Source: an uncultured Candidatus Saccharibacteria bacterium
GTDB taxonomy: Bacteria > Patescibacteriota > Dojkabacteria > SC72 > JAFGCJ01
Direction of reading: 5' to 3'
Length of the DNA stretch: 64,000 nucleotides
Assembly (NCBI GenBank): GCA_964508755.1
Contig: CAZDUZ010000001.1
Location: 15,110-79,109 of the forward strand
Below are positions 1 to 64,000 of this stretch, in pieces. Both the position numbers and the translations under genes were made by a program. A model generated the notes under the pieces. That model did no database searches. It worked only from the letters and a program-made list of their open reading frames with translations, and had not been told where the DNA came from. How positions within the stretch are numbered: position 1 is the first letter of the stretch; each line of letters opens with the position of its first letter.

Positions 1-74
1 CCAAATACCATATCAAACAGTGCATCCGATAGCACATCGAAAGGTTTATCCAACAGTGCATCTGCGTCTTTCAT
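1..74 (-). CDS. 5' end of a minus-strand ORF running off the window start (ATG at 74; MKDADALLDKPFDV...)
   Basis: Open frame with no stop from 74 to the window edge on the minus strand. No homology is recognisable from 24 aa. Confidence 0.2.
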   Translation of the reverse strand, partial: MKDADALLDKPFDVLSDALFDMVF

Positions 75-120
75 TTCCCGTTTTTTCAATAGACCTTCTG
101 TTAAGTCGGGAAGATTTGTT

Positions 121-2967
121 GTGAAGCTGTGTTTGCTTTTTTTTCTATTAACCGTTTCTTCCGTTGTATTGTATGTTGCCTTTGGTATTTCCTGGTCAGA
201 TCCATATGCTGTAACGGTGTCAAACGTCACGGACCGTTCTGCGACTATTAGCTGGGTTACAAGGGAACCGGTGCGAGGGGTAGTTGCTTATTCAGAATCG
301 CCGAATTTCCTACCTGGTATTTTGACTCGTTTTGGCAAGAATGTGGCTTTTGATGATCGGGATATAATTCATGCGCAAGAACAGACGGTTGCAAAGATAG
401 CTGAGAATGCACAAAACGCAGGATCTGATATCGTTTCCTACGAGGAGATCGCTGAAGATATTACGCTTTCTGAGCTTAGTTCTTTCTATGTCCATCATGT
501 AACCATTAAGAATTTGGATCCTGATAGTACGTATTTTTTTCGAGTTGGAAATGGCAATCGTTTTACTTTCGCGAAGGATGGTTCGTCAGATTTTTCTACA
601 AAAGCTGAATTGGATAACCTATTGGTTCCTAATCCGGCATACGGTTTGGTAAAATTTTGGGGTGATGAGGATAATCCTGTAGATGACGGTATTGCTTACT
701 TACAGCTTTCTGATGGTGTTGAAACATCGGATCTTGCTTCTGCTGTACTAGGTGAGAATGGGTCTTGGTATATCGATGTGAATAGTATTCGTTCTATCAA
801 TGGCGATCTTTTTCTATACGATCGAGAGGGTCGGGATATTAGGGAAATTCTTACAATAGAAGCGAGTATTCAAGGTAGATACGAAGTAGAAATCGATCCA
901 GATAATGATGCACCTGCTCCTGTCGTCATTATTCAAGATCCTGAAATGGAAGAAAATCAGCCTAACGTAAAGCAGCTGTCTCCATCAGTTTCTTTTGTGA
1001 ATAAGAGTTTCTCTTTTCTTCAAGAAGCATTGGCTTTTGACTGTAGTGAAAACCGTGGGTTTCCCTGTTCAAAATGTAAGGGTTGCCATGAAGGATGCAA
1101 TTATGATGCTTCTGGCAATGTAACTGGGTGTGGATATATGGATTACTGCTCTTCAGGTTGTGAGAGATTGCAAGATCCTCCTGGATGTGAATGTGGCTGT
1201 CCATCCGGAACAAAAAGCTGTACCGGAACCGGAATTAAGTGTGAGAATCAAAAGTGTGTTTCTAGCACACCGCCTCCTGCCCAAGAGCCCTCAAACCCAA
1301 ATCAAGGGAGTTGTATCGGAAGCACTAATGCTCCGCCAGTTGCGAATGGTTTTTGCGGACCTGACAGGTCTGGTTGTTATCGTGATGATGGTTCTGGCGA
1401 TTCCTCCTGTGCGTGGCGAGCGTGTAATAATGGAAGCTGGGTGAAGTCTAATGATTGTTGTGGAAAGTGTTCAGCCTCAACTTCAGAAAGAGGGTCTGAT
1501 AATCCATCTGAGGAAAAAACCTGTGAAAGCGAGGGATTATTTACATTCGATGTATCCTCACAATTTTGTGGAAGTCCTCATTTAATTATTCCTATTGGAA
1601 ATGAAGTATGTTGCTCAACAAAACCGGTAGAAAGATCCAATAATTCTGACGGTGAGTCTGAAGAAGAGTCTGAAGAAGAGTCAGGAGAACCGACGTCCTT
1701 CCTTTCCGTGTGTTCTGCAAACCGAAATGAATACAATGATGCAAATTGCAATAATGCCTGTTCTCCTTCACAATGTTTCAAAAAAACGGAAACAAACTAT
1801 ACTTCTGATGGTGGATCAGTGACACGTCATTGTTATATTTGCTTAGAAAACTATTATAATAAATCAAATTGCGACAATGCGTGTGGTGATAATGCTACAT
1901 GCATCTTTGTTGGTGAAGGTATGTACCGATGTCAAGAAGGTTTGTATGATACAAGAGATTGTAATGGTAAATGCCCTGGATTTTGTAAAGAATATAGTGA
2001 AGGTTTTTACTATTGTGAAACGAGCCAAATGGCTTCTGCTGATATTGAAGCAATTCCTGGAGTCCCCGTATCTAATACAGAAAGAGTCTCCTCTTTATAC
2101 AATCAAAGTAATACTAGCAGTCGCAAATTAATTAACACCATCATTCCACCCGTCATAGCTCAAGAGCCTACAAGTTCTTCTCTCATACTTTCACCCACTG
2201 AAGGTTTGTATCTCTTTGATAACAGTGGAGTGTATTGTTCAACAATTCAGACTGTTCAATATTGTTTCGATGTCAGTACGCCTGGTAAAAAAATTCTATA
2301 TATCGACTCGAATTTGAATAGTGCGTTCGATGGAGAAGATTATGATTTAGGTGAATTTTACGGTGAAATCGAGGTTGAATTGTCTGAGAGTACAAATATT
2401 TACAAAGTGAAAAATGGTTACTCCATTCTTGCCTTCAATCTTGCTTCTACAGATCCTGAGCAGATGATGGCTTCTTCTGTACTAAAAAAACTGAATGTAG
2501 ATCATAACGATGCGTTCTTTTCTATTGCGATGTTTGAGGATGGTAGATGGATTGTTGTAGGTAACAGAGATGGTGAACAGTATGGTGGTAATGATTTCAT
2601 GATAATTCCTGGAAAAGGATATCTGGTAAAAGCTAAACAATCGCTAGAGTTTGTGATTTCTGGACGAAAGGTTGTTAGCCCTGTTCCGGTAAGCTTGGTT
2701 ACCGGCTGGAATCTCGTCGCCGTGCATGGGACAGAGAAGGGGTATACCGCATCAAGTCTTATCGATTCAATAGATAGCGTAGAGGGTCTTGACGCAAACA
2801 ATGTAACGATGTGGGATCTATCAACTTCTCGATATAAAGGATTGCAGAAGGAGAAAGATGCGGGTGGAAATATGGAGGTGTATGGATTTGATTTTCCGCT
2901 TGATCCGCTATCTGGATATTTTGTACGAATTGCAAGCGGAAGTGGAGTGTGGGAGCCAGAAGAATGA
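121..2967 (+). CDS. Large membrane-anchored extracellular protein (948 aa). N-terminal TM helix, purple-acid-phosphatase-N / FN3-like domain, long Cys-rich low-complexity middle, conserved ~300-aa C-terminal domain.
   Basis: GTG start then a hydrophobic helix (LLFFLLTVSSVVLYVAFGI). Motifs VSNVTDRSATISWVT ... FYVHHVTIKNLDPDSTYFFRVGNG match the PAP N-terminal/FN3 fold. About 60 Cys occur in CxxC/CxC patterns between aa 300 and 620. The C-terminus is homologous to the next gene. Confidence 0.75.
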   Translation: MKLCLLFFLLTVSSVVLYVAFGISWSDPYAVTVSNVTDRSATISWVTREPVRGVVAYSESPNFLPGILTRFGKNVAFDDRDIIHAQEQTVAKIAENAQNAGSDIVSYEEIAEDITLSELSSFYVHHVTIKNLDPDSTYFFRVGNGNRFTFAKDGSSDFSTKAELDNLLVPNPAYGLVKFWGDEDNPVDDGIAYLQLSDGVETSDLASAVLGENGSWYIDVNSIRSINGDLFLYDREGRDIREILTIEASIQGRYEVEIDPDNDAPAPVVIIQDPEMEENQPNVKQLSPSVSFVNKSFSFLQEALAFDCSENRGFPCSKCKGCHEGCNYDASGNVTGCGYMDYCSSGCERLQDPPGCECGCPSGTKSCTGTGIKCENQKCVSSTPPPAQEPSNPNQGSCIGSTNAPPVANGFCGPDRSGCYRDDGSGDSSCAWRACNNGSWVKSNDCCGKCSASTSERGSDNPSEEKTCESEGLFTFDVSSQFCGSPHLIIPIGNEVCCSTKPVERSNNSDGESEEESEEESGEPTSFLSVCSANRNEYNDANCNNACSPSQCFKKTETNYTSDGGSVTRHCYICLENYYNKSNCDNACGDNATCIFVGEGMYRCQEGLYDTRDCNGKCPGFCKEYSEGFYYCETSQMASADIEAIPGVPVSNTERVSSLYNQSNTSSRKLINTIIPPVIAQEPTSSSLILSPTEGLYLFDNSGVYCSTIQTVQYCFDVSTPGKKILYIDSNLNSAFDGEDYDLGEFYGEIEVELSESTNIYKVKNGYSILAFNLASTDPEQMMASSVLKKLNVDHNDAFFSIAMFEDGRWIVVGNRDGEQYGGNDFMIIPGKGYLVKAKQSLEFVISGRKVVSPVPVSLVTGWNLVAVHGTEKGYTASSLIDSIDSVEGLDANNVTMWDLSTSRYKGLQKEKDAGGNMEVYGFDFPLDPLSGYFVRIASGSGVWEPEE
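2717..2947. repeat. 231-bp segment with 2 mismatches to 6197-6427 (3' ends of the two paralogous surface-protein genes)
   Basis: Direct comparison of the sequence: 2728-2943 equals 6208-6423 exactly (216 bp), flanked by single mismatches. Confidence 0.9.
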
Positions 2968-3081
2968 GAACTACAGCTTTATTTTTCTGAAAAAATACTT
3001 ATGGATGTAAAGAATGGTTATTTTCAGGATATTGAGTGGTAATTCTAACTGTTAATCTTAAATTAATCGGTAATTTTTGCT

Positions 3082-6000
3082 GTGAATAGTCTTGGGCAGG
3101 ATGTTCCAACTTCCTTTGTTGAAGGTTCTATAAAGACAAATGATCGCCTGAAGGCATCGTTTTCACGGTCCAATAATCCTTCTCTAAGCGTCAAGCAAAA
3201 AATTAAGAAGATCATCGAATCGAGGAGGGTAGGTAAAGCACTCCTTGGTTTTTCTTTATTTATTTTCGTCCTTACGCTCGTCTATTCTTATTGGGTTTAC
3301 CAGTCATATCCTTGGTCTGAACCGTATGATATCCGGGTTACAAATGTAACCGGTCGTTCTGCGACGATAAGTTGGGTAACGGATGAAGCTGTCTCGGGTG
3401 TTGTGTCATATAGCACCTCTGATTCCTTTCTTCCGGGGGTGCTTTCACGTTTGACAGGCAGTGTTGCTTTTGATGATAGAGACATTCAGAAAGAGTTGGA
3501 AAAGAAAGCTAAAGAGGCTGTAAACACGGTTATTTCTGGAAGTGATTCTGCAACTTATGAGTATGATGTGACTTCCCAAATGACTCTTAAAGATACCGGG
3601 GCCTTTTATGTTCATCATGTGACAATCAGCAATTTAGAACCTGATACGTCGTATTATTTCCAGGTGGGTAATGGGCTACGTTTTATCAGTCCTTCTGAAG
3701 ATATTGTGGACTACACTGTGGGAAAGGGTAATTCCTTCAATACCTTTGAAGATTTGGATTCTATTCAGACACCAAGCCCGAGTTACGGTGCTGTATTGCA
3801 GGAAACTGGGGAGGTCGTTGTTGATGGATTGGTATTTATGGAAATCGAAGGCAAAAATTCATCTCCCGTATCCACAACTCTTAGTGAAAACGGTACGTGG
3901 TACATAGATTTATCAAACATCAGAAATAGTACTGGAGATGCATTTGTACGTACGGTCGAAGATAATGATTTCGAGAAGGTTTGGATTGAAGCTGGTCCTT
4001 CAGGGCGTGTTTCAACAAGTATCCCAATGACTCTTGACGCACCTGCAGAGGATATCTTTATTCCGTCTGGGGGGAGTCGCAGTGAAGAAGTATATGAATC
4101 TTCATTCGTAAGTTTTATTCGAAAGCTTACCCCACCTGTTCAAGCTGCATCTTGCTTGTGTGAATGTGAAGGTAATCAGAGTGACGGCTACAAAAGTCGT
4201 TGGTGTGGGAGGACACAGGAGCGCATTGCGAAGCAACAATTTGACGATGGATGCTACTGGATAGATGAAGGTTGTAATGCCGTTGCAACCGATCCAGCAA
4301 CTTGTAACAAGTATCAAACCTTTCCTGTCAAAGGAGACAGAATTGGAAACACCTGTGAAGGTGGTCAGGATTCTACTTCCACAGCTCCTCCAACTGGAAC
4401 AACCCCAACTGATACACCAAATGATACTCCTAGTTCTCCTCTGCCACAAGAATCTGCAGACGCCACGAGAGGTTCATGTGGTGGTAGGGCTCATGGATCG
4501 TGTGGTCCAAGTTCACTTGCGTGTTTATCCAAAGCACCTCCTGAGGATTGTTTTTGGGCAATTTGTGACGATGGAGCGTGGAAAAGAATTGAACCAAATA
4601 CTTGCCCTGAGAGTAACGTTGCATCAGATACAGAAGGGAGTGGGGATAGTACAACACCCTCAGGTTCTCAGGCACCTGGTCTTGCTTGTAGAGAGAGGAA
4701 CAGTAGTTGGGTACTTTGCACGAGTCTTCGAGAAGATGAAAGGAGAATTGTATATCGTGATAGTTTAGGGGCTGGTTCTAATGATTGCTGTGTGAAAATT
4801 AATCAACCTGTTGATACGAGCGGAACAACAGATGTCTGTTTTGACCGCTATTATCTTTCCATCTCTTGTGAAAGTGATGAAGCAGACAAAGATAATGTTA
4901 TTGGACTATCAGATCCAAACAACCCCTCTTCATATAAGTGCTGCGGTTTCAAAGCATCGACTCCAGATGATTTAGAAGAATTAAGAAGATCGGAAGCTGA
5001 GAGAGATGAAAGTTTTGCCCAATCGAGGGATGAGCTCTGTCGAAAAGAATTTGATGAAAACACAGTGTCTGAATATAACTCTAGTGCTGATCGAGGAGCG
5101 TCTCGGGGTAATATTTTTCCAGCTGATGGTGGTATTGTAACCTGTTTTTTCAAGATTGGTGTTGTCTCACGCCCTCCTGACATGCAAACCTGTGGGGAGC
5201 AGGGAGAAGGGTATGTATCTTTTTCGGAAGGAAACCAAACCTGCAGTGAGGTAGTTGACGGTATTCGTGATTTCAAAGGTCAATCTTGTTGTAAAAGTTG
5301 CGATAAAGTGAATCCAACACCTCCCGGGTGTACCAGTGTAACCTTAGCTCAAGCTCAAGTTCCTGAAGTAAACCTCATACAACTTTTACAAAATAGTATT
5401 TCTTGTTTTTTCAATTTTCACAAAGTCGCTTACTGTGGAGGAAATCCTTGTAATAACCAGTGTGGATGTACCTGTAAACGATCAGGTGCTGGAGAATGTG
5501 AAACTGACGGTGTAGTTGTAGGACCAGGAGAATTATGTCCAGGAATAAAGCAAAGCAAAATTCCTGAAACGTATACAAAGGAATTTTCATCTTTGTCTCA
5601 ATCTCTTTCCAGTAAAGTTCAGGCTGAATTTGAAGAAAACACAAATGATAAAGAAAACATACTTCTTATCTCTCCTGAAAACGGCATCTTTTCATTTAAT
5701 GAAAAAGGAATATATTGCACGATCATAAATGAAGTTCCCTACTGCTTTGAAATTAATGAAACTGGACCGAAGAGGCTCTATATTGATCGGAATGGTGATA
5801 ATACATTTGACAATGCTGATATTGATCTTGGTTCTCAGGTATTTGAATTAGAGGTTACTCAAGAAGATGAAGTCGATATCTATAACATTGAGCTTGGTTT
5901 TAACTTCATGTCTTTTAGAATTGTGGGAGGAACCGGAGAGGATACTCTTGCATCTACGTTTCTAGAAAACCTGAACAGCCAATATGACAATGCATTCTTC

Positions 6001-6444
6001 TCAATTGCAAAATTTGAGGCAGGACGATGGGTTACGGTTGAATCACGCGGAGGTTCTCAATACGGAAATAATGATTTTCCTATACTACCTGGTCAAGGCT
6101 ATATCCTGAAAGCTACGAAATCATTCGAGATGGCTGTAACCGGAAAAAGAATAATTAGTTCGGTACCTGTATCTTTGGCACCCGGTTGGAACCTCATCGC
6201 CGTGCAGGGGACAGAGAAGGGGTATACCGCATCAAGTCTTATCGATTCAATAGATAGCGTAGAGGGTCTTGACGCAAACAATGTAACGATGTGGGATCTA
6301 TCAACTTCTCGATATAAAGGATTGCAGAAGGAGAAAGATGCGGGTGGAAATATGGAGGTGTATGGATTTGATTTTCCGCTTGATCCGCTATCTGGATATT
6401 TTGTACGAATTGCAAGCGGAAGCGGAACATGGACTCCGGAGTAA
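3082..6444 (+). CDS. Paralog of the preceding gene (1120 aa). TM anchor, PAP-N/FN3-like domain, Cys-rich region, shared C-terminal domain.
   Basis: IRVTNVTGRSATISWVT ... FYVHHVTISNLEPDTSYYFQVGNG parallels gene 121-2967. The C-terminal ~300 aa align throughout and the last 77 codons are nucleotide-identical. The true start is uncertain: GTG 3082 has no obvious SD, and an AGGAGG at 3219 is not followed by a start codon. Confidence 0.75.
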   Translation: MNSLGQDVPTSFVEGSIKTNDRLKASFSRSNNPSLSVKQKIKKIIESRRVGKALLGFSLFIFVLTLVYSYWVYQSYPWSEPYDIRVTNVTGRSATISWVTDEAVSGVVSYSTSDSFLPGVLSRLTGSVAFDDRDIQKELEKKAKEAVNTVISGSDSATYEYDVTSQMTLKDTGAFYVHHVTISNLEPDTSYYFQVGNGLRFISPSEDIVDYTVGKGNSFNTFEDLDSIQTPSPSYGAVLQETGEVVVDGLVFMEIEGKNSSPVSTTLSENGTWYIDLSNIRNSTGDAFVRTVEDNDFEKVWIEAGPSGRVSTSIPMTLDAPAEDIFIPSGGSRSEEVYESSFVSFIRKLTPPVQAASCLCECEGNQSDGYKSRWCGRTQERIAKQQFDDGCYWIDEGCNAVATDPATCNKYQTFPVKGDRIGNTCEGGQDSTSTAPPTGTTPTDTPNDTPSSPLPQESADATRGSCGGRAHGSCGPSSLACLSKAPPEDCFWAICDDGAWKRIEPNTCPESNVASDTEGSGDSTTPSGSQAPGLACRERNSSWVLCTSLREDERRIVYRDSLGAGSNDCCVKINQPVDTSGTTDVCFDRYYLSISCESDEADKDNVIGLSDPNNPSSYKCCGFKASTPDDLEELRRSEAERDESFAQSRDELCRKEFDENTVSEYNSSADRGASRGNIFPADGGIVTCFFKIGVVSRPPDMQTCGEQGEGYVSFSEGNQTCSEVVDGIRDFKGQSCCKSCDKVNPTPPGCTSVTLAQAQVPEVNLIQLLQNSISCFFNFHKVAYCGGNPCNNQCGCTCKRSGAGECETDGVVVGPGELCPGIKQSKIPETYTKEFSSLSQSLSSKVQAEFEENTNDKENILLISPENGIFSFNEKGIYCTIINEVPYCFEINETGPKRLYIDRNGDNTFDNADIDLGSQVFELEVTQEDEVDIYNIELGFNFMSFRIVGGTGEDTLASTFLENLNSQYDNAFFSIAKFEAGRWVTVESRGGSQYGNNDFPILPGQGYILKATKSFEMAVTGKRIISSVPVSLAPGWNLIAVQGTEKGYTASSLIDSIDSVEGLDANNVTMWDLSTSRYKGLQKEKDAGGNMEVYGFDFPLDPLSGYFVRIASGSGTWTPE
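6197..6427. repeat. Second copy of the 231-bp near-identical segment (see 2717-2947)
   Basis: Same comparison; the offset is exactly 3480 bp. Confidence 0.9.
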
Positions 6445-6579
6445 GGATAGGGGTGATGAAGAATTGCTTAGAATACGGTTGGGGTACTGTAGTGTACGGT
6501 ATTTGCGCAAATAGGTATTATCGACTACAATTTCCTTGCTTTTGAGTCTGAAAAGGAGATGTTTTACGTTCTGATATAG

Positions 6580-6653
6580 GGGCCCGTAGCTCAGCTGGCT
6601 AGAGCACCTCAATGGCATTGAGGGGGTCGCGAGTTCAAATCTCGCCGGGTCCA
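6580..6653 (+). tRNA. tRNA-Ala (anticodon GGC)
   Basis: Cloverleaf by eye: acceptor GGGCCCG/CGGGTCC with a G3:U70 wobble, the Ala identity element. D-stem GCTC/GAGC. Anticodon loop ATGGCAT. T-loop TTCAAAT. Discriminator A. Confidence 0.8.
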
Positions 6654-6711
6654 AGGGTATCCAAGAATGTAAAATATTAGTGATGAAAAGCTTTACCTTG
6701 ATTTTTATAAA

Positions 6712-7038
6712 TTGATTAAAAATACTCGAATGGCAAATGATATTACGAACTATATAGGTGTAGTTGCGGCGCGTGAATTTGCTGATCAGGAGAATCTACG
6801 CGTTTTCAAAATGGCTAGAAGAGGAGTAACTAAAGATGACGTTCGTGATTCTATACTTGAATCCTCTGACGAAGAGAAGAGAGACTATGGGATCAGGGAG
6901 ATTGTTGCCTGCGTTATTTTTACGGTAGACGAGTTCGCTCGGGTTGAGAGGCAACTTCCAACGTATGTAGCAGATATTGATGAATTCTATAAAGTCACTT
7001 CTGGCATTCGACCAGAAGGTCACCAACAAATTGCATAG
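6712..7038 (+). CDS. Hypothetical protein (108 aa)
   Basis: ORF in an intergenic slot between tRNA-Ala and the convergent SDR gene. No recognisable motif. Confidence 0.4.
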   Translation: MIKNTRMANDITNYIGVVAAREFADQENLRVFKMARRGVTKDDVRDSILESSDEEKRDYGIREIVACVIFTVDEFARVERQLPTYVADIDEFYKVTSGIRPEGHQQIA

Positions 7039-7069
7039 ATGTCATTATATTGAAATAGCCAATTCATAT

Positions 7070-7858
7070 TTAGAACTCATGCATATCTGCAACTGATTTC
7101 CCTCCATCCACGATGATCGACTGTCCATTGATGTAGGAAGCACCATCGCTTGCGAGAAAACTTACCACACTAGCTATTTCTTCTACTTCACATACTCGTT
7201 TCATCGGGTATTGTTTGGAAATGCTGGCATACCATTCCTCTAGTTCTTTATCTGTCCGATTATTTTGAGAATTTGCTATTCGAACGAATCCCGGGCACAC
7301 AGAATTTGTTCTGATTAAAGGCGCATAATCAAGAGCTAAACTTCTTGTGAGTCCATCTATGGCCGCTTTTGCAACAGAATAGACACAGAAGTTGGGTAGG
7401 GAAGCGAAGCTCGCATAGGAGGATATATTAATGATAGCGCCTCCTCCTGACTTTTGCATAAGAGGGATAGCATATTTTGCACATTTGAAGTAGCCTCCGA
7501 GGTTTGTGTTTAATGTTTTCTCCCATTCATCTTCTGAAATTGAGGTAACGTTCTTTGCCATACCTGCTCCATAGCGAGCCACGCAATTAACGAGGCAGGT
7601 TAGTCCTCCATATGTTTCTTCTGCCTGACTTACTACGGATTGAACGAACGAACTGTCTGTTACATCACCTTGTATGAATAACGCCTTACCTCCATTTTTT
7701 TCAATATTTTCCACTGTCCATGCGCCTGCATCGAGCATATCAACAACAACTACAGAATAGCCGTGTTTTGCAAGATCAATTGAAATGGCACCTCCGATTG
7801 ACGGTCCGCCGTCTTTGTATCCCATAGCACCTCCTGTTACGATTGCTGTCTTATTCAC
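7070..7858 (-). CDS. Short-chain dehydrogenase/reductase (SDR) family oxidoreductase
   Basis: N-terminal TGGAMGYKDG... Rossmann glycine motif and the catalytic YSVAKAAIDGLTRSLA (YxxxK) motif. Length 262 aa is typical. Confidence 0.8.
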   Translation of the reverse strand: MNKTAIVTGGAMGYKDGGPSIGGAISIDLAKHGYSVVVVDMLDAGAWTVENIEKNGGKALFIQGDVTDSSFVQSVVSQAEETYGGLTCLVNCVARYGAGMAKNVTSISEDEWEKTLNTNLGGYFKCAKYAIPLMQKSGGGAIINISSYASFASLPNFCVYSVAKAAIDGLTRSLALDYAPLIRTNSVCPGFVRIANSQNNRTDKELEEWYASISKQYPMKRVCEVEEIASVVSFLASDGASYINGQSIIVDGGKSVADMHEF

Positions 7859-8151
7859 TGCTTGATTAATGAAAAGTTAATACTTCAAGAAGTGTAGAGG
7901 AAAGATTTTTTTAAATCAAATGGAGAGTCGGTGTACGTACTTTTGATGATCTTTAAATTGAAACGGAATCAGGTGTGAGATGTGTGGTGTTAAGGGAGAA
8001 TAGAAATTATCACACAAGTACACCAATCAAAGGCAACGAGGTAGAGCATCAAAAAAATGTTCTTAATATAGCGGACCTGGTCTCCAAATTGGTTAATCGT
8101 ACCAAATATCACCAAAATCCATCTCAGGAATATCTGCCCAATAGAACATTT

Positions 8152-8691
8152 CTATGTCATCACATCCATCTCCCCATGTCGTTCCTTCGACGACATGATT
8201 TTGCAGGTAAGAATCGCCTTCAAGTGTTGTACAATTATCCGTCTCTGTTTCTTGAGGCCAACCTGCTTCATCGTAACCAACTCCTGGACCGACCCAGAAA
8301 CACTAACAAATCCCCCTGTCTCTTCTTGACTGACACCAATTACATACCGTATACCATCAGACTTAAAGGCAACACATGTTTTCGGTGGTGAAGACCAACT
8401 TGATTCGAGATAAGGCTTGAGATACTCTGAATCGCCGCTTCCTTCGAGAAGTTCTTGCATTGATGCCGCAGTTGACTCTCCTAATGTAGTTGGGAACATC
8501 TTATGCTCTGAGTAGAAAGCTGTCATTGCACGTTCCATATTTACCGCAGCAGCTTGCCTTGCAGTGTTTCTTGATTTTCGTGTGGCATATCCAATTCCTG
8601 CGATAGAAACGGCGACAAGAACTGCAAGAATTGCCATTACCACCAGTAATTCAACCAGGGTAAATCCCTTACTGTTTCGTAACAACGACAT
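8152..8691 (-). CDS. Type IV pilin / pseudopilin-like protein with prepilin N-terminal methylation motif
   Basis: N-terminus MSLLRNSKGFTLVELLVVMAILAVLVAV is the class III signal (G|FTLVE) plus hydrophobic helix that defines type IV pilins. Confidence 0.75.
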   Translation of the reverse strand: MSLLRNSKGFTLVELLVVMAILAVLVAVSIAGIGYATRKSRNTARQAAAVNMERAMTAFYSEHKMFPTTLGESTAASMQELLEGSGDSEYLKPYLESSWSSPPKTCVAFKSDGIRYVIGVSQEETGGFVSVSGSVQELVTMKQVGLKKQRRIIVQHLKAILTCKIMSSKERHGEMDVMT

Positions 8692-8894
8692 GCATGTAAC
8701 GCTGACAAATTAGGAAAAGGATGAGTTATTATGACCTCTCGTATACACTTATCCCATTTAATACAATACCTGTTCCAACGTGGATTCGCAATAGCAAAGG
8801 AATGAAGAAATCAGCCCTTATTCGTAGCGGGTGAACGTTTACCAGTTTTAGAAATATCCTTTGAAGTGTATAATATGGGCCACTAATAAATTGT

Positions 8895-9605
8895 TTGCGA
8901 AATTTCAAAATGACGGTAAATGATGAACAGAGTGAGTTTCGAATTGCTTCTGAAAACGAAGCTCTCCGTAAACTACAGGATTGGATGAGTAGATGTGATA
9001 AAAACGAAGGGCCCTCGGTATGTTTTGAAGTTGGTCGTGCCGTGGGTGAGTCGATTGTATCGTTAGGTGAATTTAGAATCGAAGGAGATCTGTCTGAACC
9101 GTGGTGGACTGCACGAAGTTATTTACAAACTATCGAAAATGATATTGTGCCTTCTCTTCTTCATAACGAAGCAGATCTGATGCTTCATAGGCAGTTTGTT
9201 GAAGGTGTTTTGGCGGTCTTTTCTGAAAATGGCGTACCTCAAAGGGTAACGGTGGCTGAGCGGAGAAGAGTGGAACAACCTGTTGATACCCGATGGGTAC
9301 ATACCCAGGCTATGCAATACCGAATCGTTCAAGCTCGCGGGTTTGCAACTGCTCCTACTGTTGAATATGGTGTGGCGGGTGGATATATTCCAGAATTGTT
9401 AGAATTACTAGGGAGTTTTAAGCGTAATCCAGGGATTTCTCGCGAAAGTATTGATACCGTTCGAGAACAACTTGCGCTTGCAAGGGAATACGGACAGAAA
9501 GCGCTTCTTGATGATCGGAACGTTGTTTCCTTCTCCCGGGGAATCGTTGGAGCAGTACACGCATTAAATGTGCGGAAGTTTGGTTATGTTGCAGCTAATA
9601 TCTAA
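8895..9605 (+). CDS. Hypothetical protein (236 aa; more probable ATG start at 8910)
   Basis: Long ORF. The track start is TTG, and the in-frame ATG at 8910 (MTVNDEQ...) is the more plausible start. No motif recognised. Confidence 0.5.
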   Translation: MRNFKMTVNDEQSEFRIASENEALRKLQDWMSRCDKNEGPSVCFEVGRAVGESIVSLGEFRIEGDLSEPWWTARSYLQTIENDIVPSLLHNEADLMLHRQFVEGVLAVFSENGVPQRVTVAERRRVEQPVDTRWVHTQAMQYRIVQARGFATAPTVEYGVAGGYIPELLELLGSFKRNPGISRESIDTVREQLALAREYGQKALLDDRNVVSFSRGIVGAVHALNVRKFGYVAANI

Positions 9606-9610
9606 GCCTT

Positions 9611-10249
9611 TTGTTTATGAGTCCTTTAGTTCCAGGAAACATTCGAGATACTGATTTGTGGGTATATGCTTCTTCAAACGCTCCTGATGAGGAACCTATA
9701 GAAAAGCGTGCAGAAGAGGCCGGACTATCATTAACGGAGGCTCTGTTTGTTTTAGGAGAAAGATCATTTTCTGATGGTTTTCTATTAGAGGAGAGTAAAA
9801 GACGTATGGAATGTTGGGAAATTGAATGGCGGGATATCACCCTTAATGATGCCTATATCCGAGGACTTATGGTTGATGGAATTGAAAGAGGGGTATTAAG
9901 AGTATATCCTGACATGCGGTACTACTATGATAGCTCTGAGTGGGTGTCGGCGGTCAGTGCTACCTTTGAAAAACTACGAAACGAGTTTATAAGTTCTCCA
10001 TACTTCTTTGCCTCACGATTAGGACAAGGACTAGGGAGGTCATTGTTTCAAAAAGGTCGATTAACTCAGAGCGAGGAATCAGAAAGAGCTGTTCACATGA
10101 TGCAAGTAGAACAGTACTTGTGTATGTACTATCGGTTGTTAGAGTATGTCGTGGGAGATGACGATTTGGAGGAAATGTTTGTCTTTGGCTTTTGGACGGA
10201 GATTGATGAACTGCTAGCGTTAAGTTCCGGATGTCATGCCCAGGAATAA
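9611..10249 (+). CDS. Hypothetical protein (212 aa), probably co-transcribed with the preceding gene
   Basis: Starts 5 nt after the stop of 8895-9605. No motif recognised. Confidence 0.5.
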   Translation: MFMSPLVPGNIRDTDLWVYASSNAPDEEPIEKRAEEAGLSLTEALFVLGERSFSDGFLLEESKRRMECWEIEWRDITLNDAYIRGLMVDGIERGVLRVYPDMRYYYDSSEWVSAVSATFEKLRNEFISSPYFFASRLGQGLGRSLFQKGRLTQSEESERAVHMMQVEQYLCMYYRLLEYVVGDDDLEEMFVFGFWTEIDELLALSSGCHAQE

Positions 10250-10338
10250 CCGATTTTTCTTTGCCTGTTTATTGAACATTTTTTCCGACAGGGACATTGG
10301 CACGTGCGTGCTGCTCAATGTCCCCGTCGGGTGGGGGA

Positions 10339-10440
10339 TCAGACGGAGTAATCTTTATCCAAGATTTGGATGAAGGTATATCCGACGAACATGAGTGTGA
10401 GTATCCCCACGACCGCCCCCGCGATCTTCAGCGCCTTCAT
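10339..10440 (-). CDS. Small membrane peptide (33 aa, MKALKIAGAVVGILTLMFVGYTFIQILDKDYSV) with a perfect Shine-Dalgarno; not in the ORF track
   Basis: Minus strand reads AAAGGAGGTGATCAC-ATG (SD 7 nt upstream), then a 33-codon ORF containing a single TM helix. Locally GC-rich codons. Confidence 0.55.
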   Translation of the reverse strand: MKALKIAGAVVGILTLMFVGYTFIQILDKDYSV

Positions 10441-10552
10441 GTGATCACCTCCTTTCGGCACAGAATCGTTGAGCGGCATTCTACTATGGGTTTCGTATGT
10501 GTGTAAATATTGTTATGACGTGGCTTTTATTGCTACTCCGTTCAATCATTTC

Positions 10553-10581
10553 TTTACAACTTCTCATTCTCTCTCTATAAT
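10553..10581 (+). promoter_or_regulatory. Sigma-70-like promoter (-35 TTTACA, 17-nt spacer, -10 TATAAT) driving the leuS leader
   Basis: TTTACA at 10553-10558 and TATAAT at 10576-10581. The predicted TSS falls at about 10588-10589, only 2-3 nt before the leader-peptide ATG, implying a leaderless transcript. Confidence 0.5.
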
Positions 10582-10590
10582 TCCCCCTGT

Positions 10591-10641
10591 ATGACAACCA
10601 GTACATTTTACAGCTTGCTCAGCCTACTACTAGCCCAGTAA
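10591..10641 (+). CDS. Leu-rich leader peptide (MTTSTFYSLLSLLLAQ, 16 aa) of a leuS attenuator
   Basis: ATG at 10591 and stop TAA at 10639-10641. Five Leu in 16 aa, including three consecutive CTA codons. It lies between the promoter and the terminator hairpin. Confidence 0.5.
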   Translation: MTTSTFYSLLSLLLAQ

Positions 10642-10675
10642 ACGGGAGGCTTCTAGCTGTAAGAGTATTGCTATG

Positions 10676-10700
10676 AACCTCCTGAGAAGGAGGTTTTTTG
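10676..10700 (+). terminator. Intrinsic terminator / attenuator hairpin in the leuS 5' leader
   Basis: AACCTCCT-GAGA-AGGAGGTT is a perfect 8-bp stem with a tetraloop, followed by TTTTTTG. The upstream GGAGG at 10645-10649 can pair with the CCTCC of the 5' arm, giving a candidate antiterminator. Confidence 0.55.
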
Positions 10701-10744
10701 TTATCATAGGGCTGTCTGTGAGATGTGGAGAGTTCATCCATCTC

Positions 10745-13204
10745 ATGATGAAATTTTATTTTAAATTAGAACTAACCGTGACACCATACAACCCGAAATC
10801 ATTCGAAAAAAAATGGCAGGATACATGGTATTCCTCTGATGTGTACCATGCTGATGATTTTTCTAAGAAACCCAAATATTATATTCTCAGTGAGTTTCCC
10901 TATACTTCTGGAGATGGGGTGCATATTGGACACTGCAAGACCTATACCATGACCGATGTCATGGCTCGTCATGCCCGTATGAAAGGGAAAAACGTCTTGT
11001 ACCCCATGGGATGGGACGCATTCGGACTCCCAACCGAGAATTATGCAATAAAGACGAAGATTAATCCGAAAATTATAACCAAAGAGAACGTCGCAAATTT
11101 CAAGAGACAAATGCAGATGATGGGATGGTCTTTTGACTGGAGCAGAGAAATTGATACAACACAGCCCGAATATTATAAGTGGACCCAATGGATTTTCTTG
11201 AAGCTTTTTGAGAAAGGTCTTGCATACAAAGAAGAGATGCCGATTAACTGGTGTCCGAAATGCAAAACCGGTCTCGCAAACGAAGAGGTGGTAAACGGAA
11301 AACATGAGCGATGCGGAAGCGGGGTAACAACTAAGAAATTGAATCAATGGATGCTCAAAATTACTGCATATGCAGATCGATTAGCAGATGAACTTGAGGG
11401 TCTTGATTATTCGGAAAGTATTGTCGCAGCTGAGAGAAACTGGATTGGAAGGAAAGAATGGATTGATATCACGTACCCGATTGATGGTTCTGATGAGTCA
11501 ATTATCGTTTCTACCACAAGACCCGATACAAACTTTGGTGCAACCTTTGTCGTATTAGCACCAGAACATCCGGTCTTGAGCAAGGAAAAAGGACTTGTAC
11601 CAGAGCAATATCGTCAATCCGTGGATGAATATATTAGTAAAGCATTGAGTAAGACAGAGGAAGAACGTATTGCGGAAGGTCGAGAAAAAACGGGAGCTTT
11701 TACTGGGATGTATTGTATTAATAGGCTTAACGGAGAGAAACTTCCAATGTATGTTACTGATTTTGTACTCATGACTGTTGGTACCGGTGCAGTAGTTGGT
11801 GTTCCCGGACATGATAAACGTGACTTCGAATTTGCTCAGAAATTCAATCTTCCAGTTGTTCGTGTGGTACGAGGAAAAGATGGAGACGAATCAGACATTA
11901 CTTCTATTGATCAGGTGCAGGAAGAAGAGGGAACGATTATGAATTCAGATTTTCTAAATAATCTGGATATTCACGATGCTACTACAAAAGTGATGGACTA
12001 TTTGGAGGAGAAGGGGTGGGGGAAACGAGTAATTCGGTATCATCTTCGTGATTGGTTGTTTTCACGTCAGCATTACTGGGGTGAACCAATTCCTATCATT
12101 CATTGTGAAAAATGTGGTGCCGTACCAGTTCCCGAAGAGGATTTGCCGGTAGAACTTCCTGATGTCGTTTCGTATGAACCGACAGATACGGGAGAATCAC
12201 CCCTTGCTTCTATTACTGAATGGGTTAACGTGAAGTGCCCGGAATGTGGAGGCGAAGCGAAACGTGAAACTGACACTATGCCTAACTGGGCTGGATCAAG
12301 TTGGTATTACTTGCGTTTCTGTGACCCACATTGTGAAACAGGTATAGCAGACAAGAAAAAACTAGAGTACTGGATGCCGGTCGATTTTTATGATGGAGGA
12401 GCTGAGCATGTAACGCTTCATCTATTATATTCACGATTCTGGCACAAATTTCTTAATGATATTGGTGTGGCTCCCGGAATAGAACCATACAAATCGCGTA
12501 GAAATCACGGGATGCTTCTTGGGGAAGGTGGAACAAAAATGTCGAAATCACTTGGAAACGTCATTAATCCTGATGATTTGGTAGAGCAGTTTGGAACTGA
12601 TGTCGTACGGCTCTACCTAATGTTTGTAGGACCCTATGAAGGTACGAGCGAGTGGAGTGAGCGTGCAATTCAAGGAGTAGACCGCTTCGTGAAGAGATTT
12701 TGGGAGTTTCTTACCCAAAATCTTGAAAATCCAGCAGATTCCTGTGATGAGGATGTGGAGAAAGCAGTTTCCGTTCTTGTTAAAACGATTGACCGCAATA
12801 TACCATCAAGGAGATTCAACACATCGGTTGCAAGCATTATGGAGTTTTACAATAAGACGAAAGACAAGACATTATGTAAGGAGTGTCTTTCGTCGGTTCT
12901 TATTGCGATCGCTCCTTTCATGCCGCATCTTTCTGAAGAATTGTGGAATACCATGGGACATAAAGATTCTATTCATAAAGAGCAGTGGCCTAAGGTTAAG
13001 GAGGTTGCCCGAGATGCCATGGTTGAGATTCCTGTTCAGATAAATGGAAAGATCAGATCGAAAATTACCATACCTGCATCAGCTGTTGAGAAGGCAGTGC
13101 TCGCTGTTGCTCTTGAAGATGAAAAAGTTCAGAAGAACCTTGCAGGCAACGATCCTAAAAAAGCTATCTATGTTCCTGGAAAGATTCTTACCATAGTCGT
13201 ATAA
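10745..13204 (+). CDS. leuS: Leucyl-tRNA synthetase
   Basis: HIGH motif (DGVHIGHCKTY) and KMSKS motif (TKMSKSLGNV). The editing-domain region and anticodon-binding C-terminus are of LeuRS type. The ORF-track start at 10673 would translate the terminator hairpin, so the ATG at 10745 (MMKFYF...) is preferred. Confidence 0.9.
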   Translation: MMKFYFKLELTVTPYNPKSFEKKWQDTWYSSDVYHADDFSKKPKYYILSEFPYTSGDGVHIGHCKTYTMTDVMARHARMKGKNVLYPMGWDAFGLPTENYAIKTKINPKIITKENVANFKRQMQMMGWSFDWSREIDTTQPEYYKWTQWIFLKLFEKGLAYKEEMPINWCPKCKTGLANEEVVNGKHERCGSGVTTKKLNQWMLKITAYADRLADELEGLDYSESIVAAERNWIGRKEWIDITYPIDGSDESIIVSTTRPDTNFGATFVVLAPEHPVLSKEKGLVPEQYRQSVDEYISKALSKTEEERIAEGREKTGAFTGMYCINRLNGEKLPMYVTDFVLMTVGTGAVVGVPGHDKRDFEFAQKFNLPVVRVVRGKDGDESDITSIDQVQEEEGTIMNSDFLNNLDIHDATTKVMDYLEEKGWGKRVIRYHLRDWLFSRQHYWGEPIPIIHCEKCGAVPVPEEDLPVELPDVVSYEPTDTGESPLASITEWVNVKCPECGGEAKRETDTMPNWAGSSWYYLRFCDPHCETGIADKKKLEYWMPVDFYDGGAEHVTLHLLYSRFWHKFLNDIGVAPGIEPYKSRRNHGMLLGEGGTKMSKSLGNVINPDDLVEQFGTDVVRLYLMFVGPYEGTSEWSERAIQGVDRFVKRFWEFLTQNLENPADSCDEDVEKAVSVLVKTIDRNIPSRRFNTSVASIMEFYNKTKDKTLCKECLSSVLIAIAPFMPHLSEELWNTMGHKDSIHKEQWPKVKEVARDAMVEIPVQINGKIRSKITIPASAVEKAVLAVALEDEKVQKNLAGNDPKKAIYVPGKILTIVV

Positions 13205-13267
13205 GAAACTTGTAATGATAGGAAAATCTATGGAATTATGATCATAGCTCCACACCTTTGGTGACTT

Positions 13268-13276
13268 TGCTATAAT
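13268..13276 (+). promoter_or_regulatory. Candidate extended -10 promoter element (TGcTATAAT) upstream of the cyclophilin gene
   Basis: Perfect TATAAT preceded by a TGn motif, 34 nt upstream of the start codon. There is no good -35. Confidence 0.3.
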
Positions 13277-13309
13277 AAAGTTCGAAGATAATCTGTAAAT
13301 TGATTAACA

Positions 13310-14182
13310 ATGGGCGCATTGAATCCAGGAGACTTAATGAAAGACCACAAGGGAGTACTGGTGCCACTTGCTTTGGTTCTAGTAATCGTGCTTGGTATTG
13401 GTGCCTTTTTCGGTGAAGGTGGAGACTATCTTTCTTCCGGCGGTATTGAAAGTGAGAAAAATGAGCAGGAAGAAATTAATGAATCGAAGGAAACCTATTC
13501 ATCTGCTCCCTCAATGCAAATAGATGAAGACGATGATTATATTGCCGTCATTGAAACAAATTTCGGTACGATAGAAGTCGATCTCTTAGAAAAAAACGCT
13601 CCGAAAACAGTAAACAATTTTGTGTTTCTTGCAGAAGATGGGTTCTACGACAACCTTACGTTTCATCGAGTTGTAGAGGGTTTTGTCATTCAAGGGGGTG
13701 ATCCCAAAGGTGATGGAACGGGAAATCCTGGCTATGCATTTGGTGATGAGATCAATCCAGATTCAATCGGTTTAGATACGATATTGGTAAAGCAGGCTGA
13801 TTTTCTTGCAGGTCTATACAGTACATGGAATGCTGCAACAATGGCCTACGCCCCGAATAATCTTCGTGAGCATGCAAATGATACGTTGGCAGACTTTTAT
13901 GAGAATGAGGTTGGATATGATTATGATTATAGTATAAATAGTGTCCGGTTTGCTCCTGGGGTATTAGCTATGGCGAATTCGGGTCCAAATACAAATGGCT
14001 CGCAGTTTTTCATTACCGTCGGAAATTCTGAACCAAGTCAGTTAAATGGGAGACATACCGTATTTGGAAAAGTACTCGATGGAATGGATGTTGTGGATGA
14101 AATAGCTGAAGTTCCCGTGGACAGAAATCAAAAGCCTATTGATACTGTACGTATTGAGTCTATTACCATTGAGAAACGGTAA
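13310..14182 (+). CDS. Cyclophilin-type peptidyl-prolyl cis-trans isomerase with N-terminal membrane anchor and acidic linker
   Basis: [30 protein letters not shown] and GSQFFITV are cyclophilin signature blocks. N-terminal hydrophobic helix [19 protein letters not shown]. Confidence 0.85.
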
Positions 14183-14189
14183 TGCTTCA

Positions 14190-14519
14190 TTAGTCCGCTA
14201 AGGGCATTGGAATGGTAGACAATTCGAGAAGGAGTTCTTCATTATCGTTTTCAGCTTTTCGTACTCTGAATTGATGACTGCATTCTGTGCACTGATATGC
14301 AATTTGTGTATTTCCATTACGAACAAGTAGGCCAACGGGTTTCATGAGACCGTGACACTGAGCGCGCCGATCTCCCGGGTAAATGTCGACATGCTTGGAA
14401 TAGAGACATTGAGGACAATGGTCGGTATAACCGTCACCTTCAATCGAAAATCCACAGTTTTCACAAGCAAATGACTCGATCGTACGTTGAAATTTTTTAG
14501 AAGGGAGTGGCAAATCCAT
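14190..14519 (-). CDS. Zinc-ribbon protein (Cys-rich, possibly RNHCP-like)
   Basis: Two CxxC pairs (CENCG ... HCPQC) and CTECSH. Overlaps the stop of the upstream gene by 1 nt, suggesting an operon. Confidence 0.5.
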   Translation of the reverse strand: MDLPLPSKKFQRTIESFACENCGFSIEGDGYTDHCPQCLYSKHVDIYPGDRRAQCHGLMKPVGLLVRNGNTQIAYQCTECSHQFRVRKAENDNEELLLELSTIPMPLAD

Positions 14520-14911
14520 TAAATGAGCATCGGAAGACCTCTTAATTTTCGATTAATGGGGTCAAGAATCAGACCAAACGTTTCTAAGGTCACTGCACCC
14601 AGTAGAAAAATACCTGGATCACCAAAAACAACAGGAGAGGTTACTTTCTGGCCTTTATACTCAAAGGTTGCTTCACCGACTTGTTTCGTAAGTGTTTGCC
14701 CGTTTGCGAGTGAGAAATCCATTTTGCGTGTGGGAGATATTCCCAGCTTTTGCATAACCGTTTCATCTATAACTGAATAAATCGCACCGCTGTCCACCAA
14801 AAATTTGCGTGAAAACGTTTTCTTTGCATCGAGGGGATTTGAGATCTTGATCGTAATGAACGTAAGTCCCATAACATCATTATAGCATACCCAAGAACCG
14901 ATAGTGTACAT
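14519..14911 (-). CDS. Retropepsin-like (clan AA) aspartic protease
   Basis: FLVDSGA catalytic D-S/T-G-A motif within a 130-aa single-domain protein. Confidence 0.65.
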   Translation of the reverse strand: MYTIGSWVCYNDVMGLTFITIKISNPLDAKKTFSRKFLVDSGAIYSVIDETVMQKLGISPTRKMDFSLANGQTLTKQVGEATFEYKGQKVTSPVVFGDPGIFLLGAVTLETFGLILDPINRKLRGLPMLI

Positions 14912-15002
14912 TCAATTCGGTCTTGTAGGTTATTACTGAAAGAGAAAACTGAATCTTGATTTTTCATACTGTTTTCATCTTGACCAAGTACTATTCAATA
15001 TT

Positions 15003-15686
15003 ATGAATGTGATGCAACATATTGGTAAAAATAAGAAGGTTATGATCCTGATTACGATTGGACTTTGCATGATTCTCGTAAGCGGAGTAGGAATGTATGT
15101 ATTGCGAGACAGTAAAGACAATACTGAATTGACGAATTCTTGGATTAATAGCGAAATCAATATGGTGGAAATCGAGGATGTATCTGGAGATTCGACTTCC
15201 GAAGTGACCAATACCTGTACTGGTCATTGGATTGATGTTTCTGGAAGTGTCGTAAATTCAGGTATTTATTGTCTCGAATCGACAAAAACAATTGCAGATG
15301 CGCTTGATAAAGCGGGAGGTCTTCGCGAAGAAGCTTGCCTTCAGTGGATCGAAAGAAGTCTTAACCGTGCAGAATTGATAACACCTTCAAAGAAACTATA
15401 CATACCCTCAAAAAGTGATAGTGAATGTCTGGAACTGAATATTATATCTACTAATGAAAGTTTGACTTCGCCTGCATCTACTTCCAATAAAGGTATCTGC
15501 TCAAATGGTTTAATAAATATTAACAGTGCTGATGCAACGCTGCTGGATACTTTACCGAATGTCGGACCCTCCCTCGCAGGAAAAATCATCGATGCACGAC
15601 CATATAAGTCACTCAATGATTTAAAAAACATTGGGGGTATTGGAGAAGCAACGTATGGAAAAATTGCTCCTTTGATTTGCCTGTAG
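15003..15686 (+). CDS. comEA: ComEA-like DNA receptor (TM anchor, SLBB-like region, C-terminal tandem helix-hairpin-helix)
   Basis: C-terminus ININSADATLLDTLPNVGPSLAGKIIDARPYKSLNDLKNIGGIGEATYGKI is the ComEA HhH DNA-binding signature. Confidence 0.8.
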   Translation: MNVMQHIGKNKKVMILITIGLCMILVSGVGMYVLRDSKDNTELTNSWINSEINMVEIEDVSGDSTSEVTNTCTGHWIDVSGSVVNSGIYCLESTKTIADALDKAGGLREEACLQWIERSLNRAELITPSKKLYIPSKSDSECLELNIISTNESLTSPASTSNKGICSNGLININSADATLLDTLPNVGPSLAGKIIDARPYKSLNDLKNIGGIGEATYGKIAPLICL

Positions 15687-17227
15687 AGGTGTCTGATGTA
15701 TCAAGTCTTAAATTTATAGATATTCCCCCAATTGTGTTATTTTCGCTTGCTGTTGGTGTTGCCTCGGCATTTGCACGGCCTTATTTTGTGGCTATTCTTC
15801 TCGTTGTTGTCACTCTTTTGTGCATAGTTCTCAAAATGAAGCTGTGGGGGGCTGTGGGAGGGGTTGCGTGCATCTTACTTCGTATGTTGCTCGTAAGTTC
15901 ATATGATATTTCTGATGAACATATATCTCACCACAATGGGAAGTACGGATGCTTTCTGGGATATGTAGGTAGGGAAATAGTGGCAAAAGAATCGTCGGTA
16001 AGAGCTATGGTCGAAGTCAACTACCTCTGTACTCCTGGAAGCAATAAAGTTGACGGGGAAGATTGTGTATCCGCGGCAGGAAAGGTTCTCGTCTGGTTTC
16101 CAAGATATGCCACTATTCGCTATGGAGAATTATGGCATTTTTGCGGTGTTCTGGAGGAGCCTCCGCCAGAAGTAAACGGATTTCCATATGCACAGTATCT
16201 AGAAGAAAAAAACGTGTTTTCGTTGATGTATCGATGTACCGCGGAAAATTATTCAAACCGAAGAGGGAATGCTGTAGATCTTCTTTTCTGGGATATCGGC
16301 GATTTTCTTGGAAACCGTATTGAGCAGAGGCTTCCTGAACCTCACGCATCCCTCATGTCTGGCATGCTTTTTGGTTTTAGATCGGATCAATTTCCTGATT
16401 TTTCGCAGAACCTACAGCGGACAGGAGTCACTCATGTCATCGCAGCTTCTGGTTTTAATGTTTCAATTGTTATGACTTTTATTAATGCACTAACGTCATT
16501 TCTTCCAAGGAAGTCGCGGGTGGCGGTATCCATCGTGAGTGCATGGGCATTCTCTTTGATTGCGGGAGGTAGTATTCCGGTTATTCGTGCTGCATTAATG
16601 TCAACGTACTCTTCGGTTGGTTCGTTAGTTGGATTTACTCCGTCAGCTCGTGTCTCTCTTATGTTTACCGGAGCATTACTCCTATTGGTGAGCCCGGATT
16701 ATATGAGCGATATCAGTTTCCAGCTTTCTTATGCTTCAACTGCAGGGCTTTTATACATACTTCCCGTACTTGAGAGTTTACTGAATAAGTGGTGGAGAAA
16801 TGTTTTTGAAAACGGTTTAGTAACAATTGCAGCAATGATAGCAACAACACCAATAAGTCTGTATCACTTCGGTACATTTTCACTTGTGTCTCTACCAGCG
16901 AATATGCTGATACTTCCTCTTGTTACGCCTTCAATGATCGCGGGAGCAGTCATTTGTGTGATTCCAGGCGGTATGAAAGGCGTTCTTGGTCTAATTTCTT
17001 TGGTGTCCTGGGTGCCTCTCGATATATTTGAGAAGGTTGTAAATTGGCTTTCTGGAGTCGATAACGCGATGGTTGAGGTAGGAAGTCCATCATTTATTAT
17101 GGTCTTGTTGTTCTACTGTGGCGTGGGGTTGTTTCTATTGTGGGTGGATAAGTGGAAGAAGTCTACTTCCTCAATATTTCCAGGAGGTAATTATGCTGAG
17201 TTGCTCGTTGGAAGGGCTTGTTTGTGA
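15677..17227 (+). CDS. comEC: ComEC/Rec2 competence channel, membrane (N-terminal and competence-domain) part
   Basis: Polytopic membrane protein with ComEC-like topology. Followed in another frame by the MBL domain that normally forms the ComEC C-terminus. Confidence 0.65.
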   Translation: MPVEVSDVSSLKFIDIPPIVLFSLAVGVASAFARPYFVAILLVVVTLLCIVLKMKLWGAVGGVACILLRMLLVSSYDISDEHISHHNGKYGCFLGYVGREIVAKESSVRAMVEVNYLCTPGSNKVDGEDCVSAAGKVLVWFPRYATIRYGELWHFCGVLEEPPPEVNGFPYAQYLEEKNVFSLMYRCTAENYSNRRGNAVDLLFWDIGDFLGNRIEQRLPEPHASLMSGMLFGFRSDQFPDFSQNLQRTGVTHVIAASGFNVSIVMTFINALTSFLPRKSRVAVSIVSAWAFSLIAGGSIPVIRAALMSTYSSVGSLVGFTPSARVSLMFTGALLLLVSPDYMSDISFQLSYASTAGLLYILPVLESLLNKWWRNVFENGLVTIAAMIATTPISLYHFGTFSLVSLPANMLILPLVTPSMIAGAVICVIPGGMKGVLGLISLVSWVPLDIFEKVVNWLSGVDNAMVEVGSPSFIMVLLFYCGVGLFLLWVDKWKKSTSSIFPGGNYAELLVGRACL

Positions 17228-18129
17228 GAATCAATTGGTTGAAATCTGTGTTATATGGTTCGGGGCTTCTGATTTGGGTTCTTATTTATCAGACGCCTTT
17301 GATTGTTTCGGGCGCAAAGGTTTCATTCCTTGATGTAGGGCAGGGAGATTCTATACTTATTCGAAGTGGTAAAGGTCAAACGGTTCTTATTGATGGAGGA
17401 CCAGATGTATCGGTAATAACAGAACTTGGAACCGTTCTCCCTGTATGGGAAAGAGAGATCGATATTGTTGTGTTAACTCACGCGCATGATGATCACTTGT
17501 TGGGACTATTCGACGTGCTGAAGCGTTTTTCAGTAAAAGTTGTTATTGTAAGAGAAAAGACGTGCGATAGCAAAGTATGTCATGAATTGCTAATGTTGTG
17601 TAAAGAGCTTGAAATCAAAATCTTAGATCTTGATTCCCTTGAACCTCCGTATCAGATAGTGTTGGATGATCTGTCTCTTTCCTTTTGGTGGTCTAAGAAT
17701 GAAACACTACTCGATAATATAAATAACAGTTCAGTCGTGACTGTTCTTTTTCATGAATCGGGGCGATTTTCTGCGATACTGACAGGAGACTTAGAAGAAG
17801 GCGCTGAATATGAATTAATTAACGCATCTTCATTTTGGTATCAAATTGTTGCTACACATGTCACTCGAAGTTCTTCAAGCTTATTTACTGTGCTGAAAGC
17901 AGGTCATCATTGTTCACGTACCGCTAGTTCTGATGATTTTCTTCGTACGACAAAGCCTCTGTATGTTTTATGCAGTTTGGGAAAGGATAACCGTTTTGGT
18001 CATCCTCACGAAGAGACAATTGAAAGACTTCGAAATACCGAAAGTACTGTATTACGGACTGATCTTGATGGACGGGTAACTTTTTATATAGAAAACGGTA
18101 GGGTTGAAAGGGAGAGATTGGGCAGGTAG
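17218..18129 (+). CDS. comEC: ComEC C-terminal metallo-beta-lactamase domain, encoded as a separate or frameshifted ORF
   Basis: VSFLDVGQGDSILI ... VVLTHAHDDHLLGL is the HxHxDH MBL motif. It overlaps the previous ORF by 10 nt in a different frame. Its only start is TTG 17218 with no correctly spaced SD. Confidence 0.6.
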   Translation: MFVRINWLKSVLYGSGLLIWVLIYQTPLIVSGAKVSFLDVGQGDSILIRSGKGQTVLIDGGPDVSVITELGTVLPVWEREIDIVVLTHAHDDHLLGLFDVLKRFSVKVVIVREKTCDSKVCHELLMLCKELEIKILDLDSLEPPYQIVLDDLSLSFWWSKNETLLDNINNSSVVTVLFHESGRFSAILTGDLEEGAEYELINASSFWYQIVATHVTRSSSSLFTVLKAGHHCSRTASSDDFLRTTKPLYVLCSLGKDNRFGHPHEETIERLRNTESTVLRTDLDGRVTFYIENGRVERERLGR

Positions 18130-18288
18130 GGGGTGAAACTGCAATATCGATAGAATTTCTTTGTACTATTATTACGTTACATTCCCTTCCTATGGTAAAA
18201 TAGCGCGTCGTACGAAAATATGCACTGGCTGTACTGTGAAAGGGTAGTTTGCTTGAGTTTTGGCTTACCTATTGCAAGCTCTTCGTAT

Positions 18289-18361
18289 GCACCTGTAGCT
18301 CAGTGGATAGAGCAACTGCCTTCTAAGCAGTAGGTCGTCGGTTCGAATCCGACCGGGTGCG
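18289..18361 (+). tRNA. tRNA-Arg (anticodon TCT)
   Basis: Cloverleaf: acceptor GCACCTG/CGGGTGC, anticodon stem ACTGC/GCAGT, loop CTTCTAA, T-loop TTCGAAT. Confidence 0.8.
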
Positions 18362-18424
18362 TATGTAAAAAAGGCCTGCTGAATACGGAGTATGTATTGT
18401 TCGTGAGATGCTCAAGTTGCATGT

Positions 18425-18497
18425 GCATCCATAGCTCAACGGATAGAGCACTGGTTTGCGGAACCAGAGGTTAGAGGTTCGAATCCTCTTGGATGCG
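18425..18497 (+). tRNA. tRNA-Arg (anticodon GCG)
   Basis: Close overall resemblance to E. coli tRNA-Arg(ACG), but the anticodon loop is TTGCGGA (stem CTGGT/ACCAG). The ACG isoacceptor is replaced by GCG. Confidence 0.7.
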
Positions 18498-18547
18498 TTT
18501 TTTGATAAACAGTTTCTATCAGAATATTAACGGAGAATGTTGTATTA

Positions 18548-18621
<74 letters not shown>

Positions 18622-18684
18622 TATAATACATTTAGTTTGTGTCGCTTCGTTCATTTTGTTATACTTTTCTTTAGAATAAAAATA

Positions 18685-18940
18685 GATAACGAGTAGAGAA
18701 GTAACTTTCGAATGCTGATTCAGCAACCGGGGATGTTGGAAGCCCGGCAGCTGCGGGAGTGAACGCACTGCTTGTTTGTTTACTAATTTGGATAACACCT
18801 GAAATTGAGTGTGTTATCACAAGAGTGTGTCGTCTGGATTCTTTTTACCATTCAGATGGCAAATTCGGGTGGTACCGCGGGAAGAAGTAGAAAGCTCCCG
18901 TCCCGTTGTCAAATTGTGGCGATGGGGCGGGAGCTTTTTG
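18685..18940 (+). promoter_or_regulatory. T-box riboswitch leader (Arg-specific; specifier CGC) with terminator, upstream of argS
   Basis: AAATTCGGGTGGTACCGCGG at 18861-18880 matches the T-box consensus AATTAGGGTGGTACCGCGG at 18 of 19 positions. AGAGA (K-turn) motif at 18694. Candidate specifier loop GTGAA-CGC-A at 18759-18767. Terminator AGCTCCCGTCCC...GGGGCGGGAGCT plus T-run at 18885-18939. Confidence 0.7.
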
Positions 18941-19005
18941 TATTGATATTTAAAAACTCTCATTTCTTAAACGGCCATATCACTTTAAATTAATGCGCGA
19001 TTGTA

Positions 19006-21612
19006 ATGAAATTCAAGATTAGTCCTGAGTTATTAAGTAAGTATCCGACTGTCTGTGAGTACATAGTTGTTGCACGTGAAGTGAACAACGAGATTGCCGG
19101 TAAGTCTATTGTGGATAGAATGTCTGTTGTGACGCATGAGATAAAGGAAAAAGGTAAGGAGTTGTTGAATAATGAACGGTATTCGCGATGGGAGCGTGTC
19201 TATGAAGAGATGGCTCGTACTGCTTCTTTGAAACCCTCTGATTTCCACGCGTCTCATGTAGCTTTGACAAAACGTGCTTTTTCTGGAAAAGGGCTACCTA
19301 ATATTAATCCTCTTGTCAATTTTTATAACATGTACTCTCTTAAATATGGAGTTCCCTTTGGTGGGGAGGATCTTTCCACTGTATACGGAGATCTTATTCT
19401 TACTGTATCTAAGGGTGGTGACCTTTATAAGGGTATTGGAGAAAGCATTGTCGAAAAGACAAACGCAGGAGAGGTGACTTGGAAAGATGATTACTCAGTA
19501 ACCTGTAGACTGTGGAATTGGAGGCAAAGTGACCGGACGAAAATTACACGAAACAGCAAGGATATTTATTTCATTATTGATGGATTTACAGACCTTCCTG
19601 ATGTCGAGTATGAGAAATTAGTCACTGATTTTTGCCATGAAGTCCAAACGGTATTTGGTGCAAAAGTTGAGTACGGGAAGATCTCCGCGGAATCACCTGA
19701 GTTTGAAGTGAATTATGTTACAAAAAGTGTTTCTGGTATCGATGCAGAGACAGAAATGTCTTCCAAAAGTGCGTCAGGAAAAGCTAAGAATAAAAACACT
19801 GATAAAACAAAGAAAATTCTACAAAGAAAGGCTGCAATGCTGGGATTAAAAGATGGGAGTCATCTTTCAGAGAGAGTCACAGCCATTGTAGATGAAATTA
19901 TTGGGGAACATAATGGTGGTGGATCATCCACCCTGTCATTGTCGCAAAACTCTCCGTTTGGTGATTTTTCAACGACTCTCGCACTGAAGCGTGCATCTGT
20001 ATTGAAAAAATCTCCACAAGAAATTGCTCAGGAAATGGTACAAAAACTGGTATCAGATCCAAAAGGACAGTCGCTTTTTTCGAGTGTAAGTGCGGCACCG
20101 AATGGATTCATTAATCTTACCTTGTTAGATTCAGTACTTGTTGATGAGTTGGTTTCTGCATACAGAAAAAAAGATAGCTTTGGCAACTCTGAAGTAGGGG
20201 AAAACCGGACAATTCTAATTGAAAGTCCTTCCATTAATCCAAATGCCGCCGCGCATATCGGCCATCTTTTAAATCTTTTTATCGGTAGGGCGTTGGGAAG
20301 GTTATTTACGAAGGTTGGATTTGATGTCAAGGTCGATAACCTCATTAATGATCGTGGGATTAAGATTTGTATGGCAATGTGGGGGGTAGCTAATCTCTCA
20401 GAGTCTAGTAATCCTACTGAGGCTGGTTTAAAGCCAGATCAATTTGTCGGGTTATCGTATGTGAAGGCAAAACAGCTTTATAATGAGGATTCTTCAGTGA
20501 AAGAAGAGATTCAGCAGATGCTTCGGGATTGGGAGGAAGGCAAACCTGAGGTGATGGAACTTTGGAAAAAGGTCGTCGGATGGGCCTATGAAGGACATAG
20601 ACTGACATTTGAAAGACTGGATGAGGTAGAGGGTCATCTTTGGCTTGAGAGCGAAATATACAAAGGCGGGAAAGATGTGATTCAGTCATATCTCGGTAAA
20701 GGAGTAATAGAAAAACTACCCGATGGCGCGGTTATTGGACGTTTAGAAGAAAAATATGGAATCCCTGATGTAATTCTTCTGAGGGCCGATGGGACAAGTT
20801 TGTATGAAACGCAGGATATCTACTTGACGATGTTGAAGGTGAAGAAATTCAATCCCTGGAAGGCTATATGGGTTGTCGGTAATGAGCAGATTGCACATTT
20901 TCAGAAGCTTTTCGCACTATTTGAAGCACTCGAAATACTGAACGTGGATAATTTGTATCATATGGGATACGGAATTGTTGTTGATAAAAAGGGAATCAAG
21001 ATAGGGAAAAATGCAGCCGATGCCACCGCAGATACCGTTCTCGATCAGATGCGAGACATGGCGTTGTCGATTATGAAAGAGCGAAAAATTAAAAGAACGT
21101 TGGAAGATGAAGGGGATATTGCTGAAGCTGTGGGACAGGGAGCCCTCAGGTATGCGTTTCTTTCAAAAGATCCCTTTCTTGGCACGGTGTACGATCCTGA
21201 GTCTGCTCTTTCATTTACTGGTAGAAGCGGGCCATATATTATGTATGCCTATACAAGAGCAAAAAACGTGCTAGGAAAGGTATATAAAGATACTGCTCAC
21301 GATGAGGGTAAAGAGGTAGACTCTCTCTTGAGTGAAGATATTTCTTTATCACCTGAAGAGAAATCGCTTGCTCTTTCTATACTGCAGTACCCGGAGATCA
21401 TTCTTTCTGCTGCTAATGCGTATGCTCCAAATGTTGTTGCAGAGTACTTGTACAAACTTGCAAGACAATTCAGCAATTTCTACGAAAAGATGCCTATTGC
21501 TTCGGCAGAAGGAAACGAACGCCATCTGAGAATTCTTCTTACATCTCTTACGAGTACGATTCTCAAGGATGGTTTATCAATCCTAGGAATAAGAACACTT
21601 GAGAATATGTAA
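19006..21612 (+). CDS. argS: Arginyl-tRNA synthetase with an N-terminal B3/4 (PheT-like) domain fusion (868 aa)
   Basis: aa ~1-230 (ISPELLSKYPTVCEYIVVAREVNNE ... ) resemble the B3/4 domain of COG3382/PheT beta. aa ~300-868 contain the ArgRS N-domain, the class I HIGH motif (NAAAHIGHLLN) and a DALR-like anticodon-binding region (GALRYAFLS), ending ...LENM. Confidence 0.8.
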   Translation: MKFKISPELLSKYPTVCEYIVVAREVNNEIAGKSIVDRMSVVTHEIKEKGKELLNNERYSRWERVYEEMARTASLKPSDFHASHVALTKRAFSGKGLPNINPLVNFYNMYSLKYGVPFGGEDLSTVYGDLILTVSKGGDLYKGIGESIVEKTNAGEVTWKDDYSVTCRLWNWRQSDRTKITRNSKDIYFIIDGFTDLPDVEYEKLVTDFCHEVQTVFGAKVEYGKISAESPEFEVNYVTKSVSGIDAETEMSSKSASGKAKNKNTDKTKKILQRKAAMLGLKDGSHLSERVTAIVDEIIGEHNGGGSSTLSLSQNSPFGDFSTTLALKRASVLKKSPQEIAQEMVQKLVSDPKGQSLFSSVSAAPNGFINLTLLDSVLVDELVSAYRKKDSFGNSEVGENRTILIESPSINPNAAAHIGHLLNLFIGRALGRLFTKVGFDVKVDNLINDRGIKICMAMWGVANLSESSNPTEAGLKPDQFVGLSYVKAKQLYNEDSSVKEEIQQMLRDWEEGKPEVMELWKKVVGWAYEGHRLTFERLDEVEGHLWLESEIYKGGKDVIQSYLGKGVIEKLPDGAVIGRLEEKYGIPDVILLRADGTSLYETQDIYLTMLKVKKFNPWKAIWVVGNEQIAHFQKLFALFEALEILNVDNLYHMGYGIVVDKKGIKIGKNAADATADTVLDQMRDMALSIMKERKIKRTLEDEGDIAEAVGQGALRYAFLSKDPFLGTVYDPESALSFTGRSGPYIMYAYTRAKNVLGKVYKDTAHDEGKEVDSLLSEDISLSPEEKSLALSILQYPEIILSAANAYAPNVVAEYLYKLARQFSNFYEKMPIASAEGNERHLRILLTSLTSTILKDGLSILGIRTLENM

Positions 21613-21656
21613 ATTGCTGAACTCGTACATACTGTTCTGATTTGGTAGTATGAGGT

Positions 21657-22727
21657 ATGCGTGGTTTTCTTCGTTGGTCTACAATTATTCCGATGTATTT
21701 AATCATATTTGCTTTTGCTACCTTGATTTCTTGGTCATATGTGTCAACGGGGACAAGTATCTTTGAGGTTGTAGATTATACGATCTCCTCGCTAAATCCA
21801 AATGAGGACGTTTCGGTTGTTCGTTCTGGCATGAATGAAGATGAACAACAGGTTCTTGGAAGTACGGTCGCTTTTCCCTTGAATACGGAATTACCTAGTT
21901 ATACTCCGTCTGAGCTCTTTATCATCTCTAATGGACGAACGGTTGTCATTCCTTCAGGTACGGTATCTCAATTGATTCGGAGTGACTGTAGTGCGTCAGA
22001 AGGGTCTTGTTTGAAGGTACTTCCCTGTGTTGATGTCGATGCAGTAAGTGCATATGTTGCTACCACGTTACTTGGAATTCTCGATAGCGCTCAGCAAAAG
22101 CTAGTTGCACAAAATGAATATGGCAGTTTTTCTTATATTGCAGATGATTATCAGATAAACCGAAAGTTACTTATCTTTGATATTGTTACCGAATTGACCC
22201 TTCAAATAGAGGAATTTCATCGTAGCGTTTGTGTAGATGCAGAAGCATCTCTGGAAGACATTCCTATAAAAAGCAAACCGTTGGAAATAAATGTAAGATC
22301 CATGATTTCAGCTGGAACTGATGGTACATATGCACCTCACTACCTAGAGATTGATGATTCACAGCAAATGCTTTACGTGTGGAAGAATGGTCACATTTCT
22401 AAGGCATACCGTGTTTCAGGATTCTATGATGAATATGCAGTCTCTGGAGTATTTAACATCAAGAATAAAGCAAAAAATGCCTGGTCTCCCATTGCTGAAA
22501 AATGGATGCCATGGTGGATGGCTTTTTACTATGATGGACGACAAGATGCTTGGCTTGGGATTCACGAGCTGGTGTATTGGACTGATAGCAATGGGGTGTA
22601 TCATGAAGAAAGCTCTGACAGCATAGGAAAAAAGAAAAGTGGAGGGTGTGTTCGGCTTGATCGAGGACTGGCACAGGAATTGTATGACGATACTCCGGTA
22701 GGCACACCTGTGCTCATTCATCCTTGA
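21657..22727 (+). CDS. L,D-transpeptidase (YkuD-fold) with N-terminal membrane anchor
   Basis: C-terminal catalytic block LGIHELVYWTDSNGVYHEESSDSIGKKKSGGCVRLD carries the H...S-x-GC-[VI]-R motif of L,D-transpeptidases. Confidence 0.7.
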   Translation: MRGFLRWSTIIPMYLIIFAFATLISWSYVSTGTSIFEVVDYTISSLNPNEDVSVVRSGMNEDEQQVLGSTVAFPLNTELPSYTPSELFIISNGRTVVIPSGTVSQLIRSDCSASEGSCLKVLPCVDVDAVSAYVATTLLGILDSAQQKLVAQNEYGSFSYIADDYQINRKLLIFDIVTELTLQIEEFHRSVCVDAEASLEDIPIKSKPLEINVRSMISAGTDGTYAPHYLEIDDSQQMLYVWKNGHISKAYRVSGFYDEYAVSGVFNIKNKAKNAWSPIAEKWMPWWMAFYYDGRQDAWLGIHELVYWTDSNGVYHEESSDSIGKKKSGGCVRLDRGLAQELYDDTPVGTPVLIHP

Positions 22728-22873
22728 AACGGGTGATTATCGATTAGAATGCAAAAGTTTAGTACCTGAATTACTATGTGAGTGTAAATACTGTTAATGA
22801 TTCTCTAAGTCTTAATGTATAGTGTACAATACTGCAGATCGTACACTCGATCATGGGTGATCGTTAGAATTTT

Positions 22874-22947
22874 CGGGGTATAGCTCAGTTGGCTAGAGCG
22901 CGCGTTTCGGGTACGCGAGGTCGCCAGTTCAAGTCTGGCTACCCCGA
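22874..22947 (+). tRNA. tRNA-Pro (anticodon CGG)
   Basis: C1:G72 first pair, typical of bacterial tRNA-Pro. Anticodon stem CGCGT/ACGCG, loop TTCGGGT with G37, T-loop TTCAAGT, discriminator A. Confidence 0.8.
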
Positions 22948-24262
22948 TAGGTTCATACAAAGCATTCGTCTCTTCCTTCTAATTTCTTCCTTACATGTAA
23001 TTATTAGACACTTGCTGTTTGGTGGGTGAATTACAATAATGTCGTTTTGGAGGGTTTATGTCAGCGTTCTGGCAGTGGTAGTGGTCGCATGCTATGTTAA
23101 GTGTTTATCCTCATTAATGCAAAGCTTGTTAAAGAATGAGTGGAAATGATTTATTGATGCAGTGTAGGGAGTTGCGTTCTCTCGTGTTTGAGGTGGGGCA
23201 AATTTTGTATTTCTGTTTGAGGTTTCGGGTGTTGAGTAGGATAAGAGGATGTGGATGGCCTTTGAAAAAAATAGATCTGTAGAATAGGTGTCCTACTATA
23301 GGTTTTATTCTTACGGATCACGCTCCTTGGGAAGTATATATTCTTGTTCTCAATGTCAGATGATGATGGAAGAAAGAGTCATCGTTTCATTTGAATCACG
23401 AAATGATTTCCCGACGGGTGGCAGGTCGAAGAGATGAGCTTGTATAGTTTTGAACTCAGAATTCTGTCATCGCTCCATCGAGAGTGATTATTTTTTAGTG
23501 GAGGTCATGATTTGAGGTAAAACGGGTAACTTACTCTTGAGATTGCAAGATGTTGTGTTCGGTGATGGGTAAGACCCAGGGGACGTCTGGAAGATTTGTT
23601 TACGGCGGTGGAGGTAATAGAGCTTGTATTTTTACAGAGGAATGTGTCTTCAACGTTCTACGATGTTGTGGGTTACTTTCGTCTTAATTGCTCATCTTGC
23701 GATTGGTATGGTTGGCTTACTGTGTGGTGAAGGTTTACCTTCATAAGTATAAATTCTAGATTTGAGTTGAGACCTATAGGGTGTGGGTGGGAAAACGGCT
23801 TACGTCACTTTGTTCATATTCTATGATTTCTTTACATTAAAACAATAATTGTTAGTTTGACGGGTGGGGTGGGTGATGGGTTTTATGAAGTGACGTTATA
23901 AGGTTCTAATAAAACCATTCATTAGAAGGGATTGTTTTGATGGATATTGAAAATAGTAATCGGTCTCGCTCCGATAGAAACACTACAGGTCCGTGTTCAG
24001 GGCTCACGACTTTACGTACGACTGTCTGTAATTAAGTAGGGGTGCTGTAATAAGAATTGTGGTGGGTAAAAAATGTAAACGATATTGTGTTTTTTGTCAG
24101 AAAATTAGTGAGAATGGTCAAACGAATTGAAAAGTGATTTATAGAAGATGATGATGTGTAGAATAATAATATAGGTTTGAAATATGTGTGAAGAATTCTA
24201 TTATTTTCTGTTCATTTCTATAGGTGGTTGCTTAACGGAGTAAGAATCTTTACAATGGAATT
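22948..24262. other. 1.3-kb ORF-free, GT-skewed region (no ORF of 60 aa or more in six frames) containing G-quadruplex motifs. Candidate large ncRNA or remnant element.
   Basis: The ORF track is empty here, which is unique in this window. Plus-strand composition is dominated by G and T with very few C. GGGTGGGGTGGGTGATGGG lies at 23862-23880. GTTTGAGGT is repeated. It lies between the tRNA-Pro 3' end and the Lon-like gene. Confidence 0.5.
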
Positions 24263-25618
24263 ATGTCAAATGGAATGGATCAGGCAGAGCAGACAAATCA
24301 ATTAGCGGAAGTACTTTTTCTTCTTCGCAAACTTGAGGGTGCTCGCTTGCCTGCAGGTCTTCGTGAAAAGATTGATGTCATGCTCAAGAGACTTCGTAGA
24401 ATGGCCCGACAGGGAATTTCTGCAGGTGAGTACGAAGCGGTAGCAAAATATATCGACTGGTGTATGAATGTTCCGTGGGGAAGATATGTACAGGACAATC
24501 TCGACTTAAATAACGCAAAACAAGTCATGGATATGCATCACTATAGCCATGACAATATTAAGTCGGTCATTTTGGAGTTTTTAGCAATACTTAAGCGAAA
24601 AACCGAGCTTGGTGAAAGCGAGTACAGCTCTCCTGTCCTTGCTTTTGTAGGTGTGCAAGGTTCTGGTAAGACCACGTTAGCTCGAGCAATTGCGGAGGCT
24701 CTTGGAAGGCCATTTTTCAGAATTTCACTTGGTGCGATAGGACATTCTAGCGAGTTACGAGGTTCTCCATCCTCCGATTACTCTGGTCAACCCGGACAAA
24801 TTATTCGATGTTTAGTTAATTCACAGTGTATGAATCCCGTTATACTACTGGATGAGTTTGACAAGGTGAGCGGAGAAGAGTCATTAAGGAAAGATTTCAT
24901 GGCAATTATGCTTGAGATTCTTGATCCTCAACAAAACCGTACATTTAGGGACTGGTACCTTGATTATCCTGTCGATTTGTCAAAGATACTTTTTATTGCT
25001 ACTGCAAATCGTTTTACGACACTGAGCAGAGAATTGCTCGATCGTTTGGAAATTATTGAATTTAGCGATTATCCCATTGATATTAAATATCGGATAGCGA
25101 AAGATTATCTTTTTCCGTTAGTTTTAACGTACGCAGGTTTGAGACCAGAGGAGCTGGTAATTGATGATGAAGTCTGGCCAGACATTGTGAATCGTTTCGG
25201 CCAAGATCAAGGAGTACGAAGACTTGAAAGAAACCTCCAACGGGTAGCAAGGGTTGTCATAAAAGACATTATGACAGGGAAAACAGGTGCCGTACGAATT
25301 GATCGAAGCAACGTTAATCAATATCTTGAACAGGCATTGCCATCAATTGAGGCAATTCGCAATATCGATTATACCCTTGGTCCTGATCAGGGTATCGGTA
25401 GATCCATTAAAACTGCTTCTGTTGTCGATACAACCGGTGGTGTCGCGCACCTTACTGACAGTAATCCTGTCCCGAGTTCTATGGCATCTACGGACCAAAC
25501 ATCCGTTGTCGATTCTAGTGTACCGGTAACAGCAGTCGCAGATACTAGTACCCTCAGTACATTACCAGATCAAACTTCTGTTCAAGATCAAGCAAATCAG
25601 CAACCTCAACCAATCTAA
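24263..25618 (+). CDS. Lon-like AAA+ ATPase lacking both the LON N-domain and the S16 protease domain, with a Ser/Thr/Pro/Gln-rich C-terminal tail
   Basis: LDWCMNVPWGRYVQDNLDLNNAKQVMDMHHYSHDNIKSVILEFLA followed by Walker A GVQGSGKTTLARAIA, ...ILLDEFDKV (Walker B) and sensor/Arg-finger region IATANRF...LLDRLEIIEF match Lon ATPase-module blocks. The ORF ends after ~120 aa of low-complexity tail with no protease Ser-Lys dyad. Confidence 0.7.
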   Translation: MSNGMDQAEQTNQLAEVLFLLRKLEGARLPAGLREKIDVMLKRLRRMARQGISAGEYEAVAKYIDWCMNVPWGRYVQDNLDLNNAKQVMDMHHYSHDNIKSVILEFLAILKRKTELGESEYSSPVLAFVGVQGSGKTTLARAIAEALGRPFFRISLGAIGHSSELRGSPSSDYSGQPGQIIRCLVNSQCMNPVILLDEFDKVSGEESLRKDFMAIMLEILDPQQNRTFRDWYLDYPVDLSKILFIATANRFTTLSRELLDRLEIIEFSDYPIDIKYRIAKDYLFPLVLTYAGLRPEELVIDDEVWPDIVNRFGQDQGVRRLERNLQRVARVVIKDIMTGKTGAVRIDRSNVNQYLEQALPSIEAIRNIDYTLGPDQGIGRSIKTASVVDTTGGVAHLTDSNPVPSSMASTDQTSVVDSSVPVTAVADTSTLSTLPDQTSVQDQANQQPQPI

Positions 25619-25685
25619 TGGCCTTAAGCAAACCAGCAACCTCAACAAATCTAACGGCCTTAAGCAAATCAGCAACCTCAAGTTC
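25591..25685. repeat. 36-bp imperfect tandem repeat (2.6 copies) spanning the stop codon of the Lon-like gene
   Basis: AGCAAATCAGCAACCTCAACCAATCTAATGGCCTTA / AGCAAACCAGCAACCTCAACAAATCTAACGGCCTTA / AGCAAATCAGCAACCTCAAG, with period exactly 36. Confidence 0.8.
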
Positions 25686-25751
25686 TTCCCTTGTAGCATT
25701 GCAATCGTTAACGGTATCCCCGAGGAGAGTTGATTTTGCTATAATCCGTCT

Positions 25752-26090
25752 GTGAATATTGTAACTGGTATTGATATAGTGGATATTGCTGAGTTTCAAG
25801 CTCAACTCGATCGAGGTGGAGAACGCATGGTAAAGAGATGTTTTTTCGATTCAGAACGTGATAATGCTTCTATTGAGCGCCTTGCCGGGACATTTGCAGC
25901 GAAGGAAGCTGTCATCAAAGCATTATCCTTAGGCCATTCTTCGTGGAAAAAGGTTATGGTTAAACATGCGCCTGACGGAAGACCAATTATTCAGTTGTTA
26001 GATGTGCAATGCTTGATAATATCATCGGATGTATCTATCACTCATACTGATTCCGTTGCCGCAGCTCAATTTGTTGCAATTCTTTCATGA
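25752..26090 (+). CDS. acpS: Holo-[acyl-carrier-protein] synthase (4'-phosphopantetheinyl transferase, AcpS type)
   Basis: GIDIVDIAEF ... LAGTFAAKEAVIKAL conserved AcpS blocks. 112 aa. The stop overlaps the next gene's start (ATGA). Confidence 0.75.
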   Translation: MNIVTGIDIVDIAEFQAQLDRGGERMVKRCFFDSERDNASIERLAGTFAAKEAVIKALSLGHSSWKKVMVKHAPDGRPIIQLLDVQCLIISSDVSITHTDSVAAAQFVAILS

Positions 26091-28612
26091 AACGAATGAG
26101 TCCTTTCAACAATCTTTCAGAGTACATTTCTTCATGTGCTTCTTCATTCCCTGACAATACTGTCATGCAGATTCGTCGTGGTTTCACGACAGAAAAGTAC
26201 TCTTATAAAGAGCTTGACCGTTTGATGAGGCAATGTGCTTCATATTTATATAAGACTGGTCTGAGGAAAGGTGACTGTGTATTGATATGGGGTCCAAATA
26301 TGCCAGAGTGGGTAGTGGCGTTATTGGGAGTTCTATCAATTGGTGCCGTTTCGGTGCCTGTCAGTATGCATGCCACCCCTGAAACGGTTGATGAATATCT
26401 CCGACAAACCAATGCGAAATTTCTTCTTCGCTCACGATTTGTAAATGATCGTAAGCGACGTGGCGTCACCGCAATTGATCTCGAAGACGTTATAACATCC
26501 TCACGAAAGTATGAGGAGATGAAGCTGCCGAAGATTAAACCTGATGATGTAGCTGAAATAATGTATACCTCCGGGACCACGGGAGATCCTTCCGGGGTAG
26601 TGCTGAGCCACGGAAATATTCTTGAAGGACTTGAAGGTCTTCGTCTTTTGGTACCTCCTTCCTCTGAATTTCGTTTGCTTTCAATACTTCCGTTAAGTCA
26701 CGCTCTGGAACAGCTTCTTGGATTTTTCACTCTCATACGCTTTGGGGCAACGGTTTACTATGTACCCCGAATAAATCCTGTTGTGATTGTGCGCTCTCTT
26801 AACCGCTACAAAATAACTCATCTCATCGTTGTGCCTGAATTGATCAAGGTGATGTGGAATTCCATTGAACTTCAGGCTCAGCAAAAAGGAGCTCTCTTAA
26901 AGCTGCAAAAAGCATTGAAAATAGCTCCGCATCTCCCAATGTCTCTTCGTCGAGTATTGTTTAAGGATGTTCATAAAGCTTTTGGTGGAAAGCTAAAGCT
27001 TCTTGCCTGTGCAGGAGCTCCACTCGATGTATGGGTAGGGGAGAATTGGGAAAAAATAGGTGTCGTAGTGCTTGAAGGATATGGCTTAACAGAGACAAGT
27101 GCTGCTTTGACGGCGAATCAAATACATGCAAGAAAAATAGGATCCGTAGGAAAGCTTTTACCTGGAGTTGAAGTAAGATTTTCAAAGGATGGTGAGGTCC
27201 TCACTCGGGGTTTGAATGTCACGAAGGGATACTACAAAAATGCAAAGAAGACTAAAGAATCATTTACCTCAGAGGGTTTCTTTAAAACGGGAGATGTCGG
27301 ATATGTAGGTAAGGATGGATTCGTGTATTTAACCGGTAGAAAAAAATTCAAGATTGTTATACCGACAGGAGAAAAAGTATATCCTGAAGATGTTGAGCGT
27401 TCTTTAAATGATCACCCTGCAGTAAAAGAAAGTTGTGTTATAGGTATTAAAAAGGATCGTGGTGAGATTGTGCATGCGGTGCTCATCCTGAAGCGAGATA
27501 TTGATCCTGCAACAGTTATTGCTCAGGTAAATTCTCAGCTTGAGTCTCATCAAACAATTCTTGAGTGGAGCTTGTGGAAAGACGATGATTTTCCCCGTAC
27601 TCGGTCACTAAAAAAAGATAGAAACAGAGTAAAAGAGTATGTGATGGGTACTATTACTTCATCAAGCAGCGACCTACCGCAAGATAGTAAAGCCACTACC
27701 TCCCAACGTGATCCACTAAAGGATATTATCTCTGCTGTTTTTAGTGTTGACGCTCATTCTATAACTGAAAATACCTCTTTAGTGTTTGATCTTCATATGG
27801 ATTCATTACGCCGGATTGCCTTAGTTTCCCTTATTGAAGATGAATTTGGAGTGGTTGTGTCTGAACAAGATCTTGTAGAATCTACAAAAGTGGAAAATGT
27901 CCGAATCCTCATTAAGGAAGGGAAGAAATCGGTTGAAAGTAAAGCGATTCCTTCTTGGCCAACTGCTCCTTTCACCGTAATTATAAGAGATTTGATTCGG
28001 ACATTTCTCTTTTTTCCGATTTCAAGACTCACCCTTGCCCGTATAGAAATTGTGAACAAAGAAGTGGTAAAAAATATGAAAGGACCATCAATTATTGCTT
28101 TTAATCATGTCGGACATTTAGAGCCACTAATGATTATGGTCTCGCTTCGCCGTGCGATTCAGAAAAAACTGTTTACGCTTGCAGATGCAGATGGATTCTA
28201 TCTCTGGATTCGTCGTTTCTTTTTATACTTCTTTGCAGGTGCATTTCCAGTAGAGAAGCATGGTGGGCCTGTTCGTCAGACGCTTGAATTGGCTGCTGAC
28301 CTTTTGGAAGACGGGTGGAGCTTACTTATGTCACCCGAAGGAAATAGAAGTTCTGATGGAAATCTTTTAGAATTCAAACAGGGGACGGGTATGATTGCTG
28401 TTGAAACACGTGTACCTGTTTATCCTGTGAAAGTGAAAGGTTACCGCGAGGCACACGTAAGTCTAAAGAAGGGTATTTTTGACGTTTTTTTTGATTTCGC
28501 AAAGCCAGGTAAAAAAGTTACGCTTGTTTTCGGCGAGCCGATCGTTTTCGACCCCAATACTTCGCACGAACAGGCGACTGAGAAGATTCGTTCCGTGATT
28601 GAGAACTTGTAG
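26087..28612 (+). CDS. Tri-domain acyl-ACP synthetase (AMP-binding) / acyl carrier protein domain / PlsC-type lysophospholipid acyltransferase (Aas-like)
   Basis: AMP-binding motifs (MYTSGTTGDPSGV, GYGLTET, TGD...GRKK), a phosphopantetheine-attachment site LHMDSLRRIALVSL, then the acyltransferase motifs NHVGHLEP and MSPEGNRS. Confidence 0.75.
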   Translation: MKRMSPFNNLSEYISSCASSFPDNTVMQIRRGFTTEKYSYKELDRLMRQCASYLYKTGLRKGDCVLIWGPNMPEWVVALLGVLSIGAVSVPVSMHATPETVDEYLRQTNAKFLLRSRFVNDRKRRGVTAIDLEDVITSSRKYEEMKLPKIKPDDVAEIMYTSGTTGDPSGVVLSHGNILEGLEGLRLLVPPSSEFRLLSILPLSHALEQLLGFFTLIRFGATVYYVPRINPVVIVRSLNRYKITHLIVVPELIKVMWNSIELQAQQKGALLKLQKALKIAPHLPMSLRRVLFKDVHKAFGGKLKLLACAGAPLDVWVGENWEKIGVVVLEGYGLTETSAALTANQIHARKIGSVGKLLPGVEVRFSKDGEVLTRGLNVTKGYYKNAKKTKESFTSEGFFKTGDVGYVGKDGFVYLTGRKKFKIVIPTGEKVYPEDVERSLNDHPAVKESCVIGIKKDRGEIVHAVLILKRDIDPATVIAQVNSQLESHQTILEWSLWKDDDFPRTRSLKKDRNRVKEYVMGTITSSSSDLPQDSKATTSQRDPLKDIISAVFSVDAHSITENTSLVFDLHMDSLRRIALVSLIEDEFGVVVSEQDLVESTKVENVRILIKEGKKSVESKAIPSWPTAPFTVIIRDLIRTFLFFPISRLTLARIEIVNKEVVKNMKGPSIIAFNHVGHLEPLMIMVSLRRAIQKKLFTLADADGFYLWIRRFFLYFFAGAFPVEKHGGPVRQTLELAADLLEDGWSLLMSPEGNRSSDGNLLEFKQGTGMIAVETRVPVYPVKVKGYREAHVSLKKGIFDVFFDFAKPGKKVTLVFGEPIVFDPNTSHEQATEKIRSVIENL

Positions 28613-29348
28613 TATCTGAGGGCGGGTAGGGCATTCCTATAAGAAATACGGTCTGTTTGTTACTGAGATCGGGGATGGATTGATCTTTTTTCCAATCTGA
28701 AACGAGTTTTGTAGTTATGAGTTGCTGATCGGTTGTGAGATTTACCGCAATGGTAACGGCAAGAAATGATGGAAGTGTTGCGATGATGTCACTGAGGAGA
28801 TAATTATTCCTGTATGGTGTTTCGATAATAATATGAGTGACACCCGCTTGACTTACCGTTCTTCCTATAGCGTTAATTGCACCCTTCCTGCCTATGGGGT
28901 CAGCAGGCACGTATCCAATAAAGGTAAACTGTTGTGCATGCAATCCTGATGCCATGAGTGCTAGCATAATCGAAGACGGGCCTACCAGTGGTACGACAGT
29001 AATTCCGTTTAAATGAGCATGAAAAACATAGATACTTCCAGGGTCAGCGACAGCAGGACAACCAGCTTCGCTGAGCATTCCAATCGATACGCCCTTCTTT
29101 AATAGTGCAATCACCTCCTGAATCTCAATAGCACTTGGATTCTTTGTTAAGGGACGCATCTCTATCTTCTGAATAGGGACTGGTAGAGATAATTGTTTTA
29201 GATAAGCGCGAGCTGTTTTGGCGTTTTCAACGAGATACTGTTCCAGTTTACCAATAACGTTTCTGGTTTCATCAGGAATTGATCCAATTGGAGCGTTAAT
29301 TCCTAATGGCACTGGAATGAGATATAAGGTTCCATTTTGAGTTGTCAT
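28518..29348 (-). CDS. rsmI: 16S rRNA 2'-O-methyltransferase RsmI (tetrapyrrole-methylase fold)
   Basis: N-terminus MTTQNGTLYLIPVPLGINAPIGSIPDETRNVI and the later GCPAVADPG block match RsmI. The track start 29381 is probably upstream of the real start at 29348. The C-terminal basic tail overlaps the convergent gene by ~95 nt. Confidence 0.75.
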   Translation of the reverse strand: MTTQNGTLYLIPVPLGINAPIGSIPDETRNVIGKLEQYLVENAKTARAYLKQLSLPVPIQKIEMRPLTKNPSAIEIQEVIALLKKGVSIGMLSEAGCPAVADPGSIYVFHAHLNGITVVPLVGPSSIMLALMASGLHAQQFTFIGYVPADPIGRKGAINAIGRTVSQAGVTHIIIETPYRNNYLLSDIIATLPSFLAVTIAVNLTTDQQLITTKLVSDWKKDQSIPDLSNKQTVFLIGMPYPPSDTTSSQSRNESSQSPVRAKYWGRKRSARRKQA

Positions 29349-29384
29349 ATACATATTATACCCTATGAAAGATGTAAACACTGA

Positions 29385-29425
29385 AAAGGCAATGGTAGAA
29401 AAGGCAATGGTAGAAAAGGCAGACT
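29385..29425. repeat. 15-bp tandem repeat GAAAAGGCAATGGTA x2.5 in the rsmI upstream region
   Basis: Exact direct repetition seen in the sequence. Confidence 0.7.
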
Positions 29426-29481
29426 ATTGTGTAATACGTAGGATAGATGACTGTTTTTTGGTAGAATAGGGCCTAGTTAAA

Positions 29482-29555
29482 GCACCTGTAGCTCAAAAGG
29501 ACAGAGCAGCGCACTCCTAACGCGCAGGTTGCAGGTTCGATTCCTGCCAGGTGCG
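29482..29555 (+). tRNA. tRNA-Arg (anticodon CCT)
   Basis: Acceptor identical to the TCT isoacceptor (GCACCTG/CAGGTGC). Anticodon loop CTCCTAA, as in E. coli argW. Stem GCGCA/CGCGC has one A-C mismatch at 31-39. Confidence 0.65.
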
Positions 29556-29621
29556 TATGAAAGCTTTATTGTCGTCATGGGAAACATCTCTTACTAACCA
29601 ATGGTTACGATAGAACCATGA

Positions 29622-29696
29622 GCTCCCGTAGTTCAATCGGATAGAACGTCGGTTTCCGAAACCGAAGGCTTACAGGTTCGAGTCCTGTCGGGAGCG
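29622..29696 (+). tRNA. tRNA-Arg (anticodon CCG)
   Basis: Acceptor GCTCCCG/CGGGAGC, D-stem GTTC/GAAC, anticodon stem TCGGT/ACCGA, loop TTCCGAA, T-loop TTCGAGT. Confidence 0.75.
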
Positions 29697-29785
29697 TATG
29701 GACAAAAAGTATAATTCTAAAACTTTTCTGCTCAATTTTTTACGCTTTTCCATTCTGCAGACGAGGATTGTCTGACTCCGATTTC

Positions 29786-31474
29786 TTAGAGCTGAGTTGT
29801 GAGGAGACAGAGGGAGGAATCTTCACAGGTATATAGTATTTTCTTTCCTGCAGCATCTGGTGCAAATGAACCTTTTGAAGGCATTTCGGATAATTCGTTG
29901 CTAATCCTGGTCTCGGTATCAATGTACATAAGGGTATCAGTATTTTCATCAAAGGCTTTTGTAAAGAGAAGAACTGTTGAAGCAGGATGCCACATCAGTT
30001 GATGTACCAAAGAGCCTTCATCCTTATTTAGGATTTGGCGTGGACCTTTCGTGTGAAGTGGATCTCTGTCTTCTAATTCAAACCAGAATTCAGAGAAAGA
30101 ATTATCTTTTTCTTTAAAAAGAAATGACGTATGTAGCGGTGAAAATGAATGGAACTGTGGTTCGTCAGCAGAAAAGAATTCGGTGGTATCGGTTTGTAGC
30201 GAGTATAATGCAATATCTTTCGGAGAAAACAGGATGAGGTAGGTATTATCAGGAGTAATACGAATATCAGTTGCATCCTTCAAGATATCAGTAATTGTAT
30301 TTACCTCTTCAATTCTTTCTGTCTTACCTGCTTTCCCTGTGTCTGGTTCTTCGATGGGAAGCGTTGAATCCTCTGATGGAGCTTGGTAGGTAAGTAGTGT
30401 GGTGAGAGGACCGCCTTCTGCACTGGCACGAAGCAGTATGCTTTCACTCTGAGATCGTTTAGTGATGAAGACTGTCCCTACATCGTCTGTTGTCCAGAAG
30501 AAATCAATTAGGTCTGTCGGTATGTCTGTTATTACCGTTTGAGTAAGGGTTGAGGATTGTAATGAACGAAGCTCGTTTCCTCGGGTGAAGAGCAGGTGTT
30601 GGGAGTCGTTGCTCCAGGAAATCAGTTCACTATCAGAAAGCTGTGATAATTCCACCGGAGTTTGTGCAGGTTCGGAGGCGGAAATCAGTTGATAACTTGT
30701 TGTTCTTACGCCATTGATGCTGTCTATTCTTTCCTCAGTGAACAATAAGAGTTCGCCGTTAGGGGACAGATCAAGTTTAAAGGAATATGAACTCTTATCG
30801 GTGAGATCAAATCCAAGTTCTTCCTTCGTGAATTCTGCAATAAGTACTGGGACAGCTTGATTTTCCCAAAATCTTCGACGCAATTGATACGTCCAAATCT
30901 GAAGGGTTGATGGAACAAATGCTGTTTCTGTTCCGGGTTCAATTTGGTTTAGGGTTGAATTTGGTAATGGCTCTGTGTTTCCGTTATTGCTTATTGCCGT
31001 ATTATTCTCAGAGACAAGCACAATGAATGCAGCTTTGGTTCCTGTTTCATTGACACTCATGCTAATTACTTGACTTGATGTACCAGCTTCCGGATCTGTT
31101 GAGATAATAGGGAATAGAGGATCCTTTACGGGTTCTTTTAGAAACAATGTAATGTGATAAGGAATCAATTGTTCTGCTTGAACATTCACCGAGGTAAACC
31201 AGTCGTAATATCCCTCTTTACTGACACGAAGCGTATGAGTTCCTTGTACAAGACCATCAAAGGCTCTTGGAGTTGTTCCTTTATCTACTTCGTCGATGAA
31301 CACGGATGCTCTGCGAGGGGTTGTTTTAATTGAAACAACTCCGGTTCGCTCGATTTCCCCGTCACGGAAGTTAATACGGTATCCCTTGGAAAAAAAGAAG
31401 ATGGCCGCTGTTCCTAGTAGAAGGAGGAGAGGGACCAAAAGAGACTTAATTATTAGTTTTACTTGTTTTTTCAT
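29786..31474 (-). CDS. Secreted/anchored PEGA-domain protein with TolB-like beta-propeller region
   Basis: N-terminal signal/TM (LLVPLLLLLGTAAIFFF). PEGA-like block PRRASVFIDEVDKGTTP...HTLRVSKEGY. The remainder is beta-rich and repeat-like. Confidence 0.5.
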   Translation of the reverse strand: MKKQVKLIIKSLLVPLLLLLGTAAIFFFSKGYRINFRDGEIERTGVVSIKTTPRRASVFIDEVDKGTTPRAFDGLVQGTHTLRVSKEGYYDWFTSVNVQAEQLIPYHITLFLKEPVKDPLFPIISTDPEAGTSSQVISMSVNETGTKAAFIVLVSENNTAISNNGNTEPLPNSTLNQIEPGTETAFVPSTLQIWTYQLRRRFWENQAVPVLIAEFTKEELGFDLTDKSSYSFKLDLSPNGELLLFTEERIDSINGVRTTSYQLISASEPAQTPVELSQLSDSELISWSNDSQHLLFTRGNELRSLQSSTLTQTVITDIPTDLIDFFWTTDDVGTVFITKRSQSESILLRASAEGGPLTTLLTYQAPSEDSTLPIEEPDTGKAGKTERIEEVNTITDILKDATDIRITPDNTYLILFSPKDIALYSLQTDTTEFFSADEPQFHSFSPLHTSFLFKEKDNSFSEFWFELEDRDPLHTKGPRQILNKDEGSLVHQLMWHPASTVLLFTKAFDENTDTLMYIDTETRISNELSEMPSKGSFAPDAAGKKILYTCEDSSLCLLTTQL

Positions 31475-31587
31475 GTGCTTCCCAGTATAGCAGTCAAAAA
31501 AATACGTTTCAAGAAGTAATTTTCAAGAAATATATTCTACTAATGAGATACGAAGCTACGCATGGTGCATTTTGATTTTTGTGTGGT

Positions 31588-31612
31588 TTGACAATGATGC
31601 GGGTGGTATAAT
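31588..31612 (+). promoter_or_regulatory. Candidate promoter (TTGACA ... TGgTATAAT extended -10) placing the TSS at or next to the mreB-like ATG (leaderless)
   Basis: TTGACA at 31588-31593. TGGTATAAT at 31604-31612 with a short 13-nt spacer. The ATG at 31619 is 7 nt after the -10. Confidence 0.35.
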
Positions 31613-31618
31613 CGCCAT

Positions 31619-32620
31619 ATGCTGACAAAAAGAATTGGAATAGATTTAGGGACGGCTAACTCAGTTGTCTTCATCGATAAGCAGGGTGTGGTGCTTGTGG
31701 AGCCAACTGTTGTTGCTCTTAATGCCGACGATTATTCTGTTGTGGCTGTTGGAAGTGAGGCAAAAGCAATGCTTGGGAAGACACCTGAGCATGTTATTGC
31801 CTGCAGACCGCTTAGAAGCGGAGTAATCGCAAGTTACAGAGTTACTGAGGCCTTGCTCAAATATTTCATCAATAAGGTTGTTGGTTTTTCACGTCTTTTC
31901 CGTCCAGAAGTCATGATTAGCGTTCCTGCCGGAATTACCTCTGTAGAGCAGCGTGCGGTAAAGAAAGCTGCATTAGCGGCGGGAGCAGGTAAGGTATGGC
32001 TAATCCCCGAACCTCTTGCAGCAGCAATTGGTGCCGGTCTACCTATACATACCTCTGCAGGAAATATGATCGTAAACATGGGAGGTGGAACAGCTGAGGT
32101 AGCAATAATCTCATTAAACGGTATGGTGGTGTGGAATTCGGTGCGAGTTGCCGGTGATGCGCTTAATGACTCAATTATCTCATACTTAAGAAGAAAACAT
32201 GGTCTTCTTATCGGTGAGCAAACGGCTGAGGATATAAAGCTAAAAATTGGTACCGCTCTTCCGTTAGATAAGGAAGAATCAATGGAAGTACGAGGGAGAG
32301 ATAATTCGAGTGGTCTACCACGGTCCATTACCGTTACTTCAAACGAAACAGCTGAAGCCATGAAAAAACCATTAAATGGCATTATTGCTGCAGTAAAACA
32401 GGTTCTTGAGCAAACTCCTCCTGAATTATCATCAGATGTCATTGATCGGGGAATGGTCTTGAGTGGAGGGACTTCTTTGCTAAGAAATATTGATGGACTA
32501 CTTACAAAAGCAACCGGTGTTCCATCATACGTCGCCGATGATGCTTTGTTTTGTGTCGTCAGAGGTACGGGTGAAGCTCTGAAAAATCTGGACGTATTGC
32601 AACGAAGCTTGGGGACTTGA
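31619..32620 (+). CDS. mreB: MreB/Mbl-family actin-like protein (paralog 1)
   Basis: IGIDLGTANSVVF phosphate-1 motif, LIPEPLAAAIGAGL, MIVNMGGGTAEVAIISL and other MreB blocks along the full length. Confidence 0.85.
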   Translation: MLTKRIGIDLGTANSVVFIDKQGVVLVEPTVVALNADDYSVVAVGSEAKAMLGKTPEHVIACRPLRSGVIASYRVTEALLKYFINKVVGFSRLFRPEVMISVPAGITSVEQRAVKKAALAAGAGKVWLIPEPLAAAIGAGLPIHTSAGNMIVNMGGGTAEVAIISLNGMVVWNSVRVAGDALNDSIISYLRRKHGLLIGEQTAEDIKLKIGTALPLDKEESMEVRGRDNSSGLPRSITVTSNETAEAMKKPLNGIIAAVKQVLEQTPPELSSDVIDRGMVLSGGTSLLRNIDGLLTKATGVPSYVADDALFCVVRGTGEALKNLDVLQRSLGT

Positions 32621-32683
32621 TTCTTTAATAGGTGACTTGGATGAATTCATTTTGGCAGAGATAAATTTGTCTGCTAACTGGGT

Positions 32684-33577
32684 ATGATGACTCTTATTAT
32701 AAGTGCCTGGAAAGAGCCGAAAACGATAGGTAAGGCCGTCTATGAGCTGCTATCTCAAGCCCGAGTACTAAAGGAACCCTCTGAGCTTATTCTTGTATGT
32801 CCCGACCGTGAAACGTATGAAGCGGCAGCAAGAGTTGCTTCAGGGTATCGATCAATTCCATTTATATATATAAAAGATCCGCAAAAAGGTAAGCCATTTG
32901 CCCTCAATTTAGCTTTCAAGAAAGCAAAGGGTAGTATATGGGTGCTAACTGATGGTGATGTATGGATAGATAAAGGTGCTCTGGAAAAACTTATTGAGCC
33001 ATTTACGAGAAGTGACGTGTATGGAGTTACCGGAAGACCTGTATGTCGCAATGAAAGAAATACAATATGGGGTTATTGGGGGCATTTGTTTATGGATGCT
33101 GCACATGAAAAACGTATTCGGACATTGGGGAGGGGTCGATTTTATGCTATGAGTGGTTATTTATCTGCTATTCGGACGTCTCGGATCACTATACCTTCCG
33201 GAGTGCTTGATGACGTATATCTGTCGTGCCTCCTTAATGAAAAAGGTAAAAAAATCTCGTATGCTCCCGGAGCTCGTGTTCTTGTCCGACAGCCTGAAAA
33301 TTGGAAAGACTGGATTTCTCAGAAGGTCCGTTCTGTATCCGGTTATCAGGGTTTGAAGAAAATGTTTCCTCATACAAAAGCCTTTCGAAAAGTAACCGAT
33401 GACCTCGCTTTTGCTTTATTTCCAGTGTTTTACGCAAGGAATCCTCGTGAGTTACTCTGGAGTTTACTTCAATATCCAGTCCGTCTTTGGGTATGGACGC
33501 TTGTCGCTTTACAACGGTTCCGAGGTAAAACCGCTGCAGATTTATGGATTGGAAAACGAATTGAAAGCACTAAGTAG
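32684..33577 (+). CDS. Family-2-like glycosyltransferase
   Basis: Rossmann-like N-terminal region with LTDGDVWID (DxD) and a GT-A style layout. Low specificity. Confidence 0.45.
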   Translation: MMTLIISAWKEPKTIGKAVYELLSQARVLKEPSELILVCPDRETYEAAARVASGYRSIPFIYIKDPQKGKPFALNLAFKKAKGSIWVLTDGDVWIDKGALEKLIEPFTRSDVYGVTGRPVCRNERNTIWGYWGHLFMDAAHEKRIRTLGRGRFYAMSGYLSAIRTSRITIPSGVLDDVYLSCLLNEKGKKISYAPGARVLVRQPENWKDWISQKVRSVSGYQGLKKMFPHTKAFRKVTDDLAFALFPVFYARNPRELLWSLLQYPVRLWVWTLVALQRFRGKTAADLWIGKRIESTK

Positions 33578-33593
33578 AGCGTAGTATAATTTA

Positions 33594-34838
33594 GTGAGAA
33601 ATGTTGCTGAGTATTTCTATCGAAAGCGTTTTTTTAATATTAGAAAGTTGAAGTTTGTTTATTACTTATTACCTTTGCACCCCATGCTTTTTAAAAAAAA
33701 GAAAGAAATGACACATACAGAAGTCGAAAAAATTCTTGCTAAAGTAGCTACACCAATGAGTCTTTATTTAGTACCAGAGAATGAAAAGGCTGAACGGGAT
33801 CGTTTTTTTAAAGATAGTTCGTATAACCCTCAATTTGTTTACAGAAAGTCGAATAAAAATAAAGGGATTTTTGAGCAGATAGATGGATTGCAGGAGATTT
33901 CCGATGTTGATCCTGCTATTTCGAGTTATATTATTCATACCATTGAAAGTAAGCGCGAATCGGTGGCGTTGTTTGACGCAATAGGCAAGGATGATGAATT
34001 TGAGAAACTTTCACGATCGAGATTTGGAGTTCCTTCTCCTTTTTTGTTTCGAAAGGCGTGTCGGATTCTTCGAGGTAATATGAAGGATTTTGCAATTGAG
34101 CCGCGAAACGAACAACTGGCAAATATAATACTTACCTTTGATCAACTTGAACCAATATTCAACAAAGTCTTTCAGTTGCTTCGTCTTGATGGGTGGACTT
34201 TGGAGAAATCTAAGGCAATTGCTTCAAAGGGATTTAGAACGGTGATGAAAACGAGAAGAATAATGGTTGATCCAGAAATTGAGGTGAGTGCTGAGAAACT
34301 AAAGAAAACCATTATTCATGAAGTCGCAACGCACGCTCTTCGAGGGAACAACGGATATGCCACTGGATATGAAGTATTCGGCAAACCAAATCTCCGTGAG
34401 TATCTCGATGACGAGGAAGGTATGGCCATGTTTAATGAAGAGATATTCGGAGTTATGAGGGATATCGATGTAAAAAAACGTGCCGCGTTAGTGTATGCAG
34501 CCTATCTAGCACAATTCGTGTCATTTCGGAGATTATTTGAAGCCTTGTCAGCGGTATATCCAAAAAATACAGCATATGATGTGTGCTTACGTGTTAAACG
34601 CGGAATATCCGATACCTCACGGCCGGGCGGATACTACCGAGATGCATGCTATCTTCGAGGTTATTACAAAGTTGTGAAGAAACTCACTAATGATCCGGTA
34701 ACGTATCAGAATATGTATGCGGGAAAAATTCCGTTATCCCACCTATCGTTGGTTGAGGAGGGTGTAATTCCAAAACCGAGCACCTATCCAACAGAAACAC
34801 AGGTTAAGGAAATCTTTCATATCATCGAAAGTGCTTAA
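33594..34838 (+). CDS. DUF1704 / QEGLA-motif putative metallo-carboxypeptidase (flavohemoglobin expression-modulating family)
   Basis: HEVATHALRG (HExxH) and EEGMAMFNEE (QEGLA-equivalent) blocks. The N-terminal part of the track ORF is probably not translated; a start near MTHTEVEK at ~33709 is more likely. Confidence 0.55.
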   Translation: MRNVAEYFYRKRFFNIRKLKFVYYLLPLHPMLFKKKKEMTHTEVEKILAKVATPMSLYLVPENEKAERDRFFKDSSYNPQFVYRKSNKNKGIFEQIDGLQEISDVDPAISSYIIHTIESKRESVALFDAIGKDDEFEKLSRSRFGVPSPFLFRKACRILRGNMKDFAIEPRNEQLANIILTFDQLEPIFNKVFQLLRLDGWTLEKSKAIASKGFRTVMKTRRIMVDPEIEVSAEKLKKTIIHEVATHALRGNNGYATGYEVFGKPNLREYLDDEEGMAMFNEEIFGVMRDIDVKKRAALVYAAYLAQFVSFRRLFEALSAVYPKNTAYDVCLRVKRGISDTSRPGGYYRDACYLRGYYKVVKKLTNDPVTYQNMYAGKIPLSHLSLVEEGVIPKPSTYPTETQVKEIFHIIESA

Positions 34839-34876
34839 GCGCTTTGAGTAATAACTAATGGTTAACGCATTAATAA

Positions 34877-35830
34877 TTACTTTGAGAGTAATTGCTCAAT
34901 GATATCTGATGCGATAGTGGTTGGAGCTCCTTCGACTTTTGTCTCAAACGCTTTAAATCCAGGATTCATATTAACTTCAAGGATATAGGGCATTTCATTG
35001 CTATAGATGATATCGACAGCGCAATAGTCTGCTTCAAGAAGTTGTGCGGTTTTTATAGCAAGCTCTTTTAACTTTGGCTCAGGGTTGTCGTACAAAGAGT
35101 ATTCTCCGTGACTTACCGTCAAAAAGTTGTCGGTCGCATCTCTCTTCCATCCACTATAGTATTGACCACCGATCATAATCGCACGATAGTCTGTGCCGGT
35201 ATCTAGGAACTTCTGGATCATATATCGTGAGGGTTTAGTAATAAACTCATCTTCAATTTCATCATAGGTCTTACAAGCGGTTTCAAGGTCTTGTGCATTA
35301 TTAACGAGATATACGTTTTTCTTAAGTTTTTCTTTACCATCAATAAGTTGCACTTTATATTCACCTTCTCTGTGTTTGTAAATCAGTGGGAAACCGAGCC
35401 GTGCGAGGATTTCTTTCTTTTCCCAATATTTACCATCGATACAATACGCACTCTCAAGATAGGGGAGACCTGCGTCTGCAAAGTACTGCATTTGCAACAC
35501 TTTGTCATAATGAGCCCACTTCTTCATAAAGGCACTGTTTTGAAGAATGATTCCGTGCTTCTCACAAAAAGCGACTATTGCAAGCTTGAGCATGTATTCA
35601 TATGGTGTCCGGTGTCCTCGTACAATAACATGGGTGTAGGAGTTGAGAGATATGCCATTTACTTCGATAAGCATCTCTTGGTCGGATACTCTCAGAATAA
35701 TATCTGAGTAATGAGCGAGATCGCATGCGATAGATCGTTTATCAAGTTCTTCTTTCAGCCGTTGGACTGCATACTGAGGTTCATTCTTGTTGCCGATTCT
35801 TTTGGCAATATCAATGATCAAGAATTTCAT
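34877..35830 (-). CDS. RimK-type ATP-grasp ligase (alpha-L-glutamate ligase-like)
   Basis: ATP-grasp layout with a C-terminal E..N.NPG-like block YILEVNMNPGFKAF. Its stop overlaps the upstream ATP-grasp gene. Confidence 0.65.
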   Translation of the reverse strand: MKFLIIDIAKRIGNKNEPQYAVQRLKEELDKRSIACDLAHYSDIILRVSDQEMLIEVNGISLNSYTHVIVRGHRTPYEYMLKLAIVAFCEKHGIILQNSAFMKKWAHYDKVLQMQYFADAGLPYLESAYCIDGKYWEKKEILARLGFPLIYKHREGEYKVQLIDGKEKLKKNVYLVNNAQDLETACKTYDEIEDEFITKPSRYMIQKFLDTGTDYRAIMIGGQYYSGWKRDATDNFLTVSHGEYSLYDNPEPKLKELAIKTAQLLEADYCAVDIIYSNEMPYILEVNMNPGFKAFETKVEGAPTTIASDIIEQLLSK

Positions 35831-37512
35831 GAAGGAATCGTAATTAATTTATGTATGAGGTTCTCATTTTGAAGTTGACTAATGGTGTTGGCTATTTTTT
35901 CTTTGTTTGGGTCGTTAGTAATGAAAAGGTCGATTGTGTTAAAGCCAAATCCATTTTCAGATACTTCTTCAATGGTATCGTAGTGAAGAACGATTGTGTT
36001 TAGCGAAGCATTCTTTTTAAGGCACAAAACACCTTCATGAGTCGAAAGTCCTGTTTGGATTACTTCACCTTCAATAGAGTAGGTGCCTTTGTGTAGACTG
36101 CCGATTCGGCCATGTTCAGGGAGCGCTTGCGCTATTGTTTCTCGAATTGTATCTTCATTAATCGATCCAAGAATTACTATCCTATGAGTGCGAGGAGTAT
36201 TTCCCATAAGTGAGGTAATCATTTTTTCATGAACCTCTGGATACTGTTTACCCACAACTGGAAATGTGTTGAGGTACATTTCAGGCATGGTGTTCATTTC
36301 AATGATGCCACCGTTTTCGAGGGTAAGTGGTTTCGTTATATCGACGCATAAAATATCAAGTCCGAGAACGTGTGCATGTATAGAAGAAGCGATAGTCTCA
36401 GCAAGATATCTGATCTGAGGGCACACTTTTTCTGTTACATCTTCTGTTATGCCACCCTGGCTCATACTCGCAACATCGCGGACTCTTACATATGCTCCTT
36501 CTGCAGGAACTTGTTCAAGAGAAAGATCTTGCTTTTCCAACACTTTTTTCAAGTCCTCGTCTATGACAATTGGCTTTAATGTATGGATTGGAAGTCGGAT
36601 ATCGCGGGCAGGATTTGTGTTTTCTTTTTGTATTAACTGCTCTATGGTGCTTTTCCCGTCTCCAATTACTCGTGCTTGCTGTCTGTGTGTTGCAATTTCG
36701 AATTTTCCATCAATAAGAAGAATCCTGTAATCGTTACCTTTGAGTACTCGTTGTACAAGTATTTCCTTTTGCCATGCTGATTTGAGTTCTGGGAATTTCA
36801 TCTCGTGCTCGTAATAATAGTGTATCCGGTCCCATGCGTCCTCGAGCTCTTTAATAGTTTTCATTCCGATTTGAACTCCGTGACCTCCGGTTAAGCCGAC
36901 TGGTTTCATTACCAATGGAAAGCCTAGTTTGTCTGCTATAGCGGGAAGATCTTCCCTCGAAGCAACCGGTGACCAAGCTGCAAGCGGAAGTCCCATCTCC
37001 TCTAAAAATTGGTTGGTAAGAATTTTAGTTTTCTGGGTTTTTTGCGCAAAAGCGGCATCCCCGGAGGATGAAGCTGAGTGAATGAGTTGTTGTTCAGCTC
37101 CAATTCCTATACTGTAATCAAGATTCCATCCTTTTTTTGTCAGAGTACCTTCGTTTACATAGAGCTGAAGTGTTTCGTACCCGAGGTTGTGTGCTGCATC
37201 GAGTAGGGGAATGGTTGTCATTGATCCAAGGATCAGGCGGGCATATTCCATCATCGCGTTTTCAGCCTGCTCATAGGTTTCATTTCCTAAGGCACATAGT
37301 TCTAAATGCTTAGCAAATTCACTGTTTTTCCAGAGATGGGGAATGTTCGTCTGTATCGTTACAACGGTTCCGTTTATAGAATAGGATTTCATAAATACTG
37401 GGTGAAGATCTTTGAATCTATCAATGAGCTTCGTTTCGATTTTTTCTGCCTCGATAGTAACAGAGGTAGAGGTACTCGAGAGGTTACATCCTTGCTGTAC
37501 GGTTATTTTCAT
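35827..37512 (-). CDS. ATP-grasp ligase with cyanophycin-synthetase-N-domain-like core plus an extra N-terminal domain (561 aa)
   Basis: FPLVMKPVGLTGGHGVQIG ... YRILLIDGKFEIATHRQQARVIGDGKSTIEQLI ... IIEMNTMPE parallels the CphA N-terminal ATP-grasp. No Mur-ligase domain. Confidence 0.65.
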   Translation of the reverse strand: MKITVQQGCNLSSTSTSVTIEAEKIETKLIDRFKDLHPVFMKSYSINGTVVTIQTNIPHLWKNSEFAKHLELCALGNETYEQAENAMMEYARLILGSMTTIPLLDAAHNLGYETLQLYVNEGTLTKKGWNLDYSIGIGAEQQLIHSASSSGDAAFAQKTQKTKILTNQFLEEMGLPLAAWSPVASREDLPAIADKLGFPLVMKPVGLTGGHGVQIGMKTIKELEDAWDRIHYYYEHEMKFPELKSAWQKEILVQRVLKGNDYRILLIDGKFEIATHRQQARVIGDGKSTIEQLIQKENTNPARDIRLPIHTLKPIVIDEDLKKVLEKQDLSLEQVPAEGAYVRVRDVASMSQGGITEDVTEKVCPQIRYLAETIASSIHAHVLGLDILCVDITKPLTLENGGIIEMNTMPEMYLNTFPVVGKQYPEVHEKMITSLMGNTPRTHRIVILGSINEDTIRETIAQALPEHGRIGSLHKGTYSIEGEVIQTGLSTHEGVLCLKKNASLNTIVLHYDTIEEVSENGFGFNTIDLFITNDPNKEKIANTISQLQNENLIHKLITIPS

Positions 37513-37515
37513 TTT

Positions 37516-38559
37516 TTAGTTCTTATAATTATCTAAAATATATTGTTGAATTGTAGTACAAATATCAACGACATTCCCCTCGTCAGGCATATAGTGTATG
37601 CGGACACCGGGATTGTGGTTTACTTCATTAACGGCATATCTTTGAGCTGGCGCAGTAATATCTGGTGTAATAAGATCAATTCCTGCGAGAGTGAGCCCGG
37701 TCGCTTTGGTGATATCAATTGCAAGCTTCGTATATTCTGAGTGTATCTCTGATGAACATTCACGAACCGTGCCTCCTGAGGTCATGTTTGCATTTAGCCG
37801 TACCGTGACACGTTCGTTTTCTGTAGGAATCGAATCTGGAGTATAGCCTTTCAGATGGAGTGCTTTTACTGCTTCCTCATCATCTATCTTGATCTGGGGG
37901 CGGTTGACTTGATGATAGCGCTCATTTAAGTTCGATACCAAGTCTCGTATGCTACTTGTGCCATTTCCCACGATATATGGCGCCATTCTTTCAGCTACAG
38001 CTATGACTTTATCCTTAAGAACAAGGATTCTGAAATGTCTACCCTGTATAAATTCTTCTACCAGAACCCGGGAGTTGTTATCGGTCAATGCAGCATCATA
38101 GGCATAGGTAAATGCACGATCGATCTCTTCATCGGTGTGGGGTAGAATGGAAACACCACCGCCACCAAATCCCCTCACGGGTTTTATGACAATGTTTTTC
38201 AGTGTGTGCGCCTTCATGAAATCTTGGATTTCGTCACAAGACTGAACAACCGCTTGGAGAGGGACAGGAAAGCCTTCATCTCTAAGAAATCTGTTACACA
38301 TGTTCTTGTAACTGACCAGTGACATAGCAACGGAATCATTGATGGGGGTAAGTGCTTTATGAATTCGCCAGATCTTTCCGTTTTTTGAGAATTCAGCAAA
38401 AAGGCCTGGAATAAGCATTCGGTAAGAAATTCCTAATTTTGCAGCAGAAACGATATACGCTGCTAATTGAGTGTTGTGGGAATAGGCGAGTGCCTCCTTG
38501 TAGGTAAGCTCTTTCGCCGAGAATGTTTGCGTATTTTCTGGTTTATGAATACTTTTCAC
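37516..38559 (-). CDS. ATP-grasp ligase, cyanophycin-synthetase-N-like (347 aa)
   Basis: GFGGGGVSILP glycine loop, FRILVLKDKVIAVAERMAPYIVGNGTSSIRDLV, VNEVNHNPG block. Confidence 0.65.
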   Translation of the reverse strand: MKSIHKPENTQTFSAKELTYKEALAYSHNTQLAAYIVSAAKLGISYRMLIPGLFAEFSKNGKIWRIHKALTPINDSVAMSLVSYKNMCNRFLRDEGFPVPLQAVVQSCDEIQDFMKAHTLKNIVIKPVRGFGGGGVSILPHTDEEIDRAFTYAYDAALTDNNSRVLVEEFIQGRHFRILVLKDKVIAVAERMAPYIVGNGTSSIRDLVSNLNERYHQVNRPQIKIDDEEAVKALHLKGYTPDSIPTENERVTVRLNANMTSGGTVRECSSEIHSEYTKLAIDITKATGLTLAGIDLITPDITAPAQRYAVNEVNHNPGVRIHYMPDEGNVVDICTTIQQYILDNYKN

Positions 38560-38586
38560 CTTTGCCGTTTATACAAAAAATTTACA

Positions 38587-40104
38587 TTAATGAAGGGAGA
38601 AAGTTCTGCTTGCATCAATGAGAAAGGGTTTTAAATCTCTTCTACCCAGTATCGCGGGGTAGGGAAGATCTTTTCTTCGGCTGACAATCATTTCTGAGTC
38701 TATAGTAAGACCTGAAATTGTGATGGTCGCTGTAATCATCGGACGAATTGAGATGGTATCTTCTTCAATGATGATGACGTTAGTGATAAGAGGGTGTGTA
38801 AGAATTCTCGCTTTGTTTTCCTCAAGGAAACTTTCTGCTTCCTCCCGGGTAGAAAATTCTTTTGGAACTTCGAGATCTCTGAAGTATTCTAAGGCGCTTC
38901 GATATCCTAACTCGCTTGCGAGTGAGGTGGTGATACGTGAACGTATAATGCCGGTATCAACTTGTACTTTCGCTGCGTAATTGAGGGCTCTCTTTCGTTT
39001 TGCTGGATCTGAAGTCTTCTTATTCGACTTTTCTATGGGGATTTTGTGAAATTGAACTTTTTGGACGAGTCCTATGATTTCTCTACCGCTTATTGCTTCA
39101 ATTTCGTCTTCGACTTCTCCTCCAAAAAGGTTTTGAGCTATACGAATACCATGATCAGCATCTTTGATCTTTAGTCCCTTTACTCGTTCCATACGACTCT
39201 TCATACCGCTCATGTTAGCAATTTGAACAGCAAGACCTGCTCGAGCATTGAGTTCTAGTACAATTGGTCCTTTTTCTCTGTCCAATGCGATATCCGCTCC
39301 TAGATATCCAAGTCCGGTAACTTCTTGGCACTTGATAGACATTCGAAGAATATCTTTCCACTGAGGTATTTGAATACCACGCAGAGGTAGGTTGCTATCG
39401 TCAAGTGTTGTTTCAATAATATCGTAAATGTCGGAAATAATTGATGCTCCTCTGCGGTGGATAGCAACGGTAGTAATCCCAGAAGCTATATCAATACCTA
39501 CACCGATACCGCCCGCATGGAGATTTGCTTTTCCTCCAGACTGGTAGGTCGGAAGCCTGAGTTCTGCCATGATCGGAACTTTATTGAACACGATGACACG
39601 GATATCCGGAATACCCTTATAAGAGTAAGGTTTCAAAAGTGGGTGATTAACTATGCGCTCTTCTATGATTGCCGTATCTTTTCTATTACCCATTGAAAAT
39701 TGACCGTCGAGTATTTGTCCTATGTGGCTTTTAATTTCTGTAACACCCATTACACTGCCGTCAGGTTGAATCCATTCAAGACTATTCTTTCGCTTACCGT
39801 AAAAAATGAGGATACCGCTTCCTCCTGTGCCAATATTGGGCTTAAGAGCAAAGCTTTTGGGTAGTTCTTCCCATTTCAAGGTGTTCAGTTGTTTACGGTT
39901 GCGGATAATTTTGTAAATTTCTGCAGTAGGAATTCCGGTTCTAGAAAGTATTTTTTTGCAAAGAATTTTGTCGTCAGCAATTCTTTTGGCACGTGGAGAA
40001 TTGTACGGTCGTACATACACCGCATTTCGCTGATTTATTCCAAGAACTTCTTTACTTCTTTGGAGTGTTGTCAGGAGATTCCCCATGGCGGATAACCTGC
40101 GCAA
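38587..40104 (-). CDS. alpha-L-glutamate-ligase-like ATP-grasp fused to a C-terminal DUF785 retropepsin-like (putative ATP-dependent zinc protease) domain
   Basis: N-terminus LGINQRNAVYVRPYNSPRAKRIADDKILCKKIL ... ALKPNIGTGGSGILI matches the RimK-related E-ligase family. The C-terminal ~140 aa (IRPMITATITISGLTIDSEMIVSRRKDLPYPAILGRRDL) resemble DUF785. Confidence 0.65.
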   Translation of the reverse strand: MRRLSAMGNLLTTLQRSKEVLGINQRNAVYVRPYNSPRAKRIADDKILCKKILSRTGIPTAEIYKIIRNRKQLNTLKWEELPKSFALKPNIGTGGSGILIFYGKRKNSLEWIQPDGSVMGVTEIKSHIGQILDGQFSMGNRKDTAIIEERIVNHPLLKPYSYKGIPDIRVIVFNKVPIMAELRLPTYQSGGKANLHAGGIGVGIDIASGITTVAIHRRGASIISDIYDIIETTLDDSNLPLRGIQIPQWKDILRMSIKCQEVTGLGYLGADIALDREKGPIVLELNARAGLAVQIANMSGMKSRMERVKGLKIKDADHGIRIAQNLFGGEVEDEIEAISGREIIGLVQKVQFHKIPIEKSNKKTSDPAKRKRALNYAAKVQVDTGIIRSRITTSLASELGYRSALEYFRDLEVPKEFSTREEAESFLEENKARILTHPLITNVIIIEEDTISIRPMITATITISGLTIDSEMIVSRRKDLPYPAILGRRDLKPFLIDASRTFSLH

Positions 40105-40732
40105 ATCTTAAAAATTCTGTCCATCTAAGGCCTGAATACTGACCTACAAGGACATTAACAAGGATCAAGAACGGAATGATCCAAAGGTTATTGATAAAGA
40201 AGTTGTGGGTTACTTCCCATCGCATGAGGCTCCAGCCGAGACAGGAAATTAATATTGTCTCTCCGGTAAGTCGAGCAGCTGTCATAAGATCTTTTTTGAT
40301 ATATGTCGCGACAAATCGATCAGCGACAGAAATGATCATTGCAAGGGGTAGAAAAGATATGGCAGTAAAATCCAGATACTTATTATCGACAGGAAGAAAA
40401 GATGTACCAATGATAAAGGCAAAGACTGCAATCGATATTGCGGTGTATACAATTGAAAGCCTTGAAAGATAGTGCAGTTGAAATTTACGCAGAATGTTTC
40501 TGATAATCCAGGATACGATTACTACCAGTAATGCTATAGAAATTCCCTGAATAAAACCCATGTAGTAAAAGGCAAAAGCGAGTATCATCGACGCGTAAAG
40601 TCCGAAAGTCTTGATTCCAGTAACATACCTGGAAAAGGCAGTAAGTGTGACCAATAGAGGGATAAAGGTAAGGACGAGGAGAATGTCTTCGGTGACACCT
40701 CTCTCCATGAGCCAAGATGTTAGATCAGGCAT
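40052..40732 (-). CDS. 7-TM membrane protein (7TM module of the type found with RimK-like ligase systems; no transglutaminase domain)
   Basis: Seven hydrophobic helices across 226 aa. First gene of the minus-strand ATP-grasp operon; overlaps the next gene by ~50 nt. Confidence 0.5.
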   Translation of the reverse strand: MPDLTSWLMERGVTEDILLVLTFIPLLVTLTAFSRYVTGIKTFGLYASMILAFAFYYMGFIQGISIALLVVIVSWIIRNILRKFQLHYLSRLSIVYTAISIAVFAFIIGTSFLPVDNKYLDFTAISFLPLAMIISVADRFVATYIKKDLMTAARLTGETILISCLGWSLMRWEVTHNFFINNLWIIPFLILVNVLVGQYSGLRWTEFLRFAQVIRHGESPDNTPKK

Positions 40733-40963
40733 GTCCCGAGGTGTTCAATTTATCTCGAGTTCATAATAAAAAACGACGAGCAATTATACAATATCTCGTA
40801 GGTATTAATCCAGTGTTTTCGCTGTTATCACTTCATTAATTCGTAATCCTGGCATGGAGTTTTTAAAAGGTTATGTGTAGGGGAGGGGAGAATAAGGCCT
40901 CTGCAACAACTAATGTTTAGCCTATTACATAGATATTTCCCAAAAGCCAGTTAAATAACCTAC

Positions 40964-41002
40964 TAAAAAAGCCACCGACACAATACATTGCATCGCGTGG
41001 CT
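40964..41002 (-). terminator. Rho-independent terminator downstream of rplL
   Basis: On the minus strand: AGCCACG...CGTGGCT hairpin followed by TTTTTT, immediately after the rplL stop. Confidence 0.55.
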
Positions 41003-41022
41003 CTTTGTTTGCTTAAGAACAA

Positions 41023-41427
41023 TTACTGAAGTTCTACGGTAGCACCGGCCTCTTCAAGCTTTGCCTTCATTGCTTCTGCGTCTTCCTTCTTCACGTTCTC
41101 TTTGACTGTCTTAGGAGCGCCTTCGACTAGGTCTTTGGCTTCCTTGAGTCCAAGTTCGGTCAATTCGCGCACAACCTTGATCACATTGATCTTCTGGTCG
41201 CCACCAGCGGTAAGTACCACGTTGAATGAACTCTTTTCTTCAACAGGTTCACCAGCTGCAGGAGCTGCTGCTGCGACAGCTACAGGAGCTGCTGCGCTTA
41301 CACCAAACTTCTCTTCCATCGCTTTTACGAGATCGGCGACTTCGAGGACGGTCATTTTCTCAATAGCATCGAGCACTTTTTGTGCTTCAGCTGAGAGTTT
41401 CACTTCGGAAGATGTTTCATCTGCCAT
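41023..41427 (-). CDS. rplL: 50S ribosomal protein L7/L12
   Basis: Ala-rich hinge ([16 protein letters not shown]) and C-terminal domain [34 protein letters not shown]. Confidence 0.9.
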
Positions 41428-41465
41428 CTGTGTTGTAGATATAATTTAAATGAATGAACCTTATT

Positions 41466-42014
41466 CTATACTGCTTGCGCAGGCGCTGCAGAAGATGATT
41501 TCTTCTTTTGCACCTCTGCAAGTGCATAGACAAGGTTTCGAACAGTTCCGTTAATAACACGGGCAAATCCTGAAAGCGGAGATTGCATAGATCCCATCAT
41601 TTGGGCAAGCAGTACTTCTCTTGAAGGAATTTCTGCAAGCTGATTGATCTTAGAAGCATCTTCCACATTTCCAAAAAGGATACCGTACCGAGTTTCCATG
41701 GTATTGTGTTTCTTCTGCATCTCCTTGAGTGCTTTCGCTGCAGTTGTCGGATCATCTCCACAGACTATAATTCCTGCTTGTTCGGTAAGTTCCTGAAGTA
41801 CGGTGGGTTGTTCTGTTTCCTGTGCGGCAATCTTAAACAAGGTGTTCTTGATAATCATAAACTTGTGCTGACCTTCTTTAAGAAGCTTTTTAAGTTCGTC
41901 GATTTGTGTCGTCCCAACTTTCGCGGTATTGACGAGAATATAGTTTGGCTTCTCCTTTAAGAGCTCTTGATACTTGGTCAGAAGCTGTTTCTTCTGTACT
42001 TTTGTTTTTGACAT
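41466..42014 (-). CDS. rplJ: 50S ribosomal protein L10
   Basis: Position between rplA and rplL. Length and composition fit L10. Confidence 0.8.
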   Translation of the reverse strand: MSKTKVQKKQLLTKYQELLKEKPNYILVNTAKVGTTQIDELKKLLKEGQHKFMIIKNTLFKIAAQETEQPTVLQELTEQAGIIVCGDDPTTAAKALKEMQKKHNTMETRYGILFGNVEDASKINQLAEIPSREVLLAQMMGSMQSPLSGFARVINGTVRNLVYALAEVQKKKSSSAAPAQAV

Positions 42015-42229
42015 ACGAGTCCTCTAAATAATGTAAATCTTGATTGGTTTGAAAAAACTTGCTACCTCGGCCGTCCAACATACTCTTCATCTACCGGCTG
42101 TCTTTGGTAACGTGCAGGATAATAGGGTAAATAGGGGAGGAAGTCAAGAAAAGACAGCTAAATGACATAACTTGGGCATAATTGACTAATGGCACAGGTA
42201 ACTTGACTCCTAAACCTGACTCCCGTAGT

Positions 42230-42922
42230 TTATTCCACTAACCCTTCTGTCTCAACTTTGACACCAGCTCCCATCGTAACGGATACTGCTGCTGTTTTGA
42301 GTAGAATTGCCATCGGTTTTCCAACGGTATCCGAGACGGTGGTTAGTACTGTTTTCACATTTTCGACAATTTTTTCATCGGCTGTGTCAACTTTCCCGAC
42401 CACGGTATGGACTCCACCGGATTCATCGCAAGCCCATTTAGCCTTACCTTTTTTGAATTCTCCAATTGCCTTTTCGAAATCTTCAACAAGGGTGCCTGTT
42501 TTTGGGTTTGGCATGAGCCCCTTAGGGCCGAGCTCTTTACCGAGAACTGCAATTTGAGCCATAACGGAAGGGGATGCGAGGGCAACATCGAAATCCATCC
42601 ATCCGCCTTTGATCTTTTTCACAAGATCTTCTAGCCCGGCTTCGACCGCACCTGCTGATTTTGCTGAGTCGATCTTTTCCTTTTCACAAAAAACTATGAT
42701 TTTGGTCTCTTTAACACTGACAGGGTGGGGAAGAGTAAGGGATCCTTTTACTGATTTAGCCTCTTTATCTTTGGGAAGGGTCATCGAAATATGAAGTTCT
42801 ACGCTTCCAGGAAACGATGAATACGATGTAGCCTTCGCCTTCTTAATCGCTTCGATGAGCGGGTATTTCTTATCGTCAACATTTTTTACTGCGGACGTAT
42901 ATTTTTTTCCACGGTGTGCCAT
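42230..42922 (-). CDS. rplA: 50S ribosomal protein L1
   Basis: Conserved L1 blocks (GKKY..., LGPKGLMPNPKTGT, GKVDTADEKIVENV) in the canonical rplK-rplA order. Confidence 0.9.
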   Translation of the reverse strand: MAHRGKKYTSAVKNVDDKKYPLIEAIKKAKATSYSSFPGSVELHISMTLPKDKEAKSVKGSLTLPHPVSVKETKIIVFCEKEKIDSAKSAGAVEAGLEDLVKKIKGGWMDFDVALASPSVMAQIAVLGKELGPKGLMPNPKTGTLVEDFEKAIGEFKKGKAKWACDESGGVHTVVGKVDTADEKIVENVKTVLTTVSDTVGKPMAILLKTAAVSVTMGAGVKVETEGLVE

Positions 42923-42950
42923 ATAAGTGAATAAACAAAAATAAAACGAA

Positions 42951-43367
42951 TTACTCTATACCCATTTGACGGGCGGTACCTTTGATGATCTTTTTAGCCT
43001 TCTCGATATCATCGGTATTAAGGTCAGTCATTTTCGCCTCTGCAATCCGCGTAAGCTGATCATCTTTAAGTTTTCCAACTTTGTCGAGGTTAGGTCTACC
43101 GGAACCCCTTTTGATGTTGAGTTCACGGCGAATTAACTCGCTAACGGGGGGAGTCTTGGTGATGAAATCAAAGGAACGGTCTTCATAAATGGTAAGAACA
43201 ACGGGTGTAATTACACCTCGGCCTTCCTTTGTTTTTTCATTAAACTGATCACAAAAGCCTTTGATATCAATTCCATGCTGGCTTAATGCAGGACCAATTG
43301 GAGGAGCCGGCGAAGCTGAACCTGCTGGAATTTGGAGTTTTACTTTTGCTTTAATTTCTTTTGCCAT
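42951..43367 (-). CDS. rplK: 50S ribosomal protein L11
   Basis: VKLQIPAGSASPAPPIGPALSQHGIDIKGFC is the L11 signature. Confidence 0.9.
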   Translation of the reverse strand: MAKEIKAKVKLQIPAGSASPAPPIGPALSQHGIDIKGFCDQFNEKTKEGRGVITPVVLTIYEDRSFDFITKTPPVSELIRRELNIKRGSGRPNLDKVGKLKDDQLTRIAEAKMTDLNTDDIEKAKKIIKGTARQMGIE

Positions 43368-43444
43368 AGTGACTCAATTGTAAGTAAGTTAAACAATGTG
43401 TTTCGGTATCTGTGAGGCGTCAGAACCAATATAATAGTTACTTT

Positions 43445-44011
43445 TTAGAGTTTTTTAACTTGATTGAACGATAACTCCACGGGTGTCTCTCGTCCGAAAA
43501 TGGAGATTAGAATTTTCACTTTTCCTTTTGTTTCATCGATTTCGTTCACACTGCCGACGAAGTCTACAAAAGCGCCGTCAATAATCTTAACGGCATCGTT
43601 AATATTAAATGACGCTTGGAATGCAGGCTGCTCAATTTCCATAAACCTCATAATTGCCTGAACCTCTTCTTCAGGTAAAGGACGTGGGTTCTTGGATGTT
43701 CTGACGAATCCTGCAACACCTTCAACATTGGTGACGATTTCCCAGGTATCTTTGTCGAGAATCATCTTTAGTAAGACGTATCCTGGATAAATACGTTCTT
43801 CGGTGACTTTTTGTTTACCTTCTTTAACAACAATCTTTTTCTGAACAGGTACGAGCACGTCGGTAATAACTTTCTCTAGTCCGGAAGCCGTCACACGCTG
43901 TTTAATAGCGTCTGCTACTTTTTGTTCGTGTCCCGACTGCGTGCTGATAACGAACCATTTTGGTTCTTCTTTCTGGTGTTTGACTGTCGATTCGTCAGTA
44001 ATAACTGGCAT
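43445..44011 (-). CDS. nusG: Transcription termination/antitermination factor NusG
   Basis: NGN domain (WFVISTQSGHEQKV) and C-terminal KOW (VKIIDGAFVDFVGSVNEIDETKGKVKILISIFGRETPVEL). Confidence 0.9.
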   Translation of the reverse strand: MPVITDESTVKHQKEEPKWFVISTQSGHEQKVADAIKQRVTASGLEKVITDVLVPVQKKIVVKEGKQKVTEERIYPGYVLLKMILDKDTWEIVTNVEGVAGFVRTSKNPRPLPEEEVQAIMRFMEIEQPAFQASFNINDAVKIIDGAFVDFVGSVNEIDETKGKVKILISIFGRETPVELSFNQVKKL

Positions 44012-44033
44012 GGCTGCTTCTTATATTAAGCTA

Positions 44034-44228
44034 TTAAGAAATAATAAACCGGGATCGAAGTTCAAACAAGAATGCATCGATTCCCAAAATAACGAGCGTG
44101 ATTATAGCAGAAATTACAATTACGAATAGTGCAAGGCTGATGGTGGTCTTGAGTGTAGGCCACTTTACGAGCTTGTACTCTCCAAGAACTTCTTTAACTG
44201 CTTTAATTGCTTTAGAAAAAACGTTCAT
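44034..44228 (-). CDS. secE: Preprotein translocase subunit SecE
   Basis: 64 aa. KVKWPTLKTTISLALFVIVISAIITLVILGID is the SecE C-terminal TM. Canonical position upstream of nusG. Confidence 0.85.
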   Translation of the reverse strand: MNVFSKAIKAVKEVLGEYKLVKWPTLKTTISLALFVIVISAIITLVILGIDAFLFELRSRFIIS

Positions 44229-44265
44229 CTTGATTGTATATTGTATGCATTAACCTAGAGCCTGG

Positions 44266-44337
44266 CAGGCCCGCCAGGAATCGAACCTGGAACAAGGGTT
44301 TTGGAGACCCCCGTATTGCCAATTATACTACGGGCCC
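44266..44337 (-). tRNA. tRNA-Trp (anticodon CCA); CCA tail encoded at 44263-44265
   Basis: Reverse complement folds as a cloverleaf: anticodon loop CTCCAAA, T-arm CCAGGTTCGATTCCTGG, acceptor GGGCCCG/CGGGCCT. Confidence 0.8.
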
Positions 44338-44401
44338 TCTCTGCCGGGGAGCTTATGTCCTGCGCCACAGAGAAATATATCCAAACACCCTCTGTAGGGC
44401 A

Positions 44402-44569
44402 CTATTTAAGCTTGGTTTCGGCATGCGCGGTATGTTTTTTACATGTAGCGCAATACTTGCTTGCTCCCAGCTTGTCCTGCACCGATTTACTTTTATAAAC
44501 GGTGTAGTTCTTATTTTTGCAGACCTCGCAGCGCAATGCAATGATTACGCGGGTATCTTTTTGAGCCAT
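44402..44569 (-). CDS. rpmG: 50S ribosomal protein L33
   Basis: 55 aa: MAQKDTRVIIALRCEVCKNKNYTVYKSKSVQDKLGASKYCATCKKHTAHAETKLK, a C4 zinc ribbon of L33. Absent from the ORF track because it is short. Confidence 0.85.
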   Translation of the reverse strand: MAQKDTRVIIALRCEVCKNKNYTVYKSKSVQDKLGASKYCATCKKHTAHAETKLK

Positions 44570-44721
44570 CGTTAAGAAATAGTGAGATTACTCAAGAAAT
44601 GTCGCTGTGGATTATACGGATTTTGGAGTAGGGGGTCAAATGGAATATGTAAGGAGAAAGGAACTCTTGTGTTGAGTGGTTGTTGGTGTGCGTTTTCTTT
44701 TCCGATCTCTTATGAAAATGG

Positions 44722-44794
44722 AGCTGGAACCGGGAATCGAACCCGGGACCTCATCCTTACCATGGATGCGCTCTGCCTGCTGAGCTATTCCAGC
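44722..44794 (-). tRNA. tRNA-Thr (anticodon GGT); CCA encoded at 44719-44721
   Basis: Reverse complement GCTGGAATAGCTCAGCAGGCAGAGCGCATCCATGGTAAGGATG... gives a cloverleaf with anticodon loop ATGGTAA. Confidence 0.75.
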
Positions 44795-44839
44795 TTGTGT
44801 TGTGTCGCTTACATATTAATGTTGTGTCAGTAAGCATTA

Positions 44840-44922
44840 TGCAGGGGACAGGATTTGAACCTGTGAAGGCTTGCGCCGCTGGATTTACAGTCCAGTCCAT
44901 TTGGCCGCTCTGGCACCCCTGC
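44840..44922 (-). tRNA. tRNA-Tyr (anticodon GTA), class II with long variable arm
   Basis: Reverse complement GCAGGGGTGCCAGAGCGGCCAAATGG-ACTGGACTGTAAATCCAG-(long arm)-ACAGGTTCAAATCCTGT-CCCCTGC-A. Confidence 0.8.
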
Positions 44923-45145
44923 CTATTTCGAGGGTAATTGTAAGCTGTTTTTGAACGAAATGGAAGAAGTTGCGCTATAGTGTTGGACAGTTGTTTCTTA
45001 TAGGGTTGTTTGTGTATGCGCTATGGGTTTCAATCTTTCGTAAATTCCTCATGTTTGACAAGGCGGATCATTATGCTAATTTATATTGTTTAAACACCAA
45101 TGACCTCGCTTAAACAAAAATTAAATTGAATGCAGGTAATTTGCT

Positions 45146-45682
45146 ATGCTTGATACCAATGTGATAACTCAACCTCCAGGGGAATTAGCTTTAGAAAAAC
45201 CAGGAACTATAAGTGCGCGTGAAGCTTATCGTACACCAGGATCTGAAGTGACATCTGCATATAAAGTAATAAGCAATTCTGTAACGGAAACAGGTATTGA
45301 TGCGAGTGATAAATTAGCGGATATTGTGTGTGGAGGGCTTGATAAAGGGCATCGTATTCGAGTTTTAACCGAGCAAGCTTTGTTACGATGTTCCCCTGAT
45401 GATACGCACCAAAATGGTGTAACCATCGTAGCGTATGGAAACGACTGGAGGAATCCGGAACATGTTGCTTTTAAGTATGATCGAGTACGTGATACTAAGT
45501 CGTTCAATCCTCCAAATCCTTTAGGGATGCAGGTAAAAATTAATAAACGGGAATTTTCTCCTGATCAAGTAGTTATTTGGGATCCTCCACTTGAAGCAGA
45601 ACGTTGGGCTGATTCACATCGACTCTTAAGAAAAGATTCTACGACAGGAAGAAAATGCGTTGTGATTAGTGAAATGTACTGA
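45146..45682 (+). CDS. Hypothetical protein (178 aa) between tRNA genes
   Basis: ORF only. No motif recognised. Confidence 0.4.
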   Translation: MLDTNVITQPPGELALEKPGTISAREAYRTPGSEVTSAYKVISNSVTETGIDASDKLADIVCGGLDKGHRIRVLTEQALLRCSPDDTHQNGVTIVAYGNDWRNPEHVAFKYDRVRDTKSFNPPNPLGMQVKINKREFSPDQVVIWDPPLEAERWADSHRLLRKDSTTGRKCVVISEMY

Positions 45683-45714
45683 AAAAGGGGAAGAACGCAA
45701 TTCTAGTTTCGAAA

Positions 45715-45786
45715 AGCTGGAGGTGGGAGTCGGACCCACGACCCACGGTTTACAAAACCGTTGCTCTGCCACTGAGCTACTCCAGC
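45715..45786 (-). tRNA. tRNA-Thr (anticodon TGT) with atypical T-loop (TCCGACT)
   Basis: Reverse complement GCTGGAGTAGCTCAGTGGCAGAGCAACGGTTTTGTAAACCGT... has a good acceptor, D-arm and anticodon arm. The T-loop deviates from TTCGAAT at two positions. Confidence 0.55.
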
Positions 45787-46301
45787 GTATATTTTTCATT
45801 GACCCAAACCATATGCAATCTCTGGTTCTCTCCTTACGTGTTTTCCCTGTGTGCCGAATTATAGTATATCAGCTTGATATAGTGAAACAATAATCCCTGC
45901 TTTGTCTACAGTTACAGGGAATAATCAACAAAAAGCCCCACAACATAGGCGGAGAAGCGTATGACCTGTCCGGAAGAACAGGTGGGGAACCTCGCCTCTA
46001 GCCCACGGGCCAGAAGTATATGGAACCCCTGATGAACAGTAACGGGTCATCAGTCTCCTCCTGCACAGAATTGTGAGGCATTACAATTGTAGGTCAACGG
46101 AAGGGGTGGTGCAAGATCTGCCTAGTTTTAAACAATGGTTCAATTTTGACACAACATATCAAGATTATTTTATTCTGTCATTTGTAGATAGGGGTACAGT
46201 TAAAGAAGAATTATAAAAAAGGGAGCTCCTCGGTAAAAGTCAATTACAATGTATGCAAATTACACCGCATACAAATGTATAGATACGAACTAAAAAAAGT
46301 A
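45787..46301. other. 515-bp ORF-free intergenic region rich in local hairpins (candidate small structured RNA)
   Basis: No ORF of 60 aa or more. Hairpins CTGATGA-N11-TCATCAG (~46027-46052) and ACCTGT-CCGGAAGA-ACAGGT (~45966-45985). CACAGAATTGTG and TACAATTGTA palindromes. Confidence 0.3.
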
Positions 46302-46982
46302 CTAACCTATTAATATGGTAAGTATCGTATTCATCGAGGTAGAGAGAAACCGTTGAACAATAATACTTAACGGAGAAAAAGGAAGGAAAATTGCAAGAAG
46401 AATAAAAATTCCGAAGTTTTCAAGTTTTTCCCAATAATATCTCACCGATGCGGGAAGAAACGCACGTACTATTTTGTGACCGTCAAGTGGAGGGACGGGA
46501 AGCAGATTAAAAACAGCAAGGGTGACATTTACCATGATAAATGTTACTGCTAGTGTAACGACATACATCATTTCCGTGGAGATTTCTTCCACTGAAGAGG
46601 GAAGGGGAAGAAAGAGCCTAAAGAGAATAGCTGAAATACCTGCGGTGATAAGGTTAGACAATGGTCCGGCAAATGCTGAAATTGCGGTTCCCCTCACCGG
46701 GTTCTCGAAATTATATTCATTAATTGGGACAGGTTTGCTCCAACCAAATCGGGCGATTACCATCATGAGTGCTCCGATAGGATCGATATGAGCAATTGGA
46801 TTAAGGGTCATCCGACCGCTTGCCTTTGCAGTTGCATCTCCCAAACGAAAAGCCGCGTAGGCATGAGCGTATTCATGTATTGTTGAAGCTATTAAGATTG
46901 ATGGGATTGCAAAGAGAATCCACAGCATTTGATTGTCCATGTTTTTTCTGATAATATTCAGCCGAGTTTTTGAATTGTACAC
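46302..46982 (-). CDS. M50-family (SpoIVFB/site-2-protease-like) membrane zinc metalloprotease
   Basis: HEYAHAYAA (HExxH) in a TM helix and NLLPVPPLDGHKIV (LDG motif). The start may be an internal Met, e.g. MDNQMLW. Confidence 0.7.
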   Translation of the reverse strand: MYNSKTRLNIIRKNMDNQMLWILFAIPSILIASTIHEYAHAYAAFRLGDATAKASGRMTLNPIAHIDPIGALMMVIARFGWSKPVPINEYNFENPVRGTAISAFAGPLSNLITAGISAILFRLFLPLPSSVEEISTEMMYVVTLAVTFIMVNVTLAVFNLLPVPPLDGHKIVRAFLPASVRYYWEKLENFGIFILLAIFLPFSPLSIIVQRFLSTSMNTILTILIG

Positions 46983-46995
46983 TATCTTTCTTTCA

Positions 46996-47208
46996 ATGGC
47001 TAAAGTCTGTGTGAAATGTGAAAAATCAACAATTGCGGGGCAAAGAACTCGTCATCATCATGCAACGGGTTGGTTGTACCGTGCGCCTCGATCCAAACGG
47101 ACATTCAAACCCAATCTTCGCTCAGCAAAGATTGATATTGACGGCAAGACGCAGAAAGTCACTCTTTGTATGAAGTGCTATAAAGCGATCATGACCAAGG
47201 TTTCGTAG
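46996..47208 (+). CDS. rpmB: 50S ribosomal protein L28
   Basis: MAKVCVKCEKSTIAGQRTRHHHATGWLYRAPRSKRTFKPNLRSAKI... matches the L28 pattern (C..C...R.H...T.R.F.PNL). The real start is the ATG at 46996, not the track start 46933. Confidence 0.8.
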   Translation: MAKVCVKCEKSTIAGQRTRHHHATGWLYRAPRSKRTFKPNLRSAKIDIDGKTQKVTLCMKCYKAIMTKVS

Positions 47209-47327
47209 GTTACATAGTTATTGAACTTTCCCTTTTTTTATATTCTCTCTTTCCCTTTCCTTTATACCTAGAAATACCTCGATTTTTTCTAGAGTTATCA
47301 AAAGGGAAATGATACAATGCCCATGCC

Positions 47328-48377
47328 ATGTTCAACTCATTTTGGAATGCTGTCACATTAGATGTTGGTATCGATTTAGGTACTGCGAATACCCTCGTTT
47401 CTGTTGTGGGTAAGGGGATTATGATAAATGAGCCATCGGTTGTCGCTGTTCGTAAGAAAACCAAAGAAGTTTTGGCTGTCGGGAATGAAGCTCGTCAGAT
47501 GATTGGACGCACACCGGCAAGTGTTATTGCCATCCGTCCATTGAAGAATGGAGTAATCACTGATTTCGATACCACTCAGGCAATGATTCGCTATTTCATC
47601 GAGCGGGTGCATGATTTATCTGCGAAATTCCTAAAAATTCCACGTCCAAGAGTTGCTATCGGTGTACCTTCTTCCGTGACTGAAGTCGAAAGGCAGGCTG
47701 TGGTAGATGCTGCTCGAGGAGCTGGTGCTCGAAAAGTCTATCTGGTAGAGGAAACAATTGCCGGAGCGGTTGGAGTAGGGCTTCCGATCGAAGATGCAAG
47801 CGGAAGTATGATTGTAGATATTGGTGGAGGAACGACTGATATTGCGGTGATTTCGCTTGGAGGGATTGTTGTTGACAAAACGATTAGTGTTGCAGGAGAT
47901 GAGATGGATCTTGATATTCTGAATTACGTTAAGCATAAGTATAATCTTCTCGTAGGAGAGAGGAGCGCGGAAGAAGTAAAAATTGCTATTGGTTCCGCCT
48001 CTGCACCTAAGGAAGAAAAATCGGTAGTTCTTCAAGGTCGGGATCTAGTGACCGGTCTTCCTAAATCCATTGAGATTTCCTCGGTTGAGGCAAGAGAGGC
48101 ACTTATGAATACGCTCAATCAAATTACCGAGGCAATTCGCGACGCGGTGGAGGAAACTCCTCCCGAGTTATTGGCAGATTTGTCGAGTTCCGGGGTAATC
48201 GTTGCTGGGGGTGGTGCGCTTCTCTATGGTATTGATAAATTCTTGAAAGACCGATTAAAGCTTCCTGTCATTATTGCTGACGATCCAATGACCGCGGTCG
48301 CGAGAGGTACTGCGAAAATGCTTGAAAGACCAGACTTATTAAGTAAGTCAGAGGCAAGTTGGGAGGACATGCTTTAG
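47328..48377 (+). CDS. mreB: MreB rod-shape protein (paralog 2, adjacent to mreCD)
   Basis: VGIDLGTANTLVSV, AVIRPLKNGVI, VVDIGGGTTDIAVISLGGIV, LSSSGVIVAGGGALLYGID blocks. Confidence 0.9.
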   Translation: MFNSFWNAVTLDVGIDLGTANTLVSVVGKGIMINEPSVVAVRKKTKEVLAVGNEARQMIGRTPASVIAIRPLKNGVITDFDTTQAMIRYFIERVHDLSAKFLKIPRPRVAIGVPSSVTEVERQAVVDAARGAGARKVYLVEETIAGAVGVGLPIEDASGSMIVDIGGGTTDIAVISLGGIVVDKTISVAGDEMDLDILNYVKHKYNLLVGERSAEEVKIAIGSASAPKEEKSVVLQGRDLVTGLPKSIEISSVEAREALMNTLNQITEAIRDAVEETPPELLADLSSSGVIVAGGGALLYGIDKFLKDRLKLPVIIADDPMTAVARGTAKMLERPDLLSKSEASWEDML

Positions 48378-48533
48378 AATCGAAAGGGTTGGACATTGTT
48401 ATTTGTAGTACCGGAACTCAAAACATTTGATAATTAGATTGATTTCAAGTATAAGTCAAAGTAAGGATACGATGCGTGCAGAATTAGATATACTGCCGTT
48501 CTACCTATCTTTACTGTAACTCGTACACGGCAC

Positions 48534-49337
48534 ATGGATGTTGAAAGTCTTAGAAAAAATGGAACAATTGTCATCGTTGGACTTGTAATAAGTTTGTTTT
48601 CAATGCTTGCTTACGGATTAGGATGGTTTACACCTATCTACGCTTCGGGGAATTTTATTCTTCGTCCTATGGCGTATTGGGGACGAGAATTGATCAAAGG
48701 TGTAGAAAATACGGCTCAAACGGTTGGTCAAATATCCCTTCTTAGTAAGGAGAATGCTAAGATGAAAAATCAAGTTGCTCAATTAACTGCAGAACTGGGT
48801 GTGCTTCGAGAGGTGAAGGATGAAAATGATCAGCTTCGCTCGCAGTTAGGTATACCCCTCACCAAGGATTGGCAGCTTGTCAAAGCAATAGTTCTTGGTA
48901 GTGATACGTATGGAATTGCTGAATATGTCATTATTGATAGTGGCTCTAGTGATGGTGTATCTGTCGGAGACCCGGTGATTATTGGCGATATTCTTGTTGG
49001 GGAAGTGAGGGAGGTTCAAGACTCAATTTCCAAAGTACGGCTGGTTTCAAATACAGAAAGTAATATCTATGCAATTGATCAGAACACAAATGCCAAGGGT
49101 TTGGTGAGAGGGTCTTTGCAAGGAATTGTGATGGAAGAGATACTTGAAAGCGAAGCTGTTGAAGTAGGCGACATTGTGGTTACGTGGGAAGATGAAATGC
49201 CTGGTAAGCTGGTTATTGGTAGTGTTTCACGGATTGAAAATGTTCCCACATCTTCTACTAAAAAAGCGTATATTGATCCAGGATTTAACATTGAGGATAT
49301 TACTCATGTCTTTGTTGTTACGGGAGGGTTATCATGA
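48534..49337 (+). CDS. mreC: Rod shape-determining protein MreC
   Basis: N-terminal TM, coiled-coil (LSKENAKMKNQVAQLTAELGVLRE) and beta-barrel region, immediately after mreB. Confidence 0.75.
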   Translation: MDVESLRKNGTIVIVGLVISLFSMLAYGLGWFTPIYASGNFILRPMAYWGRELIKGVENTAQTVGQISLLSKENAKMKNQVAQLTAELGVLREVKDENDQLRSQLGIPLTKDWQLVKAIVLGSDTYGIAEYVIIDSGSSDGVSVGDPVIIGDILVGEVREVQDSISKVRLVSNTESNIYAIDQNTNAKGLVRGSLQGIVMEEILESEAVEVGDIVVTWEDEMPGKLVIGSVSRIENVPTSSTKKAYIDPGFNIEDITHVFVVTGGLS

Positions 49338-49822
49338 AAGATATTCTAAGGGTATTACTTCTTGCATTAGGTATTGTTTTATTAGAGTATGCGTTGTCTG
49401 AGGTGCAGAGTTTGAGACTATTATGGGTAGGAGCGTTGATATATGCGGGTATCGGTCGTTTCGGTCTTTCAGTCGTCTTGTCGCTTGTGGGAGGTTTGCT
49501 TCTGGATTCATTATTTCTTAATCATGCCGGTGCGACAAGTTTCAGTGCACTTATCGGAGTTCTGGTGTATGTAATTGCACACTCATTCGGTCTTACCGTA
49601 AAAGAGTGGCAAAAGATTATTGCCATAGCTTTAGCTGTTATCATGAGCATGATTACAGAATTTGTCCTGCGTTACTTACTCGGTGAATCAGTTGTAGGGC
49701 CTACGAATGTGATGTTTTGGGTACGGGTGGTTAGTGTAAATACTGCGTTGAGTGTTATCGGAATTCTGGTTGCGGACTCATTTGAACGTGCAGCGTCGTT
49801 ACGAAAGCAGGTAAAATTATAA
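49334..49822 (+). CDS. mreD: Rod shape-determining protein MreD
   Basis: 162-aa polytopic membrane protein overlapping the mreC stop (ATGA), in the canonical mreBCD order. Confidence 0.65.
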   Translation: MKDILRVLLLALGIVLLEYALSEVQSLRLLWVGALIYAGIGRFGLSVVLSLVGGLLLDSLFLNHAGATSFSALIGVLVYVIAHSFGLTVKEWQKIIAIALAVIMSMITEFVLRYLLGESVVGPTNVMFWVRVVSVNTALSVIGILVADSFERAASLRKQVKL

Positions 49823-49832
49823 CGTTCAGAAT

Positions 49833-51788
49833 ATGACTGGAAAAAAAGTGACACTTACAAAGAAATTGAACGGTGTTCCTCTACAAAATCCTATTCGGAG
49901 TAAAAAAACTGTGTCTTCCAGAAGTAACTGGAAGGACATTGGCATGGTTTCCGGTTATTCAATTGAACGAAAAGATACAGAAGAAGTCAGAATGTGGCAG
50001 ACAATGTTTGTTTTTATTTTCGCAGGTCTTCTTTTCGTTCTATTGGGTATGCAGGTTATAAATTTACAAGTTGTTGAGGGGAGAGATTTTGCCCAACGTT
50101 CAACGATGAACAGAATCGCAGAGATTGAAATGGAGGCAGACCGGGGAGTGATTTATGATAGAAATGGAGAGAAACTTGCGACAAATGTGCCATCATTTAA
50201 TGTCATCTTAAATCCAAGCGGGATGGAGTATGAAGAAGTGCTGGCGAGTTTAACTAATATAAGCGGAATATTAGAATTACCAACAGGTGATCTTGTAAAC
50301 GTGTATGAACAAGTTATAGAAAGAGACCCGCTTCAAAAGAGAATACTGATTGCACAGGATATTGATAGAGATCGTATTCTAGAAATTAGATCTCATACGG
50401 ATGAGTTGGCAGGAATTGAAGTGGAGTATTCTTCAAAGAGAAATTATCTTTATGGGCCAGTCTTTTCTCATATCCTTGGATATACCGGTCTTGCTAGTGA
50501 GGACCAGATCGAAGAGCGTAGTAATATTGCACTTGGAGATATTGTCGGGCAAGAAGGTATTGAATATCAGTACGATGAGATATTGCAGGGTGATAAAGGA
50601 AAGAAAATCGTTGAAATTGATGCGCAAATGAATATTGTAAATGAGTTTTCAAATGATGGTACTGCTCCGGTTCCTGGAGATAGCTTACATTTGACAATAG
50701 ATGCCGCTGCCCAGAAAAAGATGTACGAACTGCTTGTGGCAGGTATAGAGAAATACAAAGCAAGTGGAGGTGCAGCAATCGTTGAAGATGTGCATACCGG
50801 TGAACTCATCGTTGCTCTGAGTGCTCCCAGTTATGATAACAATCTTTTTATCGGAGGAATTTCTCAGAGTGAGTATGAATCTGTTGCTCCTCATTTATTC
50901 AATCGTTTTATTGGTGCTCAAGTTCCACCTGGTTCAATGTTTAAAACTATAGTTGCTGCGGCAGCCCTACAGGAAGGTGCGATAACAAAAGACACGGTAT
51001 TTGTCAGTACCGGTGTGATGTATTTTGGTCCAGGCTATCCATTTCAGGAATACCATCAACACGCCTATGGCGCATTAAATCTCATTGGCGGACTTGCTAA
51101 ATCTAGTAATATTTATTTTTGTAAGACAATGCTCGAACTTGGCATTGATCGATTTGTTCCTTATGCTGAATTTTTTGGAATTGGCTCTCAAACCGGAATA
51201 GACTTACCTGGAGAAGGGACGGGTCGTGTTCCATCACCTGAAAATAAAATTGCGCTTGCTGAAACAAGCCCGTGGCTTGATCCGATTTGGTATCCTGAAG
51301 GTGATACGTGCAATTCCTCCATTGGCCAGGGAATCACCACTGTTACTCCGCTTCAAGCGTCAAACTGGGCTGCAACAATTGCAAACGGAGGAAAGGTGTT
51401 GAAGCCACAATTGGTTTATCAGTGGGTTTCACCTGACGGTAATGAACGTAAAATCGAGCCTGTGGTGGTGAGGGAGGGTAAGGTAAGTGATGCAAACTTG
51501 GCTTTGGTTCGCGAAGGAATGAGAAATAGTGCTTCAGGGCCAATGAGTGTTATTTTCCCTTTGAGAAACACAAAAATTACAGTGGCGGCAAAAACAGGGA
51601 CTGCAGAGTTTGGTATAAAGGATGAAAAAGGTTCTTACACGAAAACACATGCATGGGTAATGGGCTTCTTTCCTTATGAAAGCCCCAAGTATAGTTTTAC
51701 TGTCTTCCTAGAAGGTGGGGGAGAAAGCTACAATTCTGCAACTATTGCGGCTGATTTTATTAATTGGTGGGCGGATAACAAGAAGTGA
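49833..51788 (+). CDS. mrdA: Penicillin-binding protein 2 (elongasome transpeptidase)
   Basis: SxxK (PGSMFKTIV), SxN (KSSNIYF) and KTG (AKTGTAEF) transpeptidase motifs. TM anchor. Position after mreD. Confidence 0.85.
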   Translation: MTGKKVTLTKKLNGVPLQNPIRSKKTVSSRSNWKDIGMVSGYSIERKDTEEVRMWQTMFVFIFAGLLFVLLGMQVINLQVVEGRDFAQRSTMNRIAEIEMEADRGVIYDRNGEKLATNVPSFNVILNPSGMEYEEVLASLTNISGILELPTGDLVNVYEQVIERDPLQKRILIAQDIDRDRILEIRSHTDELAGIEVEYSSKRNYLYGPVFSHILGYTGLASEDQIEERSNIALGDIVGQEGIEYQYDEILQGDKGKKIVEIDAQMNIVNEFSNDGTAPVPGDSLHLTIDAAAQKKMYELLVAGIEKYKASGGAAIVEDVHTGELIVALSAPSYDNNLFIGGISQSEYESVAPHLFNRFIGAQVPPGSMFKTIVAAAALQEGAITKDTVFVSTGVMYFGPGYPFQEYHQHAYGALNLIGGLAKSSNIYFCKTMLELGIDRFVPYAEFFGIGSQTGIDLPGEGTGRVPSPENKIALAETSPWLDPIWYPEGDTCNSSIGQGITTVTPLQASNWAATIANGGKVLKPQLVYQWVSPDGNERKIEPVVVREGKVSDANLALVREGMRNSASGPMSVIFPLRNTKITVAAKTGTAEFGIKDEKGSYTKTHAWVMGFFPYESPKYSFTVFLEGGGESYNSATIAADFINWWADNKK

Positions 51789-51902
51789 ATGAGGGTGAAA
51801 TTGGAATAGGGAGGTGTAAATAAATAACTAGCCTCTCTTTCTGTAATTCTAAAGCAGCTATTTCCTTTTTTTAATGGTAAGTTCATCTTTCTCTTGTAAC
51901 CT

Positions 51903-53048
51903 TTGTGGGTGGAAGATCTTCTTTTATGGCTGTATTCACAAAAAGGAATTGGATCTAAGAAAATTATTAATTTCTTTTCGAAGCACGAAACGGGGAATGT
52001 ATTGTATGACAGAATTTCTCCATTATTACGCGAATGCGGTTTACCTACGACAAATGCTCATACCTATCGAGAAGAGATAAAGAAGTTACGTGCTGAGATT
52101 ACAAAAAGGGGCTGTGCGATGGTTCCATTCTGGGACTCAACGTATCCTTTTCTTTTGTCGCAAATTCCTGATAAACCGGCATGCCTCTTTGTAAAAAAAC
52201 ATTATTTCAGTACACTTCTTCCGAAGTATACGGTTGCGATAGTCGGAACGAGAAGAATGTCTGGTTATGGAGAACGTATTATTAATAGTATTGTGAACGA
52301 ATTGTGTGATTATCCAATCGGGATTGTAAGTGGTCTTGCATATGGAGTGGATGCCGCTGTCCATAGAGCGGTGGTAAGAAATCCTGACAATAAAGCTCTA
52401 CCCATTGGAATATTGCCGGGAGGCCCACTACAAGGTTATCCTTCTGGTTGTACGGATGTGTATGAAAGCTTGCTTGAGAAAGGGCAGATACTGTGGGAAT
52501 TTCTCCCTGGAACACCATTACGGAAAGAGCTCTTTGCCTGTAGAAACAGACTAATCGCTGGGCTTTCTAATGCCACTATCGTTATTGAGAGTGATACTGT
52601 CGGTGGATCGATGATTACCGCCTCATGTGCCCTTGATTACAATCGTGATGTTGGTGCTGTTCCTGGAGATGTTTTTCGGAGTATGAGTAGGGGGACAAAT
52701 GAGTTAATAAAGGAAGGGGCAGCAGTAATCAGTAGCGCTACAGATATTCTTTCTCTGCTCTATGGTGTTCAAAAAGATGGTGTTCAGAAATCTCAGAAAA
52801 TCAGTCGGAAAGAAGACTCGGATTCGCGCTATTCAGAAATTATAAGCACATTATCTGGTATTTCTGCCGAATGTGCTCGTTCAATAACCGAGCATGTAAA
52901 TGGAGAAGGTTTGACCGTAGAAAACTTTGCCGAAGTAACAGGAATGCGCATAGAGTCTGCGCGCGCCGTCTTGACAAGGTTGGAAGTTAAAGGTATTTTG
53001 AGGCGCAATATTGCCGGAAAAATAATTTGGGGAGAGTCAATCTCGTGA
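51903..53048 (+). CDS. dprA: DNA-processing protein A (DprA/Smf)
   Basis: Rossmann-like DprA core VAIVGTRRMSGYGERIINSIVNELCDYPIGIVSGLAYGVDAAVHRAVV and a C-terminal winged-helix-like region. Confidence 0.8.
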   Translation: MWVEDLLLWLYSQKGIGSKKIINFFSKHETGNVLYDRISPLLRECGLPTTNAHTYREEIKKLRAEITKRGCAMVPFWDSTYPFLLSQIPDKPACLFVKKHYFSTLLPKYTVAIVGTRRMSGYGERIINSIVNELCDYPIGIVSGLAYGVDAAVHRAVVRNPDNKALPIGILPGGPLQGYPSGCTDVYESLLEKGQILWEFLPGTPLRKELFACRNRLIAGLSNATIVIESDTVGGSMITASCALDYNRDVGAVPGDVFRSMSRGTNELIKEGAAVISSATDILSLLYGVQKDGVQKSQKISRKEDSDSRYSEIISTLSGISAECARSITEHVNGEGLTVENFAEVTGMRIESARAVLTRLEVKGILRRNIAGKIIWGESIS

Positions 53049-55192
53049 AACTTGTAGTCGTAGAGTCGCCATCAAAGGCAAAAACAATAGGTAGATATCT
53101 TGGTTCTGACTTTGTCGTTAAAGCGACCATGGGACATGTGAAGGATCTTCCGAAAAGCACACTGGCTGTCGATACAGAGAAAAATTACAAAGTTGATTAT
53201 GAAGTGATTCACGGCAAGAAAAAAGTTATCACTGAACTCAAGAAAAATCTTCCTAAAAACGAGAATGATGTGTATTTAGCGCTTGATCCTGATCGAGAAG
53301 GAGAGGCAATTGCCGCGCATGTTGCAGAAGAGTTGAAACTTAAACACCCTCGTAGAATCGTTTTTCATGAAGTAACCGAAAAGGCAATCCAAGAAGCTCT
53401 TCATAATCCTAGAGAGGTAAACGCAGATTTGGTTGATGCGCAGAAAGCTCGCCGAGTGCTTGATCGATTAGTCGGTTACAAACTCTCCGGGCTTTTATGG
53501 AAGAAAATCTGGTATGGTCTTTCTGCTGGAAGGGTGCAGTCGGTTGCTACACGTCTTATTGTTGAGCGAGAACGGGAACGTCTATCGTTTGTGCCGAAAG
53601 AGTTTTGGGAAGTCCAAGCACATCTTCTCAATCCAGACAAGAAAGAAATTGTTGCGTCTCTCTCTAAGAAAAACGGTAAAAAGTATGTACCAGTCTCTGC
53701 TGAAGAGGTAGATGCACTTAAAAAAGAGTTACAGTCCTCAAGTTGGTCTGTAACTGATGTCGATAATCAGGAAAAAACTAGGCATCCGCTCCCTCCATTT
53801 ACTACGGCCACCCTTCAGCAAACAGCTAACAGTTTTTTGGGATATAGCGCATCTACCACAATGAAGACAGCGCAGCAACTGTATCAAGGAGTTAAGGTGA
53901 GCGGTAGAGGACAGCTTGGTCTTATTACCTATATGCGTACTGATTCAACAGCTCTTTCAGATCAAGCGGTTGAATCGATCCGTAAGGAAATTAAAAGCAA
54001 CTATGGTGAACAGTATCTTCCTGCAAAGCCCATCTTTTACAAAACAAAAAGCCGTTTGGCGCAGGAAGCTCACGAAGCAATTCGTCCGACTGAAGTCAGT
54101 CTACATCCCGATAGTGTAAAAAGCTCTCTTTCCGATCAGCAGTATAAATTGTATAAACTGATTTGGAATCGCGCGGTAGCCTGTCAGATGAATCCAATGA
54201 GATACACCGAAAGTATAGTTGGTATTGAAGCTATTCCAGGATCCAAGACCGTTTATTTATTTACGTTAATGGGGCGCTCCATTATTTTTGATGGATTTGC
54301 AAAAGTACTAGGCACATGGCTCATTAAAGACGAAGGCATGCAGGAGATCGATGTTCTTCATGTCGGAGATTCACTTGATTGTAGGAGTATTGAAGCACTT
54401 CAGAAATTTACTAAGCCTAAGGCGCGATACACAGAAGCAACGCTCATCAAGGCGCTTGAAAAACGAGGCATTGGACGGCCATCCACCTATGCCACCATTA
54501 TTTCTACTATTCAAGGGAGGACGTATGTGGCTCGTGATGGCAGGTATCTCTATCCTACGGATGTCGGTATGGTTGTGAGTGATTTTCTTGTTTCCCATTT
54601 CCCTTTGATTGTGGATTACGATTTTACCTCTCAGGTAGAACAGGATCTTGATGATGTTGCACAGGGTGAGAAAAAGTGGATACCGGTCGTGGACGATGTG
54701 TATGCTCCTTTTGAAAAAACTCTTAAGGATAAAGAGAAGTCTGTGAAGAAAGAAGATGTAGTCATTCTTAACGAATCAGATGTTCCCTGTCCTGTTTGTA
54801 AAGGGAAAATGGTGGAGCGTCTGGGGAGGGAAGGTACATTCCTTAGCTGTGCGAATTTCCCTTCATGTAAAGGAATGCTTGGAATGGATGGGAAGACACT
54901 GGAGGAGGCTTTCGACAGCAATCGTTATCTGAAAGCTGAAGTATGTTCGAAGTGTTCAGGAAAGATGGTGCTTAAGCGCGGACGTTACGGCCAGTTTTGG
55001 GCATGTGAGAACTATCCGACTTGCAAGGAAACGCTTCCACTACTTCTCAAAGAAGTCTGTCCTGAATGCGGAAAACCATTAGTCGAAAGAAAAGGTAAGT
55101 GGGGACGGATGTTTACAGGTTGTAGCGGTTATCCTTCTTGTTCGTACATTAAGAAGGAAGCATCTGAACAAAAGGTGAAGTCGAGAAACTAA
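53027..55192 (+). CDS. topA: DNA topoisomerase I (probable GTG start at 53045, overlapping the dprA stop as GTGA)
   Basis: Toprim N-terminus KLVVVESPSKAKTIGRYLG. Active-site region GLITYMRTDS containing the catalytic Tyr. Four C-terminal Cys4 zinc ribbons. Confidence 0.9.
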   Translation: MGRVNLVKLVVVESPSKAKTIGRYLGSDFVVKATMGHVKDLPKSTLAVDTEKNYKVDYEVIHGKKKVITELKKNLPKNENDVYLALDPDREGEAIAAHVAEELKLKHPRRIVFHEVTEKAIQEALHNPREVNADLVDAQKARRVLDRLVGYKLSGLLWKKIWYGLSAGRVQSVATRLIVERERERLSFVPKEFWEVQAHLLNPDKKEIVASLSKKNGKKYVPVSAEEVDALKKELQSSSWSVTDVDNQEKTRHPLPPFTTATLQQTANSFLGYSASTTMKTAQQLYQGVKVSGRGQLGLITYMRTDSTALSDQAVESIRKEIKSNYGEQYLPAKPIFYKTKSRLAQEAHEAIRPTEVSLHPDSVKSSLSDQQYKLYKLIWNRAVACQMNPMRYTESIVGIEAIPGSKTVYLFTLMGRSIIFDGFAKVLGTWLIKDEGMQEIDVLHVGDSLDCRSIEALQKFTKPKARYTEATLIKALEKRGIGRPSTYATIISTIQGRTYVARDGRYLYPTDVGMVVSDFLVSHFPLIVDYDFTSQVEQDLDDVAQGEKKWIPVVDDVYAPFEKTLKDKEKSVKKEDVVILNESDVPCPVCKGKMVERLGREGTFLSCANFPSCKGMLGMDGKTLEEAFDSNRYLKAEVCSKCSGKMVLKRGRYGQFWACENYPTCKETLPLLLKEVCPECGKPLVERKGKWGRMFTGCSGYPSCSYIKKEASEQKVKSRN

Positions 55193-55355
55193 CAACTTCT
55201 TCAACGCATTTCCACGAGTTTATTAATGATAGTATTTCTCTTGTTAATTCCTGCATGATTTTTTCTTCTGTTGATAAAGCAGGATAGACATCTGTTACAT
55301 TTCTAACTGTCTTTCGTTATACTGATAGTATCCAATTTTATCTCTCAACTTACTT

Positions 55356-56837
55356 ATGGAACAGAAATCAGAAAATTCTTCTCAACCCTCAGCTAATAAG
55401 CCTGTTTCACGAAAAGCTTTTTCAATACCACACTGGATTAAGCTTGCTGTAATTGCCCTTGCAATGGTTTTACCGGTTTTTGTGGTTTCGATGATTCTCT
55501 TAGTAAAAACCCAGGAACGGCAACAACTTATATATGATATGTCTTTAAAGACAGAGTATAACCTGGGGGGAGCGGTCAAACAGATGGCTCCGTCATTGAA
55601 TGCGATTAGTTCCGAAAGTGATTTTTACGACAGATATAATGAAGAGGTTGAATCAGAATATGGGTATTCGTTATCTCCATCGGTTCTTGCAGATTATGTT
55701 GAAAATACAAATCTTATCTCAACAAAAGGTTCAGTAATCATCCGGATTGATCAGGTTAAGCGAGGATTGCGGTATGAACCTGCGTATTCCACAGCGTTTG
55801 TGGCGACCTATGTTCTAAAAAATACTCTTGATACTGAAGCAGCAGTCGAATTTGAATTTCCGTTTCCTGCAGATATGCTAAATAAGGAAATAAATAATGC
55901 ATTGCTTCTTGTTGATGGGGTTGAACAGGAAAAGTCAGTAAAAGTAATAGAGAGCGTTACGCAAGAACAGATTGTACCTAGTACGGATCCTTCTTACGAT
56001 TACAACTGGTCAGTACCATATTATCCTGAAAATACAGCGAAAAGTGGGCTTTTCTGGGAGGGTACGATTCCAGCTCAGGGACAGCGGGAAATTGAAGTGA
56101 GGTATAACACCGTTGGTCTTGGCAACTTCAGTTATGCCGGCATGGAAAATCCTGAAGGCTCGCAAGATCTGTCATTCTCTGTAAAAATCATCGGTAGTAG
56201 AAAGTACGATAATCTCGGAAGCTTAACTATTGATTCAAGAGAGTATATCCAAGAGGGTGAACAAACCGGCGTAATTCTAAACTGGACTAAGCCGGACTTG
56301 TTTTCAGCTCCACACATTGAGGTATCTGTTGCACCCCGAGTAAATCCCTCTGAACATTTATCCGAAATATATGTAATTATGGTACCTCTCTATTTCGCGT
56401 TTGCGAGTGCAGTGATACTGATGGTTTCACTTCTTAAGAAGCAGTTTGGTGGAGTAGATATGGTTTTACTTGCTTCGCTGTTTACGATATTTTTCCCGTT
56501 GCTTCATTATCTGGTTAGCTTCAATATAGATCCAAGTGCAGATGTATTAGCCAACTATGAAGGAGTGGTCAATTTCTCTATGCCACTGTATGGTGCCTTT
56601 GCTATTGCGCTTGGTGTCATCGGGTCATTGATGGTTTATCTGTTGGGTCGTGTTAGTGGGTGGTCTTTTTCACTCGGGGTGGGTTTGCCATTGATTATTG
56701 TCTTTATGGCTTTCTTCCCGCTTGCCATGACACTGCCTGAATACAAATACCTCCTTGCGTTAATTGGGGTAGTTGCGATTCTTGGAGTTGTTGTCCAAAT
56801 GAGGGCAACGAGGAAAATTGTCCGTTCGATAGAGTAA
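55356..56837 (+). CDS. Hypothetical membrane protein (N-terminal TM, ~300-aa extracytoplasmic domain, C-terminal polytopic region; CreD-like topology)
   Basis: Hydropathy pattern only. Confidence 0.5.
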   Translation: MEQKSENSSQPSANKPVSRKAFSIPHWIKLAVIALAMVLPVFVVSMILLVKTQERQQLIYDMSLKTEYNLGGAVKQMAPSLNAISSESDFYDRYNEEVESEYGYSLSPSVLADYVENTNLISTKGSVIIRIDQVKRGLRYEPAYSTAFVATYVLKNTLDTEAAVEFEFPFPADMLNKEINNALLLVDGVEQEKSVKVIESVTQEQIVPSTDPSYDYNWSVPYYPENTAKSGLFWEGTIPAQGQREIEVRYNTVGLGNFSYAGMENPEGSQDLSFSVKIIGSRKYDNLGSLTIDSREYIQEGEQTGVILNWTKPDLFSAPHIEVSVAPRVNPSEHLSEIYVIMVPLYFAFASAVILMVSLLKKQFGGVDMVLLASLFTIFFPLLHYLVSFNIDPSADVLANYEGVVNFSMPLYGAFAIALGVIGSLMVYLLGRVSGWSFSLGVGLPLIIVFMAFFPLAMTLPEYKYLLALIGVVAILGVVVQMRATRKIVRSIE

Positions 56838-56946
56838 GCAGAGTCTTGTAAGACTGGAGGGAGTAAACTTCTGGAGCGTTTGAAACAAAGCAGGCTGAAT
56901 ATCAGCCTGCTTTTCTTTATGTTTTTTTCATGTTGGTAAATTAGTA

Positions 56947-57639
56947 TTGTTCACTATGAAGGAGTCGAGTAATGAAAGCGCGTTAGATAATAATTTACCC
57001 CGGGAAAAACTAAAGCGTTTGGGGATAGGAGGTTTGAGTGACACCGATCTTATCGCTGTATTGCTTGGATCGGGTATTGAGGGAAAGGGTATAAAAAAGC
57101 TATCTCGCTCTGTATCCTATTATATGCATTCACACCTTAAAGAAATGTCCTCCAAAAATCTAGAGGGTGGTGTTACCCATTCAATGACACTTATTCCCGA
57201 ATGGAGGAAACTCATCGCTATAAAGGGAGTGGGGGAAGTGAAAGCGATGCAGATCCAATGCGCACTCGAACTTGGTAGAAGATTCTTTGCGAAAACGAAC
57301 ACTGAAGCAAGAATAATTCGAAGTCGAAGTGATGTCTTATCACTTTGTTCGTATCTGAAAAAGATGCGTCAGGAACATGTTGTTGTTATTGCTTTGAACG
57401 CACGGAATGAAGTCATTGCTAAGAAAACTGTAGCGATAGGTTCTCTAAATAAGGCAGTTGTAGAGCCCCGAGATATTCTTGGATGGGCTCTTGTCCAGTA
57501 TGCCTCAGGTATAGTACTGGTACATAATCATCCTTCAGGAAGCACAGAGCCAAGTAGTGCGGATCTTACTTTTACCGACAAAATACGGAAAGCCTCGGAA
57601 CTCCTTGGGGTCAACTTCATTGATCACGTGATTGTTTAG
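56947..57639 (+). CDS. radC: RadC-like JAB-domain protein
   Basis: HhH N-terminus and JAMM motif LVHNHPSGSTEPSSAD. Confidence 0.8.
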   Translation: MFTMKESSNESALDNNLPREKLKRLGIGGLSDTDLIAVLLGSGIEGKGIKKLSRSVSYYMHSHLKEMSSKNLEGGVTHSMTLIPEWRKLIAIKGVGEVKAMQIQCALELGRRFFAKTNTEARIIRSRSDVLSLCSYLKKMRQEHVVVIALNARNEVIAKKTVAIGSLNKAVVEPRDILGWALVQYASGIVLVHNHPSGSTEPSSADLTFTDKIRKASELLGVNFIDHVIV

Positions 57640-58273
57640 CAGGGATAAAGGGGTATTTTTCTTTCAATTTCGAGATGTTGCCTTTTTCGATGAGATCCTT
57701 TTCTACATTATTTTTCTCTTTTTTTGCACCCATAATTTTCTTAGCTTTGTGCCATCTGCTTTTTTCAATATCTATCTCACGATCCAGTTCTTGGAATGTT
57801 AACTGACAGAAACGTTCTCCAGGATAGATTCGTACCGGTTGCTCATTCTTGTTTTCTATGGGAACGATTAAATTACCTTCATATCCTGCATCAACAATAC
57901 CTGTCAGGTCGATTGATAATCCCTTTCTGTTAAGAGAGGATCGAGGGTAGAGAATTGCCATTACATTGGTGGGCATGGTAATGCGTTCGAGAACGGTTGC
58001 TACAACAAGTTCGTTTGGAAGTAACTCGAAATATTGTCCTTCCTTCAGTTCGACCGGATAGGTGGACTGAGGGTCATCAAGGGTAGACATGTTGATTTTT
58101 ATAGCTTCTCGACCGTTTCTAGTCATTGTCCAGGCACGTGGTACCATAAATGTATATCCAAGTCGTAGATCTATTGAGTGAGGGCGAAGCTGAAACTGAT
58201 CAAGAACTGGATCAAAGGACAATTTTCCGTCTAAAAGATATTGTTCAAGTGAAGTTCGTGAAAGAATTCCCAT
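57617..58273 (-). CDS. dcd: dCTP deaminase (dUTPase superfamily) with ~30-aa C-terminal extension
   Basis: MGILSRTSLEQYLLDGKLSFDP ... SIDLRLG conserved N-terminus and beta-jellyroll motifs. Confidence 0.75.
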   Translation of the reverse strand: MGILSRTSLEQYLLDGKLSFDPVLDQFQLRPHSIDLRLGYTFMVPRAWTMTRNGREAIKINMSTLDDPQSTYPVELKEGQYFELLPNELVVATVLERITMPTNVMAILYPRSSLNRKGLSIDLTGIVDAGYEGNLIVPIENKNEQPVRIYPGERFCQLTFQELDREIDIEKSRWHKAKKIMGAKKEKNNVEKDLIEKGNISKLKEKYPFIPAKQSRDQ

Positions 58274-58279
58274 AGTGTA

Positions 58280-58804
58280 TTAGTAAGAAATTGAATAGTG
58301 GTAGTGAACAACCCCCGATGGGTCGTGGTTTACCTCCTTAAGATTCAGACGAAAATCGTTTGGAATATCATCGATAAAACGAATCCCCCTGCTAGAGAGA
58401 AGAGGAACAACGGTTACTAATAACTGGTTAATCATTCTTGAGGATAGAAATTGCGTAAATACTTCGCTTCCGCCTGCAATGAGACAAGAGCTGAAGCCTT
58501 TATGTTCAAGGCTTTCAATTACTTCTTGAGGGGAACCGCTGGTGAAATGGAGTTGTTTGGGCAGATCTGAAAGCTTCTTTCCGTTCGTTAGTACAACGGT
58601 AAGACGGTCGGGTAATGCAATTCCTCTTAGTTCCGTTTCAAAGGTCCTTCTTCCCACGACGACGACACCGCTACTTCGGGATAGAAGGTTAAACGTTGAT
58701 GTTTCAAATAATGAGGTCGGGAAAAGTCCATTATATTTTCTGAATCGGTCTCTTTGTACTAGGTGTCCGTTTGCGGTAACAACAGCTATTGCGGTGACAT
58801 TCAT
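58280..58804 (-). CDS. Dihydrofolate-reductase-fold protein (RibD C-terminal-like)
   Basis: IAVVTANGHL... GRRTFE ... LIAGGSEVF pattern of the DHFR/RibD-C fold. Confidence 0.55.
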   Translation of the reverse strand: MNVTAIAVVTANGHLVQRDRFRKYNGLFPTSLFETSTFNLLSRSSGVVVVGRRTFETELRGIALPDRLTVVLTNGKKLSDLPKQLHFTSGSPQEVIESLEHKGFSSCLIAGGSEVFTQFLSSRMINQLLVTVVPLLSSRGIRFIDDIPNDFRLNLKEVNHDPSGVVHYHYSISY

Positions 58805-59053
58805 AAACGTTTAATATTACTTATTAACCACGTTCTCACTCAGAAAACAAATGATACTTACTGAGCGGTTGCATCTTATCGTGAGAAGCCTTTCAGTGCA
58901 AGATGTACTGCTGAGTGTTCTTGCAACAGATGTACATAAATGGTAGTATCGCCACGATATTATTTTACTACTCACGCCCCGGCGGCCTTCTTGTTTTCGA
59001 CGGGATCGTATCCTTCGAAGATATTCGCGGGCGGGTGTGCAAAGGAGGATCTT

Positions 59054-60421
59054 ATGGCAACTGTATCTACTCGTTCTGAGGGTTCGGCTTCTAAGAAAGC
59101 TGTAACTACAACTGTTTCTACAAAGGCGCCTTCTGTGAAGGAACCGGTGTCTGCTGAGAAATCAGTCGCAAAAAAACAGGTATCTTCGGTAGAAGCTCCA
59201 TCGAAGAAGCAATCTGTCGTTCGTCCAGAGGTGTCGAAATCTGAAGAAAAAAAGGTTTCTGCATCACCAATGAGACAACAATCGAATAAACCGACATCCA
59301 GTCATGTATCAAAAGGTCATTCAACGAATGTACCACCAAAAGAAGAACCAATTTCAATTGATGTGAAGATGCCTTCACTTCAACAAATGCTGGAAGCTGG
59401 AGCGCATTTTGGTCACAAAGTAAGTCGATGGAATCCTGCAATGAAGCCTTACATTTTTGATGTACGTGCAGGGATGCATGTTATCGATCTTACCAAGACA
59501 CTTGGAATGCTTGAAGACGCAGTTAATGCATTAGCCCGGGTGGCGCGGAAGGGGAATATCCTTCTTGTGGGTACCAAGGGACAGGCTGCAACAATTATTA
59601 AGAATGCAGGTATTGACCATGGTGCATTTTTTATCAGCAGACGATGGCCCGGAGGGTTGCTTACAAACTTTAAGACTGTTCACCGTAGTGTTCGGCGTCT
59701 TATGGAGTTGGAAGAAAATCTTGCGTACGGACGTGGATATGAGACAAAGCGTGAGCGTCTCGTGCTTGAGCGTGAACGTGAACGATTATCAGTCTTGTAT
59801 GAGGGTATCCTTTTCATGGATTCACTTCCTTCAGCTATTGTAGTGGTAGACACAAAGGTTGAGAAAAATGCCATTAAAGAGGCTAAGAAGAAAGGGATTC
59901 CTGTGTTTGCTATTGTGGATACCAATTGTGATCCTCGTTTGGTCGAGTATCCAATTCCCGGTAATGAAGATGCAATCAAGTCAATTGATCTATTTATTGG
60001 AATTCTTGTCCAGGCTTTCACGAGCACAAATACCAGTGCCCGTCTGATTGGACAAAGAAATGACTTTCGTACTCGGGTAGAATTAATTAGTCGTGAACGT
60101 GAAACTGAAGAAGAGCGGAAGCGTAAAGAACGTGAAATTGAAGTAGCACGTCTTAAAGCTATGAAGGAAGGTAAAACCGTCGATATGCCAAATCAGGAAG
60201 AAGCACGTACGGGAGAAAGTAAAGTTGTTCGAGTTGTAAGACAGGAAGAGCAGACCGAACAACAAAGTCAGCGTACGACCGTTCGTGTTTCACAGGAAAG
60301 TCGTTCAACACCGACACGTTCTCAGAAGCCGGCAACGAAAGTTGCTTCTCCCAAGAAGGAAACGGTAAAAAAGAATGTGACTAAGAAAAAAACAATTAAG
60401 AAAACAGCCGTAAAGAAATAG
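59054..60421 (+). CDS. rpsB: 30S ribosomal protein S2 with ~107-aa N-terminal and ~110-aa C-terminal low-complexity extensions
   Basis: Strong SD AAGGAGGA 6 nt before ATG 59054. The S2 core runs MLEAGAHFGHKVSRWNPAMKPYIF ... to VDTNCDP. The N-extension is Ser/Lys/Val-rich and the C-extension Lys/Glu/Arg-rich. Confidence 0.85.
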   Translation: MATVSTRSEGSASKKAVTTTVSTKAPSVKEPVSAEKSVAKKQVSSVEAPSKKQSVVRPEVSKSEEKKVSASPMRQQSNKPTSSHVSKGHSTNVPPKEEPISIDVKMPSLQQMLEAGAHFGHKVSRWNPAMKPYIFDVRAGMHVIDLTKTLGMLEDAVNALARVARKGNILLVGTKGQAATIIKNAGIDHGAFFISRRWPGGLLTNFKTVHRSVRRLMELEENLAYGRGYETKRERLVLERERERLSVLYEGILFMDSLPSAIVVVDTKVEKNAIKEAKKKGIPVFAIVDTNCDPRLVEYPIPGNEDAIKSIDLFIGILVQAFTSTNTSARLIGQRNDFRTRVELISRERETEEERKRKEREIEVARLKAMKEGKTVDMPNQEEARTGESKVVRVVRQEEQTEQQSQRTTVRVSQESRSTPTRSQKPATKVASPKKETVKKNVTKKKTIKKTAVKK

Positions 60422-60490
60422 TTGAGATCTCGAACAACGGTGTTCATGGGTACTCAAGCAGCCAAATAAACTGTAAAAAAAACAACAAAA

Positions 60491-61084
60491 ATGATTAGTT
60501 TCGATGAAGTTAAAAAATTGCGAGCTCAAACGGGGGCGGGTATTAATCTGTGTAAAGAAGCTCTAGAATCTTCCGGTGGAGATATGGAAAAAGCTCTCGA
60601 TTATATCCGTAAAAAAGGATCTTTGAAGGCAGAAAAACGTGCTGACCGTGAAACTTCTCAGGGGGTGATTGGATACTATTTGCATGGTGTTGATCATAGA
60701 GTCGCAGCACTGGTTGAGCTTAACTGCGAAACTGATTTTGTAGCCCGAAATGAGTCATTTAGAGAATTGGCACATGAACTTGCCATGCAGGTTGCTGCAA
60801 TGAAACCTCAATACGTTGACCGTAACTCTGTTCCTGCAGAAGTTCTCGAAAAGGAAAAACAATTATTCCGCGAATCTGACGAACTGAAAGGAAAGCCTGA
60901 AGAAATGATGGATAAGATTCTTACCGGTAAGCTCGAAAAGTTCTACTCTGAAAGTTGTCTCATGGATCAGGCTTACTTTAAAGATGAATCAATGAAGATT
61001 TCTGACTTGGTGAACGGAGCAATCGCCACAATCGGTGAAAAAATTGTGGTTTCACGCATTTACAGGATGGAAGTTGGCGGTTAG
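60491..61084 (+). CDS. tsf: Elongation factor Ts (short form, 197 aa)
   Basis: UBA-like N-terminus VKKLRAQTGAGINLCKEALESSGGDMEKALDYIRKKG and a single core domain. Confidence 0.85.
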   Translation: MISFDEVKKLRAQTGAGINLCKEALESSGGDMEKALDYIRKKGSLKAEKRADRETSQGVIGYYLHGVDHRVAALVELNCETDFVARNESFRELAHELAMQVAAMKPQYVDRNSVPAEVLEKEKQLFRESDELKGKPEEMMDKILTGKLEKFYSESCLMDQAYFKDESMKISDLVNGAIATIGEKIVVSRIYRMEVGG

Positions 61085-61140
61085 AATAGAAGTAGAACTT
61101 TCGGACCCTTTGTCGGGTAATTAATTGATCTACTTCATTC

Positions 61141-61689
61141 ATGAACCTTTCTGATGGAATTTCTAGTATGCAGTCAGCTGTCACCGGTCTACGCGAAGCG
61201 TTAGGTAGAATTCGAGCGGGAAGGGCAAATCCTGAAATGATCGAAGGCGTTCATATCGACGTGTATGGTTCGAAAATGCCTATTGCTCATGTGGCAACAA
61301 TATCGACTCCAGATCCACGCACAATAGTCATTCAGCCATGGGATGAGTCAAATATAAAACCTCTAGAGAAGGCTATTCTTGCTTCTGATCTTGGTCTAAA
61401 TCCTGTTGTTGACGGCAAGATTATCCGTCTTTCGATACCTCTTCCTACTGAAGAACTTCGAACCGAGTATGTGAAAACGATGAAAGGTGAAGTTGAGGAA
61501 ACAAAAGTGGCCATACGGGGAATGCGTCATAAGATGATGGATGCATTGGAGGAAGAGGAAAAGGCTGGTGGCGTTTCTGCAGATGATATCAAACGTCAGA
61601 AAGACCAGGTAGAGAATGAAGTAAAAAAGATTATGGAAGAAATTGAAGAAATTGAAGAGGCTAAAGAGAAGGAGTTAATGACGGTGTAG
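61141..61689 (+). CDS. frr: Ribosome recycling factor
   Basis: LREALGRIRAGRANPEMIEGVHIDVYG... and DGKIIRLSIPLPTEELR conserved RRF blocks. Confidence 0.85.
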   Translation: MNLSDGISSMQSAVTGLREALGRIRAGRANPEMIEGVHIDVYGSKMPIAHVATISTPDPRTIVIQPWDESNIKPLEKAILASDLGLNPVVDGKIIRLSIPLPTEELRTEYVKTMKGEVEETKVAIRGMRHKMMDALEEEEKAGGVSADDIKRQKDQVENEVKKIMEEIEEIEEAKEKELMTV

Positions 61690-61773
61690 AATAGTAGTAT
61701 ACCTGTCTGTCTTTTCTTGGTTGTATTCAATAGAATGTTAATGACACTTTGACGTAACTTTAACGCGAAGAAC

Positions 61774-63021
61774 ATGCTTTCGATAATTACAACGATAATA
61801 CTGTTCCTTCTCATTATTTCGCTTATTGTCGTAGTACATGAATTTGGTCATTACATAGCGGCTCGGATTACCGGTATGGAGATTGAAGAGTTTGCTGTCG
61901 GTATGGGACCGGTTCTCTGGCAGCGTAAACACAGTAAATCAAAGGTTATTGCTCGATTCTTGGATTTTGTGGTGAGACTTTTATCGAGAGGGGCCTATGG
62001 GGGATCATCATCGAAAAATGGAAAGCCTCGAATAGATACTGCTTATATGATCAAACTGTTTCCTATTGGTGGATATGTAAGGATTTTAGGTGAGGAGGAG
62101 GAGAATTTATCTGAAGGAAGCTTCAGCGAGAAATCGGTGAGGGCACGTATACTGGTTGCAGTTGCCGGTGTTTTTATGAATATTCTCCTTGGCGCGTTTT
62201 TCTTTTACCTTGTCCTCTTTGCAAAAGGATTTGTTTATGACGGTTTACCATACTATGAAGGTTTCAAGCCTTTCTTTGGTGAACAGGAGATCAAATATGC
62301 GTATCCGGTGACGGTTATGAATGCTGTTGAAGACTCTCCTGCAAAAGATGCAGGTTTTGAAGGTGGGTGGGAGATCCTTACTGTAGACGGTGTAATGGTA
62401 GAAAATACGCAAGAATTACGAAATGAATTAGAAGGTAAAGAGAATCAGGAGATTACTATTGGAGTGAATACACCAGAGGAAGGTGAAATGGATGTTCTGG
62501 TAACTGTTTCTGATGAGGCGACGATTGGCGTTGAATTGGCGCAGGACTTGCAAGTGCTTTCGATTTCATATACGGGAGTTCAGAAAATCTTTGCTGGTTT
62601 CTTGCATGGGGCAAATATGTTAAAGGCAAATGTATATATTCTTGGACAGCTCATCGGGCAATCAGTAGAAGAAGGGTCTGTTGATCCGGTTGCTCAATCG
62701 GTCGCAGGACCGGTAGGTCTCGTGGCTATCATTGATATAGTGAAAAAATATGGTGGCATTGTAGGACTTCTGGATCTAATCGGTTTATTCAATGTCGCAC
62801 TGGTGATGATGAACATGCTGCCGTTTCCTGCTCTTGACGGAGGTCATGTAGCTTTTCTTGCTCTAGAAGGAATTCGTGGACGTCCGGTTAACAAAAAACT
62901 GCAACAGGCGCTCTTTACTGGAGGAATGATCATTCTTCTGCTCTTTATGGTGGTGGTTTCTGCCAAGGATGTGTTCCAGTTTGGAATATGGGATGGCATT
63001 AAAGGATTATTCGGAGGATAG
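61774..63021 (+). CDS. rseP: RseP-like M50 site-2 protease with PDZ domain
   Basis: HEFGHYIAAR (HExxH) in TM1, a central PDZ-like region, and C-terminal NMLPFPALDGGH (LDG). Confidence 0.8.
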   Translation: MLSIITTIILFLLIISLIVVVHEFGHYIAARITGMEIEEFAVGMGPVLWQRKHSKSKVIARFLDFVVRLLSRGAYGGSSSKNGKPRIDTAYMIKLFPIGGYVRILGEEEENLSEGSFSEKSVRARILVAVAGVFMNILLGAFFFYLVLFAKGFVYDGLPYYEGFKPFFGEQEIKYAYPVTVMNAVEDSPAKDAGFEGGWEILTVDGVMVENTQELRNELEGKENQEITIGVNTPEEGEMDVLVTVSDEATIGVELAQDLQVLSISYTGVQKIFAGFLHGANMLKANVYILGQLIGQSVEEGSVDPVAQSVAGPVGLVAIIDIVKKYGGIVGLLDLIGLFNVALVMMNMLPFPALDGGHVAFLALEGIRGRPVNKKLQQALFTGGMIILLLFMVVVSAKDVFQFGIWDGIKGLFGG

Positions 63022-63135
63022 TAGATATTTCGCATCTCCTACGCGAAAGGGGTACGAGTTCTCTTTGACAGCATGTTCCTACGTGGTGTAGGATGAAATT
63101 CAAACAGAAGTGTGTAATTTTGTAAACGCTGCTCA

Positions 63136-64000
63136 GTGGCTATCAAAATAAATAAAGCGGTTCTCGTTGTCGGTATTCTCCTCGTTTTTGTGGGTGTTTT
63201 AGGCGCTGCAGGCTTTGTAATTTGGCGTCTGAATCAGCCCGATGATGTTACTCCGGGAGAGTCGGAGGCGGGAGTTTGTATACCCCCTGCTGGAAAAATC
63301 GGGGATGATGGAGGTGGGGGATGTTGTGGATCCTATTCTGGAACTGATGGAGGTGTGGCTTGTACTGGTGATAGTGGGGGATGTCGTGATTGGGAAGTAT
63401 GCGATGTAAGCAACGGAGCGTGTGCGAGCGGTACTAGTTGTCGTGAAGCAAGTTGTCGGGCGGATGGTGGGGCTTGTACTGGTAATTCTCAATGTTGTAG
63501 TGGTAATTGTAGCGGAGGAACATGTCAGGGTGGGTCAGCTTGCAAGAGAGACGGGGATGCGTGTAGTAGTGCAGGAGAGTGTTGTAGTAACACCTGCACT
63601 GGAGGAATCTGTTCAGCTGCTCCAAGGACCTGTGATGCTGGTAACACCGGGTGGTGTGGGACTGATACAGGGGCTGATGGAAAGTGTAGCTGTTCTAACT
63701 TTAATGAACCAAAGTGTCATGTCCACGCTGGAAGTGGATGCGCATGGATTGATGGAGCCTGCACGTGCAATTCAGGAGAAGAAACAGGGGGATGCGTCAT
63801 TACGGGTTCGGCATCAAGTTTTACCTGTGATAAGGGTCCGTGCAAAGTTTCTGTAGCTGCTTGTTATACTGCTACTGCAAACCGAAGTGAATGTGAGTCA
63901 CGGGCGAATGAGGGTGTGGGATGTGCTACCTCAACTATTACTCTATCTGAAGGACAATCATATTCTCTAACTCCTCCAGGCAGTTGTGGTATTTATCAAC
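63136..64000 (+). CDS. Cys-rich secreted/anchored protein with tandem C-x6-CC-x3-C-x3-C (knottin-like) modules; 3'-partial, runs off the window
   Basis: Frame 1 is open from GTG 63136 to the window end and is not in the ORF track. N-terminal TM AVLVVGILLVFVGVLGAAGFVIW. Then units such as GGACTGNSQCCSGNCSGGTC and GDACSSAGECCSNTCTGGIC. Confidence 0.6.
   Translation, partial: MAIKINKAVLVVGILLVFVGVLGAAGFVIWRLNQPDDVTPGESEAGVCIPPAGKIGDDGGGGCCGSYSGTDGGVACTGDSGGCRDWEVCDVSNGACASGTSCREASCRADGGACTGNSQCCSGNCSGGTCQGGSACKRDGDACSSAGECCSNTCTGGICSAAPRTCDAGNTGWCGTDTGADGKCSCSNFNEPKCHVHAGSGCAWIDGACTCNSGEETGGCVITGSASSFTCDKGPCKVSVAACYTATANRSECESRANEGVGCATSTITLSEGQSYSLTPPGSCGIYQ

Follow-up and report, generated by a model that had tools for sequence, protein, structure and literature searches.

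The 64,000-nucleotide stretch of DNA analysed here (the window) carries at its 5′ edge two open reading frames on the same strand, listed at 121..2967 and 3082..6444, which span 6.3 kb and so occupy the ∼10% of the window that the first-pass annotation had given them (Table 1). Frame 1 contains no stop from base 1 onward, leaving gene 1 open through the window edge, and residues 22–1009 of the database protein P0015, the complete gene 1 product, match the window, so that the gene must start 63 nt upstream of it. The 948 residues first reported for protein 1 are therefore a lower bound and not its length (1009 residues), and the description 'giant' overstates proteins of ∼1000–1100 residues, although large they are. 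The finding of an identical 215-nt tract in both genes suggests that they have exchanged sequence by recent gene conversion. Recent horizontal acquisition of the pair was rejected, as its GC content (0.40–0.42) matches the rest of the window, and a promoter and terminator scan gave no excess over shuffled sequences.

Table 1. Positions, in nucleotides of the window, of the two genes and the modules they encode
Feature	Position	Strand	Details
Gene 1	1..2967	+	5′ end cut by window edge; product P0015, 1009 aa; true start lies upstream of the listed GTG at 121
Gene 2	3082..6444	+	1120 aa; 100% identical to P0001
Protein 1 single TM helix (predicted signal anchor)	121..198	+	Kyte–Doolittle scan; preceded by 62-aa tail, by charge
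Protein 1 N-module	169..957	+	FN3/PF16656 at 211-567, then second β-sandwich; ISWVT at 247-261, Y[YF]FxVGNG at 532-555
Protein 1 invariant DDRD	352-363	+	Within N-module
Protein 1 YVHHVT	487-504	+	Within N-module
Protein 1 Cys-rich middle	958..2151	+	40 Cys in 398 aa
Protein 1 mini-modules	1726-2025	+	Three in tandem, 4-5 Cys each
Protein 1 C-module	2152..2964	+	Subdomain A, D-x-N-x-N loop at 2305-2340, then repeats B and C
215-nt tract, gene 1 repeat C	2728..2942	+	100% identical to 6208-6422
Protein 2 single TM helix (predicted)	3241..3300	+	Kyte–Doolittle scan; preceded by 53-aa K/R-rich tail
Protein 2 N-module	3289..4101	+	FN3/PF16656 at 3331-3675, then second β-sandwich; ISWVT at 3367-3381, Y[YF]FxVGNG at 3652-3675
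Protein 2 Cys-rich middle	4102..5628	+	38 Cys in 509 aa
Protein 2 subdomain A	5656..5883	+	Small β domain; EF-hand-like loop DRNGDNTFDNAD at 5785-5820
Protein 2 repeat B	5884..6162	+	GFNFMSF ... PGQGYILK
Protein 2 repeat C	6163..6441	+	GWNLIAV ... GYFVRI
215-nt tract, gene 2 repeat C	6208..6422	+	100% identical to 2728-2942

The common architecture proposed on first reading (TM anchor, PAP-N/FN3 domain, Cys-rich region and conserved C-terminal domain) holds for both proteins. In more detail, each comprises a predicted cytoplasmic tail, one TM helix, an N-module made of an FN3 domain (PF16656) and a second β-sandwich, a Cys-rich middle and a conserved C-module. The TM anchor expected in each is recovered by a Kyte–Doolittle scan as the only hydrophobic segment, which is N-terminal. 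The tails preceding it (53–62 residues) are rich in K and R (K+R versus D+E, 11 versus 4 and 7 versus 4), and such long basic tails are compatible with an N-in/C-out signal-anchor (type-II) topology, as assigned from hydropathy and charge. A TM segment lies ahead of the FN3 module in 115 of 124 family members. Neither C-terminus (...GSGVWEPEE and ...GSGTWTPE) shows an LPXTG motif with a hydrophobic segment and basic tail, and a sortase-anchored (MSCRAMM-like) adhesin was rejected given the missing LPXTG and the N-terminal position of the sole hydrophobic segment. A pilin was likewise rejected, and a Pam pilus component disfavoured, because neither motif nor topology fits. The Pam pili described in CPR bacteria combine a Sec signal peptide with an Ig-like pilin and donor strand, and PamR has two FN3 domains and a C-terminal TM helix (bioRxiv 10.64898/2026.03.03.709456), whereas the present proteins, compared by description, have the opposite topology, with the TM helix N-terminal after a long tail and none at the C-terminus.

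The purple-acid-phosphatase-N/FN3-like β-sandwich was correctly recognised in the first-pass annotation: Pur_ac_phosph_N (PF16656, gathering cut-off 30 bits) scores 46.2 bits in protein 1 (residues 31–149) and 42.4 bits in protein 2 (residues 84–198), and both proteins contain the ISWVT and Y[YF]FxVGNG motifs. The AF2 model of the protein 2 N-module (pLDDT 73.9) has a tandem-FN3-like fold and resembles adhesion-receptor ectodomains built of tandem FN3 domains (Foldseek E = 4e-5, probability 1.0), and structural similarity extends to the N-domains of wheat and kidney-bean purple acid phosphatases. The signature YxHHVxL..L.P.T.YYY.VG is common to those N-domains and these proteins, whereas the FN3 of the latter has a long helical insertion after the invariant DDRD. 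Since the metallophosphoesterase catalytic domain of purple acid phosphatases is absent, the proteins are not phosphatases. Neither is an ordinary characterised enzyme of another kind by domain search: no catalytic domain, Metallophos or other, was matched in Pfam or NCBIfam even at E ≤ 1, and the NCBIfam search with both proteins gave no match.

The middle is indeed packed with Cys, at 10.1% in protein 1 and 7.5% in protein 2 compared with a background of 0.87% (mean over 42 other window ORFs; binomial p ∼1e-29 and ∼1e-23, respectively). The CxxC, CxC and CC patterns said to mark it are present but few (4, 2 and 2 in protein 1; 1, 4 and 3 in protein 2), and both proteins have an even number of ectodomain Cys, as do 102 of 124 members (82%; p = 8e-14). 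Because the counts are mostly even and CxxC motifs scarce, the middle is far more likely to contain disulfides than metal sites, and of the 'many disulfides or metal sites' first suggested only the former find support. A metal-binding or redox protein, in which the Cys would coordinate Fe–S clusters or Zn in place of forming disulfides, could account for the dense Cys and some of the spacings. Such a protein is very improbable, however, as this Cys parity and the paucity of CxxC are joined by a predicted extracytoplasmic location, by Cys positions that are only partly conserved in a region absent or Cys-poor in some members, and by the lack of any match to Pfam metal-cluster families; a metal-cluster protein was rejected on parity, topology and scarce CxxC motifs. 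Between orthologs the middle is 32–34% identical with many indels, compared with 46–54% for the flanking modules, and still retains 28–29 of the 40 Cys. It is Cys-poor in P0007, P0100 and P0095 and nearly missing from P0067, so the disulfide-rich part is not needed for the core function of the family.

The conserved C-terminal domain predicted at the outset corresponds to a C-module of ∼270 residues, with 51% identity between proteins 1 and 2 over 336 residues and a confidently predicted fold (pLDDT 83.9, pTM 0.71). It resolves into subdomain A, a small β domain bearing a D-x-N-x-D loop of EF-hand-like type, followed by two ∼90-residue repeats, B and C, which share the signature GWNL...PGxGY[FW]V and are homologous (hhalign 98%, E = 2e-13). 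The loops DSNLNSAFDGED and DRNGDNTFDNAD match D-x-[DN]-x-[DN]-x3-D-x2-[DE], with a (near-)invariant Asn, and are similar to the D-x-N-x-D-x3-D-x2-D loop of dockerins and EF-hands. By this pattern subdomain A is a putative Ca2+-binding domain; EF-hand_5 matched weakly (E = 0.16) in just 1 of 12 members. The module is of an unrecognised kind, as had been supposed. Pfam searches with 12 C-modules at E ≤ 5 returned noise only, no NCBIfam model was found, the best PDB sequence-profile hits (E = 0.29 for the C-module, 0.15 for a single repeat) were judged noise, and Foldseek gave nothing at E ≤ 0.001 against PDB and BFVD (TM ∼0.1). No sequence or fold match links it to CBM, dockerin, SLH, GW or T9SS C-terminal domains; neither a tblastn search of phage genomes with the C-module nor a homologous-protein search with the P0013 repeat fragment produced a match.

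In other phyla, the two repeats terminate secreted enzymes, often directly behind an FN3 module; they are C-terminal in a polysaccharide lyase, an esterase, Ig-like-domain proteins and an LTD (lamin tail domain) protein, and in a subtilisin they fall inside the C-terminal half. Accessory binding modules typically occupy such positions, and the C-terminal GWNL...PGxGY[FW] pair resembles CBM-like modules and dockerins of secreted enzymes in this respect. Since there is no structural or sequence match to a known binding domain, to call the C-module ligand-binding is an argument purely from placement.

The family comprises at least 592 clusters (50% identity) at E ≤ 1e-30, with nearly all members among the matches listed ∼1000 residues long. 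The combination of TM segment, N-module and C-module occurs in 124 of 152 matches, and both window proteins match the N-module and C-module profiles (E ∼1e-98 to 1e-111). Named members are from Patescibacteria (Ca. Dojkabacteria, 'Patescibacteria group' and Ca. Nomurabacteria), in agreement with the source lineage originally proposed; the window itself probably comes from a small-genome member of Dojkabacteria. Tandem pairs are found at five of eight loci; a narrow-alignment search for related loci returned two genome loci. The FN3-sandwich module and the pair of GWNL repeats directly adjoin each other in many proteins from outside the CPR, as they do in minimal members. As the repeats so often follow the FN3 module directly in other phyla, the Cys-rich region has the appearance of an insertion into a more ancient FN3-plus-repeat cassette.

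Our results are best explained if the pair encodes paralogous type-II membrane-anchored surface proteins that probably adhere to, or recognise, another cell or surface, a reading to which we assign a probability of about 0.5. The cytoplasmic tail and TM helix would hold each protein in the membrane, with the FN3 domain and second β-sandwich as the membrane-proximal part. The fast-evolving region of 400–510 residues, with ∼20 disulfides, would form a rigid, lineage-specific ectodomain, and the C-module, with its Ca2+-loop β domain and two GWNL...PGxGY repeats, may bind a ligand, with a cell-surface polymer or glycan as the most likely one. Several observations count against this reading. Conservation is highest at the C-terminus, farthest in sequence from the TM helix, whereas classical adhesins under diversifying selection are usually variable at the tip; no functional partner recurs consistently in the gene neighbourhoods; and the members with a Cys-poor or nearly missing middle, like the lack of a match between the C-module and known binding domains, also weigh against it.

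The adhesin or recognition role is plausible from the domain make-up and by analogy with two published proposals, the basis too of the candidate host-attachment or episymbiosis role first suggested. For large Cys-rich extracellular proteins found in one group of CPR bacteria, the Peribacteria, a part in attachment has been proposed (Anantharaman et al. 2016, PMC4736985), and both proteins fit this descriptive class in size, in a middle with 7.5–10% Cys and in an N-terminal TM helix, a likeness of description that implies no homology. The Peribacteria proteins are likewise large, Cys-rich, predicted to be extracellular or membrane-associated and encoded by small-genome CPR bacteria, and both sets form paralog clusters that vary between lineages. 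However, the former are bigger (∼1655 residues versus 1009 and 1120), richer in Cys overall (∼7.2% versus 3.6–4.5% for the whole proteins) and carry FG-GAP or Myxococcus-type Cys repeats, whereas the present family is defined by the FN3 N-module and GWNL-repeat C-module. Southlakia epibionticum requires the FN3-domain envelope protein SEML1_0890 for its epibiotic growth, and binding of host glycans has been proposed for this protein and for neighbouring adhesin-like proteins (Wang et al. 2023, PMC10633639). SEML1_0890 too is patescibacterial, envelope-associated, FN3-containing and encoded beside another large surface-protein gene, a likeness again by description, although the bacterium that carries it belongs to a different class (Saccharimonadia).

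Alternatively, the paralogs may build a surface lattice or sheath as S-layer-like structural proteins, perhaps with other FN3-module proteins and without partner binding. The size of the family, its named members from two candidate phyla of Patescibacteria, the frequent tandem pairing and, in L005 and L007, nearby genes for TM-anchored proteins with two N-modules would all suit this, and the conserved N- and C-modules could serve as lattice contacts. We consider it rather unlikely, because bacterial S-layer proteins are typically Cys-poor and the indel-rich middle is better suited to recognition than to lattice packing; neither SLH nor another S-layer Pfam domain was found, which is still compatible with a novel lattice protein. 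An accessory role in type IV pili or DNA uptake, such as that of a surface receptor or anchor working with pili, is less likely still. The pair does lie directly upstream of a pilin-PilB-PilC-minor-pilin operon in L003 and L004, and the window encodes a pilin-like protein at 8152-8691(-) as well as ComEA and ComEC at 15003-17227, with ComEA near the family gene in L010 too. However, no pilin adjoins the family gene at five other loci, and the window pilin is on the opposite strand, past a tRNA and an SDR gene. The ComEA/LeuRS/cyclophilin neighbourhood (window and L010; LeuRS only in L001) resembles inherited synteny and not an operon, and the prepilin N-methylation motif (G-F-T-L-x-E; N_methyl in Pfam) is absent from both proteins, the motif scan finding it solely in the pilin-like ORF.

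A bolder reading takes the FN3 sandwich and two GWNL repeats as an old, physically associated scaffold into which CPR bacteria inserted a hypervariable, disulfide-knotted 'display' domain, so that the family would be CPR-wide variable receptors setting host or partner specificity. The identical tract would then reflect tandem paralogs swapping segments by gene conversion, reminiscent of antigenic and receptor variation systems. This is speculative and, on present evidence, improbable.

As a widespread extracellular domain that has neither a Pfam model nor a solved structure, the GWNL...PGxGY[FW] repeat merits family definition. Host recognition and attachment by CPR/Patescibacteria are little understood beyond type IV pili; with its surface anchor, conserved modules and fast-evolving disulfide-rich region, the family provides a candidate set for host-specificity determinants. 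It does not overturn current ideas, and sharpens a known theme of large Cys-rich surface proteins in CPR bacteria.

Two long open reading frames on the same strand, genes 1 and 2, encode proteins 1 and 2 (coordinates are collected in the table). Gene 1 is incomplete in the window, where frame 1 continues back to base 1 without a stop or an earlier start codon. In an exhaustive profile search, residues 22–1009 of the NCBI protein P0015 (1009 aa, encoded on an 83.6-kb contig) matched the window translation, so the start of the gene must lie 63 nt before the window, and the length of 948 aa in the first-pass annotation is superseded. P0001 (1120 aa), from a contig of equal length, agrees with protein 2 at every residue. 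The two proteins share ∼35% identity across the N-terminal 490 aa and 51% across the C-terminal 336 aa, while the region between gives no alignment. The transmembrane (TM) anchor and the PAP-N/FN3-like domain of the first-pass annotation were both recovered. Each protein has a single hydrophobic segment, preceded in full-length protein 1 by a 62-aa tail, and PF16656 (Pur_ac_phosph_N) exceeds its 30-bit cut-off in both, with 46.2 and 42.4 bits. This is the sole Pfam match above cut-off in either protein, with fn3 sub-threshold, and an NCBIfam scan of both gave no match. Lysine plus arginine outnumber aspartate plus glutamate in the tail by 11 to 4 (protein 1) and 7 to 4 (protein 2), which, by the positive-inside rule, indicates a predicted N-in/C-out signal anchor for both.

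Coordinates of features in the window and, where a locus is named, in database loci carrying family genes
Feature	Position (nt)	Strand	Remarks
Gene 1	121..2967	+	
Gene 2	3082..6444	+	
DDRD	352-363; 3472-3483		Invariant in 14/14 aligned N-modules
Y-x-H-x-V-T	487-504; 3607-3624		Invariant in 14/14 aligned N-modules
Mini-modules, protein 1	1726-2025		Three in tandem, read from sequence: Y-[ND]-x2-[ND]-C-[ND]-x2-C-x3-5-C-x9-17-C
Subdomain A loop	2305-2340 (gene 1); 5785-5820 (gene 2)		D-x-N-x-[DN]-x3-D-x2-[DE]; Asn invariant or nearly so
Identical tract	2728-2942; 6208-6422		100% identity across 215 nt
Type IV pilin-like ORF	8152-8691	-	179 aa; 1.7 kb downstream of gene 2, opposite strand; prepilin N-methylation motif KGFTLVELLVV (PF07963, E 1e-9)
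ComEA-like, ComEC	15003-18129	+	DNA uptake; HHH_3 + SLBB and Competence + DUF4131; ComEC metallo-beta-lactamase part is a separate overlapping ORF
Three tRNA-Arg genes	18288-18621		
Arginyl-tRNA synthetase	19006-21612	+	868 aa, just downstream of the tRNA-Arg genes; unusual fusion to an N-terminal B3_4 domain, which normally belongs to PheRS beta
AMP-binding + PP-binding + acyltransferase fusion	26087-28612	+	841 aa; Aas-like acyl-ACP synthetase/lysophospholipid acyltransferase, compatible with lipid scavenging
PEGA protein	29786-31474	-	562 aa, N-terminal PEGA domain (E 6.5e-14); probably another envelope protein
MATCAP-like carboxypeptidase (+) adjoining ATP-grasp cluster (-)	33594-40732	+/-	Four ATP-grasp genes (two RimK-like, one GARS_A-like, one ATPgrasp_ST) and a 7TM_transglut membrane protein; looks like a peptide-ligation or modification system
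DprA	51903-53048	+	Part of the DNA-uptake set
Ribosomal protein S2	58940-60421	+	493-aa ORF, S2 domain from ∼aa 150; long N-terminal extension or mis-called start
Cluster, L005	13881-21639		Beside family gene
Cluster, L007	15288-18890		Beside family gene
Split family gene, L009	10001-12996		687-aa ORF (N-module + middle, P0012) and 289-aa ORF (C-module); frameshift, pseudogene or sequencing error

Both proteins belong to a family in which a TM helix is followed by an N-module, a variable middle and a C-module. A word-indexed search returned only 14 relatives; an exhaustive HMMER search of 1.84 billion cluster representatives with the C-module profile gave 3060 matches at E≤1e-3, of which 1118 reach E≤1e-10 and 592 reach E≤1e-30. 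Among the best 150, almost every protein has 900–1400 aa and carries the module at its extreme C-terminus. N- and C-modules occur together in 124 of 152 surveyed matches, with a TM segment ahead of the N-module in 115 of the 124. Across the survey the middle spans 55–931 aa (median 502) with a median cysteine content of 7.35%; it is cysteine-poor in a minority of members (P0007, P0100, P0095) and almost absent from P0067. Named members come from ‘Candidatus Dojkabacteria’, ‘Patescibacteria group bacterium’ and ‘Candidatus Nomurabacteria’.

The AF2 model of the N-module (14-sequence alignment, pLDDT 73.9, pTM 0.74) shows an FN3 sandwich and then a second beta-sandwich, with a long helix and disordered loop inserted after the DDRD motif. 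Foldseek matches it to tandem FN3 ectodomains (contactins, sDscam, LAR, Ihog; E 4e-5 to 1e-3, probability ∼1.0) and to the N-terminal domains of purple acid phosphatases and phytases from plants. DDRD and Y-x-H-x-V-T, which recur as D-x-R-[GD] ... H-x-V in relatives outside the Patescibacteria (CPR), might take part in binding a ligand or metal, or might serve structure alone.

The middle holds nearly all cysteines, 40 among 398 aa in protein 1 and 38 among 509 aa in protein 2, against a mean of 0.87% in the 42 other window ORFs (p ∼1e-29 and ∼1e-23). The first-pass annotation described it as packed with cysteines in CxxC/CxC/CC patterns, suggesting many disulfides or metal sites; CxxC is in fact scarce (4 and 1 occurrences). 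Past the TM segment the counts are even (42 and 40), as they are in 102 of the 124 full-architecture members (binomial p = 8e-14). Together with the predicted outside location, this parity favours complete disulfide pairing rather than metal sites, so that the first half of the earlier proposal is strengthened and the second weakened; that these are metal-binding proteins is very improbable. CPR bacteria reportedly often have oxidative folding machinery (DsbA/MdbA-like with VKOR; bioRxiv 10.1101/335083), but no such genes were seen within the window.

The AF2 model of the C-module (pLDDT 83.9, pTM 0.71) has three parts, an all-beta subdomain A and repeats B and C, two homologous beta-alpha-beta3-4 units of ∼90 aa apiece (hhalign 98%, E 2e-13) with the signature G-[WF]-N-[LF]-[IV] ... 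helix TAxxL ... P-G-x-G-Y-[FLI]-[VIL]. The module has no Pfam match, and the best E-values were 0.29 (module) and 0.15 (single repeat) against PDB sequence profiles, 0.013 with TM ∼0.1 by Foldseek against PDB, and 0.049 against BFVD; phage genomes yielded nothing. A profile search of the word-indexed database gave shorter, remoter proteins, which were analysed by sub-profile mapping and a Pfam scan. Here the repeat pair terminates secreted proteins with widely differing N-terminal parts, including a polysaccharide lyase (P0206), an esterase (P0202), Big_5/Big_13 Ig-like domains (P0199) and a lamin-tail domain (P0196); in the 1886-aa subtilisin P0013 the repeats are internal (aa 1463–1621), with a second N-module after them. 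One of the sources is an Actinobacteria MAG (P0200), and a Marinimicrobia MAG protein (P0215) gave a far weaker, partial match only (E 1.5e-4). The tandem repeat GWNL[IV]xLP ... PGxGYW[IV] is a widespread C-terminal extracellular domain (non-CPR P0206, P0202, P0199, P0196, P0177) with neither a Pfam model nor a PDB sequence match (modelling and the fold search covered the CPR-family version), and a candidate new domain family. At least 10 proteins (P0181, P0184, P0187, P0190, P0193, P0194, P0197, P0198, P0200, P0209, and also P0013) carry the FN3-sandwich N-module directly followed by two repeats, which argues that this is an older cassette; the CPR family looks as if subdomain A and the cysteine-rich region had been inserted between its halves.

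Tandem pairs occur at 5 of 8 independent loci (the window, L001, L003/L004, L007 and L010, whose contig has at its 5' end the C-terminal coding part of an upstream copy). The N-module of protein 1 is closer to those of its orthologs P0002 and P0016 (49%) than to that of protein 2 (42%), and the duplication is therefore old. Between these orthologs the N- and C-modules retain 49–54% identity with 2–6 gap columns, against 34% and 67–158 gap columns for the middle; 28 of 40 middle cysteines align, the membrane-proximal half being conserved and the half adjoining the C-module not alignable. The simplest reading of the identical tract, the sole exact repeat of at least 40 nt within the window (the remaining C-module is 53% identical), is recent gene conversion of repeat C. 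Alternatively, the tract, known from one contig, may be an assembly artefact.

The window (41–42% GC) encodes ComEA, ComEC, DprA, a pilin, MreBCD/PBP2 and many tRNAs, and is syntenic with the L010 contig (family gene, small ORF, LeuRS, cyclophilin, ComEA). Together with the named family members, this makes it likely that the window comes from a Dojkabacteria-like CPR bacterium. A pilin-PilB-PilC-minor-pilin operon lies directly downstream of the pair in L003/L004. A role as pilus or competence accessory is quite unlikely. The recently reported Pam pili (bioRxiv 10.64898/2026.03.03.709456) do not share the predicted topology or the domain logic of proteins 1 and 2. No partner gene conserved across family loci was found, and a promoter/terminator scan gave no excess over shuffles. 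Two distant lineages, L005 and L007, share a cluster comprising a TM-anchored, cysteine-free protein with two FN3-sandwich N-modules (starting MYITPRQ..., its low-complexity linker PT-rich in L005 and S/T/G-rich in L007), a secreted cysteine-containing protein of ∼490 aa and nearby membrane proteins; L005 also encodes a polytopic membrane protein, along with a 1020-aa protein that has an M23-like peptidase motif at its C-terminal end. Housekeeping genes surround the family gene at the remaining loci.

In the best-supported mechanism, to which we assign a probability of about 0.5, both proteins would be signal-anchored at the cell surface, where the disulfide-stabilised, fast-evolving middle and the conserved C-module, with its Ca-loop and tandem repeats, would bind a polymer or cell outside. 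That the proteins are structural or S-layer-like is unlikely. The general theme is already known; our searches gave no earlier description of this specific family or of its C-terminal repeat, for which no domain model exists. Binding at the surface would be consistent with published proposals for large cysteine-rich CPR proteins (PMC4736985) and with the finding that FN3, VCBS and dockerin envelope proteins are essential for epibiotic growth of Southlakia (PMC10633639).

Follow-up and report, generated by a model that had tools for sequence, protein, structure and literature searches.

The analysed window, the whole 64,000-nt stretch of DNA, comes from an uncultured, ultra-small, Dojkabacteria-like member of the Patescibacteria and carries leuS (leucyl-tRNA synthetase, LeuRS; 10778-13204) behind a promoter-like sequence, a short open reading frame (ORF) and a hairpin with a U-tract; all features described here lie on the forward strand. 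The leader promoter, P1, consists of a -35 hexamer TTTACA (10553-10558) and a -10 hexamer TATAAT (10576-10581) separated by a 17-nt spacer. It had been recognised in the initial annotation, and at an 11/12 match it is the top promoter-like site within 9500-14500. Nine nucleotides separate the -10 box from the ATG at 10591, which opens a leader-peptide ORF of 16 codons plus a UAA stop (10591-10641; ATG ACA ACC AGT ACA TTT TAC AGC TTG CTC AGC CTA CTA CTA GCC CAG TAA) with the product MTTSTFYSLLSLLLAQ. Five codons specify Leu, as previously noted: UUG 10615, CUC 10618 and three consecutive CUA codons (10624-10632), the putative regulatory codons. CUA makes up only 10.6% of the Leu codons among the long ORFs of the window.

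The leader ORF has no Shine-Dalgarno (SD) sequence, and with its ATG held 9-10 nt past the -10 box a near-leaderless ORF is predicted. A transcript starting at the purine G10589 would have a 2-nt leader, and with a predicted 5' UTR of about 2-3 nt the ORF is not strictly leaderless. An SD sequence was found in only about 10 of the 44 long ORFs of the window, while 13 of the 44 have a TAnnnT box whose distance to the start codon is 6-10 nt, compared to 7.8% of all ATGs (p = 2e-5). SD-less starts adjoining a -10 box are common in this genome and make SD-free initiation at the leader ORF plausible; the near-leaderless ORF may be translated.

Just past the leader stop codon lies a GGGAGG motif (segment 2, 10644-10649), and a conserved intrinsic terminator hairpin, GAACCUCCU-GAGA-AGGAGGUUU (segment 3:4, 10675-10696; -13.0 kcal/mol), begins 33 nt past the same codon and runs into the U-tract UUUUUUGUU (10694-10702). 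A perfect, GC-rich 8-bp hairpin with a U-run had been described about 35 nt downstream of the ORF; its position and the U-run (UUUGUU) were confirmed, but the stem has nine pairs, only four of them G-C, so it is not especially GC-rich. The element also ends near 10702 rather than at 10745, which is merely a candidate ATG, and a further hairpin beside that ATG (10720-10744) was not conserved in relatives and was given no role. CGGGAGG (10643-10649) can pair with CCUCCUG (10678-10684) in the 5' arm of the terminator and, with extensions, forms an antiterminator (segment 2:3, 10643-10684; -18.8 kcal/mol). In minimum-energy folds without a ribosome, GGGAGG is instead sequestered in a segment 1:2 hairpin (10599-10670), a possible pause site for RNA polymerase.

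For comparison we used the nine closest leuS loci with DNA (L161-L169; 63-79% LeuRS identity), which came from a protein search combined with contig look-ups; P0001 (79% LeuRS identity) was left out of the locus comparison, being protein only. In GTDB genomes and JGI metagenomes the best leuS relative reached about 60% LeuRS identity, and most such loci were without the module. Two further loci were included, L019 from one more Dojkabacteria MAG and L037 from a distant, Patescibacteria-like MAG. Of the nine closest relatives, eight (L161-L165, L167-L169) carried the module ahead of leuS, as did L019 and L037, which together with the window gave 11 leaders; L166 and about 13 further leuS loci of Dojkabacteria lacked it. 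The initial annotation had staked its reading on conservation of the Leu run and the hairpin in relatives, and both are kept.

The order of the module was the same throughout: a -10 box, 9-10 nt, an ATG, an ORF of 14-18 codons, a stop codon, GGGAGG and a CCUCC/GGAGG terminator. The -10 box reads TATAAT in the 10 leaders of the Dojkabacteria clade and TAAAAT in L037, and the distance from its end to the ATG is 9-10 nt in all 11; TTGACA or TTTACA occupies the equivalent -35 position in most of the other 10 leaders, not in L019 or L037. All 11 leaders contain the ORF with an in-frame L-x-L-L-L run, the 10 related loci showing the same enrichment in Leu codons as the window, and the distance from the ATG to the run (24, 30, 33 or 36 nt) is a multiple of three in every leader. 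The N-terminal part of the peptide is variable and the Leu run alone is conserved, with synonymous changes among CUA, CUU and CUC. The leader stop codon lies 1-7 nt ahead of the GGAGG core in 11/11 leaders, the U-tract motif TTTTTTGTT is kept in 7/11, and the genes upstream of the module vary from locus to locus.

Loose promoter matches (at least 9/12) were as common in the region as in shuffled sequence (14 found vs 11.4 expected), which is what would be seen if a promoter-like sequence, a short ORF and a hairpin had come together by chance. This explanation is effectively refuted by the comparative data, and we give it next to no weight: the module is found again at 10 other loci, with its elements ordered and spaced alike, and the leader of the window folds better than 200/200 shuffles (z = -3.8). 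In addition, we scanned 1.21 Mb (the window and 169 loci, both strands) for a -10-like box, 8-10 nt, an ATG, an ORF of 8-32 codons with at least four of six identical residues and a perfect-stem terminator; this yielded 11 sites only, every one Leu-rich and directly upstream of leuS, and no further sites.

Several candidates were set aside. A Leu-rich short ORF in L013 (MERYISLQNSYLLNLLP), whose stop codon is overlapped by a hairpin, was not counted because it has no clear terminator/antiterminator pair. Pattern matches in L032 and L107, which are Bacillaceae-type loci, were judged to be chance, and a match in L127 was dropped because it was truncated, so that its apparent upstream region is not truly upstream. 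A pattern match within the window at 23353 (MSDDDGRKSHRFI and a weak hairpin) has no amino-acid run and was likewise treated as chance.

The pairing of GGAGG with the 5' arm of the terminator had been proposed as an antiterminator, and it proved possible in 11/11 leaders. Because the MAFFT alignment (A1) misplaced the register of segment 2 in L168, L163 and L037, pairs were counted on fixed-length constructs anchored at the helix cores. As this anchoring biases the cores towards pairing, only the flanking pairs are unbiased. On these constructs, which favour pairing, 84.5% of positions in the 2:3 helix were paired, compared to merely 34-57% in slid controls, and the 3:4 terminator helix was 92.9% paired. 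Compensatory, both-sided changes occurred in seven of ten pairs of the 2:3 helix, and 0/500 shuffles matched the observed values. The GGAGG/CCUCC cores are almost invariant, so that the covariation is contributed by the pairs flanking them and by a single distant locus (L037). For the nine leaders in which the helix was identified by automated folding, the co-transcriptional 2:3 helix had an energy of -12.6 to -24.1 kcal/mol and the terminator one of -11.1 to -15.4 kcal/mol. In L164 and L167 the automated arm detection misplaced the terminator arm, and the 2:3 helices were taken from the register table instead (7 bp, CGGGAGG:CCUCCCG, in L164; 9 bp, AGGGGGUUA:UAACCUCCU, in L167).

Folding with parts of the leader masked reproduced the alternative pairings that had been suggested for the window. 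The free RNA folded into the 1:2 hairpin and the terminator. With a ribosome masking the second or third CUA codon, the antiterminator was the minimum-energy fold (-18.8 kcal/mol), while a mask at the first CUA left the terminator in place (-18.9) and a mask at the stop codon gave the terminator fold; the energies of the two states are almost equal. L019 and L165 showed the same switch between a stalled and a stop-codon ribosome, as did L168 and L037 with the ribosome at one or more of the stall positions. In L161, L162, L163 and L169 the full-length minimum-energy fold was the terminator even under a stalled ribosome, and the case for switching in these leaders would rest on co-transcriptional formation of the 2:3 helix. 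In relatives CUU CUC CUU pairs with GGGAGG; the CUA codons of the window are unable to do so, and the 1:2 helix of the window is therefore built differently; the sequence of this large hairpin is not conserved among relatives. Autoregulation by LeuRS through an anticodon-like loop was considered and dropped because the apical sequence of the hairpin is not conserved.

The suspicion that the ORF-track start of leuS at ATG 10673 was wrong was borne out. LeuRS homologues align to a start at GTG 10778 from residues 1-4, the closest homologues are 808 aa long, and L161, the 79%-identical relative, has an ATG at the exact position of GTG 10778. The leuS start is therefore GTG 10778, and the correction explains why the LeuRS models that gene callers produce for several relatives are extended at the N-terminus (819-835 aa). 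Directly past the terminator, an extended -10-like TG-T-TATCAT (10699-10707) is tentatively read as a second, constitutive promoter, P2. P2-like motifs occur at the same place in L161, L162, L163, L165 and L168 and are similar to the promoter, a T-run plus TGTAAAAT, of attenuator-less leuS genes in Dojkabacteria; a -10-like TAAATT also lies 10 nt ahead of GTG 10778. These two boxes could allow leuS to be transcribed independently of the attenuator.

An alternative explanation built on these boxes is that the short ORF and the terminator form a separate unit, either a gene for a hydrophobic micro-protein or an sRNA of about 110 nt, and that leuS is expressed from its own downstream promoter with the terminator as insulation. 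Two reports on Sinorhizobium (PMC6614838, PMC7298713) describe attenuator-derived RNAs and leader peptides that can act in trans, which is in line with such a unit. We regard this explanation as improbable. The peptide is conserved in its Leu run only, and the module always sits directly before leuS despite differing upstream neighbours. A plain terminator would also have no use for a pairing that excludes it, is conserved and covaries, and the stop codon is always sited such that segment 2 would lie under a terminating ribosome.

A further alternative is that the terminator/antiterminator switch exists and is set by a factor other than the ribosome, either uncharged tRNA-Leu in a T-box-like manner or LeuRS binding to the leader. 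The free leader is strongly structured, and a T-box-like leader is used upstream of argS in the same window (62 bits, E = 2.7e-13), where it served as positive control for the Rfam search. With the same search, the T-box family (RF00230) gave no match in 9800-11400 at E <= 10, and no other Rfam family gave a meaningful match to the leader. No family, Leu_leader included, reached its gathering score in the leader region; the best leader match was Phe_leader (RF01859; 19.7 bits vs a gathering score of 55, E = 2.8), which is at chance level and driven by the terminator. The leader of about 110 nt is moreover too short for Stem I and a T-box, and the large hairpin of the window lacks sequence conservation. 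The fixed distance of the ATG from the -10 box, the kept frame and the exclusively synonymous changes in the Leu run point to translation, and we consider a non-ribosome factor very unlikely, even more so than a separate unit.

Overall, the sequence elements, the alternative pairings with their energies, and the conservation and covariation over 11 loci make it probable that leuS is controlled by a ribosome-mediated (leader-peptide) transcription attenuator, which would link its transcription to how much charged tRNA-Leu is available. This was the reading of the initial annotation, and every part of it that could be tested held, from conservation and pairing to the masked folds and the leuS start. 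As the leader ORF and the terminator are conserved in relatives, the element is very probably a classical switch that would raise LeuRS when charged tRNA-Leu is low. Under this attenuation model, the P1 transcript would begin 0-3 nt before AUG 10591, and a ribosome would load without an SD sequence. When Leu-tRNA is plentiful, the ribosome would pass CUA CUA CUA and reach UAA 10639, where its footprint would cover GGGAGG (10644-10649); the 10675-10696 hairpin would then form and transcription would stop in the U-tract, leaving a transcript of about 110 nt. When charged tRNA-Leu is scarce, the ribosome would stall at 10624-10632 and leave GGGAGG free to pair with the CCUCC of the terminator 5' arm once this is made, so that no terminator would form and RNA polymerase would enter leuS. 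Without any translation of the ORF, both the 1:2 hairpin and the terminator would form. The geometry fits this model, in that a ribosome at the stop codon would mask segment 2 and one at the Leu codons would leave it free, and the folds of the window and L019 switch accordingly.

The mechanism itself is textbook, and a close precedent exists for Streptomyces leuS. In Streptomyces lividans TK24, the leaderless ORF LeuL2 (MRAVRLLLSEPR) lies with a hairpin and a U-stretch ahead of leuS (PMC8079986), and attenuators with classical terminator and antiterminator hairpins were predicted for leuS of S. coelicolor and S. avermitilis (PMC1262725). LeuL2 is the closest precedent: as in our leader, a short ORF with three Leu in a row is followed by a hairpin and a U-stretch immediately ahead of leuS, the ORF being leaderless in LeuL2 and predicted to be nearly so here. 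However, the present leader belongs to Patescibacteria (Dojkabacteria) and not Actinobacteria, and no sequence similarity to the Streptomyces leuS leader was detected. At 16 aa the peptide exceeds LeuL2 in length and has the motif S-L-L-S-L-L-L, and a 5' UTR of 2-3 nt is predicted instead of 0. The helices are formed here from an SD-like GGGAGG and an anti-SD-like CCUCC, segments that might additionally interact with the ribosome. Leaderless leader peptides also precede aminoacyl-tRNA synthetase (aaRS) genes in Deinococcus deserti (PMC4007540), and polycysteine upstream ORFs are known in mycobacteria (bioRxiv 10.1101/834739). As predicted for our leader, these combine a 5'-terminal AUG with a short, cognate-rich ORF upstream of aaRS or amino-acid genes; they belong to other lineages, and the leader described here has an explicit intrinsic terminator, whereas candidate leader peptides of Mycobacterium cys operons have no obvious one (PMC1262725).

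The general logic is shared with better-known systems that differ in their details. The leader of the leuS gene studied here has no T-box features and is only about 110 nt long, but its predicted logic and output are those of a T-box: when little of the cognate tRNA is charged, termination is prevented and more synthetase is made. The T-box riboswitch, the usual control of aaRS genes in Firmicutes, is a 200-300-nt RNA that directly recognises uncharged tRNA. In enterobacterial leuL (the Salmonella leu leader), a run of Leu codons including the rare CUA is followed by terminator and antiterminator structures, as in our leader; leuL, however, controls the biosynthesis genes leuABCD, its leader is SD-dependent, and its Rfam model gave no match here. 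We know of no leuABCD in this organism. In E. coli pheM-pheST, an aaRS operon is attenuated through cognate codons in a leader peptide (cited in PMC1262725). Control of an aaRS through codons for its own amino acid would be common to both, while the pheM leader peptide has an SD sequence and senses Phe instead of Leu.

The leader is thus very probably a known mechanism seen in a new group, the Patescibacteria (CPR), and we found no paper connecting these bacteria with leader-peptide attenuation. To our knowledge, gene regulation in this group is almost unexplored, and the element represents a well-supported predicted cis-regulatory switch there. It suggests that these organisms, which have reduced genomes, monitor the charging of tRNA-Leu and adjust LeuRS to match, and that transcription is coupled with translation of near-leaderless mRNAs. 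More tentatively, near-leaderless leader-peptide attenuation of aaRS and tRNA genes may be a general system that adjusts these genes to amino-acid supply in a clade of Dojkabacteria and some other Patescibacteria, with Leu leaders before leuS (11 loci) and a His-run leader before tRNA-His and hisS (L164). These organisms are not known to synthesise amino acids. If true, such a system would mean that CPR bacteria couple transcription tightly to translation and initiate efficiently at 5'-terminal AUGs independently of an SD sequence.

All the elements that the initial annotation had listed upstream of leuS (a promoter, an ATG-initiated ORF, a GGAGG and a hairpin with a U-run) were found on reading positions 10300-11000 of the window. 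The promoter-like site, TTTACA (-35; 10553-10558, + strand) and TATAAT (-10; 10576-10581, +) separated by a 17-nt spacer, was the best in 9500-14500 (11/12 match). By direct reading, the leader ORF (+) starts at ATG 10591, 9 nt past the -10 box, and encodes MTTSTFYSLLSLLLAQ (ATG ACA ACC AGT ACA TTT TAC AGC TTG CTC AGC CTA CTA CTA GCC CAG TAA); CUA is a minor Leu codon in the window, with 10.6% of Leu codons. No Shine-Dalgarno (SD) sequence was seen upstream of this ATG, where the -10 box fills the SD position, so that translation of the leader would need a 5' UTR of ~2-3 nt; transcription probably begins at the purine G10589. The ORF is followed by GGGAGG (10644-10649, +; hereafter segment 2) and by a hairpin detected in the scan for terminator-like sites, GAACCUCCU-GAGA-AGGAGGUUU (10675-10696, +) with UUUGUU after it, which is one of just two such sites within these 5 kb (9500-14500). 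The hairpin and U-run thus stand as first described, but not as an 8-bp GC-rich stem: it has 9 pairs, just four of them G-C, with an energy of -13.0 kcal/mol. A further hairpin, GAGAUG-N13-CAUCUC (10720-10744, +), lies past the terminator and upstream of GTG 10778, where it abuts ATG ATG (10745-10750); it was not conserved among the relatives compared.

The LeuRS of the window is nearest to those of Candidatus Dojkabacteria (Patescibacteria/CPR) MAGs, with a best identity of ~60% in GTDB genomes and up to 79% in a large protein collection. Alignments to homologues begin at residues 1-4 of the reading from GTG 10778 (VTPYNPKSFEKKWQ), the closest homologues are 808 aa long, and one related locus (L161) carries an ATG at exactly this position. 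We therefore agree that the start at 10673 is wrong and place it at GTG 10778; judged from the sequence, the 843-aa ORF from ATG 10673, which starts within the terminator, is an artefact. Over-extended LeuRS gene calls (819-835 aa) also occur in several relatives.

Conservation of the Leu run and hairpin, a check proposed in the initial annotation, was assessed at leuS in the nine closest homologues for which DNA could be retrieved (L161-L169) and in other fetched loci. The module, from -10 box to terminator, was kept in eight of the nine (L161-L165 and L167-L169; LeuRS 63-79% identical), in L019, a Dojkabacteria MAG, and in L037, which is labelled Gammaproteobacteria and whose LeuRS is nearest to Patescibacteria loci. 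TTGACA or TTTACA is present in most of the 11 leaders, and 17 nt further on comes TATAAT (TAAAAT in L037); the ATG follows the -10 box after 9-10 nt and opens an ORF of 14-18 codons plus stop. The stop codon lies 1-7 nt before the GGAGG core of segment 2, and a spacer of 22-39 nt leads to (A/G)CCUCC(C), a loop, GGAGGUU and the U-tract, 45-170 nt from leuS. Genes upstream of the module vary by locus (ABC transporter, purple-acid-phosphatase-like proteins, methyltransferase and others); the cyclophilin gene after leuS is constant.

Besides MTTSTFYSLLSLLLAQ in the window, the leader peptides are MTARKNYSPLSLLLAL (L161), MMARQIHSLFSLLLAQ (L162), MTEIRTLSHLLGLLLSL (L163), MITTNSFNSLFGLLLLS (L164), MEDSKSCNSLLNLLLSAI (L165), MIKPVFRNNLLSLLLR (L167), MKEIKTCNNLSLLLRIF (L168), MIDTAGIAKLGLLLLRS (L169), MVIRKHTKQLSLLLR (L019) and MTHFVLLALLLANA (L037). 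The Leu run is their sole conserved part, while the N-terminal part varies freely; the run lies 24, 30, 33 or 36 nt from the ATG and is therefore in frame in every leader. It changes only synonymously (CUA CUA CUA, CUU CUC CUU, CUC CUC CUA or CUC CUC CUU). Since the CUA codons of the window, unlike CUU CUC CUU, are unable to pair with GGGAGG, it is the coded leucine that is kept and not an RNA motif. A pattern scan of the window and all 169 fetched loci (1.21 Mb, both strands) for a -10-like box, 8-10 nt, an ATG, an ORF of 8-32 codons with at least four of six identical residues and a perfect-stem terminator returned exactly the 11 leuS leaders, and a single site within the window. The module was absent upstream of leuS in L166 and in the other Dojkabacteria loci L001-L013, where leuS has a short leader and a promoter made up of a T-run and TGTAAAAT. 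Just upstream of this promoter, 60-120 nt from leuS, L002, L003, L004, L005 and L007 carry GTTCCAC(A/G) motifs, sometimes repeated, which may be a protein-binding site.

Left free, the window leader folded into a long hairpin including segment 2 (1:2; 10599-10670) plus the terminator (3:4), with z = -3.8 and none of 200 shuffles folding as well. The ribosome was then modelled as a footprint masked to 12 nt beyond the A site. For stalling at either of the last two CUA codons, the minimum-energy fold became the antiterminator (2:3; 10643-10684, +; CGGGAGG:CCUCCUG plus extensions; -18.8 kcal/mol); with the ribosome at the stop codon, GGGAGG was masked and the terminator fold returned. The antiterminator pairing proposed initially was recovered in this way; with a stall at the first CUA, the terminator fold persisted at a near-equal -18.9 kcal/mol. 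L019 and L165 showed the same stall/stop switch, and L168 and L037 switched at one stall position. Four leaders (L161, L162, L163 and L169) kept the terminator as the minimum-energy fold of the full-length RNA despite the stalled ribosome; for these the case is a kinetic one, as 2:3 can form before segment 4 is transcribed. When the transcript was cut just before the terminator 3' arm, the 2:3 helices of nine leaders reached -12.6 to -24.1 kcal/mol, compared with -11.1 to -15.4 kcal/mol for their terminators; these ranges leave out L164 and L167, whose arm was mis-set by the script and whose 2:3 helices are 7 and 9 bp in the register table. Across leaders, in constructs that we anchored on the nearly invariant helix cores, the terminator was 92.9% paired and the 2:3 helix 84.5%, with changes on both sides in 7/10 pairs, compared with 34-57% for slid controls and no match in 500 shuffles. 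Given this anchoring, the informative signal lies in the flanking pairs (e.g., C:G vs U:A just 3' of GGAGG) and in L037, in which both helices have GCGGGG/CCCCGC instead of GGGAGG/CCUCCC.

Overall, this anatomy fits a classical four-segment attenuator. When Leu-tRNA is plentiful, the ribosome would reach UAA and mask segment 2, and 3:4 would terminate a ~110-nt transcript. When it is scarce, stalling at the three CUA codons would let 2:3 form and transcription read through into leuS; with no translation, 1:2 and 3:4 would both form, leading to termination. Given the conserved module and the alternative pairings, from which we infer the transcription start, translation of the leader, ribosome stalling and the leucine response, we consider it quite probable that the leuS leader is a Leu-responsive ribosome-mediated attenuator, as first suggested. 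An Rfam search of the leader found no T-box and no known leader family (best match Phe_leader, 19.7 bits vs 55). Escherichia coli pheM-pheST is likewise a leader-peptide attenuator of an aminoacyl-tRNA synthetase gene, and the closest precedent is in Streptomyces: leuS of S. lividans is preceded by LeuL2, a leaderless peptide (MRAVRLLLSEPR), and then by a hairpin and U-stretch (PMC8079986). Leaderless leader peptides before such genes are also described in Deinococcus deserti (PMC4007540). Our literature search returned no paper joining Patescibacteria with leader peptides and attenuation.

An extended -10-like TG-T-TATCAT lies directly after the terminator U-tract (10699-10707, +). The motif, TGTTATCAT in the window and L168, TGGTATAAT in L165 and TGTTATAGT in L163, also occurs in L161 and L162, and resembles the promoter of the attenuator-less Dojkabacteria leuS genes; possibly, it serves as a second, constitutive promoter. 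Together with another -10-like box 10 nt before GTG 10778, it may allow basal, attenuator-independent leuS expression.

SD-like sequences were found near a possible start in only ~10 of the 44 long ORFs of the window, and a TAnnnT box ends 6-10 nt before the start in 13 of the 44, compared with 7.8% of all ATGs (p = 2e-5), for example at 31619 (TATAAT, 6 nt, ATG) and 47328 (TACAAT, 9 nt, ATG). This combination suggests that leaderless or near-leaderless mRNAs are common in this genome. As leuS itself has no SD, its translation from the read-through transcript would also be SD-independent, as is the norm here. One of the few strong SDs (AAAGGAGGTGATCAC-ATG) precedes a divergent 33-aa hydrophobic ORF, MKALKIAGAVVGILTLMFVGYTFIQILDKDYSV (10339-10440, -), with a promoter-like TTTACA-18-TAGAAT at 10507-10478.

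Other synthetase genes were also preceded by leader-like sequences. Upstream of argS (19006-21612, +), and just downstream of three tRNA-Arg genes (18288-18621), lies a T-box-like leader with AAAUUCGGGUGGUACCGCGGG and then a terminator-like hairpin (18685-18940, +). It scored 62.2 bits (E = 2.7e-13) against the Rfam T-box, below the gathering score of 93, and is therefore missed by a default search. Control by a T-box (argS) and control by a leader peptide (leuS) thus apparently occur in the same genome. The 868-aa argS product has an N-terminal B3_4 domain (residues 80-196, E = 3.2e-19), typical of PheRS beta subunits, before the ArgRS domains; provided that the ORF start is correct, this fusion is unusual. 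In L164 (4464-4560, +), between leuS and tRNA-His (4713-4789) and hisS (4892-), TATAAT and 9 nt precede an ATG opening MLNSMFNTVKLHHHHSHVFAGL and a stop. Its His run, CAU CAU CAU CAC AGC CAC, forms part of a hairpin's 5' arm (UCACAGCCA...UGGUCUGUGA), with UUUUUCGUUU after the hairpin, and the ORF resembles a near-leaderless leader peptide for His ahead of tRNA-His and hisS.

The attenuation mechanism itself is not new; the leuS leader would offer a clean, conserved case of it in CPR bacteria, a phylum with poorly known cis-regulation, and it corrects the annotation of leuS.

What the first reader, a model, noticed from the sequence alone, without database searches (positions are those of the whole stretch)
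18685..21612. Arg-specific T-box riboswitch upstream of a B3/4-domain-ArgRS fusion
The leader carries an 18-of-19 match to the T-box antiterminator consensus (AAATTCGGGTGGTACCGCGG) plus a downstream terminator. A candidate specifier loop reads GUGAA-CGC-A, and CGC is exactly the codon read by the unusual tRNA-Arg(GCG) encoded ~250 bp upstream. Arg-specific T-boxes are uncommon. The regulated gene is also atypical: ArgRS carries a ~230-aa N-terminal B3/4 domain, the fold that edits mischarged tRNA in PheRS beta. A B3/4-ArgRS fusion may be a proofreading or tRNA-handling module, for example against Arg analogues such as canavanine, ornithine or citrulline.
Basis: partly seen in the sequence, partly recalled or inferred. 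Interest (0 to 1): 0.75.

Follow-up and report, generated by a model that had tools for sequence, protein, structure and literature searches.

The report
T-box-controlled ArgRS with fused CtdA editing domain
In an uncultured Dojkabacteria (CPR) genome, a tRNA-sensing T-box switch specific for arginine controls an arginyl-tRNA synthetase that carries a built-in copy of the recently discovered canavanyl-tRNA deacylase CtdA; this looks like the first ArgRS with its own proofreading domain, though the activity is untested.

Summary
Both halves of the observation are real.

**T-box (18685..18945).** It is a complete transcription-attenuating T-box leader. RF00230 scores 62.2 bits, below Rfam's gathering score of 93, but E = 4e-11 for the whole window. 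It has a stem I with an S-turn specifier loop presenting CGC followed by A. It also has a 7-nt UGGUACC antiterminator bulge and an overlapping 20-bp terminator with a U-run. Eight further distinct leaders lie upstream of homologous fused argS genes. Seven of them again present CGC, and their helices covary.

**The fused gene (19006..21612).** It is a bona fide ArgRS (TIGR00456 above cut-off). Its first ~240 aa are not just "a B3/4 fold". They are a full-length homologue of CtdA, the canavanyl-tRNA(Arg) deacylase:
- PDB 9f7e, E = 4e-25
- Foldseek target-normalised TM-score 0.83 over 229 of 231 columns
- all five mutationally tested pocket residues conserved

**How common and how new.** The fusion occurs in dozens of 50%-identity clusters of CPR-like proteins. 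None of the three CtdA papers I read mentions it. They call CtdA standalone or single-domain.

**Verdict.** The T-box is a new member of a known kind. The fusion is a new variant of a known kind, a likely cis-editing ArgRS. Deacylase activity and substrate are inferred, not shown.

The parts
18288..18362 (+). tRNA-Arg(UCU) gene. First of a conserved three-gene tRNA-Arg cluster upstream of argS. G73 discriminator, no encoded CCA.
   Evidence: ARAGORN, Rfam tRNA 75 bits, sequence. The same cluster sits upstream of argS in L002, L010, L092, L094, L095 and L097.
18424..18498 (+). tRNA-Arg(GCG) gene. Its anticodon is the exact Watson-Crick complement of the CGC specifier, making it the presumed T-box ligand. 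G73 discriminator.
18548..18621 (+). tRNA-Arg(UCG) gene.
18672..18677 (+). Putative -10 hexamer TAGAAT of the leader's own promoter. This is inferred: the consensus scan found no full sigma-70 site.
   Evidence: Sequence. No promoter was called. In the other leaders a TATAAT or TAGAAT hexamer, preceded by TG in most, lies just upstream of the leader.
18685..18908 (+). T-box leader as aligned by RF00230 (stem I, stem II region, stem III, antiterminator).
   Evidence: 62.2 bits, model 1-219, E = 3.2e-13 / 4.1e-11.
18688..18776 (+). Stem I. It comprises a 9-bp base helix without a K-turn, a specifier internal loop (5' AGAAGUAA, 3' UGAACGCA), a 6-bp helix, an AGCAA bulge, a 5-bp distal helix and an 11-nt distal loop GAUGUUGGAAG (18732..18742).
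   Evidence: CM alignment, fold. The distal helix covaries in five leaders, and AGCAA is invariant.
18764..18766 (+). Specifier codon CGC (Arg), preceded by GAA and followed by purine A18767.
   Evidence: Specifier columns of RF00230. The CM alignment gives CGC at the same position in L001 and L013. CGC also sits in the terminal loop of the short leaders L021, L026, L029 and L033.
18866..18905 (+). Antiterminator. A1 is CGGG/CCCG. The 7-nt bulge UGGUACC is at 18870..18876. A2 is GCGGGA/UCCCGU. UGGU would pair with the tRNA 3' end GCCA, with a U.G wobble at the discriminator.
   Evidence: Constrained folds and pair tables.
18891..18942 (+). Intrinsic terminator: a 20-bp stem followed by TTTTT. 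Its 5' arm contains the 3' strands of the antiterminator.
19006..19725 (+). CtdA-like B3/4 deacylase domain (aa 1-240) of the fusion protein. Pocket residues are N108, G119, C167, Q174 and I190.
   Evidence: Pfam B3_4. PDB 9f7e E = 4.3e-25 and 9mkl E = 3.4e-23. Foldseek target-normalised TM-score 0.83 over 229 columns. Residue conservation.
19726..19920 (+). Lys-rich linker (aa ~241-305). It is partly a predicted helix of low confidence. Some homologues carry a tRNA_bind (PF01588) domain in this position.
   Evidence: pLDDT below 50 at aa 255-264 and 302-305. Domain order in P0004 and P0014.
19921..21612 (+). Arginyl-tRNA synthetase body (aa ~306-868): Add1 N-domain, Rossmann catalytic domain with HIGH (AHIGH, aa 416-420), DALR anticodon-binding domain, and the stop codon.
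   Evidence: Pfam. TIGR00456 at 367.8 bits against a cut-off of 261.65. Foldseek matches to ArgRS structures with target-normalised TM-score 0.8-0.89.

Best explanation
The locus is an arginine-specific, transcription-attenuating T-box leader. It drives a gene for an arginyl-tRNA synthetase whose N-terminus is a complete CtdA-type aminoacyl-tRNA deacylase domain.

Proposed mechanism:
1. Transcription starts just downstream of the tRNA-Arg cluster. This is inferred.
2. Stem I presents CGC to the anticodon of tRNA-Arg(GCG). The structure is shown; the pairing is inferred.
3. If the tRNA is uncharged, its 3' GCCA pairs with UGGU in the 7-nt bulge and stabilises the antiterminator, so RNA polymerase reads into argS. 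If the tRNA is charged, the far more stable terminator forms. The mutually exclusive structures are shown; tRNA dependence is inferred from the T-box family.
4. The product charges tRNA-Arg.
5. The tethered CtdA-like domain hydrolyses tRNA-Arg mischarged with a near-cognate analogue. Canavanine is the only substrate documented for this family. Hydrolysis could occur in cis or right after release. This step is inferred from homology and the conserved pocket.
6. Editing regenerates uncharged tRNA-Arg, so analogue stress would also induce the gene through the T-box. This is speculative.
For: T-box:
- Full-length RF00230 hit, E = 4.1e-11 for the whole window.
- The core motif is unique, with 0.01 expected by chance.
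- Terminator and antiterminator overlap. The leader folds far better than shuffles, z = -7.3.
- Eight further distinct leaders lie upstream of homologous fused argS genes: L001, L013, L021, L026, L029, L033, L093, L094. All have the UGGNACC bulge and a terminator with a U-run.
- CGC is at the specifier in seven of those eight. L094 is unclear.
- Compensatory changes occur in the stem I distal helix and in A1/A2.
- L093 and L094 have UGGC, which is Watson-Crick to the G73 found in every tRNA-Arg seen.
- TBDB reports Arg T-boxes with a preference for 3'-C specifiers.

Protein:
- Pfam B3_4 plus three ArgRS domains. The TIGR00456 equivalog scores above its cut-off.
- The best PDB sequence matches are CtdA 9f7e and 9mkl.
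- The AF2 model has pLDDT 87.6. Its N-domain superposes on the whole of CtdA: target-normalised TM-score 0.83, rmsd 2.8 A.
- The residues that PMC12449066 shows to be needed for activity or specificity are N105, G116, C166, Q173 and I189. They correspond to N108, G119, C167, Q174 and I190 here.
- In 22 fused homologues the first four are invariant or at least 90% conserved. I190 is more variable.
- The fusion occurs in about 30 90%-identity clusters and in many of the ~47 long proteins among the best 150 representatives.
Against: - The T-box score is below Rfam's gathering threshold, and the stem I K-turn is absent.
- UGGU faces G73, giving only a wobble pair.
- The T-box is patchy. The closest relatives (L090, L091, L092, L002, L010, L095) have none.
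- No experiment supports deacylase activity of the fused domain.
- Canavanine is a legume product, and nothing shows that these uncultured bacteria meet it.
- Some close relatives have an unfused ArgRS in the same synteny, so the domain is dispensable.
- The ~65-aa linker is modelled with low confidence. The geometry for CCA-end shuttling in cis is therefore unknown.
Confidence: 0.78

Rival explanations
1. The N-terminal domain is an active deacylase, but its natural substrate is not canavanyl-tRNA(Arg). It could be another Arg look-alike charged by ArgRS, such as homoarginine, another guanidino or oxa analogue, or ornithine/citrulline. It could also hydrolyse Arg-tRNA(Arg) itself as a regulatory activity.
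For: - The source environments are metagenomes such as activated sludge, with no obvious link to legumes.
- PMC12449066 itself notes that CtdA occurs in organisms unlikely to meet canavanine, may have other roles, and hydrolyses Arg-tRNA weakly at high concentration.
- Related B3/4 domains fused to TyrRS and LysRS must have other substrates.
Against: All five tested pocket positions are identical to those of the two characterised canavanine-specific enzymes. Domains fused to TyrRS or LysRS differ at those positions: C to T, Q to E/L, GGED to GAHD.
Confidence: 0.25
2. The B3/4 domain is a non-catalytic appendage. It would help bind tRNA-Arg or serve another scaffolding role, as appended RNA-binding domains do in other synthetases.
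For: - Some homologues also insert a tRNA_bind (PF01588) domain next to it.
- The linker is Lys-rich.
- Close relatives manage without the domain.
Against: - The residues whose mutation inactivates CtdA (N105, G116, Q173) and the specificity residue C166 are invariant or nearly so across fused proteins that are only 29-62% identical overall.
- The whole CtdA fold is retained.
Confidence: 0.1
3. The T-box-like leader is a decaying relic or responds to a different tRNA, with the specifier read in another register (AAC, ACG or GCA). In that case argS here would be effectively constitutive or controlled otherwise.
For: - The score is below the gathering threshold and there is no K-turn.
- The closest relatives lack the element.
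- CGC is a rare codon in neighbouring ORFs, 2 of 83 Arg codons.
Against: - Every helix is intact, and the terminator is perfect over 20 bp.
- CGC recurs at the equivalent position in 7 of 8 other distinct leaders in front of argS homologues only 29-54% identical. The neighbouring triplets are not conserved.
- Helices covary.
- TBDB reports a preference for 3'-C specifiers in Arg T-boxes.
Confidence: 0.07

Closest known systems
CtdA, canavanyl-tRNA(Arg) deacylase (Pseudomonas canavaninivorans, PDB 9f7e; Salmonella enterica, PDB 9mkl; clade CtdA-1 of PMC12449066)
   Same: - Same B3/4 fold over the whole ~230-aa protein: target-normalised TM-score 0.83, rmsd 2.8 A.
- Clear sequence homology, E = 4e-25.
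- Identical residues at N105, G116, C166, Q173 and I189.
- Same client tRNA, implied by the fusion partner.
   Different: - CtdA is described as a standalone, single-domain trans-editing factor. Here it is the N-terminal domain of ArgRS itself.
- Many ctdA genes are controlled by guanidine-I/IV riboswitches. This gene is controlled by an Arg T-box.
- The reported distribution is Actinobacteria, Firmicutes, Bacteroidetes and Proteobacteria, not CPR.
- Activity has not been tested here.
T-box leader, RF00230 (class I, transcriptional; for example Arg-specific T-boxes catalogued in TBDB)
   Same: - Stem I with an S-turn specifier loop, a codon followed by a purine, and a distal helix and loop.
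- Stem III.
- Conserved T-box sequence with a 7-nt UGGNACC bulge.
- Competing intrinsic terminator.
- The specifier matches the amino acid of the regulated synthetase.
   Different: - Below Rfam's gathering score (62 against 93 bits).
- No K-turn at the base of stem I.
- AGCAA in place of the consensus AGAGA bulge.
- Host is a CPR/Patescibacteria bacterium. I found no paper linking T-boxes with that group.
- Related leaders have stem I reduced to a hairpin with the specifier in the terminal loop, yet they keep a terminator.
Canonical bacterial arginyl-tRNA synthetase (for example E. coli 5yym, N. gonorrhoeae 6ao8)
   Same: Add1 N-domain, HIGH catalytic core and DALR domain. Target-normalised TM-score up to 0.89, and TIGR00456 above its cut-off.
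   Different: - A canonical ArgRS of ~570-600 aa carries no B3/4 domain (target lengths). That ArgRS has no editing domain is established knowledge, not tested here. This protein has an extra ~300 aa: the CtdA domain plus a linker.
- The KMSKS-equivalent loop in this subclade reads K-I-G-K-N instead of K-M-S-S-R.
B3/4 editing domain of PheRS beta subunit
   Same: Same Pfam family (PF03483), and the shared catalytic Asn noted in PMC12449066.
   Different: - No PheRS chain is found by sequence at E <= 1, and none is among the top 50 structural matches.
- No other PheT domain (B1, B5, FDX-ACB) is present in this protein.
- The PheRS pocket residues differ in CtdA, and CtdA cannot replace PheRS editing.

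Membership tests
T-box leader (RF00230) | Covariance-model score at or above Rfam's gathering threshold | tested here: not met
   62.2 bits against 93. The match is nevertheless full length, with E = 4.1e-11 for the whole window.
T-box leader (RF00230) | Conserved T-box sequence forming an antiterminator with a 7-nt bulge 5'-UGGNACC-3' | tested here: met
   GGGUGGUACCGCG at 18867..18879 is unique in the window. The A1/A2 helices flank the bulge and covary across 9 leaders.
T-box leader (RF00230) | Mutually exclusive intrinsic terminator overlapping the 3' strand of the antiterminator | tested here: met
   A 20-bp stem at 18891..18937 plus a T-run. The same arrangement occurs in all related leaders.
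T-box leader (RF00230) | Stem I specifier loop with an S-turn (AGUA/GAA) presenting a codon followed by a purine, matching the regulated gene's amino acid | tested here: met
   AGUA on the 5' side and GAA-CGC-A on the 3' side. The CM puts CGC in the specifier columns, and the gene is argS. CGC recurs in 7 of 8 other leaders.
T-box leader (RF00230) | K-turn (GA motif) at the base of stem I | tested here: not met
   The K-turn columns are deleted in the CM alignment. The base is an uninterrupted 9-bp helix.
T-box leader (RF00230) | Stem I distal platform (AG bulge plus distal loop) that docks the tRNA elbow | tested here: inconclusive
   A bulge AGCAA (invariant in 5 leaders) and an 11-nt loop G...[C/U]UG..AG on a covarying 5-bp helix are present. 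The sequences differ from the consensus, and T-loop geometry cannot be tested here.
T-box leader (RF00230) | Variable base N of UGGN complementary to the tRNA discriminator | tested here: inconclusive
   In the window N = U faces G73, a wobble pair. L093 and L094 have N = C, which is Watson-Crick to G73.
T-box leader (RF00230) | Readthrough induced by uncharged cognate tRNA | not testable with these tools
   Needs in vitro transcription or reporter assays.
CtdA canavanyl-tRNA(Arg) deacylase (clade CtdA-1) | B3/4 fold and sequence homology to characterised CtdA over the full length | tested here: met
   Pfam B3_4 at 69.6 bits. phmmer E = 4.3e-25 and 3.4e-23. Foldseek aligns 229 of 231 columns with target-normalised TM-score 0.83.
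CtdA canavanyl-tRNA(Arg) deacylase (clade CtdA-1) | Pocket residues shown by mutagenesis to matter (N105, G116, C166, Q173, I189 of S. enterica CtdA) | tested here: met
   The window has N108, G119, C167, Q174 and I190, identical to both solved CtdAs. The first four are invariant or at least 90% conserved in 22 fused homologues. The residue roles come from PMC12449066.
CtdA canavanyl-tRNA(Arg) deacylase (clade CtdA-1) | Free-standing single-domain protein acting in trans | tested here: not met
   The domain is aa 1-240 of an 868-aa ArgRS in one uninterrupted ORF. This architecture is conserved in many clusters.
CtdA canavanyl-tRNA(Arg) deacylase (clade CtdA-1) | Selective hydrolysis of canavanyl-tRNA(Arg) | not testable with these tools
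   Needs deacylation assays.
Arginyl-tRNA synthetase (class Ia) | Equivalog-level profile match, Add1/catalytic/DALR domain order, HIGH motif, ArgRS fold | tested here: met
   TIGR00456 at 367.8 bits against 261.65. Pfam domains. AHIGH is invariant. Target-normalised TM-score 0.8-0.89 to solved ArgRS.
PheRS beta subunit (source of the B3/4 name) | B3/4 embedded among the B1, B2, B5 and B6-8 domains of PheT, with PheRS-type pocket residues | tested here: not met
   No other PheT domain is present in this protein. No PheRS chain was found at E <= 1. The pocket follows CtdA rather than PheRS.

The most novel reading that the evidence does not exclude
Free-standing-type B3/4 (CtdA-family) deacylase domains may be a modular proofreading cassette. 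Uncultured small-genome lineages appear to have fused it repeatedly to synthetases regarded as lacking editing domains: ArgRS (this locus), TyrRS, and both class I and class II LysRS. Pocket residues appear tuned to each partner. In the ArgRS case, control is rewired from guanidine sensing to a T-box. Editing-generated uncharged tRNA-Arg would then feed back on expression of the editor-synthetase.
Probability: 0.4. Interest if true: 0.8.

Novelty: new variant of a known kind. Interest (0 to 1): 0.62.

Why it matters
ArgRS is regarded as a synthetase without a proofreading domain (established knowledge, not tested here). Protection against the arginine mimic canavanine was only recently traced to CtdA, which is described as a stand-alone factor.

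A natural, widely conserved CtdA-ArgRS fusion matters for four reasons:
- It is independent "Rosetta-stone" evidence that CtdA-family proteins work with ArgRS on tRNA-Arg.
- It would be the first candidate cis-editing ArgRS.
- It raises the question of which Arg analogue threatens symbiotic, amino-acid-scavenging CPR bacteria far from legumes.
- It offers a compact single-polypeptide system for studying how a class I synthetase hands its product to a B3/4 editing site.

The T-box extends tRNA-sensing attenuation to Patescibacteria. It also shows that Rfam's threshold misses these leaders. That bears on riboswitch surveys and on how reduced genomes regulate translation factors.

Tried and rejected
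**Rfam default threshold.** The default (gathering) scan returned only tRNAs. I had to rescan by E-value.

**Alignment-based covariation.** MAFFT alignments of the leaders (A2, A3) mis-register the 3' strands of stem I. I therefore did not use the count of structure pairs, fold_alignment or a custom covariance model on them. Instead I anchored helices on the invariant loop and bulge in a script. That script's automatic choice of A1/A2 for L029 and L094 is suboptimal, and the constrained MFE folds are better for those two.

**Ambiguous specifiers.** The L094 specifier could not be placed confidently; it may be CGU-A. In L093 CGC is followed by U, not a purine.

**Loci without a T-box.** No T-box core was found upstream of the fused argS in L002, L005, L010-L012, L014-L018, L027, L030, L032, L034, L044, L051, L059, L090-L092, L095 or L096. 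Some of these have too little upstream sequence.

**PheRS-beta origin.** I considered that the domain is a PheRS-beta fragment and rejected it.

**Assembly or frameshift artefact.** I considered that the fusion is an artefact and rejected it. The ORF is uninterrupted, and the architecture recurs in dozens of independent assemblies.

**Literature.** Searches for T-box with CPR, Patescibacteria or Saccharibacteria, and for an ArgRS-B3/4 fusion, returned nothing relevant. Vitreschak 2008 (PMC2271356) is not held.

**Model coordinates.** I could not inspect them to measure the distance between the CtdA pocket and the ArgRS active site.


Full report
**1. What is in the sequence**

The interval lies in a run of + strand genes:
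- a ComEC-like ORF (15677..17227)
- an MBL-fold ORF (17218..18129)
- three tRNA-Arg genes with anticodons UCU, GCG and UCG (18288..18621)
- a 385-nt non-coding leader
- an 868-aa ORF (19006..21612)
- a YkuD-like ORF
- tRNA-Pro(CGG)

The same gene order recurs in MAGs labelled Candidatus Dojkabacteria (L001, L002), and their ArgRS proteins are 51-54% identical to this one. The window is therefore from a Dojkabacteria-like member of the CPR/Patescibacteria. This assignment is an inference from named relatives, because the window's own protein carries no name.

**2. The T-box**

*Detection.* Rfam at its curated threshold reports only tRNAs. Scanned by E-value, RF00230 aligns end to end (model 1-219) to 18685..18908 at 62.2 bits. 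E = 3.2e-13 for the 501-nt search and 4.1e-11 for the whole window on both strands against all 4227 families. The gathering score is 93, so a standard annotation would miss it. The 13-nt core GGGTGGTACCGCG occurs once, against 0.01 expected. The leader folds far better than shuffles, z = -7.3.

*Stem I (18688..18776).* Reading the covariance-model alignment and the folds, stem I has these parts:
- a 9-bp base helix
- an internal loop with AGUA on the 5' side and GAA-CGC-A on the 3' side, which is the S-turn and specifier arrangement
- a 6-bp helix
- a bulge AGCAA
- a 5-bp distal helix
- an 11-nt distal loop

The model places CGC (18764..18766) in the specifier columns, followed by a purine. 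The K-turn columns are deleted.

*Antiterminator and terminator.* After two hairpins comes the antiterminator: A1 CGGG/CCCG, the bulge UGGUACC at 18870..18876, and A2 GCGGGA/UCCCGU. Its 3' strands form the 5' arm of a 20-bp terminator (18891..18937) followed by TTTTT. This is the classic transcriptional T-box layout.

*The likely ligand.* The CGC specifier is the exact complement of the anticodon of tRNA-Arg(GCG), encoded about 190 nt upstream of the leader. All five tRNA-Arg genes of the window have G73 and no encoded CCA. UGGU would therefore pair with GCCA through a terminal U.G wobble.

**3. Comparative support for the T-box**

I collected fused-argS loci from genomes and metagenomes. Eight further distinct loci carry a T-box core upstream:

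| Locus | RF00230 score | Bulge |
|---|---|---|
| L001 | 67.4 bits | UGGU |
| L013 | 54.3 bits | UGGU |
| L093 | 36.1 bits | UGGC |
| L026 | 30.1 bits | UGGU |
| L033 (and L028) | 29.3 and 27.1 bits | UGGU |
| L094 | motif only | UGGC |
| L021 (and near-identical L019, L020, L022) | motif only | UGGU |
| L029 | motif only | UGGU |

- All of them have the 7-nt bulge flanked by two helices and a competing terminator with a U-run.
- The covariance model puts CGC followed by G in the specifier columns of L001 and L013.
- L021, L026, L029 and L033 have a reduced stem I: a short hairpin whose terminal loop reads (A)GUCGCG(A).
- L093 has GAA-U-CGC-U. L094 is ambiguous.
- Anchored on the invariant loop and bulge, the stem I distal helix and A1/A2 show compensatory changes. 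Examples are G-C to A-U and G-C to C-G.
- L093 and L094 carry UGGC, the Watson-Crick partner of G73.

Together these results make an Arg-specific, functional T-box by far the best reading. The element is patchy, however. The window's closest relatives (L090, L091, L092, L002, L010, L095) join the tRNA cluster or the upstream gene to argS with no T-box.

*Comparison with what is published.* Arg T-boxes, and a preference for 3'-C specifiers in six-codon families, are documented in TBDB. CGC is rare in neighbouring ORFs, 2 of 83 Arg codons. I found no paper linking T-boxes with CPR, Patescibacteria or Saccharibacteria in the held library.

**4. The protein**

*Domains.* Pfam finds B3_4 (aa 80-196), Arg_tRNA_synt_N (308-373), tRNA-synt_1d (394-722) and DALR_1 (745-868). 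The NCBIfam argS equivalog TIGR00456 scores 367.8 against a cut-off of 261.65.

*Identity of the N-terminal domain.* The decisive result is the PDB sequence search with aa 1-270. The two best hits are CtdA canavanyl-tRNA deacylase from P. canavaninivorans (9f7e, E = 4.3e-25) and 9mkl (E = 3.4e-23). The 9mkl entry is described as canavanyl-tRNAArg deacylase (CtdA). I take it to be the S. enterica enzyme, because its residue numbering fits that paper's with an offset of 2. No PheRS chain is found at E <= 1.

*Structure.* An AlphaFold2 model built with 22 homologues has mean pLDDT 87.6 and pTM 0.69. In Foldseek the C-terminal 560 aa match solved ArgRS structures with target-normalised TM-score up to 0.89. 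The N-terminal domain matches the whole of CtdA: 229 of 231 columns, TM-score 0.83, rmsd 2.8 A, E = 9.5e-14. No PheRS appears in the top 50.

*Pocket residues.* PMC12449066 shows by mutagenesis that N105, G116 and Q173 are needed for activity, that C166 modulates activity and specificity, and that I189 shapes the pocket. These align with N108, G119, C167, Q174 and I190 here, identical to both solved CtdAs. The first four are invariant or at least 90% conserved among 22 fused proteins that are otherwise 29-62% identical. I190 varies more (I, V, Y or T among the fused ArgRS examples). Conservation of this kind argues for retained catalysis.

*Linker.* Between the two parts lies a Lys-rich, partly helical linker of low confidence (aa ~241-305).

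**5. Distribution and variants**

- The word-indexed search found about 30 90%-identity clusters with B3_4 plus ArgRS domains. They are named Dojkabacteria, Patescibacteria or unnamed.
- An exhaustive phmmer of the N-domain against 1.84 billion representatives gave 1861 hits at E <= 1e-3. About 47 of the best 150 are 600 aa or longer.
- Of ten long proteins checked, six are B3_4-ArgRS.
- Some variants insert a tRNA_bind (PF01588) domain between CtdA and ArgRS. One has two B3_4 stretches.
- Some Dojkabacteria have an unfused 608-aa ArgRS in the same synteny, so the domain has been gained or lost within the group.

**6. Mechanism**

*Shown:*
- the RNA structures and their mutual exclusivity
- the specifier identity and its conservation
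- the domain identities, the fold and the pocket conservation

*Inferred from the families:*
- Uncharged tRNA-Arg(GCG) binds the specifier and the bulge, stabilises the antiterminator and allows readthrough.
- The enzyme charges tRNA-Arg.
- The tethered CtdA domain removes a near-cognate amino acid.

Canavanine is the only substrate documented for this family, and the pocket here is identical at every tested position. Whether hydrolysis occurs by CCA-end shuttling in cis or on the released product is unknown.

*Speculative:* editing regenerates uncharged tRNA-Arg, so analogue stress would induce the gene through the T-box. Stand-alone ctdA genes are often induced by guanidine riboswitches instead (PMC11477304). 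No guanidine riboswitch is detectable here.

**7. Comparison with what is known, and novelty**

The T-box is a divergent new member of a known family in a phylum where I found none reported.

The protein is a new variant. The three CtdA papers describe CtdA as standalone or single-domain and never use the words "fusion" or "fused". Their phylogenetic survey lists Actinobacteria, Firmicutes, Bacteroidetes and Proteobacteria. My literature searches found no description of an ArgRS carrying a B3/4 or CtdA domain. The library is open-access only, and database domain-architecture listings may already show the fusion, so priority cannot be asserted. That ArgRS lacks an editing domain is established knowledge rather than a result obtained here.

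**8. Verdict**

Confidence is high (about 0.9) for the T-box identity and Arg specificity, and very high for CtdA homology. It is moderate (about 0.6-0.7) for actual canavanyl or analogue-tRNA(Arg) deacylase activity.

Interest is 0.62. The result would surprise synthetase specialists and is directly testable, but each component belongs to a known kind.

Noticed in passing
P0115, P0156 (and L099 1501-3576), P0136, P0138: The same free-standing-type B3/4 (CtdA-like) domain is fused to other synthetases. It is N-terminal to TyrRS (P0115, P0156), C-terminal to a class II LysRS (P0136, named lysyl-tRNA synthetase class 2 by JGI) and C-terminal to a class I LysRS (P0138). Pocket columns differ with the partner. 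TyrRS fusions have T instead of C167, P instead of I190 and GAHD instead of GGED. LysRS fusions have E instead of Q174.
   Followed up: partly
window 18288-18621 and 29482-29696: The window encodes five tRNA-Arg genes (UCU, GCG, UCG, CCU, CCG) and no ACG gene. This set can read all six Arg codons without inosine, so the organism may lack TadA. All five have G73 and none encodes CCA. The UCU-GCG-UCG trio next to argS is conserved in Dojkabacteria loci. I could not check the rest of the genome.
   Followed up: partly
L021 2295-2330, L026 2319-2337, L029 2320-2350, L033 150-182: Four related leaders have stem I reduced to a short hairpin with the specifier in the terminal loop, (A)GUCGCG(A). L029 and L021 have a K-turn-like UGA...GGAGC context. 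All four still end in an intrinsic terminator. From memory, this resembles the ultrashort stem I of actinobacterial ileS T-boxes, but those act on translation. Rfam scores are 30 bits or lower, or there is no hit.
   Followed up: partly
L001 2120-3000: In this Dojkabacteria MAG the Arg T-box and its terminator lie upstream of a tRNA-Arg(UCU) gene. A ~390-nt GC-rich, hairpin-rich spacer follows before argS. The T-box may therefore gate transcription of a tRNA gene as well as the synthetase.
   Followed up: no
window 20959-21000 (aa 652-665 of the ORF): The KMSKS-equivalent loop of ArgRS reads K-I-G-K-N in the window protein and its nine closest relatives (P0001-P0010). More distant fused ArgRS proteins have the usual K-[ILM]-S-S-R. 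This is a clade-specific change in a catalytic loop.
   Followed up: no
P0004, P0012, P0014, P0016 (about 980-1000 aa); P0021 (1124 aa): Some fused ArgRS proteins carry an extra tRNA_bind (PF01588, Trbp111/EMAPII-like) domain between the CtdA domain and the ArgRS body. This places a tRNA_bind domain next to a B3/4 domain, two domains that also occur together in PheRS beta. P0021 has two B3_4 stretches.
   Followed up: partly
L033 304-546 and L028 274-516: An 80-aa ORF sits between the T-box terminator and the fused argS, and its stop overlaps the argS start codon (ATGA). It may be a co-regulated small protein of unknown function.
   Followed up: no
L094 1098-1246: tRNA-Arg(GCG) and tRNA-Arg(UCG) are separated by only 2 nt. 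The junction gives a sub-threshold Rfam YrlA (Y RNA-like) hit at 37 bits against a gathering score of 69, which is most likely an artefact of two adjacent tRNAs.
   Followed up: no
L097 3001-4827 and L098 999-2852: One assembly (GCA_041890195.1) holds two unfused ArgRS genes (608 and 617 aa, 50-53% identical to the window's). Both sit in the same MBL...YkuD synteny, and L097 also has the three tRNA-Arg genes but no T-box. The CtdA domain is therefore dispensable or was lost in some Dojkabacteria.
   Followed up: partly
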